Below are positions 1 to 64,000 of a stretch of 64,000 bases of DNA, piece after piece (positions within the stretch are counted from its first letter, which is position 1; the number at the start of each line of letters is the position of its first letter). Both the position numbers and the translations under genes were made by a program. Location: contig OZ037765.1 in the NCBI GenBank assembly GCA_964035545.1, positions 27,837,504 to 27,901,503 of the forward strand. The letters are read 5' to 3'. Source of the DNA: Bugula neritina. Its lineage: Eukaryota > Animalia > Bryozoa. The notes below the pieces were generated by a model, which was not told the DNA's origin, searched no databases, and saw nothing but the letters and a program-made list of their open reading frames with translations.

Positions 1-848
1 GCTATGTAATACACTGTAATACTTTTATTAAAAATAAAAGAGAAACTTTTTTATGTTTACTACTTTATTTATCTAAATAAATGTAGTTTACTCTATTTAT
101 TTAGATAACTGAAGTAGTAAACAAAATGTTTTTCGTATATATTTTTTTAATGAAGTTACTAGCCCTTAAGGTTATAATATTTTTCATCATTGCAAAAGAA
201 CTACTGTTACATCAACTATCAAAAATAATGCTGCAATGCTTATGAAAGCAGTCACTATGAAAATTATACTATGCATGTATATTAATAAAGTTGTGACAGG
301 TAAACAGAGTCTATCAACATTGTTTTGCAGTTTGACCTTGCACTGTATAAGACACAGCTATACGAGTGCAACAGAAATTACCTAGTGCAGCTAGAAGAGC
401 CTCAACAACTACACACCAAAGATTTTGTGATAAAATTTTCTTGTAAAGAAGCTATTAAGTTGGTAACTGTCAAGCCTGTGTTCCCATGCCTCAACAAACA
501 AATAAATTCGCTATAACTTTTCTTTAGTTACAGCCGTACTTATAGTAGTCCAATAAAATAGAGAAGTTAATCCAGACAGCAACAGCGTAATATTATATTA
601 TTTAAAATAAATAATGATACAATAAAAGAGATTAAATTCTAAAAGATTAATTTGAATAAACATATTTGTAACATCCGTGGAGAGATTCTTGCACCGTGTC
701 ATAATTCTCATCAGAGTTAATACTTCCTATAGCACATGTTTTGAGATCTACAAAAGAATACCTTGAGTTTAGAATATAACATACGCATGTAATAGGCCTA
801 TTTTATTAAAACAGTTCAAATATTTAACAAATAGTTATGCAAGAATAC

Positions 849-1727
849 CTACTTTAGTCCAAGAGTATGAGAGCCTTCTTGGTCTTTAGTAAGCACAGCT
901 GGCGTGGCTGTAAAAGGCTTCTTGAACCATTCCACAAACCCTAAATAAAAAATTAATTTAATATTAAAATTAACCCTATCTGCTGGTAGTAGAGGATTAG
1001 CACATACTATAATAATTATCATCAGGAACAGAAAGTAGAAGTGCCATGGCAGTCAAAATAGTCACAAGAGAAATGGGTCTACAATCAATATTAAAGAAAG
1101 TACAACATTATACATATTATTCAAAATAAAAAACTTATGGAGGCAGCCAAAAGTTTTACTGATACAAGAAAAATACAAGTTTTGTGCAGCAGTTTTCAAA
1201 AATAAAAAGAAAGAAACAATTGGCAAGGTATATAGCCACCATTACGAGTAATGCACCCTAGCCTTATATATTTAATGAAATACATGTATAAACCAATAGT
1301 ATATATACAAGAGAAATTCTCACTATCCAAAATTAGTTTTGACAACCACAATCTCTGAGTGGGCTAGCAATATATTATATTAGATACCATTAAAAGAATA
1401 AAATTACTCAAAAAAATCAGTTAAATAATTTATGTTTACATTCCAACAAAAAATGTTTAGTTCAGTTATTATATATTGTTTTGAAAAAATTGGAGGAAGA
1501 CATTTACAGCTTCAGCCTAACATTGCAATGTGAAGTATTACGACTTTCAACTTAGATTAGTTTTTCCTCAAGAACTCATAATAAATGCAAAACTTGCCAG
1601 GAGCAGACAATCCCACCGAGTCTCGTAATTCTGGAGTAGATTTTGACTCGGCATTTTTACTTGAGATTTGATGCTGTTTTTCAGTTGATATTGCAGCTTG
1701 CACTTGCACCCATGGAACTGAAGCCAT
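849..1727 (-). CDS. Putative small two-exon ORF (73 aa, MASVPWVQVQ...GFVEWFKKPF...LGLK), unknown product
   Basis: ATG at 1727 in AAAATGG context. Exon 1727-1598, GC donor G|GCAAGT, acceptor TTTTATTTAG, exon 940-849 ending in TAG. Further splice-like sites at 1788, 848 and 750. No homology recognised. Confidence 0.3.
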
Positions 1728-3019
1728 TTTAATGCTGGTAATGCGTTTACTATATCAAAGTGGCATATAGGACTTGAAAAATCAACCTAAAATTGCAAGG
1801 AACAATAAATTGGTAAAATAAAGCATCAATTTTAAAAACAATAACAAGCTACAGTTATATTGCTTTAAAAACATCGAATCTGACTTGAAGAACACTTATT
1901 TATGCTACATTTTTTCATATGTGAAAAGTCAATGTACATACATATTAAAATACTTTAGAAAAAAGGATCGAATCAATAAAATCTGGTTTGCTGAATTTGT
2001 AATATGTGACATAGTATCACTTTATTCACTGTTTATTTTATGATTGTATGCCATCAGTCATGAGAATAGAAATAATTAGGCCAATATCATGCTTGGTGTA
2101 CAAAACAACGAATTCAGCATTGTTATTATTTGACACACTCTCTAAATATTTATACTGGGCATTTAGACTACCACTGATATACTACCTTCTCAATTCAAAC
2201 AAAACTAAGCAGCTTACATCAAAAACTATAGATTATATATTTAGCTTCCTACTGGTCAGTTATACATAACAATTGAACTCTATTACGATTTACTAATAGT
2301 TTCATTTTTTAAGTATAAAGCTTAACATAACATTAATTGATTTATATAGAAACTAAAAGTAGAAAAGCTAAAGAAAAATGATGTCTTTAACCTTTTCTTA
2401 CCCATTAGCACAAATAATTGCTTTCTTAGTTGCTAGTAAACTTCAATTTAAAGTAATATTAATATAGACTATAAGTATATGTATATCAATATGAATATGG
2501 TTATCGTTATCATATCAATGTTGATAATCCTGATGAACTCATGATTTACTTTCAGTGCATGATAATTATTGAATTTTCATCCTAATATTAGTAATACAAG
2601 TAATACAAAAGCAAAACTAAGGGCAAGTAAAATTTACAAAATACTGGCGATACTTATTATATTTATAAATCATTAAATTTCATTTTAAAAATAAATCAAA
2701 ATGTATTACTATTAGTGTTACTATTTGTATTAGAATTACATTTAGTCTTACAATATGTTGTATACAGTATATTCACATATTGCATTATACTTCAACTTAT
2801 AGCTTTGTTGTTATACAAGCTCATGCACTCATACAGGCTTTAACTTTAACTTTAAGAGAAAAAGCCATGTAAAGCTTGCTGATAAAAAGCTAATGCTTTG
2901 GGCACATATTGTTCCTCACTCTTTCTCTACGACCCAGCTTGGTAACACTAACATGTTAAATGTTCAATAAAACATATTCTCATTCTGTCTTTACATAATA
3001 CTACACAATATGAATATGA

Positions 3020-5100
3020 ATAACAATTAGAATTAGTATTACTATTAGTATTAGTACAGGTACTACTAGTACTAGTACTACAATAAGTATAACAATATGA
3101 ATAACACTGCTTATAGTTATAGTTATAGGTATAAGTCTTAGACTTATGCGAATAAAATTAGGTATTACTATTAGTATTAGAGTAAATTAGTATTACATTT
3201 GCTATTCCAGTATTAGTATTACATTTACTATTAGTATAACTATAACTATAACTATTACTATAAGTATAAGTATACTCACTACAGTATGAGTATAGTTATA
3301 AGTTAACAATTTCAATTTGAATTTAGTTTTACTTTTATCACTATTGCCATTGGCGAGTGCTTTCTACTTTCTAGTTCTCGTGTATTAGCTTTTCAACTTA
3401 AAATTTACCTTGGCATAAGTTCATATTAATATTAAACCTAACAAAATTCAGCGGCTAGCTTTTGAATAGAAAGTTTGTCTAATTAGACCTAAAATTGAAT
3501 TAAAGATACTTTCAAGGGTTAAAGGGCGTATAAATATCACGCTCTGCTCCTATGCTAATGTAGTCTTAGAACGCAACATTTACTGGTTCTTATTTGGTCT
3601 TTTGTTGATTTTTCTACTAGTCCCCCAAACCAAAATATTATTGTATTGCATTTGCTTGTAGGTTAAAGCGTACAGCGATCAGTACTAGTTTGCGTTTAAT
3701 ATAAACGACCTTGATATAAACTGTGTAGTATGTAGTATACACTTCTTCATAATACAAATCATTATGACGAGCCCCCACCGTAGCTAAATGAGTATTTATT
3801 TTCTTGAAACCCGACTATTTTTCAGAATCTAGAATTGAAATTGTTGCAGCAGTAATAATAGTAATGCTAAATATAATAGTATTAGTATAATAAAGTATAA
3901 ATATGACTATAACTATAAGTAGGGGTATTACGATTAGTACTAGTACTAGTACTACTTGAATTTCACTCTAAATATTTTAGTTTTAGTTAATTATAAAACT
4001 CCAGGCTCCAGAGACTAAAACTTAAACTTAAAGTTTAAGTTAAACTTTTAGTTTTATATTTAAATTTATAACTTTAAGTTTAACTTACAAGTAGTAGTAA
4101 AAGTAGTCTAGTAGTAGTAGTACTAAAAATAGTAATACTAATAGAATAACACTAATAGTATTAATAATAGTAATACTACTACAAATACTAAGTCTAATAC
4201 TAATAGTAATACTAATAGTAATAGTAATACTAATACTAATAGTAATAGTAATAGCCACATCGAAATACGGTTTCCTAGTTTCTTTTCAAAAATAATCATA
4301 ATGATAATAATTTTTAATCAATATGAATATGATTTATTATTATATTTTGATTATCTATTAATAATAGACTAAGACTATGGCCCTAACTACTACTTTAACT
4401 TACTAATAGTAATAATAATATTATATTATATTTAGACTAAACCATAAGTTAAAGTATATCAATATGTATAAGCATAAGTATAGGCAGTAGCTATTATTAT
4501 TAGTAATAGTATTAGACTATTAGTACTACTACTGCTACTAGTGCTAGTACTAGTACTAGTCGTTTACCGGTTTAGTATTACTATAACTATTAGTATTCCA
4601 GTAACATCATTGGTATGAAATTGCATTTACTATTACCGTTGGTATCAATATTATTACTATAGCAGTGGTATAGGGGTTAGAGTGTTTGGCTTAGTACACA
4701 CGAAGTCATGGGCTCGAACCCGGTAAATGTCATTGGTGATGTTAGAAATATCTGAATAAGTCCTTAGCCTTATCTAACACAAACCCTTTCTATCAAGGGT
4801 TTCTCACAGGGATGGCAAGTGTAATCTTGCGTGAGTTATACTTGTAGTATTAGTATTAGTATTGCATTTTTATTGGTATTATTATTGTAGTTATAGTATT
4901 AGTATTATGATTCTTTTCTACTAATCTAATACTCCTTGCTGCTGCTGCTGCTATTACTACACTACCACACTACTACGCTACTACACTACTACACTACTGG
5001 ACTACTGGACTATTACAGTTACTACACTATTAGTACTACTTATAGTTATTACTTATAGTTATTAGTTATCATTAAACCTAAAGTGAGTATCACTAAACTT
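3020..5100. repeat. Degenerate hexamer/trimer-cadence low-complexity tracts flanking a CpG-containing island (about 3500-3850)
   Basis: Long runs such as tactaatagtaatagtaatac, agtattagtatt and actactagtactagt, with no single fixed unit. Confidence 0.7.
4662..4724 (+). mobile_element. tRNA-derived SINE head or tRNA pseudogene fragment
   Basis: A-box-like GTGGTATAGGGGTTAG and B-box-like GGGCTCGAACCC at tRNA spacing, but no intact acceptor stem. Confidence 0.5.
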
Positions 5101-6948
5101 AAAAACTTATTTTAGATTCAGAGTTACATTAATGGCTAAGTGTAAGTTTAATCACTAAAAATTTCATTCAATTTGGTCTTATATTCATATTAATATTCGT
5201 ACGGGTATTAACTTTAAGAATGAGATGAAATTTGAATTGATACTTTGCCTTCATATATACTTCATATTGTTATTGATGCTCTTGCTAATATGTTGCTAAA
5301 ATTTAAAAGGCTAGCTGTAATCACCTGATACTAATAGTAAGTCATTCAGCATCTTAAATTGAAATTGGTAATTATAAATTTATGTAATATTTAAACTAAA
5401 ACCAATAGATATGCTTTTAGGAGTTTGAAAGTGAAGAAATAATTTGGTACTTGTAAAGTATGTAGCTCTAAAATTTGTTTTATATTATTAATGATATCTG
5501 TGTTTAAAAATCCAAGCGAATTATGATAATAGTATTTGCAATTAATATCACTATAATTTATTGGTTGTCATGCTCTTAATTATTATGCCAGTGCATACTT
5601 TACATTAACTTTTAATCAGTTTTCAAATACTAATTTAAATGCAAACTTAGTAATGTGACATCTCAAGTTACTACTAAAACTAGTGAGCTATGGAACTCAT
5701 AGCCTGCATGCTAAAATTGTAACTATCATTTACAGAATTAAAACATATTTCAAGACTTTTTTTCATATTTATAACTATATTGCTTAGAATGTTGAAATTT
5801 TAGTAATTATTAGTAAGTTCATGTTTGTAGATGTTTGACCATTCGTCATTTTACATAATATTTTCATTTTTGGGTATTTTTTTGAACAAATGTAAGTTGA
5901 ACTTGATATTTGTTTTATTGTAAAATTAACTTGTAAAGTCAAATTAAAATTATTAATATTACTATTAGAGTAACTGTTAGTCTTGCTTGTCTAAAATAAA
6001 AGCAAGATTTTTTTATTAATTACTTTGATGATGTTTTCCTGTAGTTTTCGACTTCTCTTATTAGTTTTAATGAAGTTTGTTGTCAAACCGAAATATGTTT
6101 TAAACTTCTACACTGAAAACATATTCCATCTTCAGCCTCTTGTATGCTCAATTCTGTTTTTATGAATCATACAGCATCATAAAATGCATATTATGCCAAT
6201 TAAGAATTTTTAGCTGAAAAACAGTTTGCAATGGACTCCTTCATTTTCCAACACAACTATTCTTATACTTGTATTAAAGGAGGCCTTATTTGCATTCAAC
6301 TCCCCTGGCCAAACACCTTACTCTTTATGAAAACTTTTTATATAGTATGGAGCTTGCAGGTTTATTTTTTTAGAAATGCACCAAATCATGACATTTTCTT
6401 TCTTTTAGCCTGTTTAATATTTTTTAATTTACTTGTAAATGCAAAAATTCATTATATGAATTATTTTAACTTTAACTGACATTGTGTTGTTACTTGTTCT
6501 TTGTACACAATGCAGTAAAAAATATAATAATCAATTTTGACTTTGTTTTCCATAAATTTGTATTTATGTGATGTAAATAAAGAAAATAAGTACCGTAAAA
6601 GAACACTTAATGCTAGTTTTGTCATATTTTACCTTATCTTTTAGAGGTTTGTTTACATGCAACCCAAGCCAGAATTTTTGCATTGATTTTGAGCTAAAAT
6701 TAAACTTTGGGAGCAAACCTGTTGGAAAGTAGTATTGGGAAAAATAACAAATTTTTTTATTCATTTTTTCACTCTTACTCAAATTTTTCAGCAAAAAATA
6801 AGCTTGCCTACTGCCAATTAATTCTAGAAATATATTTATATGTTATGTAGGCTTTGCTCAACGAACAGAATTCTAGTTTAACCTTATTTATGTAAGCAAA
6901 GTGTGGGGCACTGAATGAGTTCCTTCAAAACAGAAATATTTCTCTAGC

Positions 6949-14736
<7,788 letters not shown>

Positions 14737-16044
14737 TGAATAAAAATTTTATTTTATAAACTTGCTATCTCTAACTCCCACCTATAACTATTATTGTCTA
14801 TAAGATTGTAGCACTTTTACAGAGCTGTAGCCAAAGGTGACCCCAAGTGGCGTTGACCTTTGAAATAGCAATTTATATTTTCTTACATTTAGCTTTTGCT
14901 GTTCTATAGCATTCAAACGATCAAGTTCTGTAGGGTATAGCTGATGCAGCTTCTATAATGTGAATTGTATTTGAAATGGATTCCTTTTTTATGTGCAATA
15001 GTATTATTTATTAAATGTTGTTCACTTTTTTGCTACCAGAATTGTGGGTGTAATAAAGTTTTCTGATGTTTTACCCACTATTAGTAACAATAAAGATAAT
15101 TCCCGTTTGTTAACAGTTTTGTTACTTAACTCCTCGTGAATTGTTTAATAATGACTTGTAAAAAATATTTTTATATTTACCTTTAAATCAACTACCTGGT
15201 TATTTTTACATGATGGCTATAATAAACATTAGATGAATTCACCAACTATATTGCTAAATATATCAATTTCAATCAGTAGATTTGTGCAGCTTGTTAATTA
15301 TGGATAAACAGCTTGAAACATCTACGTACACCCATATATAATCCAATGAATAACACATTATACTAGTAGCTCAATGTATTTTTACCATTTTTTCAATTAC
15401 TTTAGAAAAATTAATGTTTCTGGAATATTTTATCTCTTGTTCCAGTATATAGCATAGTTTACTAGAATATTTGGCTAATATGAGGATCATCATTTATTAA
15501 TTAAGGTTATAAGAACTTAGCAGCTTGTATTCTCTTGATAGCAGCAAATAAACACGGTATATTTGATAGATTGGTTGTTGATCTGCTCTTGTATGAATAA
15601 TATTCCTGTAATGAATAGTATGTTGAAAGCACCTCATCATTCAGTTGAATAATGTTGCCATCACTTACTCTTGCATATAGAAGAGATAGCAGAGCATTAT
15701 TATAAGATAATCATGTGAGAAATAGTAAAGTCATTACTAAGAAAGTGAACACATATTTACTACTTTCATTACTTACTAAGTATATCTACACAGACTATCA
15801 TTACACCACAGCTTGCTGCTCTTAAATCACTCAACAAATTGAGAAGTGAGTAGGTTGATACTTTATCTTAATAATTATATTTTTAAAAAAGTTTCAAATT
15901 GCACTTTTTGTTTTTAGAACTTTTTTATCACACTAATTTTTTGCGTAAAAGTGACACACGTTATGCTGATTTTGTCTTTTATTTAGCTCCTGCGTAATTT
16001 GTTGCAAAATCAAAGTATTATGTTTGTACTTTATTCCTAGCAAA

Positions 16045-19000
16045 ATGGCCGATAGTACTGTTGAGGTAAGTCTTGCTGGGATGGAAACTCAACTGATCAA
16101 TGGTGATGAGCAACACACGTCAGTGATGAGGACTCAGCTTAGTGGAGGGAGCAGCAATATGACATCAAATCTGATGGTTGTTGAAACAACTGATCATTCT
16201 ATTTGCCACAAACATGTTGCATTTGAAGAGGAAACAAACCAGAATGTTGTGTCTCCAAGTAACAAGTCTGAGGTTGTATTGTCAAGTAATCAGCAAGCAA
16301 ACATCAACAAAAAAGAAGCAGCTTTAGCTTTTGAGAAGCTGATCCAAGGAAGGTTACCAGGAAAAGATGAACCACAGCAATTTTCGGAGCCAAAACAGAG
16401 CACCATCATTGAGAAGACAACCCACATTGTCACTCAGTCAGAACCTAAAACTGATGCAGACAATTTCTCACAAGACAAACATGTGGCTGAGAATGAGCCT
16501 GTGACACGAACTGGCGTCATGCGAGAAGCTGATACTAATGACGAGCACGAGTACCCTGAAGAAGGTTTGAGTTTCTTCTTCTAGTTAAAATGGGTAACAT
16601 ATATTTTTGTATGAGTGGAGGAGTTTGAGACTTACTAAATAAAGTTATGTTCACTAGAAAAGCAAGATTGATGCTATGGGATGGGAGGTCAATGGTACTA
16701 ATTGACTGCATTGTGTTCAAACTAAATGATGTCTTTTTGGACACCTTTTTCTCAACTTCTGTTTTTAATAAACTTATATTTTTGCTGTTTGCTAAACATT
16801 GTACAAATTAGTTTTAGTAAGTTTGAAACTTATTAATGACAAACAAATTTAATGTATTTATACGGTCAAAAATTTGTTGCAAAAATTAGTTGTAAAAGCT
16901 TGAAAAATTAATCATCCTAATTTCTTTGATTATTTCTAAATGAGTCATATTTTACTTGATTTAGTACACACTGGAAATCTCCAGTTTTTAGCTATTTTTT
17001 ACAATTTAGCTGTTAATAAACATGGGTTTTTGCCCAAAACTAGTAAAATATGAATGAACACCACCTAAATAATCAAGGTTTTTCTTAATTTTGCTTGATT
17101 TTCCATGTTTTTTCCTAATTATTTAGCAAGTATCTTAATAATTAGGAAGAAGCATGGGAAATCAAGCAAAATTAAAAATAACTTTGATTATTTAGGTGTG
17201 TTCATTCATATTTTACTAGTTTTGGGCAAAAACCCATGTTCATTAGCAGCTAAATTGTAAAACATATAGCTAAAAACTGGAGATTTCCAGTGTGTACTAA
17301 ATTAAGTAAAATGACCCAAATATCAATTTGCAGCAAAAGATTGTGTTTTTATCAAAATACAAGTTATCTTGACAATTCTCTTTTCCTCGAACACAAGCTC
17401 TCTGATGCTACAACTTTGTTCTAGTTGTCTAATAACGTTGAATATTTTCAAACATTAGCAACATAAGTGGTGGCTAAGTGCAGTAATAGAGAAAATCCTG
17501 TGCTCTAGATGAGAAATGTAGCAAAGGAAGTTATGTTCTTACCAAAGTTTCAACTGGCGCCCTAAACTAAAGCTTATAAAAATACATAGGCTATTGAAAT
17601 TTCCCCACTATTGCATATACATCTAGATGTAGCAGCAAAATGGCTTATCGAAGGTGTGTTATTATTTTGAAGGCCTGACAAAAGCCATTCTTTCGAAGTT
17701 CAAGAATAAGAAATATGAAACCACGCCAATATATCGAGAAGAAGTCAATCCATCAACTGGAATCAGTGTGAAGGTTTTACCGTAATCAGTAATTCAATAT
17801 AATAATATTCATTTGTCTACACTTTCCAATAAACTATTAATATACAAGTGTGTACTATTTCTAGGATATATCTTCCCAATTGAAAAAAATCCCAAGTCTC
17901 ATGAGCACAGGCGTTTCTCAAGCTGCTGATATTGATGATGAAATATCAGAGACTAAAGGTGGGGTTTACGAGTCTCAACCTGTACTATTGAAAGATGTGG
18001 CGAAAGAAAATCAGAGGTATAATTGCTGAAAGTAATACATATATATAATTTTATACTCTATGAAGAGAAAAAAATCTAGCAAGCTAGCATAATATATGTG
18101 AATAGCATTCATTGATTGATCAAAGTTTTTAAGTTTAAAACATGCTTATAGTTAAAGATTGGCATGAAATAAAAGTTGGGAATAGTAATATTTGTTTTCC
18201 ACTATAGCATTATAAAAGGCAATTTTGTTACTCCAAGTATAGAGAATAAAGTGAATGTTACTATTTCTAAAACTATTCTTACCACTTACTCTCTATTTGC
18301 ATAGTCACATCAGTTAAGTACAAACTTGATTTTACACATTGTGAAGGATTATGAATAATACTGAATGTTTGATCAACAGAAATGATGAAGAAGAACTGCC
18401 ACCTGTAGGACTAACAAAGAACTTGCTTTCTGCATTTAAAGAGCTCCAGAGATCTGGAGAAAATGTAGGTGAAGCTTCTTTTCTTCTTATTTCATGTTTA
18501 TGAGCAATGTATGTTGATTGTAAGTTTCAGTCATAAAAATCAGGGCAAAAATTATGCTAAGTTATTTTTTTTAGAAATGAATGATATCAACTTGGTCACA
18601 TTTGCATTTCAATAAATATATGCGCTATTCTGTGGATATCATTTCTTATAAAGAAAATGGTACTGTGTAAAAATTTACAACAAATGAATAATAATTTTTT
18701 TCAATAAGCATCTATAATGAGCGCATGATGATTATAATATATTTTGTATGTATAATAATATGAAAACCCAATTATGCCCATTAACTATCGTCATTATTAT
18801 TGCAGACCGATAATTATTCTGATCATTATGTCTATGTTTTGTGTGTATGGCCCTAGCAAGTGCTTTCAAACTGCTATTCTACATCACAAAATGTTATATA
18901 CTATTACTGTATATACTATTACAGCCCTTTTTGCTGCAATTCTGCTAACCGAAATATATTGTAGTAAACATAAATAATATAAGCAAGTATCAGCTGTATA

Positions 19001-22000
19001 TAGGTTTTAGGCTGCAGTCATATGCTAATTTGAAAGTCCTAGTTATTCTATTTCAGCACTTAACTAGAAACCTAGAAAAATAGATTCTTTACTAAAAACC
19101 ATGCTAAAACTGTTGAAGTTTCTCGCAATAAAAAGATAGCGCCATTAGTTTTTGGTAAATTTTCCATAACGAAATAGTAACCACTGATGACTCATTTATT
19201 TTAGACTCCATTGAAGCAGCAGTCACGCGTTGGCAGCACATCTAACGTATCTGAGTATCTAAACATGTACAAGGAGGCATCTGGTTCTTGCAGTGAAAAT
19301 TTGCCAGTTTTACTGAAAAATGTCGCTAGAGAGTCTGACACAGTCTGTGAGAAAGAAGAGCTGCCAGTTCATGGTACATCTGTCTTTACACAAGTACCTT
19401 GCGTAACTTGTCATAGCTTATTGCTCTGAGCACCTATAAATGTCAAATAGATTATTTTTATTACTGTGTTGAACCATCGACCAATTGTTTCTTCAGACAT
19501 TATTTTAAAAAAAATGGGCTCAGGGAATTATGGCACAGGTAGTAATGGCACAAATGGAAAGTAGCTAAAAATGGCATACAGATGTACAGATGTTAAATTT
19601 CTCCAAACCCCAACCCTTAAACCCTTACCTCAAACTCAAACCCCCATCCCCAAACCTAAACCCCCATTCCACACCCCAAACCCTAATACTGAAATGTGCC
19701 ACTTTTACCTACTTTGCCATTTGTGCCATTATTACCTGTGTCATTATTACCTTTGCCATTTTTACCATGCCATTTTCACCTGTGTCATTTTTACTGGACA
19801 CCCTTCAGACATATGCAAATAGATTTTAAACTCACTAAGTTTATAATTGAAGTAACACCCATGCAGGTGTACTTGTTTATACTTATTCAACCTTATGATA
19901 CCCACAAGGTGGTTTTAGAAATAGTTATTTCTATTTTGTGTAGAGGCGCATTACTATAGCTGTAAAACTTTCTAAGACAGGTTTCAGTGTATGTACCAAT
20001 GGAATGTACATATTATATTTAATAGGAACTGCCAAAAACCTTCTCAACATGTTTACCAAGGTTAATGAAGATACTAAGAACATGAAGGCACAACTCCATA
20101 AGCCTTCAGGTGTGGCTAAAACGGTGAGTATAATCTCAGTGGAGTAAGTAATAGAAGAAAATGATAATATTTTATGATATTCTTGTGCACGTGTATACTT
20201 TCTCTTAAAATTACTTCAAGAACAACTTTATGATACATAGTTTTTATGTAATTTTCTAAAAGAGCAAGGTTGAAATGTTATGAAGTTGACATACGTTATA
20301 GTGTGGTGGTTCGTGGAACTACCAGCAGCACAACATGTAGGGTCGCGTAACTGACCCGGAACAATGGATAGCCAATTAGCGTAGTTGATAGTTAGCAGCA
20401 ATTGTAGTTTCCCGCTGCTAACTCAGTCGAAGCTAGAGTGTGAAATAGATTAGATGTGTAACTTGTTTGGAAATAATGTATCGTTTTTATGATGTATAAT
20501 TGTGTGTAAAATATACTCGTTCACTCGACTTATCCTGGTGCAGTTCTATAGTAAATAAATAGACTCTCTGGATAGCACATCAACCCTAAATCTGAAAATC
20601 TTAACAGTGGTGGCAGCAGTGGGATAGTGCATCCAAGATGGAGACTGAAAATGCTGGAACTCAACCACCGGCAATCGAAGGTGAGCGTAGAGACAATGCT
20701 GTAGAGACAATGCCTGTTAACCATGTAGTAGAAGAGCGAAGGGTTCCGCGAGAACTAGCTGAGGACCGCTACAGGTTAAAGGCGCCCACCTTCACGGGTG
20801 AAGAGGAGGTGGAACAATTTATCCAAGAGTTTAGCGACGTAATGGACGTCGCCCAGTGGCCCCCTAGGGTGGCCTTGCTGAAGCTTAGAATGGCATTGAT
20901 GGACAAAGCCAAGCCTTATGGGCTGGGCGTAGACATTGATAATATCTTTGCTTCTCTGCGGGCCCGCTTCGGCCTCTCTGCTACAGATGCCAGGGCCCGA
21001 TTGCAGAGGTTGCGGCGTGATCCCCGCACCCCGTTGCGGGAGCACGCCGCCGCGGTCATGAAGCTGGCACAGATCGCGTACAGCGACTTGCCCCCAGTCA
21101 ACCGCGAGAGGTATACCCTCGACGCTTTCATAGCATCTGTCGACGATCTGGGTCTCCACCACCAGTTTCTAGCTAGGGGAGTCACCACCGTTGAAGATGC
21201 TCTGACTGAGGGGGAAGCTTACCTCCTAGCTAACCAAATGCATAAAAGTCGCGGAAGCTCCCGTCAAGTGGAGATAGACCGCGCAGACACGGCCGCGGGA
21301 CAAGGGGAGGAAACCCCCGCCGCGGCTGCCGTGTCCCAGTTGGCGACGGCATCGAAAGTCACTCAACTGACAGACATGCTAGCCAAGTTGATAGCAACAC
21401 TGACACCACAAACCCCAGTGAGTACCGCCCCTGAGCCCATGCGGCCATCGGCGCCGCCACAGGGAGAAACAGTCAGTTTTTGCTGGGAGTGCGGAAATCA
21501 AGGACATTTCCGCCGATATTGTCCCTTCCTAAATCAGGGGTTAAACTACCGCGGCCCGCAGATGTTCCCACCTTCCGCGGGCCGACGATGAAACCTCCAG
21601 GGAAAAAGAAACGCAGGTCACCCAGACGGGTACCGCGTACTGGCAACCAACAGTGGCAACAGCCACGACGGACCAGCAAGGGGCTTCGCCCCGCAGCTGC
21701 CTTTTCTATGCCCCTTCACAACAGATTCACAGGGCTACAAGTCCAAGAATCTGGATGGGAGCACACAAAGGTAGCTGAGAATCTAGCCTCGGCACCCCCG
21801 AGGCCTACCTACCACCGCCCCAAGAGACCTCCTTCGCGACCCAAAGCGAGGGAGGTACTCCCTGCGAGAGTAAGGCCTGAAGGGAGAGTTCAGGTGCAGC
21901 CCCATGGGAACAGCTATTTCTTGCCCGGTAAACTGGAAGGCAAAGCTGTTACTTTTCTCATTGATTCGGGCTGTACCGCAAACCTCTTAAGCCGCCAACT

Positions 22001-25000
22001 CTTCGACACCCTCAGTGCTAGGGTCAGGGGCGAGATGGAAGCATACGAAAGGGAATACGGCACCCTAGCTGACGGGTCGTGCCTTCCCTTCTATGGTATA
22101 ATTGAGCTGACGGGACGAGTCCGCGATCAAACGATCCAAGAGACGTTCATCGTCAGTCAGCTCAAGGAGGATGCTATCCTCGGGATGCCGTTCCTTAAAC
22201 GGCACGGATGTCACATAGATTTTAGCAGATCTGCAATGATGATGTCCGGGCGGGAACTCGCCTGCGTCGACAAGTTCGGCCGCCCTTTAGTGGGAGGTGT
22301 GCAAGTGGTACGCAACCGTACCATACCAGGCCGCTCCCGGGCTACCATTCACTGCAGGGTGAATAGTAACCGGATCTCTGGACTCGGGGTGGTTGAAGGC
22401 GCGCACGAAAAGATCCAACTTGCCAGCAGTCTGAATCAGCTGACTGAGCAAGGGGAGATCTTAGTGCAGTGCGTCAACCCCTTTACCGAGCCTATCAAGC
22501 TCCCGGCTGGGTCGATGCTGGGCCGTTTTCACTCTGTTCAGGAGGGAGACGTAGGCCCGTCGCTGGATGATGCGACGGAGGCACTCCCTCGACACCCTAT
22601 TCAGGGACGAGGGGCAGTCCCAACACATCTCCGGGAGTTATATGAAACAGCCAGTGGCGGCTGCGCGAGTAACAGGGAACGCCAAGCTATGGCTAAGTTA
22701 CTACGCGACTACGGTGATGTGTTCAGCAGCGGAGAGCATGACGTGGGACTGACTGGAATTGTCAGACACGAAATACCGCTGACTGCAGGGACAGTCCCTG
22801 TCCGGCAGCCCACGCGCAGGCTGGGGCCGGAGAAAGAGAAGGAGGTTAGCCGACAAGTACGGGATCTTCTGGACCGGGGACTGATAGAGCCCGCCCATAG
22901 TGCGTGGAGCTCGCCAGTCGTACTGGTCCGGAAGAAAGACGGCAGTTGGCGGTTCTGTGTGGACTACCGCAAACTCAATAGCGTAACCATACAGGACGCC
23001 TACCCTCTACCTCGTATTGACGAGTCATTGGACGCCCTAGCCGGCAGCAAGTACTTCAGTACGTTAGACTTGCTAAGCGGCTATTGGCAGGTTCCTCTGA
23101 GTCCCGACGCCCAAGAGAAAGCGGCGTTTATCACACGGGACGGTTTGTGGAAGTGGAAGGTGCTGCCCTTCGGGTTAACCTCCGCCCCAGCCACCTTCCA
23201 GAGGCTGATGGAACAAGTCCTTAGCGGACTCCATTGGAAGACACTGCTGGTCTACCTCGATGATGTCATCGTAATCTCTCCAGACTTCGAGACACATGTC
23301 AGTCGTCTGCAGGAGGTTTTCGAGAGACTCCGAGGTGCCGGTCTTAAGCTCAAACCTTCCAAGTGCGCTCTATTGCAGCCGGAGGTCAAGTACCTGGGGC
23401 ACGTTGTCGGTCGGAACGGCGTGGCAACGGATCCCGAAAAGGTACGGGCAGTAGAAGACTGGGTCACCCCCCAAGACTTGACCGGACTCCGGGCTTTCTT
23501 GGGGCTGGTAGGGTATTACAGGCAATACATACCAGACTTTGCGGGCATAGCCCAGCCGTTAAACCGGCTCACCGCAAAGGGAGTGACGTGGCAGTGGACT
23601 CCAGTCGAACAAGAAGCGTTCGACCGCCTCAAGGGCTGCCTCCTAATGGCGCCCATCTTGGCCTACCCAGACCCCACTCTGGAGTACATCCTAGACACGG
23701 ACGCCAGTGACCAGAATGTTGGCGCTGTGCTGTCACAAGTGCAGGAAGGCCGAGAGGTAGTAGTAGCCTACTACAGCAAGTCTCTCTCACCCGCTGAACG
23801 AAATTACTGCACTACCCGCAAGGAGCTGCTGGCAGTAATCAAGTCAGTGAAGCACTTCAGACCATACCTATATGGCAGGAAGTTCCGGCTGCGTACGGAT
23901 CATGCCTCGCTGATCTGGTTGTGCAGGAGAGCAGAGCCCTCTAGTCAGGTCGCCCGGTGGCTCGAAATCCTAGCTGAATTCTCATACCGGATCGAACATC
24001 GACCGGGCAAGAGACACAGCAATGCGGATGGGTTGAGTCGTCGACCTGACGGAGGTTGCAAACAGTGTCTCAACATCGAGAGGAGGGATGGAGGTCCCCC
24101 ACGATGCGAGTTGGAGACGCTGGCTCATCACGGAGCACCGTTTGACTGGGATCAAGGTCAACTCAGGCAAAGAGTTGATGAGTCCCCGGAGGATGTACAA
24201 AACCTCCGCGCCAACCCTGTACTGGCCGGTAATGTTCGAGAGCTGAAGAAGCTCCAAGAAGAGCTGCCTGGAGTCGTGGCGGACATATACCGGGCCAAAA
24301 GGGAAGGGCGACGACCCAGCGAGGAACGCATACGACAGGGATGCGCCGAATTCCGGCTATACTGTCAGCGTTGGGACTCGCTGCGGATCGGGCAGGATGG
24401 GTTACTAACCATCTCTCTAGCTGCCAGCGGCAGACACCCGGAAAGGAAGAGGGTGGTCTGCCCCACAGCCATCCGCCGTGAGTTGATTTGGGATACTCAC
24501 AAGCAGGCCCACGCAGGGGTCAAGCGAGTGATGTCCAAATTACGACTTCGGTGGTATTGGCCACAAATGGAGCGTGATGTCCGGCTCAGAGTCAAACAGT
24601 GTGAGATCTGCCAGGCCAGTAAGCATAGCCGCCCCCCTGGTGAAGCAGGACGGCGGAGGCTATACGCTGGTAGGCCCTGGCAAGTAGTCGCTGTAGACCT
24701 GGTCGGACCCATGCCCCTGACCTCCAGAGGCAATAATTGGATCCTAGTACTAACCGACCACTTTACTAGGTGGGCGGATGCTCTGGCTATCTCAGATGCA
24801 TCAGCCCCAACAGTGGCCAGGGCGCTAGACCAACATGTATTCTGTTATTTTGGGCTCCCCGAACAGATACACTCTGATCAAGGCGCTCAATTCCAGTCTC
24901 AACTGATGAGCGACCTTTGCCGCCTCTGGGGAGTAAATCAGAGCAGGACCACCCCCTACCACCCTCAAGGTAACGGGGTGGTGGAGCGCAACAACCGGAT

Positions 25001-28000
25001 GCTAGGTGATGCACTCCGGAGTCTCCTCCTTGGACGAGGTCAAGAGGAATGGGATACGGTGTTGCCGCAAGTCATGCGTGCATACCGTAGCACCCCACAC
25101 ACCAGTACTGGTGAGACCCCAAACCTCTTGATGCTCGGGAGAGAGACTCGTGTCCCTGACCATCTCACCTATCACGTTCCAGAGCAAGATAACTCAGTCC
25201 ACGAGTATGCCAGTGAACTAGTGGAACGGATGAAGGCCGCACACGATATACTGCGCCAACAGCAGTGGAAGGTGCGGCACGAAGATTCCGATGAACCACC
25301 CCTCTACCAGAGGGGAGATAAGGTGTGGATGGTCAATTACCGTAGGCGCCGCGGACAGGCTGATAAGCTGAAGCCTAAGTTCGTGGGCCCCTACGTGGTT
25401 GTCGAGGCTATGCCCAATCATACGTACAAGATTGAGCGCTCAGGACAGGTATCTATCCAGAATGAGTCTCGCTTGAAACCGTATTGGGCTAGCCCCGGCG
25501 GAGTGGGAGAAGCCCCCCCGTTGTTAGAGCCCAGGAGGCAGACAACAACGCGCGGGCGACGGCGGCATGGACCTGAATACGAAGTGGTCATACCGCGGGA
25601 GGAAAACTTGGTGAGAGAGGAGCGGCAGCTTTTGTCAACAGAAGCGTGTCCGCCACCGCCAAGTCTAATTCCATCACTTCCAGAAACCGTGCCGGTTCCG
25701 GAAGTGCAAACCCCCACGGAGGGAGGGGCTCCATTCGGAGAACAAGAAGAGGTGACTGCTGACGGTGAAGTAGAGACGCCATTAGAGGCCCCTACTAACA
25801 AACCGGCAAGCGTGTCACCCCCCCTAGAAAGGGGACAGCGTACGAGGCAACCCCCCGCATACTTGAAGGACTTCGTATGTGACTGCGTTAAAAGCGGCAC
25901 GCATGAAAGTCTAGGGGAAAACCGTACGAGAAAAGAATCGAGCAAATGTGGGAGTTGTCAACACCACGGAAATATCAACTTTTGCATCGGCGGAAATAGA
26001 AATGAAATTCATCCGCCGGGTGCACAAAGTCTTAATCACGCACCCCAACCACGTTGCTCGATCTTTTCATACGCTGATGCAGTCAGGAGTAGACGTGTTT
26101 CTAAGCAGTAGTTCAAACCATTTCACACATTCAGTATGTCTTACGACAACAGATCGTGGGGTGAGTTAACTATATCTTAATACGAAACTAGATTGCATCG
26201 CTCAGCTCTGACTCACTGAGTCAATCGAGCTGGAGATAGGTTAGTGAAATACCGTAGTAAGAACTCAGTTGACTTAGAGATTTTTATAATCTCATTGCAA
26301 TACGTGTTCTATCTGACTATTCACTACCATAAATCTCTACGAGGTAACTGAATTAGGAGTTGCCAAGCTGTTCAAGCTGACAACACAGCAGTGTACTGTA
26401 TTAACACTGTTGAAACTTTTTCAGATTACACTCGACCCGCTACAACCAGGGTACGGGATAGAACACTTCCCGCTCCGTATCCAGAGGAGTATGCTAGCGG
26501 TGACCGGCCTGAGCCACTACGCCGCCGTTGGCGGTGGGTGTCTCCACAAACAGAAGAAAAAATAGAAACAGCCTGGGGGTCCAGAGGACGGACGAGATGC
26601 CAGATCTGTGGTGAAGATTGCGCCTCTCACCGCTCCCTTAAACTACACGTCAATGCTCATCTCCTACTGACATTCTGCCCCTGCGGGTACAATGATGTGT
26701 ATCCCTACCCCGTCACCAGACACAGAGCGGCGGGCTGTTTCCCTGGAGAAAACTACGTGGTCGACGCTAAGCTATACCCGGAGTTCCTCACACTTATACG
26801 ACCTCTGGTGAAGAAGGCCATGCTGTTAGCCGTTCTGTCCTCGGGGTTCCAACGTGTGTTAGACAACGCCCGCCAACAATCCCCGTTGGTGTCTGACCGC
26901 CCTCAAATCACATACACCCCCGAGGAAACTACATATCCAGAAGAAGGAGAGATCTCCCCTACCCCGGCGAAGAGACGAACCAAGTCCCCCAGTCCACCCT
27001 TGCGCCGCAGACGGACACCGTCCCCCGACCCAGTCCGCCTAGCCACAGTAGAAGAACGCCTCCTGCGATTACAAGAAGAATTCACCCAGCTGGCACCAGA
27101 TCTACTTAACACTACAACCGGACTCTTCCAGCTAAAGGGATCCGTATGCCGTATGAAACGGAAACTGCGTACATGCCAAGCCAAGCACCGGCGTGCCCAA
27201 CAAGGACTCTAGTTAGGCTACCCAGAATACTCTGCAACTTCACATCTTGTGAGGAACCAAGATCTCGTGCAAATGCTTAACTGCTAGACAGGTTATTCCT
27301 TGTCTAATACCACAGCTAGCTAGTATTCCTCGTCTATCTACAGCTGGCCAATTGTATGCAACGGATCGTTACGATGACTCTGTATTATTATTATGTCTCT
27401 TCCTGTATATTATGTGTTATTTTTGTCCACTGATGTATGTAGTTATTAATGAATGTTTTTTTATATATATCAGAAAGATGGCTTTCTGCTGGTGGGGGCG
27501 GTGTGGTGGTTCGTGGAACTACCAGCAGCACAACATGTAGGGTCGCGTAACTGACCCGGAACAATGGATAGCCAATTAGCGTAGTTGATAGTTAGCAGCA
27601 ATTGTAGTTTCCCGCTGCTAACTCAGTCGAAGCTAGAGTGTGAAATAGATTAGATGTGTAACTTGTTTGGAAATAATGTATCGTTTTTATGATGTATAAT
27701 TGTGTGTAAAATATACTCGTTCACTCGACTTATCCTGGTGCAGTTCTATAGTAAATAAATAGACTCTCTGGATAGCACATCAACCCTAAATCTGAAAATC
27801 TTAACAATAGTGCAATAAAATGTTTATTTTCTAGTGTATAAGTTATACATTTACTTTTTTTGCTAAATCAACATTATAGATGCTGTAAATAAACAAATAT
27901 ACAGTAAGTAAAATAGTAGAAAGTTATGTTTGCACTTTTTCACCCTAGCTGACTTAAGTAAACACACCTAACTTTCTATATTCATCGTATCACAGCATTT

Positions 28001-30164
28001 TAGTCATTTACAGCAATGGAAGCCAAAGAATTTACAATCTAAGTCATCTAAACAGTCATCAATTGCCACTAATTCCAACTCTGTGACTGAGTCAGCCAAA
28101 GCAACAGAAGTTTGCAGAGAAAATGATGGACAGGTAAACGAAGAGGAGTTGCCAACATCTGGTGAGCTGCTGCTGTACTGGAGAGAGTTTAGTTTCTCAA
28201 CTAGTCCCCCCTATCCTCGTAGTAACTGAATCTATTGTCAGCAGCATTATCTGTAGTCTTGTTATGCAGAAATATTATTAATATGTAGCTTCCAATAACT
28301 CAAAGCTTTTTGATTAGCTGAGATTTCGATAGAGATAGGGGAGAATAAGTATGGAAGAATCAAGAATATAGCAATACCTGTGGTGGTATTTTTCATAATT
28401 ATTTGCAGACAAATCTTTAGCATATGATGGAAGCAAAACTGTTAATAAACATGTAATAGTTTTGCTTACTTTTTTATTTTAAACATTCTAATTATTATTG
28501 CTCTTATGACTCTATTATGAGTAAATTGAAACGTCCTTTAATGCTTATTTTAGTTTTTGAAGTCTCATTTTCATGTCATTTTTATAAATATTCATTATAA
28601 GGAATGTCAGTCTATATTAGTCAATTTACTGATTAGTATTGAATATTTGTAAAGCTGATAAGTTGATTTTATTGTAGGGTGTACACAGGGTTTGCTGGAC
28701 AAATTTAGCGAGATGAATTCTAAAGGTGTTAAAGGCAATGCAGATGAGGTAAATGTTTAAATCAAGTATAGAACCAGCTGCATGTTGATTGTTTTATAAA
28801 AAAATTACCACGCATGAAGTCAAACTGTATAAAAACAGCTATCTATGAAACTCTAAAGCTGCAAAAAAAACAGACAAAAGTCATTAGATAATGCTAATAT
28901 TTTAAATATTTGATCGAACTTCAGCAGAATAATATAAAGTAATATAAACTATAACTGTTACAGCTAATATATGATTCTTGTAGTTTTCTTAAATGAATAG
29001 TTTGCCTCGAATGACTTTTTTCTTAGGCTAATGAAAGCTTAGAAAAGAACTGTAACAAAGAGAAACCTGAAAAGAAGAAAACCTCTGGAGGCCAACTCTC
29101 TGCTTTGTCTAGGTATTTCTTATCTTTTAATATAGTTTTTATACTTACAAGTGTAATACTAAATGAACTATATAGAAATTATTTGTTTTCGTAACAATAG
29201 AAAACAATTTCATTAGATACAAATTGCTGATTTACTAGTTATTTTATAACTTAGACCTTTAAACTTTTGTATCAATTGCTTTAAAGATATACAATTTCTT
29301 ATGCGCATACAAATGCTAACTCGATTTTGCACTCACATTGCTGTAATGCTTGTACAGGTTTAAACAAATGGAACAGAAGGACAATTCTAGTACTCAGCAT
29401 TATCCTTCTGCAGCAGCTCGAAAGGTAAACAGTTGAATATTGAAACTGAAAGTCTGTATGGAGCTGCAATGCATGTAATATCATGATCCAGGGTGCTAAT
29501 TGCACTCTGGTTTAGAAGTTTTGACCATTGAAATATAATTTAAAATATAAAGTTTACATAATAACATTGAATCCTAAAGTTGTTTTTTAACAGTTTTAAA
29601 TATCACATCACTTCAGCCAATGTACAATCAATGCGCTAATAAATTATATAAATTTTATTTAAATTTAAACTACTGAATATTCAATTTATATTAGCATATT
29701 TTTTGCAGCTTGAACATACTACCTAGTTTTAAATACTTCCATCTCCTTTACACTACAGTAATGCTAAAAGTTATAGTATTGCAGACCTGCACCTTGAGTT
29801 GCAAGTGATAAAACAACTATAAACATGGTCATATATTTATAGCCTTTGAGAGATGATCCAAAGAAGGTATGTAAAATAGTGTTTTGCCCTTGACCCCCAA
29901 GCCTGATGACCAACTGCCTGCATTTATTTGTGACTTCCATGTGTCCATATAATAATCAAATAAAACTTGTTCCACAATTTATGCAATCCTTTGCTTAGCT
30001 TTAAATTACACTTCATTGTATCTACAAAGTCATACAGCATTACACATTAAACTTTGTTTGATCTTATTTGCAGGTTTCGTAGAAGTTGGAGATGGCTGTT
30101 CAGTGCAACACTGCTAACAATTTTCTGTTATTTGCTACTCAGTGATATAAATATTCAAACATAG
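16045..30164 (+). CDS. Uncharacterised multi-exon protein with four approximately 40-aa repeats (ExxP...VxRExD...EELPxxGxTKxLLxxF)
   Basis: Phase-consistent GT-AG exons: 16045-16564, 17673-17773, 17865-18016, 18380-18464, 19205-19373, 20026-20123, 28014-28161, 28678-28748, 29027-29112, 29358-29424, 29843-29866, and a last exon from 30074 (stop at 30082 or 30164 depending on isoform). The repeat is rebuilt across exon junctions, which supports the model. Confidence 0.8.
16941..17318. mobile_element. Foldback/MITE-like long inverted repeat (about 180-bp arms, 14-nt loop)
   Basis: 16941-17122 is the near reverse complement of 17137-17318, e.g. tagtacacactggaaatctccagtttttagcta versus tagctaaaaactggagatttccagtgtgtacta. 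Confidence 0.85.
19501..19802. mobile_element. Non-autonomous inverted-repeat element (MITE-like) with TGCCA subrepeats, a degenerate (CCCTAA)-like core and 10-bp flanking direct repeats
   Basis: Arm 19521-19579 pairs with about 19695-19752. CTTCAGACAT occurs at 19491-19500 and 19803-19812. Confidence 0.7.
20302..20606 (+). repeat. 5' LTR (305 bp)
   Basis: TGTGG...TTAACA, identical by eye to 27502-27806. Initiator-like TCAGTC at 20423, AATAAA at 20554, and a 9-bp stem GTTAGCAGC/GCTGCTAAC at 20391-20422. Confidence 0.98.
20608..20625 (+). promoter_or_regulatory. Primer-binding site complementary to the 3' end of tRNA-Leu
   Basis: TGGTGGCAGCAGTGGGAT lies 1 nt after the LTR. Its reverse complement ATCCCACTGCTGCCACCA matches animal tRNA-Leu(AAG/TAG)-type 3' ends plus CCA. 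Confidence 0.85.
20638..21591 (+). CDS. gag: Gag (317 aa) with CCHC zinc knuckle
   Basis: CWECGNQGHFRRYC fits CX2CX4HX4C; capsid-like APTFTGEEEVEQFI region; position right after the PBS. Confidence 0.93.
   Translation: METENAGTQPPAIEGERRDNAVETMPVNHVVEERRVPRELAEDRYRLKAPTFTGEEEVEQFIQEFSDVMDVAQWPPRVALLKLRMALMDKAKPYGLGVDIDNIFASLRARFGLSATDARARLQRLRRDPRTPLREHAAAVMKLAQIAYSDLPPVNRERYTLDAFIASVDDLGLHHQFLARGVTTVEDALTEGEAYLLANQMHKSRGSSRQVEIDRADTAAGQGEETPAAAAVSQLATASKVTQLTDMLAKLIATLTPQTPVSTAPEPMRPSAPPQGETVSFCWECGNQGHFRRYCPFLNQGLNYRGPQMFPPSAGRR
21480..26111 (+). CDS. pol: Pol polyprotein: aspartic protease, reverse transcriptase, RNase H, integrase (intact)
   Basis: LIDSGCTAN (PR); WRFCVDYRKLN, LPFGL, YLDD (RT); DTDAS, KELLAV, TDH (RH); H..H..CEIC, DLVGP, SDQG, VERNNR, PKFVGPY (IN). 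No stops over 1543 codons. Confidence 0.97.
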   Translation: MLGVRKSRTFPPILSLPKSGVKLPRPADVPTFRGPTMKPPGKKKRRSPRRVPRTGNQQWQQPRRTSKGLRPAAAFSMPLHNRFTGLQVQESGWEHTKVAENLASAPPRPTYHRPKRPPSRPKAREVLPARVRPEGRVQVQPHGNSYFLPGKLEGKAVTFLIDSGCTANLLSRQLFDTLSARVRGEMEAYEREYGTLADGSCLPFYGIIELTGRVRDQTIQETFIVSQLKEDAILGMPFLKRHGCHIDFSRSAMMMSGRELACVDKFGRPLVGGVQVVRNRTIPGRSRATIHCRVNSNRISGLGVVEGAHEKIQLASSLNQLTEQGEILVQCVNPFTEPIKLPAGSMLGRFHSVQEGDVGPSLDDATEALPRHPIQGRGAVPTHLRELYETASGGCASNRERQAMAKLLRDYGDVFSSGEHDVGLTGIVRHEIPLTAGTVPVRQPTRRLGPEKEKEVSRQVRDLLDRGLIEPAHSAWSSPVVLVRKKDGSWRFCVDYRKLNSVTIQDAYPLPRIDESLDALAGSKYFSTLDLLSGYWQVPLSPDAQEKAAFITRDGLWKWKVLPFGLTSAPATFQRLMEQVLSGLHWKTLLVYLDDVIVISPDFETHVSRLQEVFERLRGAGLKLKPSKCALLQPEVKYLGHVVGRNGVATDPEKVRAVEDWVTPQDLTGLRAFLGLVGYYRQYIPDFAGIAQPLNRLTAKGVTWQWTPVEQEAFDRLKGCLLMAPILAYPDPTLEYILDTDASDQNVGAVLSQVQEGREVVVAYYSKSLSPAERNYCTTRKELLAVIKSVKHFRPYLYGRKFRLRTDHASLIWLCRRAEPSSQVARWLEILAEFSYRIEHRPGKRHSNADGLSRRPDGGCKQCLNIERRDGGPPRCELETLAHHGAPFDWDQGQLRQRVDESPEDVQNLRANPVLAGNVRELKKLQEELPGVVADIYRAKREGRRPSEERIRQGCAEFRLYCQRWDSLRIGQDGLLTISLAASGRHPERKRVVCPTAIRRELIWDTHKQAHAGVKRVMSKLRLRWYWPQMERDVRLRVKQCEICQASKHSRPPGEAGRRRLYAGRPWQVVAVDLVGPMPLTSRGNNWILVLTDHFTRWADALAISDASAPTVARALDQHVFCYFGLPEQIHSDQGAQFQSQLMSDLCRLWGVNQSRTTPYHPQGNGVVERNNRMLGDALRSLLLGRGQEEWDTVLPQVMRAYRSTPHTSTGETPNLLMLGRETRVPDHLTYHVPEQDNSVHEYASELVERMKAAHDILRQQQWKVRHEDSDEPPLYQRGDKVWMVNYRRRRGQADKLKPKFVGPYVVVEAMPNHTYKIERSGQVSIQNESRLKPYWASPGGVGEAPPLLEPRRQTTTRGRRRHGPEYEVVIPREENLVREERQLLSTEACPPPPSLIPSLPETVPVPEVQTPTEGGAPFGEQEEVTADGEVETPLEAPTNKPASVSPPLERGQRTRQPPAYLKDFVCDCVKSGTHESLGENRTRKESSKCGSCQHHGNINFCIGGNRNEIHPPGAQSLNHAPQPRCSIFSYADAVRSRRVSKQ
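21540..21604 (+). promoter_or_regulatory. Predicted -1 ribosomal frameshift signal: G_UUA_AAC plus H-type pseudoknot
   Basis: Heptamer 21540-21546 in the gag frame, 5-nt spacer, stem 1 CGGCCCGC (21552-59)/GCGGGCCG (21577-84), and loop TTCCC (21565-69) able to pair with GGGAA (21600-04). Pol is in the -1 frame. Confidence 0.78.
26136..27212 (+). CDS. Retrotransposon ORF3: spliced zinc-finger / SP-R-rich / coiled-coil protein (about 270 aa), not env
   Basis: Exon 26136-26160 (MSYDNRSW+G), intron GTGAGT...TTTTTCAG at 26161-26424, exon 26425-27212 in frame. CQIC-x12-HVNAH C2H2 finger followed by CPC-x12-H-x4-C. Confidence 0.8.
27491..27501 (+). promoter_or_regulatory. Polypurine-tract-like G-rich primer site
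   Basis: GGTGGGGGCGG directly abuts the 3' LTR. Confidence 0.65.
27502..27806 (+). repeat. 3' LTR (305 bp)
   Basis: Exactly 7200 bp downstream of the 5' LTR; no mismatch seen. Confidence 0.98.
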
Positions 30165-30749
30165 ATCTAGACATTATTTTATGATTTCTCTGCAACTTAT
30201 ATCTTTGCTGCAAGATTTAAATAATGAAATACATTAGCACTTGGTTTTAAATATGTTCTGCTAAAACTTATTGGTAACTTGAAAATGATGTAATTTTTTG
30301 TTACACTGAGTGAAACTTAACATATATTTACGAATACATATTATTTATATAATGTATTGTTTGAAGGCGATTTCATCAACATTACCTTTTGTCTGGTGAG
30401 AGAATAAATACAGATAAGCAACTTCAACATAATGTTATGAATGTTTAGATGATGTATTGAGCAAAACTAATCGGGCTTAGCCTCCAAATAACAATAATAA
30501 TTAATATTAAATAACATTGCTGTACAGAACACAACCTTCATGATGAACACTACACTCCTCAAGTGATCAAATCGCAAATAAATACTTTTCTCATAATTCT
30601 AAATGATTTCTACCATGATTAACAGTTAAACATCTTACTAAGAGTTAAAATTCTTTGAGAGAAAAAATATTAAGTAAGACATCGTCGATTATGCAAGAAT
30701 ATAAATAAATAACAGAATACAATAATGTGTCTGGTACTGTGATACTATG

Positions 30750-33700
30750 TTAATTAGTTGTGTCTTTAACAGAACTCTTGTTAGAATACTGGCTTTGTAA
30801 TGCCTTTTCAATGTGTTGTTTACTTATGGAAAGTACATCTTGAATCTCCTTCTGACGCAAGGACATGTGCTGAGCATCTACTGCACCAGGTGGTGTCTGC
30901 TGACCAGAGAGGGATTCCTGATCACTCATCTGACTAGCTTTCTGAGAGTTGGCTCTTCGCACGCCTTCTAGAATAGACTTGTGAGACGACACCACTTGTT
31001 GCTTAATCTGCTGCTTACGGTCAATACCAGACTGTCCAAGATGGACGCCGAGCTCTGCCTTCGGACATATAGGCTGATGGTGCAGGACATGCTTCACACT
31101 ATTCATGACTTGATGGAGGTTGTCTTGAGCCTGCTTGTTGTGTGGCTCAAACACAGACTCCGGGACAGCCAGTTGACTTGGCTTTATCAGGTTCTCCCGC
31201 TCGTGTCCAGCTGTTAATACTCTCTTTACGATACTTTGCACCGTGTCAGAATTGGGCTGACAATGTGAGAAGTTAAAATTGTTTCTGGTCATTGGTGAGG
31301 GAACCTCACCTCTGGGGTATGGACGGCCACTAGATAAATATTGCTGTACAAATTGTAACTCTTTGTCTAAGTTTTCTAACTTCTCCTTCTTTGGTCCAGT
31401 TGAATTCAACTGCAGAAGCTTTCCGACTATTGTCCGTAAATGGTGAGCTGCACCCACATCTAATGGAGGTGTGTGAGGTCTAGACCCGTCACTGTTGTAT
31501 CCACCACCGTCTTCGGATTGCTGCTGATTGCATCTTGCACAAGAAGCCATATGGAGCTTCTGTTTGTTCAGTAAATACTCTTCTATCTGAAGTTCATGAG
31601 CTCTTTGTAATCGCTCCTTTTCTAAGGTTTGCCTGAATAAAAATAATGAAAGAAAATTTAAATTACATACTAGTAGTTCTATAAACATAATTCATAAATG
31701 ATGTTTTATAATAATAATGAAAATGTGAATTCCAAAAACTACCTTTCAATGAGCTGCCTGAATTCATCGTCATCACTTGATAAGTCACAAGCGTCAGCTC
31801 TAGAAAGCTAAACATAAAATTCAATAATTGTGAAATGGCAAAAGGTTACAAGATTATGGTCTTTTAAAAAAACCAAATGTGAAATAAAATGTGGAAACTA
31901 CAATTGAAATAATTTGTAACTATCAGTTTCAAAAAATGTGTTTAGGATAGCAAAAAATGATGTATAGCAAGCATTAGCCGATCACCAGAGAAAGGGACAA
32001 TTTCACCACACACACAAACATGGGCTGCAGGAGCTGATAAGCTGATGAGAAAGGTAGCCTGTACATATTATACATAAGATACGGTTAACAGCAAGAGCTC
32101 AACTATAACCAAGGTGAGTAAGGGAGGGTTTGACAGAAGGATACCTGAAAATTACGGTCTGCAGGGGTTTGAACTGGTCCGCCATTGCTTACTCGTTTCA
32201 CCATTCGTGCTATCTTAACAACACTAGTCACTGGATCACCCTCGTATGTAGGAGGCTGAAATTTTTGTTGATTACTAGAAGGGAGGACGTAATTTAGGCT
32301 GGCTGCATGATTGTATGTAGGATTTATCTGCCCATTATTCTGGAGCTGAGAAACAGGATGGCTAGCTGCCATAGCTGCCGACAGACTCTCAGCATTCAAA
32401 GATGAGTTGAGAGAATGCAGACCGGCATGGGAGCTGGCAGCACTTTCATTGGTGGTTAGCGAATCAGAAACAGTCGAGACAAACGATAGATTGGCAGCTT
32501 CTGACTCGGCAGCAAGGGCATCAACAATAGCAGCGTTAGCAGCAGATGCAGCACTGCAATGCTCGCAGCTTTCAATGTGAGATTCAAGTGTATGCCCACA
32601 TGGAATAGAATGTTTTCTCTCAAAAATATTGGCTAACTTCTCTGAGAGAATGTTGTTAGCTCTGTTGCCCTCGGCTTCAACCAGATGTTCCCCGAGGCCT
32701 GCAGGGACGCTGTCAGTAGTCTTACGGCGACTCTCTTCTGCCTGCTGCGTCTGCTTACCAGCCGTGTCCATGGAGGGGCTCCAGGACATGCACCTCTGAA
32801 CAGAAAGTAGTTTACTCTCGGGCTGCGCAGGCTGGTCACTAGTAGTTAAAGTAGTTGGGTGCGATGAATAGGAAATTATTTTCTGTCTATTCACAGAGCT
32901 ATTGTGATTATCATAGCAAGAAGTAAGATCTGCTACATGATTAAGACTAGGACAGATAGTAGAATGAGAGAGTGAGTTAGCATTGTCCCCCGCCACCACT
33001 GCATCTAATACTTTATCAGAGTTCTCAGAGGAAACATGTATATTTGCAGCCTCTTTATAGAAACACTCAGACGTCAACTGCTCAGAATTACAGTGAAGAC
33101 AGTTTGACGAAACCGAGAGCATGCAAGGTTGAGCAAGAGAGCAATTTGGCTCAATCAAGTTGTTAACACTATTCACTATAGCACCAGTGCCAACACATTT
33201 CGTCTGCAGTTCTTGACAGCTACTTACAGAAGAGGCTCCATCTAACACATCTGAAGTTAACTCTTTAGCGTTCTGTTGGGGATCTTCAACAGTACTCGCA
33301 ATAGCATTAGTAATGAAAGGTCCATGTAACGACGAAGGTGTGGGATTAGTAAGCAAAGGACCAGAAGCAGTGGTGGTAGCAGCATGAAATTGGCGGCCAC
33401 CAGCTACCTCTAAGCCACCCACAATCTCGCCTTCTGACACTACATTAATGGTGGAAACCGCATCCAGAGCTGGAGCATCTGTGTTCACCTTATGTCTTGT
33501 AGAGGTGGTGGATACCACAGGCTCTGCTGTACTGACACTGGTGACTGATGGGTCTGGGGTGATGGGAGAACCAGCTTTACTATCTGCTAAATAGTCATAT
33601 ATAACATATATAACATCACATATTTCTACTCCAAGAATGCCAACTTATCAATCTAGATAATCTATGCTGACTCATAGAGCAGAGACTGTACACAAATCTG

Positions 33701-36700
33701 TCAGCTGATGATTACTATTAGCTCACCAGTTGATTTGCCGCACATGCAGTAAGAAATATAATACAACATGAAGAACTGTTCATCGCTAGACAAACAACTT
33801 GCAGTAGGTTTAGCTTACCAGAAGGTTCTTTGACAGGCCCAATAGAGAACCTCCCAACTCTGGTAGATTTGGCTTGTAGACTGTTGAGTCGTGCATCAGG
33901 ATCCTCGGCAGCGGGCGTGGTGAGGTCAGAAGACGAGTCTACTTCCGGGATAGTCTGAGACTGGAGGACACCAGCACTTTGAGGAGCTCGGTCTAAGACA
34001 GACTCATTCTCTGCAGGACTCGTCTGCGTGGTGGAGGAGCTGAGCTGAGGGGCTGACATGGTGTTGGAGTTGGCGTATAGAGAGTTGGTGGGCTCAGCTT
34101 CAGGTATGATGCTCCTACAAAACAGAGCTGACGGATGTTGATCCAACAGGCAGCAATTATTACACACCCGACAGCGTCAGCCCTTGGCAGCGGAAAGACC
34201 ACACACATGCATGTGACAGCTGAATACTGTAAGGTGACATGAACTCACTAGCTCTCACTCATAGCGAAAACCAACAGTTGAAGAAAACATAACAGCGTAT
34301 GTCTTAGTACAGACACAATGTGAACAGCAATTCCAACAACAGCGAACATATGAACAATGCTGTCGATACAACCAACTCACCACGGATTGGCTGAAGATGT
34401 GACAAACTTAGGAGTAGGAGAGTGTGACAAGCTCCTGCTAAAACAATTACATACTGCAAGTGGACCAGTAGTTGGCTAAACAGGAGGAATGTATAGAGTA
34501 GTTTAATCAGATACGTATCAACATGATGAAGCAGAGCAGAGTAATGAACAGGGGAAACAAGCCAACAACTCTGGTGGACTTACCTAAAACCAGGCACTGG
34601 TTTTATTTTAAGTAATGTGGGTGATGAGCAACAGCTTAAACTATAAGATATATTTCATCTATGAATATGATAAAGCAAACTGAAGTATCCATGATTATAG
34701 AACTGAATTTTATTATAGACAAATTGTAACAATGGGTTTGTCTATGCAGAAGTTAGGAGAAAACAACAAAACAGAATAAAAGCTTTGCTTTGCAGAATAA
34801 TAGCAAGTTTCAGCAGACAGTATAAGATAAAAGTCATGATATAACAGCAGGAAATGTTGTGAACTAGAGAGAGAGAGAGAGACTAAGCTAGTAGTCACTA
34901 GGAAACTAATCAATATTGTCTGGAAGTGGGATTAGCAAGAGGCCAGCCAATACCAAGGCATTGCTCCTGCATCACACTTTCTATTGCTAGACTACTTAGT
35001 ATAGGAATATGAAGCATTCGGCATTGCTAGGTTTCCAGCTCTCTGGTCAATTTGAACAAATGTTGGTACAATACAAGACAGCAGAAAGATGACAGTACCT
35101 ATGCTGCTGATCTAACACAGACGGGTGAGTCAGCGACTGAGTCTGAATGCTGTTGTAATTCCAGTTTTCTTCTTGCCTTCCTTTCCCCAAAAGAGTCTCC
35201 AGACTCTTCCCCAGTGCATTCATATCCAGGCCTTTCTTGGCAGTCTTATTCTCATCAGCCTGTAAGAGCATTACTATACAACAGCACGTGTTGGGAGAGA
35301 TTGCATCATCACATAGCTGGGGATGCAAGGGTTAAGAATAAACAGCTCTATAGCTTGTAATGGCCATTTCACATCAACTCCCAAAGGTTAACTTGAGACT
35401 TTAAACACAATAAATCAATCAGAAGAATGACTAAAATAGAAAGTGTAATGCTGATGGGAAAGCAAGCGGGTTGAGCCAGCACCTGCATCTCTCCACTTAG
35501 TATTCAATTCAACACTTGCATCCCTGTGTGCAGCTGAGTAGAATATACAAGACAATGTAAACAGTGGGTATGCTATAGTGCTCTAGATGGTGAAGTTTAG
35601 CATGAAGTGACTGAAAATTTACCAGTATTCGATAATAGAGAGTAAGAGAAGTGTTGAATTAGGACACAGCTATAATTAATACATAATCTGATTAAAATAA
35701 TCAATCATCTCTGGTCAGAAATATTGAATAAACCGGCAACTAAGGGGTCAAGAATGAGGCGGGTGAACAGGTAACTGGTGGATGAAATATGCGGCTGAAT
35801 AAGCTTATAATAAAATATGATGGTAGTAACTGTAAGCAGCAGCAGAAAGAGCAGCAGCGGGTGTAGCTACAAGTGCAGCATTTCTTACAGAAGACATAGT
35901 TGAAAGTTGTTGTTGAGAAGATTGTGAGGCTTTTCGAGGACTGGTTGGAGACATTGTAGTGCCCTGAAATTACAACCACAGAAAATACATCCTCCATACA
36001 AACTACGTACTCTGTATTGTATTCCAAACACGCTGAGTGAAGTGTAAAAGCAATAGAAGAAGTGGGACTTACAGCGTGGTTAGGAGTACCGGGATGAGCT
36101 GTCGGAACATTTGATCCATTCATGGCAGCCAAAGGATGTTTAGCTGACGAGGCAGCAGCACTACCTTGTACAGGAGTGGAACTACCGCTTCCATCCAACT
36201 GTAGAGTCATTGGTAAACCTGTTTGAATTTGCAGATTTTGAGGAAGTGATGTTAAAGCAGGAAGTGGCATAGAAGAGGAGGGAGTAGCCACTGTGTTTGT
36301 CTGACGGGATACCATGTCACTATGTGACGCCGCCCGGAGTCTAGCCGGTTCATCCAGTGAACCCCCATCTTCGCCACCAACTGATGTTGTGGAAGGAACA
36401 GACACCAAAGACTGGCTTTCTGCTACACTTATCTATAACCAATGTAAACAGTGCTATAGCTGTGCTCAGCAAACTGCAGCAGTGATATGCTATTAATTTA
36501 TCAGCAATGTCAATAACTCTGAAAAACTAATATTTATGCTTGGTATGCTTGATAGGAGTCTTCAAGCCACAAGTCGGAATAGCTAGAAGTGATTGGCAAC
36601 AAAAAAGGTATTTTTCATTAAGACCACCAGTTTAGAGTTTTGGACATAACATAAAAAGGTATTGAGTACTTAGTATTTCTGCCCCAACAGCTCGGAACTA

Positions 36701-39700
36701 TTTACTATAAATATCTGCCATTTCCTACGAATCACAAAGTAGAATTTCAAATTATTTGATAACCAGCCTTTCTTGAAATAAAATTATATTTGTGTAAACA
36801 TCATTTTATGGAGAGAACTGGTTTGCATAATTGTACCTCAACTAATTATATTTCTACATGTGTATTACATAAATATTAGAGAATATATGACTGAAATTAT
36901 TTTATAAATTCCTACAACCTGAAATTAGCAAGAATAACTACCGATACTTTTTAAACAATATACACCGATATATCTATTCAGGAATTGTCTCCCCCATTGT
37001 AATTTTGACTGAGCAAAAGTTCAACTGCAGGCAGTAGTTAATATAAATAGAATAGGAATCAATACCAAGTTATATAATGTAGTGCTAATTTTATGCATTG
37101 TAGCCGAGCAATTGTATTTAGTCACTGGGTGTTGGTGATCAAGTTGCTAGTTTAAGTATTGATGAAAACATTAGTGATTGATTTGCAGTTCATGTGATTT
37201 GAACAAAAACAAAATATTCATCATTACACAATCATATGTTACGGCAACATTAAGCAGTGTGATACGCAGCAGTGAGAGCCTAAGTATTCACCTGAGATTC
37301 AGAGTTGGAATTCCGAAGTATGGTAGATGCAGAATCTGCGCCTGCGCCAGATGAAAGCTGCTCAACAGTGCTGTCTGATTCACTGAGTTCATTGCTCTCT
37401 CCGTCCACGTATAACTTGCGCTGTATTGATTGACATGATTAATAAAATATCACATCTATAATCACGAAACTCCATGAGTTTTACATGACAAAATTTATTA
37501 GTTGAGCCACTACACTTGTTTATACAGCATATGAAAGCCCCAGGTGCATTTATTCAAAATAACCTTAGACAGGTTTAGAAATTGACTGCCAGGTTAGAAA
37601 GTGTTGTTAGATTCATAATAAATACAGCCTACAGGACTACGTTTTTATATTGAAGCGTTACCAGCATGTAAAAGGCCAATGCTGTAGTTTTGAAAAGCAT
37701 GAGTTTCTATAAACACTCAAAATATTTTCTTTTCAAAGCAAAAGCATTACTAAACAATGAAACTATAAGCAGTAGGAAATGAGACATTAAAGCATAACGT
37801 CAACATTTCCAATAACTTGGACTGTTAGTCCAGCTTTATTACTAGCATTTCATATAACAACTTAGTCAATATATTAGTTTTAAAACAGAAATTGCATCAT
37901 TTACAAGTAAAGGGAATAACCAAAAGCATACATTCTTACAAACATGACTGTGTGGGTAAGTTGTGTAGTGCAGACTCGGTATTAGCTTGGGCCCTCTATT
38001 GTTCTATGCTGTGTCTATTGTTTAGTGTTTACCATTACATTGTCTAGGTGAGGCCATTGAAAAACATGAAAATTGCTTTCAAGAACCGGATGAATGAAGA
38101 CTAAGAGTTTCGACTAAACTAACCGCCAAATCATATTCTTTAAAAAAGCCAAGTACAGAAGGGAGTGGTAATCATAAACCTAAGTAAAGAATGTTTCTAC
38201 TTTTGTGTAGGGATTTCTTTATGAATGAATGATCAAGCACTTGCAGTAGACAGCTACTGCACACAAAACAACACAATACAATGGAAGAGTCGAAACTGAG
38301 AAGTGATGATGACAACTATTGTAGTTGAATTATTCATACACAATGTAAATGTTGCACTACAAATTCCACGAATGATTTATCTAATAGCAATAGCAGTCTA
38401 GGGGTACTTCCGCCATGCAATGTGCTGCGTGATATTTTGCCGTGTAAAATCTTACGACACTCGTGATACAGTAGTTGCAGTCAGAAATGACAAGTAAAAT
38501 GGCCTGCTTTCAACACAAGTCAAACCAATTCAAGTATCATTACAGTATTAATCAGTTATGATTACAAGTATATTAAAATTAACAGAAGGAGTGAGAGGGG
38601 GCAAAGAGAGGGGCAGAGAGGGGGGCAAAGAGAGGGGCAGAGAGGGGGGAGGGTAATACACCTACCTTGACTACCCCATCACTTGGCAAGTTGTCTTCAT
38701 AATCTTTAGCTGTTTGTGAGCCCTTTCTACTCAGTGTGGGGCTGGTGGTGGGGCTATCCGACAACTGATCTAAATATACACACAAACCATGCTAAGCTAT
38801 TCATCAACAGTCACATACTTATCAGATCTATTTCAAGGTTAAGTGAGAGCAGCAGTATATCTAATTACAAGTTATCCAGCGTGTCCTTGATCAATGTCCA
38901 AGATATAAATATATCATTTATTCTATAAATGTGTATGTATAATATTGATTAGCCTATAAAATGCTTACTATAAATTTGTATATTCAATTGCTTTGACAAG
39001 GTAATAGCTTGATCAGGGTTGTTCTTGTGCTCCATCACCAGCGATACAATGCTCTCTATCTGCTCTCTCGCCATTGACAGGTGCTCGTCATTTAGCAACT
39101 TTTCCTCCATCTTGAAAAAGGAATAAAACAAACCATCACTTTTACAACAGGAACTAAACACCACATTCCCCTAGTCAACACCACATTCTCCTAGAATTGA
39201 TTCGCTGTATACATCAATAAATACTTCAGCTTCTAGTTTTCCTGTTGAGAACACTTGACACATAATTGGCCATTCAATATCTCTTCACTATAAGTTTAAA
39301 CAAGTCTTCAAACACACAAGAAATGTCAACAGCACTATTTAGCTGCAGAAGGAAAACACAGTTTATAACAGATTATTTTGTAATTATTTGAAAGTATTGG
39401 TTTCTAACCAAATTGTTGATGATGTCGTCAGCTGTATTGTGATTGTAATCGAAATCGAAAGTTATTGTAGCCTTTCCGGTGTCAAGTGCACATGTGACTG
39501 TAAGAGCATCTTTCACGGGCATGATACTGAGAATATGCAAGAGAGGTTTGTTGTCAGTTGTTCTACGCCGGCCTTTCCTTCCTTTTTTCTTTTCGGCCAA
39601 AGGAGCTTTAGCTTCACTCGGTAGATCATCACTGAACACAAAATCATAAGTCATGAGCTAGGGCAGCTCATGCATGAGTCATTGTATCTGTATATTATAT

Positions 39701-42700
39701 TCAGGTTAGATCAGTTAAGTACAATACAATGCTAATGAGTGTATCAGCTGGTAAAGTGCATATCAACAAACTGGGAAGTACCTTTCTTTGACTTCTTCAT
39801 CCAAGGACTTGGCTTGCAGTTCACTGAAATCCTACAGAACAACGATATCATCTCATAATATTTCGGGATTATGCAAAATGTGACAAAAGCATCTCCAGCT
39901 TATTTGGTGCTGGTTTGTAGCAAAGGAAGGATGTTACAAGCTCAAACCACTGTCTATAATCTAAAATCTAAAGCTCCTGCAACATATAGCAGCTACCAAC
40001 AACTGTAGGTATGAGTACAATTTAATATTAGGTTAAACGCTGAGAAAACGCTGTGAAACATATAACAAAATAAAGGATTGCTTAAAAAATATTTACACGC
40101 TGGAGATAAATCTGCAGTCAACTAGACTGTGGCCTTTAGTTTCTGTTAAGAAGCAATTAAGACAGTTAACCAATGCAGCAGGCATTGTAAACTCACAAGC
40201 TAGACTTAGGCATGTGCTGCATGGAATATATCATTTTATCGCTGATCTTATTTGTTAGCACATAGAAATCTCATAAACTGTATGCAATTAGGATTAGGAT
40301 CACTATTACTGAGTAGCAGTACAAACAGCTAGTGAGGCTGTAGTATGGAGTTGGAAAGTTGCCAAAGATTATGTTATGCAAATCTCGGCGTCTACTGTGG
40401 ATTTCAATGCCTACTATAGGTTAGAGCAACCTGTACTGTCAGTAGTGTTACGTGGTGTTATGCAGGAGCTCAAACACAACAATTGCCATTACTATACCTC
40501 TGTTCCTGATAAATTAGATTCTACCTCACAGCTGAATGCCTGTTTGTTTTGCTGTCAAAATTTAAAATCTTAGTTTACCCAACGAAGCTTAAAAACCAAG
40601 GTGATGCACATATAATCAAATAGTGTAACTGGTAGACAGACAGACAAGCTGATAATAACATGGCGGAATATAACTAAAATAGCTAGCAAAAGATAGGAAG
40701 TTATTACATGCTAAAGATTAAATTTTGTAGCCAACCACCAGCCAATCCCAACCCTTGATTAGGTGAACATAATAAGCCAGGAGGAGATTGTAAGGTTACT
40801 AACTGTTCTAGTGATTTGACAATTTCCCAATCAATACTTGAAGGTAAGCAATCTTACAGACGTTGGTGTTCATAATCAACTAAGCTGCCAATACCATGGC
40901 TAGGCAGCAGGAAAAACATTAGAACTGATTGCCTAATTTTAGGAGTTATCCTAACAACACATAAAGATTTAAAAATTGACTGGCAGTTAACAAAAGAATT
41001 CATTAAAGCTGCTGGTAATCAATGACATAATACCAGTTCTAAATTACCACCTTTGCTTCAAGTATTGATTGACAATTAAATTCATTTGAGAATTGGATTC
41101 AGGTAAAGTTTTTTGCACAGCAAACAAGTGCAATGTTTCCCTTCAATGCAGTTTCCCTCCCTAGTCATAGTGTTCACTAGTATTTTCCAACTAACTGTAA
41201 TTGCTATCCTAAACACAAACTTACAAATGCAGTGCTTCGATACTTTTATATATAATTAGCTTTGATGTAAACATCACCTGACTTATCCATAGGCCCTAAT
41301 TCAAAAGGACTACGGTTATAATTATAGGTAATGAAGGTTGCAATAGCAGATAGTGTTGACCAGAGTAAAGCAGGCCAAGCTGTTTGTTGTACCTTGACAG
41401 AGGTGCTTGACTCGCAACTATTCTGAGAATTACACAATCTGGCAGAAGAGGTGAGGCTATCAGGAGCTATGTCCAATTGATGGGGCTCAATAAGGTGAAC
41501 TGGCGCAGAATTTGCAGAGCTACATGTTGCGCATGCATTTGTTATCCCAGCCGTGGTGGGAATTGCTGTATTGTTGATTGGCAGGGAGTTTGTTGAGGAG
41601 CTGTGAATATTGTTGTTACATACCACCACCTGTTATGGTAAAGTTTAGCACAAAGAAGCAATAATCATAGAAGAATAAGCAATAGCATTGGCCATGCAGG
41701 TCTACAGTCACTACCAATTACATAATCACGATTGAGGGGTGAAAGTAGATATATGTAAGGATTGCTTACACACACATTACTTATACATAATCTATCATAT
41801 CATCTCCATTAAAGGTTATAAATGGCAACGTGTGGGTTTTCGCTACTTTATACAGGTGTTTACTAAGAATATATAAAATAACCATTTATATAGCAGCAGT
41901 TTGAGAAGTAGGCAATACTAATGCTAACTAAAGCAGTCATACCTCAGCTGAATGCGAATTAGTATAGGTTGTGGCTGAACTGGTAAGAGCGCTGCCCTCT
42001 GCTGCGTTTACAATAGAAGGATCAGCTGCTGCCAATGACGGTGCCAAGGCAGCCGGAGCTGGTGGTTGTCTTGAGTCAGCAGCAACCTCTTGATTGGAGG
42101 GTTCTGATACACTGGCAGCATTACTCAGTGCAACAGAACTTGATCCGCTGACGTGAGCTGGAAGAACTTTGGGCTGATGGAGTTGAGACTGACTATTAAG
42201 ACTATTAGCTATTGGCTGCATGCTAGTGGGGTTAGCAGATGGCATGTTATTACTAACAATGTCAGTAGCGGATGGCAGAACTGGCTGCTGAGATGAAGCA
42301 GCTGTTGGTACCTGCTGACTGCTCAAACTGGCAGCAGTTTCTGACTGAAGACTGCTGCTGGTTTCAGAGAGAGCCATACCACAGATACCGCTGTCGGTAG
42401 ACACGGGCACGAAGTCTCCCAAGTTCTGCAGCACTGGAAGATTGGTTGACCCTGTGGCTGACTGGGGGTTAGCAAATACTTGCTGACCTTGAGCCACAGG
42501 AGTTGTCTGCACAGGGGGCTGGGAGGGTGGGGGAGCCGACTGAGTCTGACCAGAAGTCCCGTTAGTCTGAGACATCTGAGACGGCAGCGGGGTGGGCGGA
42601 GGCTGCTGAGAGGGCGCTGCCTCAGCCTCGGCATTCTTCTGATGTTTCACAATCTGATGTACTTTGTCCTGTATTAGTTTAGTAGCAACTCTCACATCCA

Positions 42701-45700
42701 GCTCGTGGAGATAACCTCCATCGATCTAGTAAAAAGATAAAAATAATATATAAATACTGCCCGCTGATGATAAGCTCCTAGAAATAAGCTCCAAGAATAG
42801 AAGTGAATGGATTTATCCCTTATTCATAATAGACTAGTAACTGAGTAGTAGTGATAAGGACCAGTCAGCTATTGATATTCATACAGACATACAAGAGCTG
42901 TACAAACAAATTATAAAACTGATTCCTATTGTAAAGGTATCACATTTCTCTAGTTCAGACTTCAGAACATAATAGAATAGGACAGAATAGATGGAGTATA
43001 ACATAATATTATGCTGTAGTCACATGATGTAGTCACATGACAAGGTCTGAGAAGTTCACAGGTCACCATCCCGGACCTCTGCTGCCAGACAATGTACCAC
43101 GTACCATTTCTTTCACAACCACATCAGGGGCATCCTTAGCTATATTGAAATCAAACTGAATAGCTTCATCCTTCTTATGCATGTCTTTTCTTTTCTTGGC
43201 ATCATATTTAATGGTGAACTGAATAACTTTGGGATCATCAGTTAACTTGGCATCTACCAACACACCCCACTCAGCGAAGAACTCCAAGTCCAGTAGTTCC
43301 TTTACCGGTTTCCTACCAAACCAAACCAATAGATGACTAAAAAGTGTTATTTTTGAACACATCAATTATAATGACATTCTTTGGTAGGCAGTTGACTGAT
43401 GATATATGTGTTGTCAGACAGTGCATTCCATTTAGAAGGGATTATAACTCTTTCCTGCTAAGCTGTGTAACAACTATTTCAACTGCAGCTAATGCTACTA
43501 ACTTATTCCTCCACAGCATTGACAGCTGATCAGTAGTCATGCACTATAGTCGTGTAAATATTATACTAAGAGAGCTCACTGTTATAAAAGCCAGAGCAAT
43601 TACAGAGAGAGCAATGCTGGGCCCTCTTGGGATGTAGATTAAAGAATTGTATTGACTCACTGATAAAGTACGTAACTTAATTTGTCTAATTAATTCAGCA
43701 AATACAGACAAGTAGAAGAAATATAGCTTGTTAATAAATACCAACTGTATAAAAATGTTAACTGGCATTATCAAGTCATCTCATTGAATCAGCCCCCAAC
43801 ACAATACCGAGTATTAATAATAATAATGAGAAGTTCAGTTGGCAGCAGACACTAATAGTTTGCTGATTATTAGTCATAGACGGTGGAATAAGATACAGTA
43901 TCATATACACAGCATACTCTATAGATGTACTCTACAATATGTTCCATGCTAATAGAAGGTCCCACTTACAAACAATAATAGCTTCTTTATTGGTGATGAG
44001 TTGCTATTCCAGCTATACTATTGATGTCACAGTTACTCTACATGTCATATTAACTGATATAATTACTCTACTATTGTTAAAGTGCATCACTTTACCTGTC
44101 TGCAGGGTTTAACTGGATACACTGTTCTATTATATCCTTGATAGCCACATCCTCCACCTTGTCTAAACTCTCTGGTTTCACTCCCTATAAAACGGTGTCA
44201 TTGATATGCAAAACAGACTTCCACATACAAACACATATACACGTCATTACCTATATAAGCTGAGTAACTTCATTAGCTTACTTTAAACTTCTAGTAGTCA
44301 TTAACTAATCCCTCCATCAAAGTTTCAAACTATTAATAAAAATTCTGTCTGATTCACCACTGGCCAGCCTAATTAACACAAAGAGAGGTATGGTTCAAGT
44401 GCTTGGAAACTCACACTTGTAACTTTCTTGTATATTTGAGCAGCATTAGTACACTCCTTGTATGGATACTCGGAGGTGGCCATCTCCAGCATACACATAC
44501 CGAAGGCATACACGTCTACCGACTCATCGTAGTGTTCTTCATACATCTCAGGGGCCATGAACTCCGGTGTTCCTAATGAAAGGGAACCAAGCCTACTGCA
44601 GAAGACTGCATAATATACACAACATAGGAGCATAGCAATTAGTTCAGCCAAAAAGGTTTCATAATCACTGCAGGTGTTGAACAGTAAAAGGAAAACTGAT
44701 CAATAGCACCAATGGAAGCATTTTTCTAGAACTGCTTTATGAAATTATAGTTCAATAAATACAAATAATTCTAACTTTGACTGGTTAAGGCAGCTAATTG
44801 GGAAAAACTACCAGCTACAAGTTATCAAACATTAAAACCCAGAAACTATCTCCATTGGACATGATGCTAGTTTCACGTTAGATTATAGCTATATTATAGT
44901 GGAAAGTAACCACTATCTTGAAACTGCATGTACAACAATAGCATGTAGACATAACAAATCAATAGCTGTACTTATACTATATACACCAGCACCTGCATTC
45001 ACATAAGGCACTAGAGATGTATACATTCTATGAGCTAAATTAACACCATACTCATAGTGAAAAGTCATAATGCTATGCAAGTGTGTAGAAGCAGCCTATA
45101 GGTTGGTTCATGTCCACAATTCATTAGAGAAACACATAACAAAAATCTCCTAAAGAATGTGTGCTAAAGATTAAAATTCAGCATTATTGGAAAGCAGCCA
45201 AAATGTATAGGAATTAATCAAGCAAGTTACAAGTCCATATCAGTAGAAAACATAGCAGGTACCCTGATAGACAGATAGTGTTGGTTACATTGTGATAGAG
45301 CAGCTATCGGATGCTGAGTAAAACTAGATTGCTTACCTATGACGCTTTTGGCAAAAGACTTGTTTTTCAAAGTAGCTAGGCCCAGGTCACCTATTTTAAC
45401 AGTACCAGTGGTTCCAGTTATAAATATATTATCACACTTCAAATCCCTGTGTATAACGGGAGGGCTTCTAGTGTGGAGGAAATGCAGGCCTTTGAGTATT
45501 TGGCGACACCAGTTTGCTAGCACCTTGGGAGACACTTTTCTAAACCGCCTGATGTACCTGTGAAAACATTACAAATGTAATTAATATATATATACAGAAA
45601 AATATGATATCAGCACACAAAGTATAATAATATTTGCATAGGCTTGGTTGAAGGTTATAAAATCGCATCAAAAAGACTCGTGGCTTCAATATTGCATCAA

Positions 45701-47517
45701 ATCAACAACCAAGTTGAATAAAATGTTGCTTTATGAGTCAGAAAATAATAAGGAATCAAATTTGATGGTATTTTTAAGCTGGTTAAAAATGTTAATACAT
45801 GAATCACTAAAATCCCTTCTACTTATTAAAGCATTTCAATAAGGCAATTTCATAACAAAACATGTGCCTTCACTCATTAGTAAGAACACTTTGTAGTTTT
45901 TCTATTGCCATTTCATCATATGTTTTTATTTTAGTCGAAAACAGTTGTTCAATATGTGTTGATTCTATGACGTTGATCCTACAAGTGAAAAATTTCCAAA
46001 ATGACAATAAAAATTTGCAATTACTTAGTGACATACTAATGTAGCCAATCAACACACTGCTCATTGCTATAATACTAAAACCATACTTCACATGCATCTA
46101 CTGGCCATGTTCCATCTTACATACTGGGTACTGCATACAGAACACACTAACTGTATAAAGTGATAGCACTTTCACCTACCCTTTCAAAGTTCCAGAAGTC
46201 ATAAATTCTGTGACAAGTACAATCAATTTGCGACCTTTCGGGCTAACAAACTCCCACGAATCATAGAATCGGACGATATTTACATGCTGCAGTCCTTTCA
46301 GCATACCCGCTTCCTCTTTAAACCTCAGCCTCTCACTTTTACTCCATTTACGATCCTACAATAAATCACAAACAACCATGTTCAACAACATATTCAACTG
46401 TTCCGTTATTTACTAAGCAACTGCAAGAAACAATATTTACCATTAGTTCACACCATGCAACTGCCACGCCAGTCTCCACATCAAGCCCCCGAAACACAGT
46501 TTTAAATGAGCCTCGACCGATTTCCTCATTTTGTCGAATGTAGCGGCCGTCTGGTGACTTGGTGTGAGAGGCGTCATCGTCTTCATCTTCCGTCTCCCCT
46601 GCGACCGGCTTTTCCGTATCCACAGCTTCAGCCACACTGTTGACCTTTTTGCTAGAATCTGCTGTCACTTCAACATGTTTTACACTACTTGATTGTCCTG
46701 AAATCTCTTTCACAGACGCTGCAATGTTACTTTCAGCATCTATTTCACTTTTAGCACCATTATTTGAAGATGGAGTAGCCGAATCAGTCAAACGCTGATT
46801 TGAACCGACCGCACCATCTACATGTTGTTCTGGAAGATCTTGTTTAGATAAATCTGAATCTACCACATTCTGAGACCCTTCTGTTGTCAGGTCTGTGGAA
46901 ACAGTTTGATAATGAGCACCTGAATTCACAACACATTTCTCAGACTTGTCCTCGGACTCATCACATTTCACATTTTGCTGAGCTGTTAAATTCTCTGGAG
47001 AATTAGTATCAGATAGCTTAGGACTTCTAGTTTTCTGGTGTTCCAATGTTCCGGAAGATTTACTATGTTCTACAATCGTAACACATTTTTTCTTGTCTTT
47101 TAAGTCGGGCATCTTTACCTCTTTACCTGTAATCTTTAAAGCAGATCTGGGATGTCTATGTCCACCTTTGTGCATATGAATTTCAAGGTGTGAGCGTTCT
47201 TGAGCTGTTGTGGGAACATCCTTAGCAGAACGTGTGTTTATCGGCCTAACTGCCTTTAATTCAGCACCATTATTTCCAGCGAGATAATCCTCACTCAACG
47301 TAGATTTACCTGGGTCAGATCTTAACGTAGCACTCTGTATAACAAATCTCTTAGAACCATTTCCTATTATCCGAGCTGGAGGTTTCAACTTAGACTTTGT
47401 TTCTGTAAAATCTTTATGGAAATCAGCACGTTTGGATGCCAAACTCCCAGTTGTATCCTCATTTGAATCAACTTTTTTTGTTTTTCCGAACCTTCCAGCT
47501 GATACCACTTTACTCAT
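30750..47517 (-). CDS. WNK: WNK (with-no-lysine) Ser/Thr kinase, about 20 exons
   Basis: Kinase exons 47517-46441, 46355-46180, 45557-45337, 44572-44415, 44184-44096, 43312-43105: [19 protein letters not shown] (catalytic K in the G-loop), [54 protein letters not shown]. Then low-complexity exons (42725-41943, 41629-41393), a CCT-like region (39631-39409 and from 39110), an RFSI motif (about 33850) and last exon 31631-30750. Some middle exon boundaries are uncertain. Confidence 0.95.
38592..38654 (+). repeat. G-rich approximately 12-bp tandem repeat (GAGAGGGGCA) next to a WNK exon donor
   Basis: Five or six G3+ runs with loops of 9 nt or less. Confidence 0.75.
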
Positions 47518-48499
47518 AATGAGTCTTTACATATGCAGATGCACTTATGCAATGATACTTGGCCTGAGCAATGCTAACATGATTGTTTTATCAGAGTAGC
47601 TAATCTTCCAGCATAGATCCTTGGGTTAGCTTTGCTATGACATTTTCTCCAAAATTTTCTACAAAGAAATTAGTAAAGTTGAAGTTTTTAAAATCATTTT
47701 TAGTAAAACTTTTTCAATTTTTCATTGACTAATAGCTTAAACCCAGCAGAATACACATATACCATTATTGTACTTTTAAATATTATTAATACTCTGTTAC
47801 AGTATGTATCTAGCTCTAAAAAGAAGTCATAAGATTAAAATTGAATGCATATTGTGTAAAAAATTGTAATAGTTATGATATTGATAGTAGCAGATATATA
47901 TAGAAACTACTAAGGCTGACCCTAGAACTATTATTAACTATTTAACTATTTTATTGGTCACCATGAAAATATTAGTAATAGTTATAATTTGACATTTATA
48001 TTTAATCTGAATAAAAATTACGACATGTATGCTGATGTCAAAATTAGTATTTCTTATCACAGGTTAATGAATTAGATATTCATATTTATAATAGCCAATA
48101 TGAATTCTATGCGAGACTAAGAATAAGAACATTGATACTTTAATACCCTTAGCTGTACAGTTCTAGCTTTAATATAGATATAACTTAATAGAAACATATT
48201 TCTATAGATACCGGTAACATTGACATTTACATTATGATTGTGACTTATGAGTGTATTTATGATGTTTATTACTATCATTATGTTATAAAATAAAGACTAA
48301 GAGTTTTGAGATAAAATTAAACCTACTCTTAGTAAATAAATCAATAATAAGTCATTATAATAACATTAATAATAAATAAAATTATAAATTGCTCATATTG
48401 AATTTGATAACTACAAAATTAAATTAATAAATTAAAAACATCCGATTTATAATTTTAATTATATTTTTATCATTATTATAGATATTATTATAACTTATT

Positions 48500-49400
48500 T
48501 TCAATATTATAATATTACAGTATTATGGCCTATGGCTATTCATATAGTGACTGTGAGTTAGTCTTATTCATAGGCCTACAGCTACGCCTAGTAATAGTGC
48601 CTAGGAGTAAGGCATAGCGATAAGTATAGCATTAAATTTACTGCATTAGGCTTATTTGTAGTAGTAGCACTACTAGTACTACTAATAGTAGCATTACTAC
48701 TACTAGGTCTAGTGGTAGTGGCAGTAGCAGTAGTAGTAGTTGAACTTAATAAAATTAAATGAATATGATTATAAGTAATACTATTACTAATACTAATAGT
48801 AATACTAATGAGTAATGATAATAATAATACATTTAGTTTTATTATATTACAACGTCAACTGTATAAATTAAAATCAACTACAAATATTAGTATTACATTT
48901 ACTTTTAGTATAACCAGAACCTAAATAGTAAATTTAACGTAAACTAAAACTAAAATCGTAAAACTAAACGTAATGTTTATCATAATGATTATGTTAACAA
49001 TAACATGTCATAATCCAAATCAAACTCAAAGTTAATAGACAACAAGAATAAAAATAAATATAAAACTAAAAGTAAAAGCCAATTTCAATTTGAGTTCAAT
49101 TTTACAATTATAATTTGAATTACTCAAAATCAAAGTCAATAGTGAATAGAGTAACACTAATACTTATACTAATACTAAATCTAATAGTCAACAATTTTAA
49201 TTAAGGTTTTAAGTCAAAATTAAAATAGAAATGTAAATCACTATGGCTAAATCTCTAAACTCAACCTGAAATTTCAAGACTAAAACTAAAAGTAAAACTA
49301 AAAGTAAAACAGTTTTAGTTGAACTAAAACTAAAAGTATATATAAAAGTAAAAGTAAATATTCACGAGACTAAGTGTAAAATCAAAAGGCAGTAATTGTA
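48500..49400. repeat. Hexamer-cadence low-complexity tract 5' of the WNK CDS
   Basis: agtagtagcactactagt, actaaaactaaaagtaaaactaaaagt and similar runs. Confidence 0.7.
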
Positions 49401-50419
49401 AAACTAAATGAATTAATTGTACCTAATAAATCATCTCGTCATTTTAAAACTGATCAGTCTAAAATGAAAATCAAGATGTATGATAGACTTGGAGAAAATC
49501 TATATAATAAAATATAATACGAACATACGGCGATAAGTAGTTACGATTATGGATTAGTCATTGACGTAGTCGCTTGCAATCGGAATATTATAATTATTGT
49601 ACTCAAAACAGCGATTTCTATGTTTTGTCGTATGGTTAGAAAACGGAAATGGCGGATGAATAATTTTTGTGCGTCTGCGTCTATAAACCCGAAACTACAT
49701 GTTGTTAAATGAATTTTTAAAAAATACATCATTATTTGCTACATAAAAGTTTATTAACAAAAATGTTTTATCAATAACTAAAAGCGTGCTAAGAAAAAAC
49801 AGAAATTTAGCTAACCCTTGCCAGGGAGTTTTTCACAGCGACGCTTTAGTTTGTCGACAAGGGGGTTGCAACTCTATAATATTTTTTATAATTGGACAGA
49901 CCTGTGGTTACTTTTTGTGTTATTACCACTTACCAATTGGTGCGTTCTGCAATTACTGCAGTAAAAGTTGAATAATTTGGTAATGATAAAGTGCATTCCA
50001 ACCAAAGGCAGCAAATTCAAAAAATATTTATAACACTTTTGCTGAAAAAAAAATGAAGAAACATTATTGCATTTGCTTGTTATCACTACTGTATAGCAAA
50101 CTGAACACCTGCATTCTGGAATTCTAACACATTGTACATTATTAGTAAAGTGTATTCATATAGGATTACATTTATTTTAAGAAAGTAGTAAATAAATTCG
50201 TAAAATAACTTAATTTTAAAATATTTGCTAATAGAAAAAACAACTTTATTAGATATCGATAACAAACTTTAAATAACATCTATGCAGTTTGACAATACAA
50301 AATATTTACAGCAAACAGTGCACCAGTACATTGCAAAACAAGATCTAGTAAAATATCAAACTTAATTACACAAATTTGTACACCATGAGATCTTATAGAC
50401 ATGCAAAGGCAACTACAAA

Positions 50420-55364
<4,945 letters not shown>

Positions 55365-56089
55365 GGTAGAAACAGAGTAAAGTAGTGTCTACTGCTAGCA
55401 ACCAGCTTTCTACTAACGCATGTGGCGAGCCTTAGCCTAAATGTTCAAAATGAATACTCTACAAACAGTAAAATTTATAATTTGACTAAAATAGTGTAAT
55501 GTAAAATATTTTCAACAATTTATATATATTTATAATAAGCTACAAAAATAAGACCAGGTAAAATTTATTAACTTGAGGTATAATTAAATTTAGTGAAAAG
55601 TGGAAGTTTAGTAAGATTCTACTTTTATTAGCCACACATTGAGCAACAGGTAAAGCATAATTAATTTATTTGCCCCTTTATTCCTTAAAATTTATTTACG
55701 GATAGCAACAAGTTTTGTTACTGATGCATTTTTATACAAACTACTGTAGCATAGATAACTGTGTCTACCAGTATTGAATGTTAGTCTACCTGTTTTACTG
55801 GGCAGTGACTTAGTTACTATAATGCAGCCCTATCACAAAAACCAACTAGGGTATACATGATGTTACCATTTAGAGGTGTTAGTATTAGAAGGGGTCATTT
55901 GTTTAGACTCTAGCATTTAACCCTTCTTGATATAAACTGATGGCATATAATATAGATGTTCCACTTGCTGGAAATTTAGCATATATAATGTTGGTTACTA
56001 ATACGTATTGAGAAGCCGAAAGTTAATAACTATAATAGGTTATCAAATCTAACAAAGGACAAAATACTTATACTTCAAGTCTAATGCTT

Positions 56090-56900
56090 ATTAGTTATCA
56101 CTGTGCCTATGACTATAAGTATAACTATAAATCTAACTACTGCTATGACAATCAGAATCACTATGCAAATTCAGCATGATTATAACTATAAGTATAAGTG
56201 TTAATAATAGTATGAGTGTGCGGCTATGTCTATGTAAACTAAGGATAAATTTGACATAAAGTAAAAGTGCACAGTAATACTCTTGATCTTGATTGGGTCA
56301 AGTCCCAAGACCTCTCGGAAAGAGTAATTGTGGGACCCTCGGATCTATTTAGGCTAAGAAATACTAATAGTAATACTAATCCAATACTAATAACAGTTAT
56401 ACTTACACTTATAGTTATACTAATACTTATAGTTAAGACTAAAGTTATACTTAATCTCATACTCATAGTGATAGCTATACTTAGTCTTATTTACTTTTAG
56501 TGTGAGTGTTACACAGTTACTGTTACACTTACTGTGAGTGTGTCTGTTACAGTATCTAACTGTTACTATGACTCATACTATGAGTATGATACTGAGTATG
56601 AGTATTACTATTACTATAACTCAACTATAACTTATACTGTAAGTGTATAACTTAAACTATAACTCAATAGGCATAAGTATAACATTAACTACAAGTATTA
56701 GTAATAGTATAATTATACTGTATAAATATAATAACTATAAGTATAAGTACTGGTACAACACTGTAAGTGTAAGTGTAACCACTAACAGTAACTGTAAGTA
56801 AGTCAAAGTGTATACTCATAGTCATACCCATAGTCATACTGATACTCATACTGATAGTGATACTGTATACAGTATAGTAAAACTAAAACTAAAACGTTGT
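56090..56900. repeat. Hexamer-cadence low-complexity tract 5' of the BAP1 CDS
   Basis: actataagtataactata, actcatagtcatactgat, actgtaagtgtaagtgta. Confidence 0.7.
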
Positions 56901-58343
56901 TGCTTTAGGTATCATTAAAAATTATAATTTTACTTTACTTATTTGCAGAGATTATGTAACTACTTTTAGGACAATAATAATAACAATTACGAGTAAATTG
57001 TGTAACTGTGATTGCAACCAGAAGATCAAAATGAAAATAAGAGTGAACTTTTTCAAATGGACCGCTACAATGGCAAGCTTACGAATACTACGGAATAATG
57101 GCATCAACTGGAATAATATTTATATACTTTGTATACCGTATTGAATGAAATGATTTCAAGTACATGGTTGCAGAGTTACCTACTTTATAGATAAGATAAC
57201 TCTCCAAAGACAACCTAGCGCACTAAAGAGACCGTTGGTCATGATGCTGCTGTCTAATTTTCTAAGCCAAATTTACACTTCATAAAATCTAAGTAATGGC
57301 AGGGGTTACCGTTATGCACAATTAAATCCCATTGATTTTACCCAGAGTCATATATACCTCAATTACACATAATACACCTTTCTTATCCTTAGATATGGTG
57401 ATTTCACCTAGAAGTAAAATACACAACTATGTATGACTTACCTGAATGGTCTTCTCAGAAGCAGAGCAATGTCACTCTACTCAGACTTAACAAGCATAAT
57501 TATGTATAAAGCTGTACCTACCTACCTATTGCAGTTATCCTTAATTCTAGGTTCACATATACACGCACAGTCATCTGCATCTATTATAATTATGACTCTA
57601 GCAATGACCAGTGTGAAATATTGCAAAGGTTTAATAGCTCTCATGTTTCGAATAGTTAAATATTATTTTACTATGCATAGTTCTTTGTAGCGCTGCAAAA
57701 TAATATTATAGTTAATTAGACTGTTTAAAAATTTATAGTGAGAGAAGCAAACTATAAAGTAGCTCAGTTTTTGTTGAATTATGAATTAAGACTCGGTGGT
57801 GGAAAGATTTTTCACATATTGGTTAAATGATGCGTTTATAAACCTGAAACTCTGAATAAAAGTATAAAACATTGTAGTAAAATATGTGTAGGGCTAAACA
57901 TAAGATCCCCCGTCATATATTAGCATAGAAAAACAATATAAATGAATTAAAAACTGTTTCCATTATCAGAACCCATTCAGAGAGACATCAGCTTGTCAGT
58001 TTATATCGAATAACCCTGTTGGTCTGATGATTATAAAATCAGGTAGCTTAGGTTTCATCAGGCCAGGTTATATGACTGGAATCATTGCCTGAATGGGGCA
58101 CTAATCTTACAGTTAGAGATCTAGCCAATACTAATTCCAATTCTTAGAACATAACATTTTGAATAAAAAATTATACTGTAGGTTATCAACACCATCAATT
58201 GAAAACTAATGACTAGATACTATAAACAATTCTCATAATCATTGAATGCAACAAGCAGCCTTAAAACTTATAATAAAAATTGTGTAACTAATGACTGCAA
58301 GTAAGTTGTACAAAAACAAGGCTATATATAGCTGAGTGTTGTG

Positions 58344-59017
58344 TCAGGAAGAAAACAGAAAGTCCATATTGTACACAATTATACGTCCATAAGTGTCTGT
58401 TGGCTGTTCAAACAATAACTTTATGGACTTTCCAGTTGCTGTAGAATCCAGTGTAAATATCTACAGCCGAACTAAAGAAAATAATTATTTGAGCTACCAG
58501 TTTCTTGAGCATAAGTTATTTGTGGCCTCCAAATGAGACAGAAATACAGTATACACGTATATAATTTACGGTAATTTACATAATACATGCGATAACTTTT
58601 AGAGTATTTTACAGTAAAAAAGGATACTTGTTGTTTATTATCATCAGCAGGATAAATCTTTTGTATTTCTTTAAAATGGTCTCCATCTAAATTGCAGAAA
58701 ACAGTACACTGTGAACAAGAAAATCCTCCTTGGAACTGAAGATGAATCTGAAACATTTCAGAATGTCCATTAAAAATTATTTTTATATTATTATACATAT
58801 ACTGAAGATTACAAGTTATAAAAACATTCATAGAATACAGATAAAAATGACAGGCACAGTAGCTATACTAACTTGTGAAAAAGAAACAATGCCCTCAAAT
58901 TTAACTATGACCCACTGCAGATCCCCGGCATCAGAGTTCCAGCATGTCTCTTCTGAGCCATCAAACAGATATTGCTTGCCATAAGTCTTTGAATCTTTAT
59001 TTAGAACCGAACTAACC
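58344..59017 (-). CDS. NR2C2AP: Nuclear receptor 2C2-associated protein (TRA16); N-terminal exon not resolved
   Basis: Exons 59017-58873 (RVSSVLNKD..YGKQYLFDGSEETCWNSD.G..QWV), 58747-58628 (LQFQGGFS..IYPADDN), 58460-58344 (TDTYGRIIVY). Confidence 0.9.
58461..58627 (-). other. Probable U12-type (minor spliceosome) GT-AG intron
   Basis: 5' site GTATCCTTT; degenerate branch TTCTTTAG with its A 12 nt before the exon; no separate polypyrimidine tract. Confidence 0.75.
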
Positions 59018-60089
59018 CTAAAATTTAAAAACACATTTGTAATAGATTTGTTTCTAAATAAAATAGTACAGCCGACTTACCTGCAGGGGTTGATGTTGAA
59101 AAAAATATAGATTATAACTAATATATCAACATGACTTTCCAGTGATTATATGTTTTCAAATATTTCTTATTTCAATAATTGATTGATGAAAAATCACTAA
59201 CTTTGACACAAAAGATGGTGAAGGGTTAAGATTTTCTGAGCCATCTCTTTTACACACAGCTTGTTGACAGAGAGAATGAAATGTAGCCATCAATATTACC
59301 AATGCTGCTAAAGCTTCAAGCAAATGTGGATACAAATTTGAGGATTTTCTGAAATAGAAATTAATAAGTTGAGAGAAGTGAACAGCAAATTTACAATGTC
59401 TAGTGTATGAAATGATACTGCTTGTTTAGAATAAGCAATTGTAGAACACATTCATATGGTAGCTAAATATACTCATTAAGCATTAAACAGATAATAAAAA
59501 ACAGTACAGTTGGACCTAACATACACCTTTGTTTTAACTTAACTTTTTGTATGCCAGTCATGATTGTTATAGAAATTTAAAGGAAAAACCATGGTTCAAG
59601 ACATTTTCTGATTTTATATAGATCTTTCCTTTTGATACTTATAGTATAGGAGGCTTTGGTGAGAGAAATGAAAACTACATGGCCACTTATTTTGCTTACA
59701 ACAAAGTTCCTAAATATTTCAAGAAAACACAGCCCATATTTGTGATCTCTTTTTAGCTTAAATTAGTAATCGCATTAAAAATTAGTAAAATGCATTTCTG
59801 CATGGTCATAAAAAAAGCTTCCTAAGTAGTAGTTAAGAAAAAGAAGCTGCCTACAAAAATGTGATGAAAAGCAGAGTTATCCTTGACACTTGACAGAGCT
59901 GACAGTTACAGATGAACTCACAATATTCTTGCTAATATGAATCAGCATATGACATTGACATTACCAACATTATGATTATTACTATGACTTTGGGTATAAA
60001 AATGAATAGAATAATTAATTCAAATAGGCAATAGCTATTACTATACCAACATATATGACATTACACTTGAAGTTAAATTGAGATTTAAT

Positions 60090-61910
60090 CTATTAATATT
60101 GCTATGAGTACGACTATGAGCATCATACTGATATTCAGTACGATAGTGACACTGACTGTGACTATCAGTATCACTATGACTGCATGAGTACGAAACTGAG
60201 CATGTCTAGGTGACTAGTCTATTACAATATTAATATTATTATTAGCAATTATTATTATAGTTATAAGTTAAATCAAAAATAATATTTTAGTCAAGAAGAT
60301 AGATTAAAAATTAATTATTACTATATCAATATGAATATGGATATATGAATCATAACAATAATATCATTCAATCACTATTACTATTAGTATTACTATTAGT
60401 ATTATATGGATATTCATTCATTTTCAATTTCATAACTATTTTTATTTCTAATAGTAATACTAATATAAATATTACGATTAGTAATTTCATCATTCAATTT
60501 CATTAATTGAATTTGATGCTATACTTAATCTCATAGTTATTGAAATTGATTGAAGATTATTAACTTTAATCATATTCATAGCAAAATTTTGAAAGTCAAG
60601 CTGAAGCCGACAACGGAGTGCATCGTACAACTAAAAGTTTTACTGTAACTGTAAGTGTAAAACTATAAGTAAAATATAACTGTTATATCATTTCAAGTGG
60701 AAAATTTATCGCCTATCAAAGCATCATCAGTATCATCAGAGGCTCATTGAATCCTTGACATAGTGATATGTTGCCTATTACTTTTACTGCAGGTTTTTAC
60801 TTGGGCATGGACGCATGGAGAATAAAGTTAAACTTTTATAAACAATCCGCATCCCTAAGATCATGATTAGGGCTATCCTCATTGGCTTATATCTGACCCC
60901 AGCGAGTCAGCTATTAATATAGCCCCGCCCATCAGCTATTTCTGATAGCGCCAAACTAATACTAATAAAGTAGTTAATGTTATAGTAATTAATATCATAA
61001 TCATTATCGTTTAGCTGTGTATAATTATTATCATATTATTAATAAATCTAGTATAAATATTAAAATATGTTTATCATTATTGTTGTTATTATAAGATTAT
61101 ATATAACAATAATAATAATTATATTTAATTTTATTCATTATTCATTATGATTATTGTTCACTAATACTAATAGTAATAGTAATTGTTGATGCTTGTAACT
61201 CAAACTGCAACTGTAAGTGTAAGACCAAGAGTAAGTGTAGCTGTAAGACTAAGAATAAGCGTAACACTAACAGTCACTGTAAGTTCAAGTTGACGTTGTA
61301 TTTAGTTTTACTTTTAGTTTTAGTATTTAGTAATACTTATCCTAATACTAATAGTTATACTGATAGACGATAGTCATAGTGATGCTAATAGTAATACTAA
61401 TAGTTCTTGATTAGTGTAACTGTAAGTGTAAGTCAAAGTGAAAGTATTGCACTTAGTCTTAGTCTAAGTCTTACAGTAACTTAGTGTAACACTACTGACT
61501 AAGTGCTAACACTCTACTCAAAGTCAATTTCAAACTCAATGTAAATCACTAAATGCCATAATCATAATGATTGATACATTAATAATCGTAATCATAATGA
61601 GTGTCTTGATGAATAATATTAATCATACAGTAATATTGATAATGTAAACAATAGATCTATTTCTAAGACTACTAAAATTAATAATTTAATTTTCTGCCAG
61701 AAGGGGGCAATTTGCTATTTTTCCAGGGCATCATCATGATTATCATTATAAACAAGAAACATAATAATGTTATTACAAGTACTATTAGTGTTACTTATTA
61801 ACAGTTGGTAACATTAATTTTAGACTACTAAATCTGCTGCCCTATATTTATATTGAATTTTACTGATAATGCTATACTCATAGTCATAGTCATAGTATAA
61901 CTGTTATAAA
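60090..61910. repeat. Hexamer-cadence tracts flanking a CpG/GC-box island (about 60600-60960) between the divergent NR2C2AP and KANSL3
   Basis: Tracts on both sides of the island, which contains GCCCCGCCC (about 60922) and ATTGG (about 60880). Confidence 0.65.
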
Positions 61911-63642
61911 CAATTTAATAAGCTGCTTTATTTGTGATTTATCAAAAGTATATTGTAAGTGTGAATACTAAATCTGTATAATTGTGAATATAAATATTTG
62001 AGCTGGGCCAAAGTCATGGAAAGTCTGGTCATGTCAATGGCTAGGCATGTCAAGCCATGATATCCTATAATTCAGACAAAAGCGTTTTAAGGCAAATAAA
62101 GAATTGAAATAACTCTAGCTATTTAACGGATGCAAATAATGAAAATGTGTTAGTAGTTTGACACATTAGTCAGATTAAATAAAAATATCCAATTATATTT
62201 TTAGGAATAGCAGTTTTGAAATTGTTAATAATGGCGTATTGGTAGTTTTTACTGTCACTTTGATGATGCTAACCCTGCCAAACTGATGTTTAGATTGTTA
62301 CTGTGATTTTAATATTGGAAATTGCTCTATTCAATAAACTGAACTTTAGACTTACAGTCTGTCTACATTCCTGGGTATCAATAAGAAATGCTGGTGTTTT
62401 GGACAATATTTTCATTTAACTGATAACATTTAAATATGATACATTTTGTATATTCAGCAATTTGTGACAATTTTTTTCTTCTGCATATATTATATACTCA
62501 CTAGCAAAAAGTTATTCACAAGCTGCGTGGAAACGTAGTTTAACAAGTGCCTTAAAAAACTGTTGTTTTAAAAAAAATTGCAACTATAAAGAAGAGCAAA
62601 TGTAGTGACTGAGAAAGGCCATTGCGTGGAATGGGCTGCGCTCAACTGTGAGTTGATCTGATTTGACAATTTAACTTTGACCAATCAAAACTAACTGTAA
62701 CAATATTTGTTTTTAGCATAAATATTGTCAGGATTTCTGTTAGATGTCGGTCTAGTATTGCGTTGAATAAAGTTTACTCTTCTAAATTACTATTACTGGT
62801 TATTTATGAACCACTTCTTGTTGATTTATTGCTGAATAAGAGTTGAAGATTCCCAATAGTAATGAATAAGTTTTGTTCAAAATCTAGTAATGACTACCTC
62901 CTTCAGAGGGAGTTTCTACCTCTATCTTCGATGACATTGACTGGGATACTAATCAGCTATTCCTAGCCATGTCACTGTCACATCTAGAGCTTTGCTGCTA
63001 ATTGAACACTGAATAGTGAGGAGCATATAAAACAGTGTTGTATCAGTAAAATTCCACAGATTGGAATAAATTTCTGCAAAGTAATTCAGTTAATCTGACA
63101 CTAGTGGTAATTGACAAATACTGAAGTTTTCATTCGTGTGTCTTTAGTCACAGCTTTACAGGAGCAGATTTAGGCTTGTATCTCAAAATTTGTTCTTCAT
63201 CCCATTGAATAGCCTACTCAACTTTTTTGAGCAATGCATGGTCAAAATATACTTTCATATGAATGATTTCATATAAGCAAATTATATACATAGCTTACAC
63301 TGAAATAAGATCAAGTAAGAACTTGATCATGTAAGTAATCTATGATATTTAAGCATAATTTAAGTTTAAATTGAATTGCATGTAATTGTTAGTTTTTATA
63401 GTCAAGTGTATAAAGTAGTAGAAGGGCTGATTTTCATATATATTGTATTTGCCTACATTCAATTTTCAGAAAAAAATAGTCAAAATTTTTGTTAGCTAAA
63501 ATATTGTAAGCTTACTCTATGTTTCATGAATTCCAAAATTATGGTTTTATATTTGACAAAGCTAAACAATTTTTATATACAGTTTATTATGAAACTGTTA
63601 TGCTAATAAGGATAGCATTTGATAATTGTAATTGTTAGGTCA

Positions 63643-63944
63643 ATGGAGTCAGTACAAGTTGAAGATAAAACACTTGGTGCATATCCAAATGCTTCACATG
63701 CCTTTGCCACACATCAAACTTGTGAAAACCAAGAAGTTCTCCAGAAAAGTATTCAAAGCAGAAAAAGAGAAAATTGTTTTTCTGATCAATACGTTTTGGG
63801 TAACACTGAAGGATCTCACTTCACCTCACTTGACCATTGTTACTCCAAAATTTGGAACAGCCAGTCGGAGTACAGCTGTGCTCAAACCGCCAAGATTATT
63901 TCATGGCTTGATATTCATAAGCAAAAGTCTCCAATTAAACAATG
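63643..63944 (+). CDS. KANSL3: First coding exon of KAT8 regulatory NSL complex subunit 3-like; gene continues beyond the window
   Basis: LDHCYSKIWNSQSEYSCAQTAKII aligns, from memory, with the KANSL3 N-terminal [24 protein letters not shown]. Acceptor at 63638, ATG at 63643, donor TG|GTAATG at 63945. Confidence 0.7.
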
Positions 63945-64000
63945 GTAATGCACAATTCTATAGCGTTTTGTTTCATTTGAATATTTTTTTTGCAGTTAGT

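Follow-up and report, generated by a model that had tools for sequence, protein, structure and literature searches.

A start-less third gene in an intact Ty3/gypsy element of Bugula neritina: probable splicing to a gag leader and a possible role in nuclear RNA export

How does a retrotransposon express a gene that has no start codon, and what would such a gene do for it? Both questions are raised by a 64,000-nucleotide stretch of the Bugula neritina genome (the window; contig OZ037765.1, forward strand), in which an ATG-less open frame, ORF3, follows the pol gene of an LTR retrotransposon. The acceptor AG ahead of ORF3 ends at 26424 and the frame is read from 26427, so a phase-1 donor is required. 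An earlier note on this DNA proposed two, one closing a mini-exon just after pol, donor (a), and one inside the start of gag, donor (b). The reading that we favour, with moderate confidence, is that ORF3 is spliced to a gag leader and encodes a zinc-finger/coiled-coil regulator of nuclear export in an intact Ty3/gypsy element.

The element and its signals

The element is an intact Ty3/gypsy LTR retrotransposon (Metaviridae) of ~7.5 kb (20302-27806), with identical 305-bp LTRs and a 4-bp target-site duplication (20298-20301 and 27807-27810). Its placement in Ty3/gypsy is based on the TG...CA LTRs, target-site duplication, primer-binding site (PBS) and polypurine tract (PPT), all present, and on gag followed by pol with the Pfam domain order PR-RT-RH-IN; the gag zf-CCHC match (E 0.14) falls below the Pfam cut-off. 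The pol frame is open from 21435 and overlaps gag in the -1 frame, and no env gene is found in the element. The PBS, which we take to be tRNA-Leu-like, lies upstream of donor (b) and is therefore retained in spliced RNA. No tRNA gene was found within the 64-kb window. Read-through of pol into the mini-exon by way of a copy-specific stop was considered and rejected, the stop position being common to 9 of the 23 relatives that reach the tail motif.

Table 1. Features of the element, in coordinates of the window.
Feature	Position	Strand	Description
5' LTR	20302..20606	+	305 bp, TG...CA, identical to 3' LTR
5' LTR motifs	TATA-like 20495, Inr-like 20521, AATAAA 20554	+	motif scan
Primer-binding site	20608..20625	+	18 nt; complement ends CCA
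gag	20638..21591	+	317 aa; single CCHC knuckle; proposed route-(b) leader exon, codons 1-14
Donor (b)	20681..20686	+	phase 1, within gag codon 15; follows 43 nt of gag (14 codons + 1) ending at 20680
Candidate -1 frameshift site	21540..21580	+	slippery-like heptamer and GC hairpin; putative function
pol	21588..26111	+	Pfam: protease, RT, RNase H, integrase, SH3-like; disordered tail
Candidate mini-exon	26136..26160	+	25 nt, ATG-led, 8 codons + 1 nt; A at -3
Donor (a)	26161..26166	+	candidate; full consensus, phase 1 to mini-exon ATG; probably conserved
AT-rich non-coding segment	26161..26424	+	264 nt; hairpin just 5' of acceptor
ORF3 splice acceptor	26417..26424	+	phase 1; AG ends at 26424
ORF3 exon	26425..27212	+	ATG-less; 261 codons read from 26427, stop at 27212
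Polypurine tract	27491..27501	+	G-rich
3' LTR	27502..27806	+	identity to 5' LTR

Two donors and one acceptor

Recounting on the sequence confirmed each coordinate and phase in the earlier note, as well as the AT-richness of the segment upstream of ORF3. The mini-exon ATG at 26136 also stands, while the spacer that separates it from the pol stop is 24 nt, not 25. Across the 7.5-kb element, the pattern G^GTRAGY (^, splice point) matches only twice, at donors (a) and (b), and 26424 is the sole acceptor of the T4+YAG type. By plain pyrimidine count this acceptor lies outside the top 14 of the 280 YAG sites. Both donor hexamers are also used by flanking host exons.

Route (b), in which a gag leader would head a subgenomic mRNA of the env type, is supported by a junction-spanning record from a relative together with donor and acceptor footprints. 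In this protein record, P0024, the first 14 residues are identical (14/14) to the start of the gag homolog P0128 and pass without a gap into the start of ORF3, just where the sequence of the window places the junction. P0024 is a single record (1 of 22 ORF3 relatives), known as a protein alone, from a 5.3-kb contig; the ends of leader and ORF3 share only AG, which makes an assembly misjoin or a chance deletion appear unlikely.

The footprints come from further relatives. The gag homologs number 130, with 120 hits listed, of which 63 keep the leader; among these listed leader-bearing hits, the residues at donor (b) are E in 53/62, G in 55/63 and E in 63/63. Nearby columns are less conserved, at 37-56% (columns 8-13) and 40-65% (columns 17-21), but leader columns 2 and 7 are also >80% conserved. 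The gag rows are non-independent, ~26 of the 63 sharing one leader type. The E-G-E footprint is present in both the 10- and the 14-residue leader classes, which share 36-88% identity in the gag core (13 representatives). On the acceptor side, a phase-1 footprint of S/L-D/G, as YAG^R requires, is seen in 21 of the 22 ORF3 relatives that reach the acceptor. The earlier note had tied its claim to conservation of these sites in related elements, and for donor (b) and the acceptor conserved footprints are found, that of donor (b) even in diverged gags. An in-frame Met lies downstream of the acceptor in 18 of 21 relatives, where the leader need not supply the start.

Both junctions were looked for in contigs from four of seven sequencing runs, and neither 20680>26425 nor 26160>26425 is among 15 of the 127 joints, so that no junction is seen for the window's own family. 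The single RNA run among them, X2 (21 contigs, a small share), has no cover over 26212-26481, a span that includes the acceptor, and these two results speak neither for nor against splicing. We infer with high confidence that this element uses chiefly route (b).

In the mechanism that we propose, the LTR transcript would be spliced from 20680, in gag codon 15, to 26425, giving a subgenomic mRNA for the start-less third gene. Such an RNA would retain R, the PBS and the PPT and could sometimes be reverse-copied. Occasional copying of the spliced RNA back into DNA, as a mini-element of ~1.76 kb, is probable in our view, and would explain the P0024 junction within a 5.3-kb contig.

For route (a) the support is indirect and concerns the donor. 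Its candidate mini-exon lies in the pol frame, with an acceptor-like YAG immediately 5' of it; coordinates and phase are as proposed, and the donor GT seems to be conserved. The record P0025 starts with GTG-Ser-Tyr, 88 codons before the acceptor codon, which is the place of donor (a) in a segment of 265 nt, the length implied by most of the X1 depth, where an extra base occurs at 26268. In 3 of 23 pol relatives, moreover, pol ends in Arg-stop where the donor (a) of the window lies. The junction and the mini-exon leader, however, appear in none of the 22 ORF3 records (0/22), and an in-frame, stop-free ATG occurs in the 48-nt spacer before donor (a) in 14.7% of 20,000 shuffles, a rate at which chance could account for the start of the mini-exon.

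These observations bear on a foamy-like organisation with two promoters, in which an internal promoter in the pol tail would drive route (a), ORF3 would be a Tas-like DNA-binding transactivator of the LTR, and route (b) would yield a second isoform. The full consensus and right phase of donor (a), P0025 and the Arg-stop relatives speak for such an arrangement. The downstream Met is absent in the subfamily of the window (3 of 21 relatives), which would need the mini-exon ATG, and the best, non-significant fold matches of ORF3, given below, are DNA-binding proteins. Set against this are the missing leader, the chance rate of the ATG and the element's lack of env, whereas the foamy internal promoter sits at the 3' end of env (PMC13220597). 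We regard the two-promoter organisation as doubtful, and are equally sceptical of a role for donor (a) in expressing its own ATG from such a promoter.

Donor (a) could instead close an internal cassette exon of an LTR-driven transcript, as a regulatory, non-productive splice; inclusion of such an exon would put ORF3 out of reach, and thereby limit its output or feed decay. Two acceptor-like YAGs, with their ends at 26082 and 26134, could open the exon. Counted by phase, a transcript that includes 26083-26160 runs into the pol stop, and one that includes 26135-26160 leaves the exon in phase 0, where its frame closes after 46 codons. Both acceptors are pyrimidine-weak, though, and neither internal exon occurs in any record or read, which leaves this reading quite improbable. 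Whether by one of these paths or another, use of donor (a) as a secondary site is nearly an even question, leaning slightly towards no.

Under route (b) the 264-nt segment between donor (a) and ORF3 would be the last part of the intron, and under route (a) the whole of it. Its GC content of 0.379 matches the other non-coding parts of the element (LTR 0.39, 3' UTR 0.363; compare pol 0.562 and ORF3 0.558), which is a sign of non-coding DNA but does not point to an intron in particular. Although the segment is more stably folded than its shuffles (z -2.97), 10 of the element's 27 other tiles surpass it, so no response element stands out, and an RRE-like structure here was dropped as unsupported over this background.

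The earlier note took retention of the segment to imply regulated splicing or a foamy-like internal promoter. That conclusion does not follow, as copying of unspliced RNA is normal for retroelements with spliced messages (PMC10309623 and PMC5408684). Retroviral genomes, too, are unspliced RNA in every case, and keeping the segment calls for no special mechanism. The segment holds the route-(b) acceptor, and a copy without it would therefore lose route (b); in our reading it is kept because the acceptor lies inside and because autonomous copies arise from unspliced RNA alone. Splicing or export must indeed be incomplete by some means, but as a general rule.

The ORF3 protein and its relatives

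Joined to the gag leader, ORF3 is predicted from its sequence to give a 276-aa zinc-finger/coiled-coil protein. The finger region, confident in the structure model, consists of a C2H2 finger (C58, C61, H74 and H78) and a second finger of the form C-x-C..H..C (C84, C86, H99 and C104). A linker rich in Arg and Ser-Pro carries seven SP/TP sites in 152-199 along with Arg clusters, and the model ends in a C-terminal helix of 53 residues, a predicted coiled coil. The first Met of ORF3 is residue 132, so standard ORF calling misses the first half of the gene. The eight putative zinc ligands are retained in 39/41 to 48/48 rows.

An env-like fusogen might be expected from the env position, the env-type splicing and the long C-terminal helix. 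ORF3, however, has no signal peptide that we could find, no transmembrane segment (maximum Kyte-Doolittle 1.51) and one N-glycosylation sequon only, whereas it does have zinc fingers and NLS-like features; the fold search against BFVD returned no viral glycoprotein. A fusogen is thus extremely unlikely, and we predict that ORF3 regulates the element from within the nucleus and is no envelope. The NES pattern matches only 71-81 and 124-134, both inside predicted folded helices. Fold searches gave no match with E <= 0.001 in PDB or BFVD; the best, non-significant ones are DNA-binding C2H2 proteins, and the best score in the ESM Atlas (0.89, C2H2 clusters) serves as a lead only.

The double-finger domain also occurs in annotated proteins of Watersipora subatra and Bugula neritina, some with a C-terminal helical tail. 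We found no description of the family in the open-access papers searched. This undescribed domain links the elements to annotated bryozoan genes and is a candidate for capture or domestication; the tree gives no root for the direction of transfer. Searching with the ORF3 alignment recovered no loci in metagenome, viral or prokaryote collections. An integrase query found two distant metagenome loci, neither showing the donors, and no loci in viral contigs. A finger ORF after pol in a further locus, L001, was rejected as an ORF3 relative, hhalign being not significant; it scores 12 bits to a broad finger profile, as any C2H2-like motif might.

This wider distribution, together with the capture of unrelated ORF3s by bdelloid LTR elements (PMC5408684), would suit a reading in which route (b) is used but the product either counters silencing or modulates the host, or is the passenger product of a zinc-finger gene captured from the host. 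Ligands, helix and splice footprints are conserved across ORF3 relatives at 45-60% identity, which argues against a neutral passenger, and we hold this reading to be unlikely, though less so than the two-promoter organisation.

A possible export regulator in the env slot

In our proposed mechanism, the 276-aa product would act in the nucleus, enabling export and use of the element's unspliced RNA in the manner of Rev and the CERV protein of Cer1. By analogy with these proteins, an RNA-export regulator is our best guess for ORF3, and a tentative one. The first property of a Rev- or CERV-type factor, an origin in a spliced mRNA of the element, is found here through P0024 and the footprints. In contrast to Rev, neither an exposed leucine-rich NES nor a structured response element that stands out was found for ORF3, and its zinc fingers are foreign to Rev. 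What ORF3 shares with Rev, as described in PMC10309623, is a spliced product, an Arg-rich segment and a helix of putative oligomerisation type. Rex and Rec are export factors alongside Rev, and the likeness applies to them as well.

The closest parallel is CERV of the C. elegans element Cer1, as described in PMC10309623. There, gag-derived exons are joined to an ORF in the env position, and the product is required for export of genomic RNA. As in our element, an LTR retrotransposon carries a non-env ORF in the env slot, whose spliced mRNA has its N-terminal codons in common with gag; the protein has a Cys-rich finger, an NLS-like motif and a coiled-coil element, and the genomic RNA keeps usable splice sites. 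CERV differs from ORF3 in its length of 517 aa, its five exons, its C4-type loop and its H/M/G domains, and the paper reports it to be confined to nematodes. ORF3, with a predicted 276 aa, two exons and its pair of C2H2 and C-x-C..H..C fingers, is set apart by description.

Other systems share the splicing pattern or the gene order. In the Idefix subclade of errantiviruses, the third ORF, env, is translated from a subgenomic RNA that opens with an exon for a Gag peptide, as in route (b), but this ORF encodes an envelope protein of the membrane (bioRxiv 2023.08.03.551782), whereas ORF3 is without signal or transmembrane segment. Of the Errantivirus traits, an ORF3 from spliced subgenomic RNA is seen, via the relative P0024, and a membrane glycoprotein with signal peptide and anchor is not. 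Splicing of a gag leader into the env slot is already known, from Idefix env and Cer1 CERV. Bdelloid rotifer LTR elements likewise have a non-env ORF3 after pol, described as typically made from spliced messages and possibly captured from the host, but these belong to env-like, GDSL/SGNH or DEDDy types, and zinc is not mentioned in the text (PMC5408684). Foamy virus Tas/Bet resemble ORF3 as accessory regulators 3' of the structural genes that involve alternative splicing, but foamy viruses need an internal promoter in env and make pol from its own spliced mRNA (PMC13220597). Neither an env that could hold such a promoter nor a separate spliced pol message is found here, pol overlapping gag in the -1 frame with a slippery-like site.

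CERV of Cer1 is the only trans-acting export regulator among LTR retrotransposons that we found in the literature searched. The present element, which is young, high in copy number and clean in its splice sites, would offer a directly testable system for another. It is conceivable, though improbable, that a marine-invertebrate gypsy clade evolved the regulation of complex retroviruses independently. Its zinc-finger/coiled-coil regulator would have been exchanged with host genes of bryozoans and would be made by two routes, one from the LTR through the gag leader and one from an internal start through the mini-exon; it would control a switch between spliced and genomic RNA, and a mini-element retrotransposed from the spliced message would supply the product in trans. 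If the export reading of ORF3 is true, a second, unrelated family would occupy the genetic slot of CERV, and control of unspliced RNA in the style of complex retroviruses would have arisen repeatedly.

Element architecture and splice sites

Both proposed splice routes into ORF3, the third and ATG-less reading frame, lie within an intact Ty3/gypsy LTR retrotransposon. The element has two mutually identical 305-bp LTRs (TG...CA) and is flanked by a 4-bp target-site duplication; it also carries an 18-nt primer-binding site (PBS) and a G-rich polypurine tract (PPT). Gag has 317 aa; pol, with the Pfam domain order PR-RT-RH-IN, overlaps it in the -1 frame. In read run X1, bins in the element reach depths of 22,205 to 170,176 against about 100 in the flanks; depth does not equal copy number, but this points to a multi-copy family. 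The insertion site is a phase-0 host intron (381 nt without the element), occupied in sense orientation, and a host transcript could be trapped by the element's acceptor and LTR poly(A) signal.

Features in the window
Feature	Position (strand)	Remarks
Tandem array	8022-8930 (+)	21-nt unit, ~31 registers; open frame behind WD40-like exon fragment
Inverted repeat	16949-17312	Long, imperfect; arms 52-99 nt; possibly a MITE
Host exons flanking element	20026-20123, 28014-28161, 28678-28748 (+)	Host reading frame stays open across them
Retrotransposon	20302-27806	
Donor (b)	20681	Route (b): gag codon 15 (20680) to 26425
Candidate -1 frameshift signal	21540-21580 (+)	gag/pol overlap; slippery-like heptamer, then GC-rich hairpin
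Conserved pol-tail motif	26070-26111 (+)	Short, strongly conserved, at end of variable pol tail; in 23 of 120 listed tail matches; overlaps acceptor-like site at 26082
Mini-exon	26136-26160	Candidate; route (a) would join it to 26425
Donor (a)	26161	
Segment	26161-26424	Ends with shared acceptor
ORF3	26427-27212	261 codons; first Met is residue 132
Host gene	30750-47517 (-)	Large exons
ORF in host gene	46366-47517 (-)	Ends in kinase-start-like sequence, which we take to resemble WNK kinases; no Pfam match

On recheck, the coordinates and phases proposed in the earlier note were all correct. The pattern G^GTRAGY (caret, splice point) occurs in the element only twice, at donors (a) and (b), and T4+YAG only once, at the ORF3 acceptor; the host exons that flank the insertion use both donor hexamers too. 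The segment between donor (a) and the acceptor is as AT-rich as had been described (GC 0.379 versus 0.56). Because the LTR and 3′ UTR have the same GC, this marks non-coding sequence and nothing further.

Evidence on the two proposed routes

Two splice routes had been claimed, of which route (b), from the gag leader, is supported by a junction record in a relative and by footprints of donor and acceptor, while route (a) is unproven. We collected 22 records reaching the acceptor, drawn from 72 close ORF3 homologs and further profile-search relatives. In 21 of them, S/L-D/G stands upstream, corresponding to an unspliced YAG^R in phase 1. In the remaining record, P0024, the first 14 residues match those of the gag homolog P0128 without a difference, and this gag-type leader runs straight into ORF3 at the junction predicted for the window; P0024 is a single protein record, and its contig is 5,320 nt long. 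The simplest reading is that P0024 represents a spliced copy, predicted at 1,761 nt, that was retrotransposed and lies within host DNA, since the route-(b) spliced RNA would be short (~1.5 kb) yet keep PBS and PPT; the contig may instead be a transcript. P0258, a pol fragment, comes from a contig also of 5,320 nt and may be a neighbour of P0024.

The leader is retained in 63 of 120 listed gag matches (130 found). Its donor (b) triplet is conserved (E 53/62, G 55/63, E 63/63; neighbouring columns 37-65%) in 10-residue and 14-residue leader classes alike, although about 26 gag rows are of one leader type and two further leader columns also exceed 80%. Five of the eight non-G residues at the donor are Ser and one is Arg, both able to preserve GT. 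For the window's own family, the junction is not among the 15 joints listed of 127, and the RNA run is without cover at the acceptor.

Some observations speak for the route-(a) donor. P0025, a relative that traverses the segment, has a GTG-Ser-Tyr start exactly 88 codons ahead of the acceptor codon, a spacing that fits a 265-nt segment, the length produced by an extra base at 26268 in most X1 depth. Arg-stop occurs at the codon matching donor (a) in 3 of 23 pol relatives. These signs may be neutral, because the segment is partly conserved along its whole length. Other results speak against independent use of donor (a): none of the 22 ORF3 records carries the mini-exon leader, and an in-frame ATG arises in the spacer before donor (a) in 14.7% of shuffles. 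The mini-exon ATG lies in the pol frame. As 9 of 23 relatives share the position of the pol stop, it is no copy-specific damage. One feature still leaves room for route (a): an own Met follows the acceptor in 18 of 21 relatives and is absent in the window's subfamily (3 of 21), which would thus need the mini-exon ATG if a second transcript exists. An internal transcription start for route (a) is likewise unproven, and the acceptor-like YAG immediately 5′ of the mini-exon ATG allows donor (a) to close a frame-breaking cassette exon instead.

Segment retention and RNA structure

Retention of an intron in an element copied through RNA had appeared paradoxical. The paradox dissolves, as the 5.7-kb intron of route (b) ends in this segment, which carries the acceptor that the route needs. 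A copy of route-(a)-spliced RNA loses route (b) and a copy of route-(b)-spliced RNA loses gag-pol, so complete elements are founded by unspliced RNA only, as generally holds for retroelements that make spliced messages (PMC10309623; PMC5408684).

The segment folds better than its own shuffles (z -2.97, 1 of 200), but 10 of 27 other element tiles fold better still, so it is no standout response element. Across the gag-pol and intron portion (20617-26424), 12 of 22 tiles have z <= -2.9, with a minimum of -8.45 at 24049-24312. The three ORF3 tiles (26425-27216) and both LTR tiles have no folding advantage over shuffles. We read this structure as specific to genomic RNA.

The ORF3 family and its possible role

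ORF3 encodes a C2H2 finger followed by C-x-C..H..C, with the eight ligands conserved in between 39/41 and 48/48 rows of the alignment. A model (pLDDT 62.9) places a helical block after the fingers, then a disordered linker rich in Arg and Ser/Thr-Pro, and ends the chain in a helix of 53 residues. We found no membrane segment in ORF3 and no Pfam family above cut-off; neither PDB nor BFVD gave a fold match with E <= 0.001, and an Atlas search gave leads only, all below 0.9. A profile search returned 125 relatives at 50% clustering, and organism names, present on 4 clusters among 30 proteins checked, were all bryozoan (Watersipora subatra, Bugula neritina).

A tree of 46 finger domains supports the window's clade (100/97; the group table contrasts two labelled groups only). 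Annotated bryozoan proteins are scattered over its distant rows, and the tree, being unrooted, does not give the direction of transfer. Those with one or two copies of the double-finger domain (P0326/P0430, P0373, P0433, P0436) may reflect capture or domestication; two such Bugula genes have consecutive locus tags. More distant ORF3-like records (P0329, P0364, P0416) have phase-1 acceptor-like residues ahead of the finger, and P0329 joins pol tail and finger in a single frame. In a distant gypsy locus, L001 (pol identity 23-58% by segment), the stretch 4394-4967 holds an AT-rich spacer, a T-rich phase-2 acceptor whose last base is 4720 and, downstream of pol, a C2H2-like ORF that is at most a candidate homolog of ORF3.

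ORF3 shares its expression scheme with Idefix-subclade env (bioRxiv 2023.08.03.551782) and with CERV of Cer1. CERV has the gag N-terminus in common with Gag, lies in the place of env, and genomic RNA export depends on it (PMC10309623). The likeness to CERV is one of expression; protein-family membership is a separate matter. By analogy, a default-spliced message would yield a nuclear, Arg-rich, helix-oligomerising protein that feeds back as in CERV. Because the predicted protein and default splicing fit this logic, we tentatively favour an export regulator, a role that falls somewhat short of an even chance; the rival roles are those of a Tas-like activator and of a factor that counters silencing or acts on the host. 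The element differs from errantiviruses, as ORF3 is without envelope features, and from foamy viruses (PMC13220597) in its overlapping gag-pol and lack of env, and a foamy-like reading is a minority possibility. The literature searched contains no description of this ORF3 family; the novelty lies in this family and in an apparent retro-copy of its spliced message.

Follow-up and report, generated by a model that had tools for sequence, protein, structure and literature searches.

We found that a Ty3/gypsy retrotransposon of Bugula neritina carries, between pol and the 3′ LTR, a conserved third gene (ORF3) that is encoded by the element and is not an env. ORF3 is likely a real, spliced gene rather than one reading frame from ATG to stop, and its product may regulate the element's own LTR. 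Its sequence and predicted model agree with the proposal of a preliminary description of this DNA that the product looks nuclear and nucleic-acid-binding. Positions refer to the window, that is, the whole analysed stretch of 64,000 nucleotides.

The element is an intact Ty3/gypsy LTR retrotransposon, and because its two 305-bp LTRs are identical, it is a very young copy (Table 1). It has what defines such elements, namely paired TG...CA LTRs, a target-site duplication, a primer binding site, presumably of the tRNA-Leu type, and a polypurine tract. According to Pfam, pol is ordered protease-RT-RNase H-integrase, the integrase having an H2C2 finger and an SH3-like C-terminal part, while the CCHC knuckle of gag is matched only weakly (E 0.15); gag has 130 relatives at E ≤ 1e-10. 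The slippery G UUA AAC and the hairpin behind it likely form a −1 frameshift signal. Among solved RTs the best match is Ty3 (E 1e-85, the next best 3e-53). As its RT is nearer to that of Ty3 than to those of retroviruses and env is lacking, the element falls outside the Retroviridae. At the insertion site the DNA is ordinary and intron-like, and nothing there points to targeting.

Table 1. Features of the Ty3/gypsy copy and of ORF3 in the window
Feature	Positions	Strand	Remarks
Target-site duplication ATAG, 4 bp, left	20298..20301	+	Flanks read directly; right copy 27807-27810
5′ LTR, 305 bp	20302..20606	+	TG...CA, identical to 3′ LTR
Primer binding site	20608..20625	+	Begins TGG one base past LTR; sequence read
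gag, 317 aa	20638..21591	+	Single CCHC knuckle close to C-terminus
gag leader, likely first coding exon of ORF3	20638..20680	+	14 codons + 1 base; donor AAG/GTGAGC at 20680/20681, phase 1
pol frame	21435..26111	+	−1 relative to gag; protease, RT, RNase H, integrase
Putative −1 frameshift signal	21540..21587	+	G UUA AAC in gag phase, then GC-rich hairpin, −21.5 kcal/mol
Candidate mini-exon holding ATG 26136	26135..26160	+	TTCAG upstream; donor GGG/GTGAGT downstream, phase 1 from ATG
Non-coding spacer / intron end	26161..26424	+	All three stops; acceptor at 26424
ORF3 main coding exon	26425..27212	+	261 full codons
Compact two-zinc domain, 130 residues	26496..26885	+	Predicted model, pLDDT 95.7, pTM 0.88
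Finger 1, C-x2-C-x12-H-x3-H	26598..26660	+	
Finger 2, C-x-C-x12-H-x3/4-C	26676..26738	+	
Basic Ser/Pro tract in disordered linker	26955..27026	+	Closest relatives only; pLDDT <50 over most
C-terminal helix, predicted coiled coil	27039..27206	+	Basic patch at end; helix residues 208-260 in model
Purine-rich PPT-like tract	27491..27501	+	Adjoins 3′ LTR
3′ LTR	27502..27806	+	

The preliminary description had placed one intact ORF at 26136-27212. An open frame ending at 27212 does lie between pol and the 3′ LTR, but a single ORF from 26136 was rejected, as in-frame stops occur at 26178, 26217 and 26349. The frame free of stops has 286 codons (26352-27212); the first ATG within it, at 26820, is downstream of both zinc fingers. 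All three stops are inside a candidate 264-nt intron (26161-26424), and the ATG at 26136 may still be the true start, via splicing.

The best-scoring of the 433 GT sites in the element is the donor at 20680/20681, in gag codon 15, and an acceptor matching its phase, TTTTTCAG at 26424/25, is the only AG with a pyrimidine run in 26112-26650. Both sites have left a footprint in relatives. Among the 59 gag relatives having the full leader, which is otherwise variable, the residues E-G/S-E at the donor are retained (E in 53 of 59, G in 52 and S in 4, E in 59 of 59), and 20 of the 21 ORF3 relatives reaching the acceptor have S/L-D/G there (TCAG or TTAG in frame). The exception, P0025, is a natural fusion of the gag leader and ORF3 exactly at the predicted joint: its first 14 residues are those of the gag relative P0129, and it then passes directly into the ORF3 exon. 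This fusion, a single sequence known as protein only, and the conserved splice footprints point to a spliced mRNA that shares its N-terminus with gag, and ORF3 is likely expressed from an RNA that joins the first 14 gag codons to the exon at 26425, with a predicted product of 276 aa. In an RNA run, 21 contigs at a depth of 1-10 covered the exon part 26573-26791 and none bridged the splice joint. A Met lies no more than 40 residues past the acceptor in 18 of the 21 relatives reaching it, so that the gag start may be dispensable for those relatives.

From the sequence we infer that 26135-26160 may serve as a second ORF3 mini-exon, in which case the predicted product has 270 aa. The TTCAG upstream of it can be read as an acceptor or as an initiator-like TCAGT; diverged relatives accumulate at 26141-26181, and the indels listed flank the mini-exon. 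In a doubly spliced RNA of gag leader, mini-exon and exon 3, the last would be in another frame, with a stop after 46 codons; this frame was dismissed as a protein, since P0213, a relative read in that frame, shares little with it.

ORF3 has 72 close relatives (E ≤ 0.001, 45-98% identity), and its relatives in the 50% library number 107. Its best matches come from further copies of the element family rather than from a recently captured host exon, and the frame is retained among these diverged copies instead of being disrupted. The zinc ligands are kept in close relatives and in dozens of distant ones; of the 39 close relatives covering the domain, 27 have all eight at the spacing of the copy in the window. 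Of the 32 exon substitutions listed in contigs from runs of DNA or of unspecified kind, 19 are synonymous, where 26-35% would be expected to be so (p 0.004 under the stricter of these values), and the frameshifting indels listed fall outside the ORF3 exon, save one compensated pair. The position of ORF3 in relatives was judged from P0025, from contigs across the spacer and from P0201 (40% identity in the domain), whose start resembles the end of pol (14 identities in 25 residues, E 2e-4). No loci came from scanning metagenome contigs with alignments A1 and A4 or viral contigs with RT and A1. Furthermore, two annotated bryozoan proteins, XP_067940964 of Watersipora and KAF6040923 of Bugula, have two such domains, and the Watersipora domains sit in the same tree branch as the group of the copy in the window (support 98/89).

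The C2H2 finger proposed earlier is present. The proposed C-x-C-x12-H-x4-C finger holds as a pattern but not as a free-standing finger, and both fingers are predicted to be packed in one compact domain, which in the model consists of a W-x-S/T helix, finger 1 (C2H2), finger 2 (CxC-H-C), a VD strand and helices. Finger 1 fits the spacing of PF00096 and scores 13.1 bits, under the curated cut-off of 25.2; PF00096 reaches E ≤ 0.01 in 7 of 84 family members. The linker between the fingers is five mostly hydrophobic residues, not TGEKP, and finger 2 does not qualify as a second canonical finger. For the domain as a whole, scans of 47 and 84 members gave no significant Pfam family, and Foldseek gave no match at E ≤ 0.001 in PDB or BFVD. 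In a VIA fold search of 48,161 chains the best Z was 3.6, below the level the tool treats as meaningful (Z 8). The only recurring matches were DNA-bound tandem C2H2 pairs of Kaiso (ZBTB33), SALL4, ZBTB38 and CTCF, and these were weak (Z 3.0-3.6, 50-57 residues, rmsd 2.7-3.1). Both fingers superpose weakly on these pairs, whose C2H2 type finger 1 fits, whereas ORF3 differs from them by the absence of TGEKP, by its CxC-H-C finger 2 and by extra helices and strands around the pair. The ESM Atlas returned unnamed clusters (0.88-0.96) and generic C2H2 clusters, with recognition under the bar of the tool. Such a weak outcome does not establish that the fold is new, nor does it rule out a known family; judged by sequence and predicted model against Pfam, PDB and BFVD, the domain appears to be a new protein family. 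An already characterised accessory family is thus mostly set aside, as no named family matches. In the literature covered, with Repbase, Dfam, GyDB, subscription papers and supplements outside its scope, we found no zinc-finger ORF3 of this kind described.

Behind the domain, the basic Ser/Pro tract seen earlier is indeed present, but it is a peculiarity of a sub-lineage and was rejected as a defining module of the family: RRRRTPSP is found in 3 of 72 relatives. Many relatives (52 of 72) retain an R-Q-Q/K-S-P site after the domain, and 48 of 67 have a KRRLR-type C-terminal patch. Structure prediction supports the C-terminal helix proposed before, which is the best conserved part among close relatives (mean identity 0.76, versus 0.58 for the domain and 0.30 for the linker); a crude score gave heptads at the end of 21 among the 31 distant members checked. 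A conserved leucine-rich NES was not found: the pattern occurs in 7 of 67 C-terminal helices and not in that of the window, whose two NES-like matches fall inside the zinc domain.

Complex retroviruses have accessory regulators such as foamy Tas, HTLV Tax/Rex and HIV Tat/Rev. Like these, ORF3 is a small, likely spliced gene by the 3′ LTR with a product predicted to be nuclear and oligomeric; unlike complex retroviruses, its element has a Ty3-like RT and lacks env and a conserved NES, and none of the searches made matched ORF3 to these regulators by sequence or fold. To our knowledge, work on Ty3/gypsy accessory proteins is limited to a few, of which CERV is the clearest case. CERV, of the C. 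elegans Ty3/gypsy element Cer1, is a spliced, gag-sharing nuclear accessory protein; its 517 aa are encoded by five exons, it contains H, M and G domains as well as a C4-type loop, and it is stated to be without homologues outside nematodes (PMC10309623, which also covers Rev). The two are alike as Ty3/gypsy accessory proteins that are spliced (for ORF3, likely so) and have a Gag N-terminus, a Cys-rich finger, a zipper helix, a candidate basic NLS and a proline-directed site. Set against the published description of CERV (size, motif), ORF3 differs in its approximately 276 aa, its place behind pol in an env-less element, its C2H2 + CxC-H-C domain and its C-terminal coiled coil. Bdelloid LTR elements have ORF3s encoding a GDSL esterase, a DEDDy nuclease, and TM and coiled-coil ORFs (PMC5408684), and additional ORFs are known from plant LTR elements (PMC7264820). 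In the accessible parts of both sources these are likewise family-specific, lie between pol and the 3′ LTR and are not env, but they are enzymes, membrane proteins or antisense ORFs with no zinc-finger ORF3 described; 'zinc finger' and 'C2H2' have 0 occurrences in the accessible text of PMC5408684. The env-less MDG1 group of Drosophila Gypsy elements has a small nuclear accessory protein, sORF1, which differs from ORF3 in its helix-turn-helix prediction, its location upstream of gag and its lack of splicing (PMC11952523).

What was observed is the anatomy of the element, the conservation of the exon, the splice footprints and one gag-ORF3 fusion; the fold and the coiled coil are predicted, and from them we infer dimerisation, DNA binding, an LTR target and, because of the basic patches and the lack of a membrane segment, a nuclear location. 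We tentatively prefer, at somewhat under even confidence, that ORF3 is a dimeric DNA-binding regulator activating or protecting transcription from the element's own LTR. The spliced ORF3 RNA would be an early product of the element, and its protein would go back into the nucleus and increase the output of full-length RNA, the role that Tas plays in foamy viruses. Both finger helices have conserved basic residues, and finger 2 of distant members has D/E at +2 in 50 of 59 and R/K at +6 in 38 of 59. Position +6 of finger 1 is hydrophobic (24 of 24 close relatives have L) and, in the lineage of the window, Y-P-Y-P replaces the R-D motif of finger 2, so that classical base read-out is doubtful. CERV also counts against an LTR regulator, as it acts on RNA export and is dispensable for transcription (PMC10309623). 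An ORF3 that works in this way, binding intron-containing RNA in the nucleus, multimerising via the coiled coil and licensing export or blocking splicing as Rev does, seems to us rather unlikely, even though it would share the gene logic of CERV, from splicing and gag N-terminus to Cys finger, leucine zipper, basic NLS and proline-directed phosphosite (PMC10309623). The strongest donor being in gag codon 15, all gag/pol RNA would keep a 5.7-kb intron, and this intron folds better than its shuffles (mean z −1.85 over 35 folding windows), unlike the ORF3 exon with the 3′ UTR (−0.35, 12) and host DNA (−0.37, 35; −0.64, 14). The R-Q-Q/K-S-P site and the KRRLR-type patch fit as well. However, the reverse complement of the intron also shows structure (mean z −1.39), no single peak resembles a response element, the NES-like pattern is rare, and the fold hints favour DNA-bound fingers. 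A discrete RRE-like structure in the spacer (z −3.27) was rejected as not special, since 20 of 74 folding windows of the element are below −2.5.

The two-zinc domain might instead be an interaction surface, with ORF3 as a protein adaptor for integration targeting, a Gag or integrase cofactor or an inhibitor of host silencing. The hydrophobic +6 of finger 1, the Tyr/Pro-rich finger 2, the predicted packing into one domain and a C-terminal helix more conserved than a plain dimer zipper requires would suit such a surface, but the basic residues of both finger helices persist in distant members and the insertion site bears no mark of targeting, and we regard this reading as clearly unlikely. A host zinc-finger exon carried without use to the element is very improbable. 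The bryozoan proteins and the branching of the Watersipora domains recall such an origin, yet both proteins are only ~30% alike, ORF3 has as its close relatives numerous diverged copies of the element that keep frame, ligands and both splice footprints, and the exon has an excess of synonymous changes. Recent or neutral capture is thereby largely refuted already, and an old capture turned useful, or host domestication of the element's domain, fits better. Least credible of all is a divergent env or fusogen, for which the position in the env slot and a likely env-like expression, spliced from the gag start, would speak: the Cys/His pattern is that of zinc fingers, neither Pfam (47 and 84 members scanned) nor the fold searches gave an env family, and, as first reported, no transmembrane segment is apparent, the top 19-residue hydropathy being 1.5, within the folded zinc domain.

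The LTR regulator can be extended to a foamy-like circuit in an env-less marine-invertebrate Ty3/gypsy lineage, which we consider unlikely as a whole. The conserved block 26128-26175 would make an early zinc-finger transactivator that drives or shields the LTR, a second splice would place the same exon after the gag start, and an old unnamed domain family would run across many element lineages and be exchanged with bryozoan host genes. Just behind pol, the same block would in such a circuit be an internal promoter or a mini-exon.

Retrotransposons are commonly viewed as 'simple', with gag, pol and sometimes env. A 'complex' Ty3/gypsy element is not a new kind of proposal, as CERV precedes it (PMC10309623). 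ORF3, likely spliced, is a second and structurally different case of the logic of CERV, an accessory gene spliced onto gag, here in a young multi-copy element and with a confidently predicted domain that belongs to no named family and is present too in annotated bryozoan proteins. ORF finders overlook such genes or misplace their starts, and more may hide in annotated elements. This opens the questions of how an env-less element balances spliced and full-length RNA or evades host silencing, and whether LTR elements acquired regulatory accessory genes more than once, be it earlier than retroviruses or alongside them.

The window contains a single complete LTR retrotransposon with identical LTRs (305 bp each, TG...CA termini) and a 4-bp duplication, ATAG, on both flanks; a PBS, presumably of the tRNA-Leu type, comes after the 5′ LTR, and the 3′ LTR is preceded by a purine-rich tract. 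The best solved-structure match of its RT is Ty3. In sequencing run X1, 6246 contigs of 85-100% likeness align to the element and one to each flank, which points to many diverged family copies in X1, bearing in mind that contig depth is not equal to copy number. Within the gag/pol overlap, G UUA AAC in gag phase stands ahead of a hairpin rich in GC (-21.5 kcal/mol), the two likely forming a -1 frameshift signal. The long Pro/Glu-rich pol tail after the integrase carries a Cys/His cluster (C-x-C ... C-x2-C-x2-H ... C).

Features of the element and of its surroundings, in window positions
Feature	Position	Strand	Phase	Remarks
LTR retrotransposon, complete	20302-27806	+		LTRs, duplication, PBS, purine-rich tract, gag, pol
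gag	20638-21591	+
Donor AAG/GTGAGC	20680/20681	+	1	gag codon 15
pol	21435-26111	+		-1 frame; protease, RT, RNase H, integrase in Ty3/gypsy order
Likely frameshift signal	21540-21587	+
Pol tail with Cys/His cluster	25870-26000	+
Acceptor TTTTTCAG/	26424	+	1
Most stable RNA windows	21602-21861 and 25002-25161	+		z -4.8, -6.6 and -5.8
Exon-like stretches	about 20026-20125 and 28000-28162	+		judged by eye
WD40 gene exons	8018-13995	+		resembling WDR48/UAF1
21-nt tandem array	about 8170-8800			directly behind one exon of the WD40 gene
Long low-complexity exons and kinase N-lobe	30750-47526	-		resembling a WNK kinase gene

The motifs that the preliminary description named in the third gene, ORF3, are present where it placed them. 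The intact ORF that it read at 26136-27212 does not hold: stops occur at 26178, 26217 and 26349, and the open frame beyond them has no ATG until 26820, behind both fingers. With these in-frame stops and no ATG ahead of the fingers, ORF3 is either damaged or spliced, and splicing is likely. The donor in gag is the sole site scoring 8/9 against the consensus among the 433 GT sites of the element, and the acceptor is the sole pyrimidine-run AG within 26112-26650, though not the element's top AG by plain pyrimidine count. Joining the gag leader (the first 14 gag codons plus one base) to this acceptor in the shared phase gives a predicted product of 276 residues.

Both sites are mirrored in related proteins. 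In the 59 with a full leader among the 120 gag relatives listed, the donor residues are E (53/59), G or S (56/59) and E (59/59), while the leader otherwise varies in length and sequence; this pattern matches the reading of (G or A)/GT GAG and supports the donor. Similarly, 21 of the 72 ORF3 relatives reach the acceptor, 20 of them with S or L and then D or G, which matches in-frame reading of TCAG or TTAG and supports the acceptor; upstream, they run in two different frames. The remaining relative, P0025, opens with 14 residues that are the start of a gag relative (P0129) and goes straight into the ORF3 exon, the only gag-like leader among 190 family proteins. Read as protein only, P0025 may stem from a transcript or from reverse transcription of the spliced RNA; it is unlikely that a deletion would hit both predicted splice sites by chance. 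No transcript of the window copy across the joint appeared in the single RNA run examined, which gave 21 contigs at depth 1-10. A Met shortly downstream of the acceptor in 18 of these 21 relatives counts against the need for a gag start, but the three that lack it (P0002, P0003 and P0048) form the window's own sub-lineage, in which an upstream exon is therefore needed. Taken together, we consider ORF3 very probably a real, spliced accessory gene; the preliminary observation is partly confirmed and its interpretation partly supported, as to an element-encoded gene though not as to an uninterrupted frame.

The ATG at 26136 lies 25 bases upstream of another donor, GGG/GTGAGT (26160/26161, phase 1), whose score of 7/9 is shared by 16 other element sites; all three stops fall inside the 264 bases between this donor and the acceptor. 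The relatives in runs X5-X7 are all less than 95% alike; contigs from these runs accumulate at 26141-26181 and 26387-26427, two stretches that the simple reading leaves non-coding, and loose contig ends begin at 26128-26130 and 26175. None of the 12 indels listed, out of 18 for these runs, falls in 26127-26173: six are at 26126 and 26174-26183, a further two at 26268 and 26281, two behind the stop, and a compensated pair at 26480/26483. The block around 26136, which opens with the initiator-like word TCAGT, is a candidate mini-exon, internal promoter or RNA signal.

The 72 relatives share 45-98% identity with ORF3, and a library clustered at 50% yielded 107, down to about 27%. Across 46 aligned close relatives, mean identity to the window is highest in the C-terminal helix (0.76), intermediate in the domain (0.58) and lowest in the linkers (0.30). 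All eight ligands stand at the window's spacing in 27 of 39 domain-spanning relatives, many of the others being visibly decayed copies. The basic SP tract occurs in only 3/72 and is not a defining part. Of the best 40 of 193 difference rows, 32 lie in full exon codons (19 synonymous, 13 non-synonymous, 0 stops), against a synonymous expectation of 26% (all changes) or 35% (transitions; p 0.004 on this stricter figure). By this rough test, which uses best-supported rows judged individually, the coding exon is under selection.

A model built from 84 aligned relatives folds residues 24-153 into one domain (pLDDT 95.7, pTM 0.88) with the conserved order W-x-S/T helix, C-x2-C-x12-H-x3-H, five-residue hydrophobic linker, C-x-C-G-x11-H-x3/4-C and V-D. 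Modelled at full length, the protein also has a disordered linker and, at its C-terminus, a helix of 53 residues. No Pfam family exceeded its cut-off for the window protein, family members gave only weak C2H2 and coiled-coil matches, and Foldseek returned no significant match to the model. In the VIA fold comparison the top rows were weak (Z up to 3.6), and every low-rmsd row was a DNA-bound tandem C2H2 pair aligned to model residues 25-85. In distant members the domain is followed, on the same plan, by a low-complexity linker, in many cases with a basic cluster, and by C-terminal heptads, the last seen in 21/31 by a crude score.

Apart from proteins of two bryozoans, Watersipora and Bugula, the domain has no named relatives; these proteins are both among four relatives with two domains, and a tree of 53 domains places the Watersipora pair within the 24-row branch holding the window's group. 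P0201, 40% alike in the domain, has an N-terminal stretch that resembles the pol tail in the window (E 2e-4 among the 190 family proteins); a position behind pol is therefore shared by at least one more distant member. Four scans of metagenome and viral contigs yielded no loci for the relatives' genomic context. Two relatives, P0246 and P0296, have a similar Y-x-G-x-T-x-L-Y-H-Q stretch at the start, ahead of the zinc domain, which suggests, from sequence, that a conserved host gene incorporates this type of domain.

As to function, we tentatively favour ORF3 as a dimeric DNA-binding protein that would regulate the element's own LTR, because the zinc pair has DNA-type geometry and basic finger helices, finger 2 carries D at +2 and R/K at +6 in distant members, the tail is zipper-like, no NES is conserved (NES-like pattern in 7/67), and an env-less element facing host silencing would gain directly. 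Against this stand L at +6 of finger 1 and Y-P-Y-P in finger 2 of the window's lineage. A CERV- or Rev-like regulator acting on RNA is possible but less probable: precedent and gene logic speak for it, and full-length RNA would retain the strong donor and a 5.7-kb intron (20681-26424) whose folding is more stable than that of shuffled sequence (mean z -1.85), in contrast to the ORF3 exon, the 3′ UTR and host DNA. However, the opposite strand is also structured, no single element stands out along the folding windows, and the rarity of the NES counts against this reading too. The most stable windows are candidates for packaging or response elements. A protein adaptor is unlikely and a passenger exon much more so; env is the least credible reading, and protein anatomy excludes a membrane role.

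Foamy virus Tas and HTLV Tax and Rex are accessory regulators of complex retroviruses. CERV, a nuclear protein of the Ty3/gypsy element Cer1, is made by splicing, shares sequence with gag and is required for genomic RNA export; it differs from ORF3 in size and domain plan (PMC10309623). Non-env accessory genes recur as bdelloid ORF3s (PMC5408684), plant additional ORFs (PMC7264820) and MDG1 sORF1/2 (PMC11952523); the portions of PMC13524379, PMC13269885 and PMC6238403 consulted mention no ORF3-like gene. A search of openly accessible papers gave no account of this zinc-finger family. The domain represents an unnamed family within an already known kind of gene.

The exon-like stretches beside the element suggest, by sequence inspection, that it sits in sense orientation within a host-gene intron; if so, the host gene may suffer interference from the element's poly(A) signal and strong splice sites. 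P0025 lies on a contig of 5320 bases, and if that contig is DNA, it would be reverse-transcribed spliced RNA, a non-autonomous derivative carrying only ORF3.
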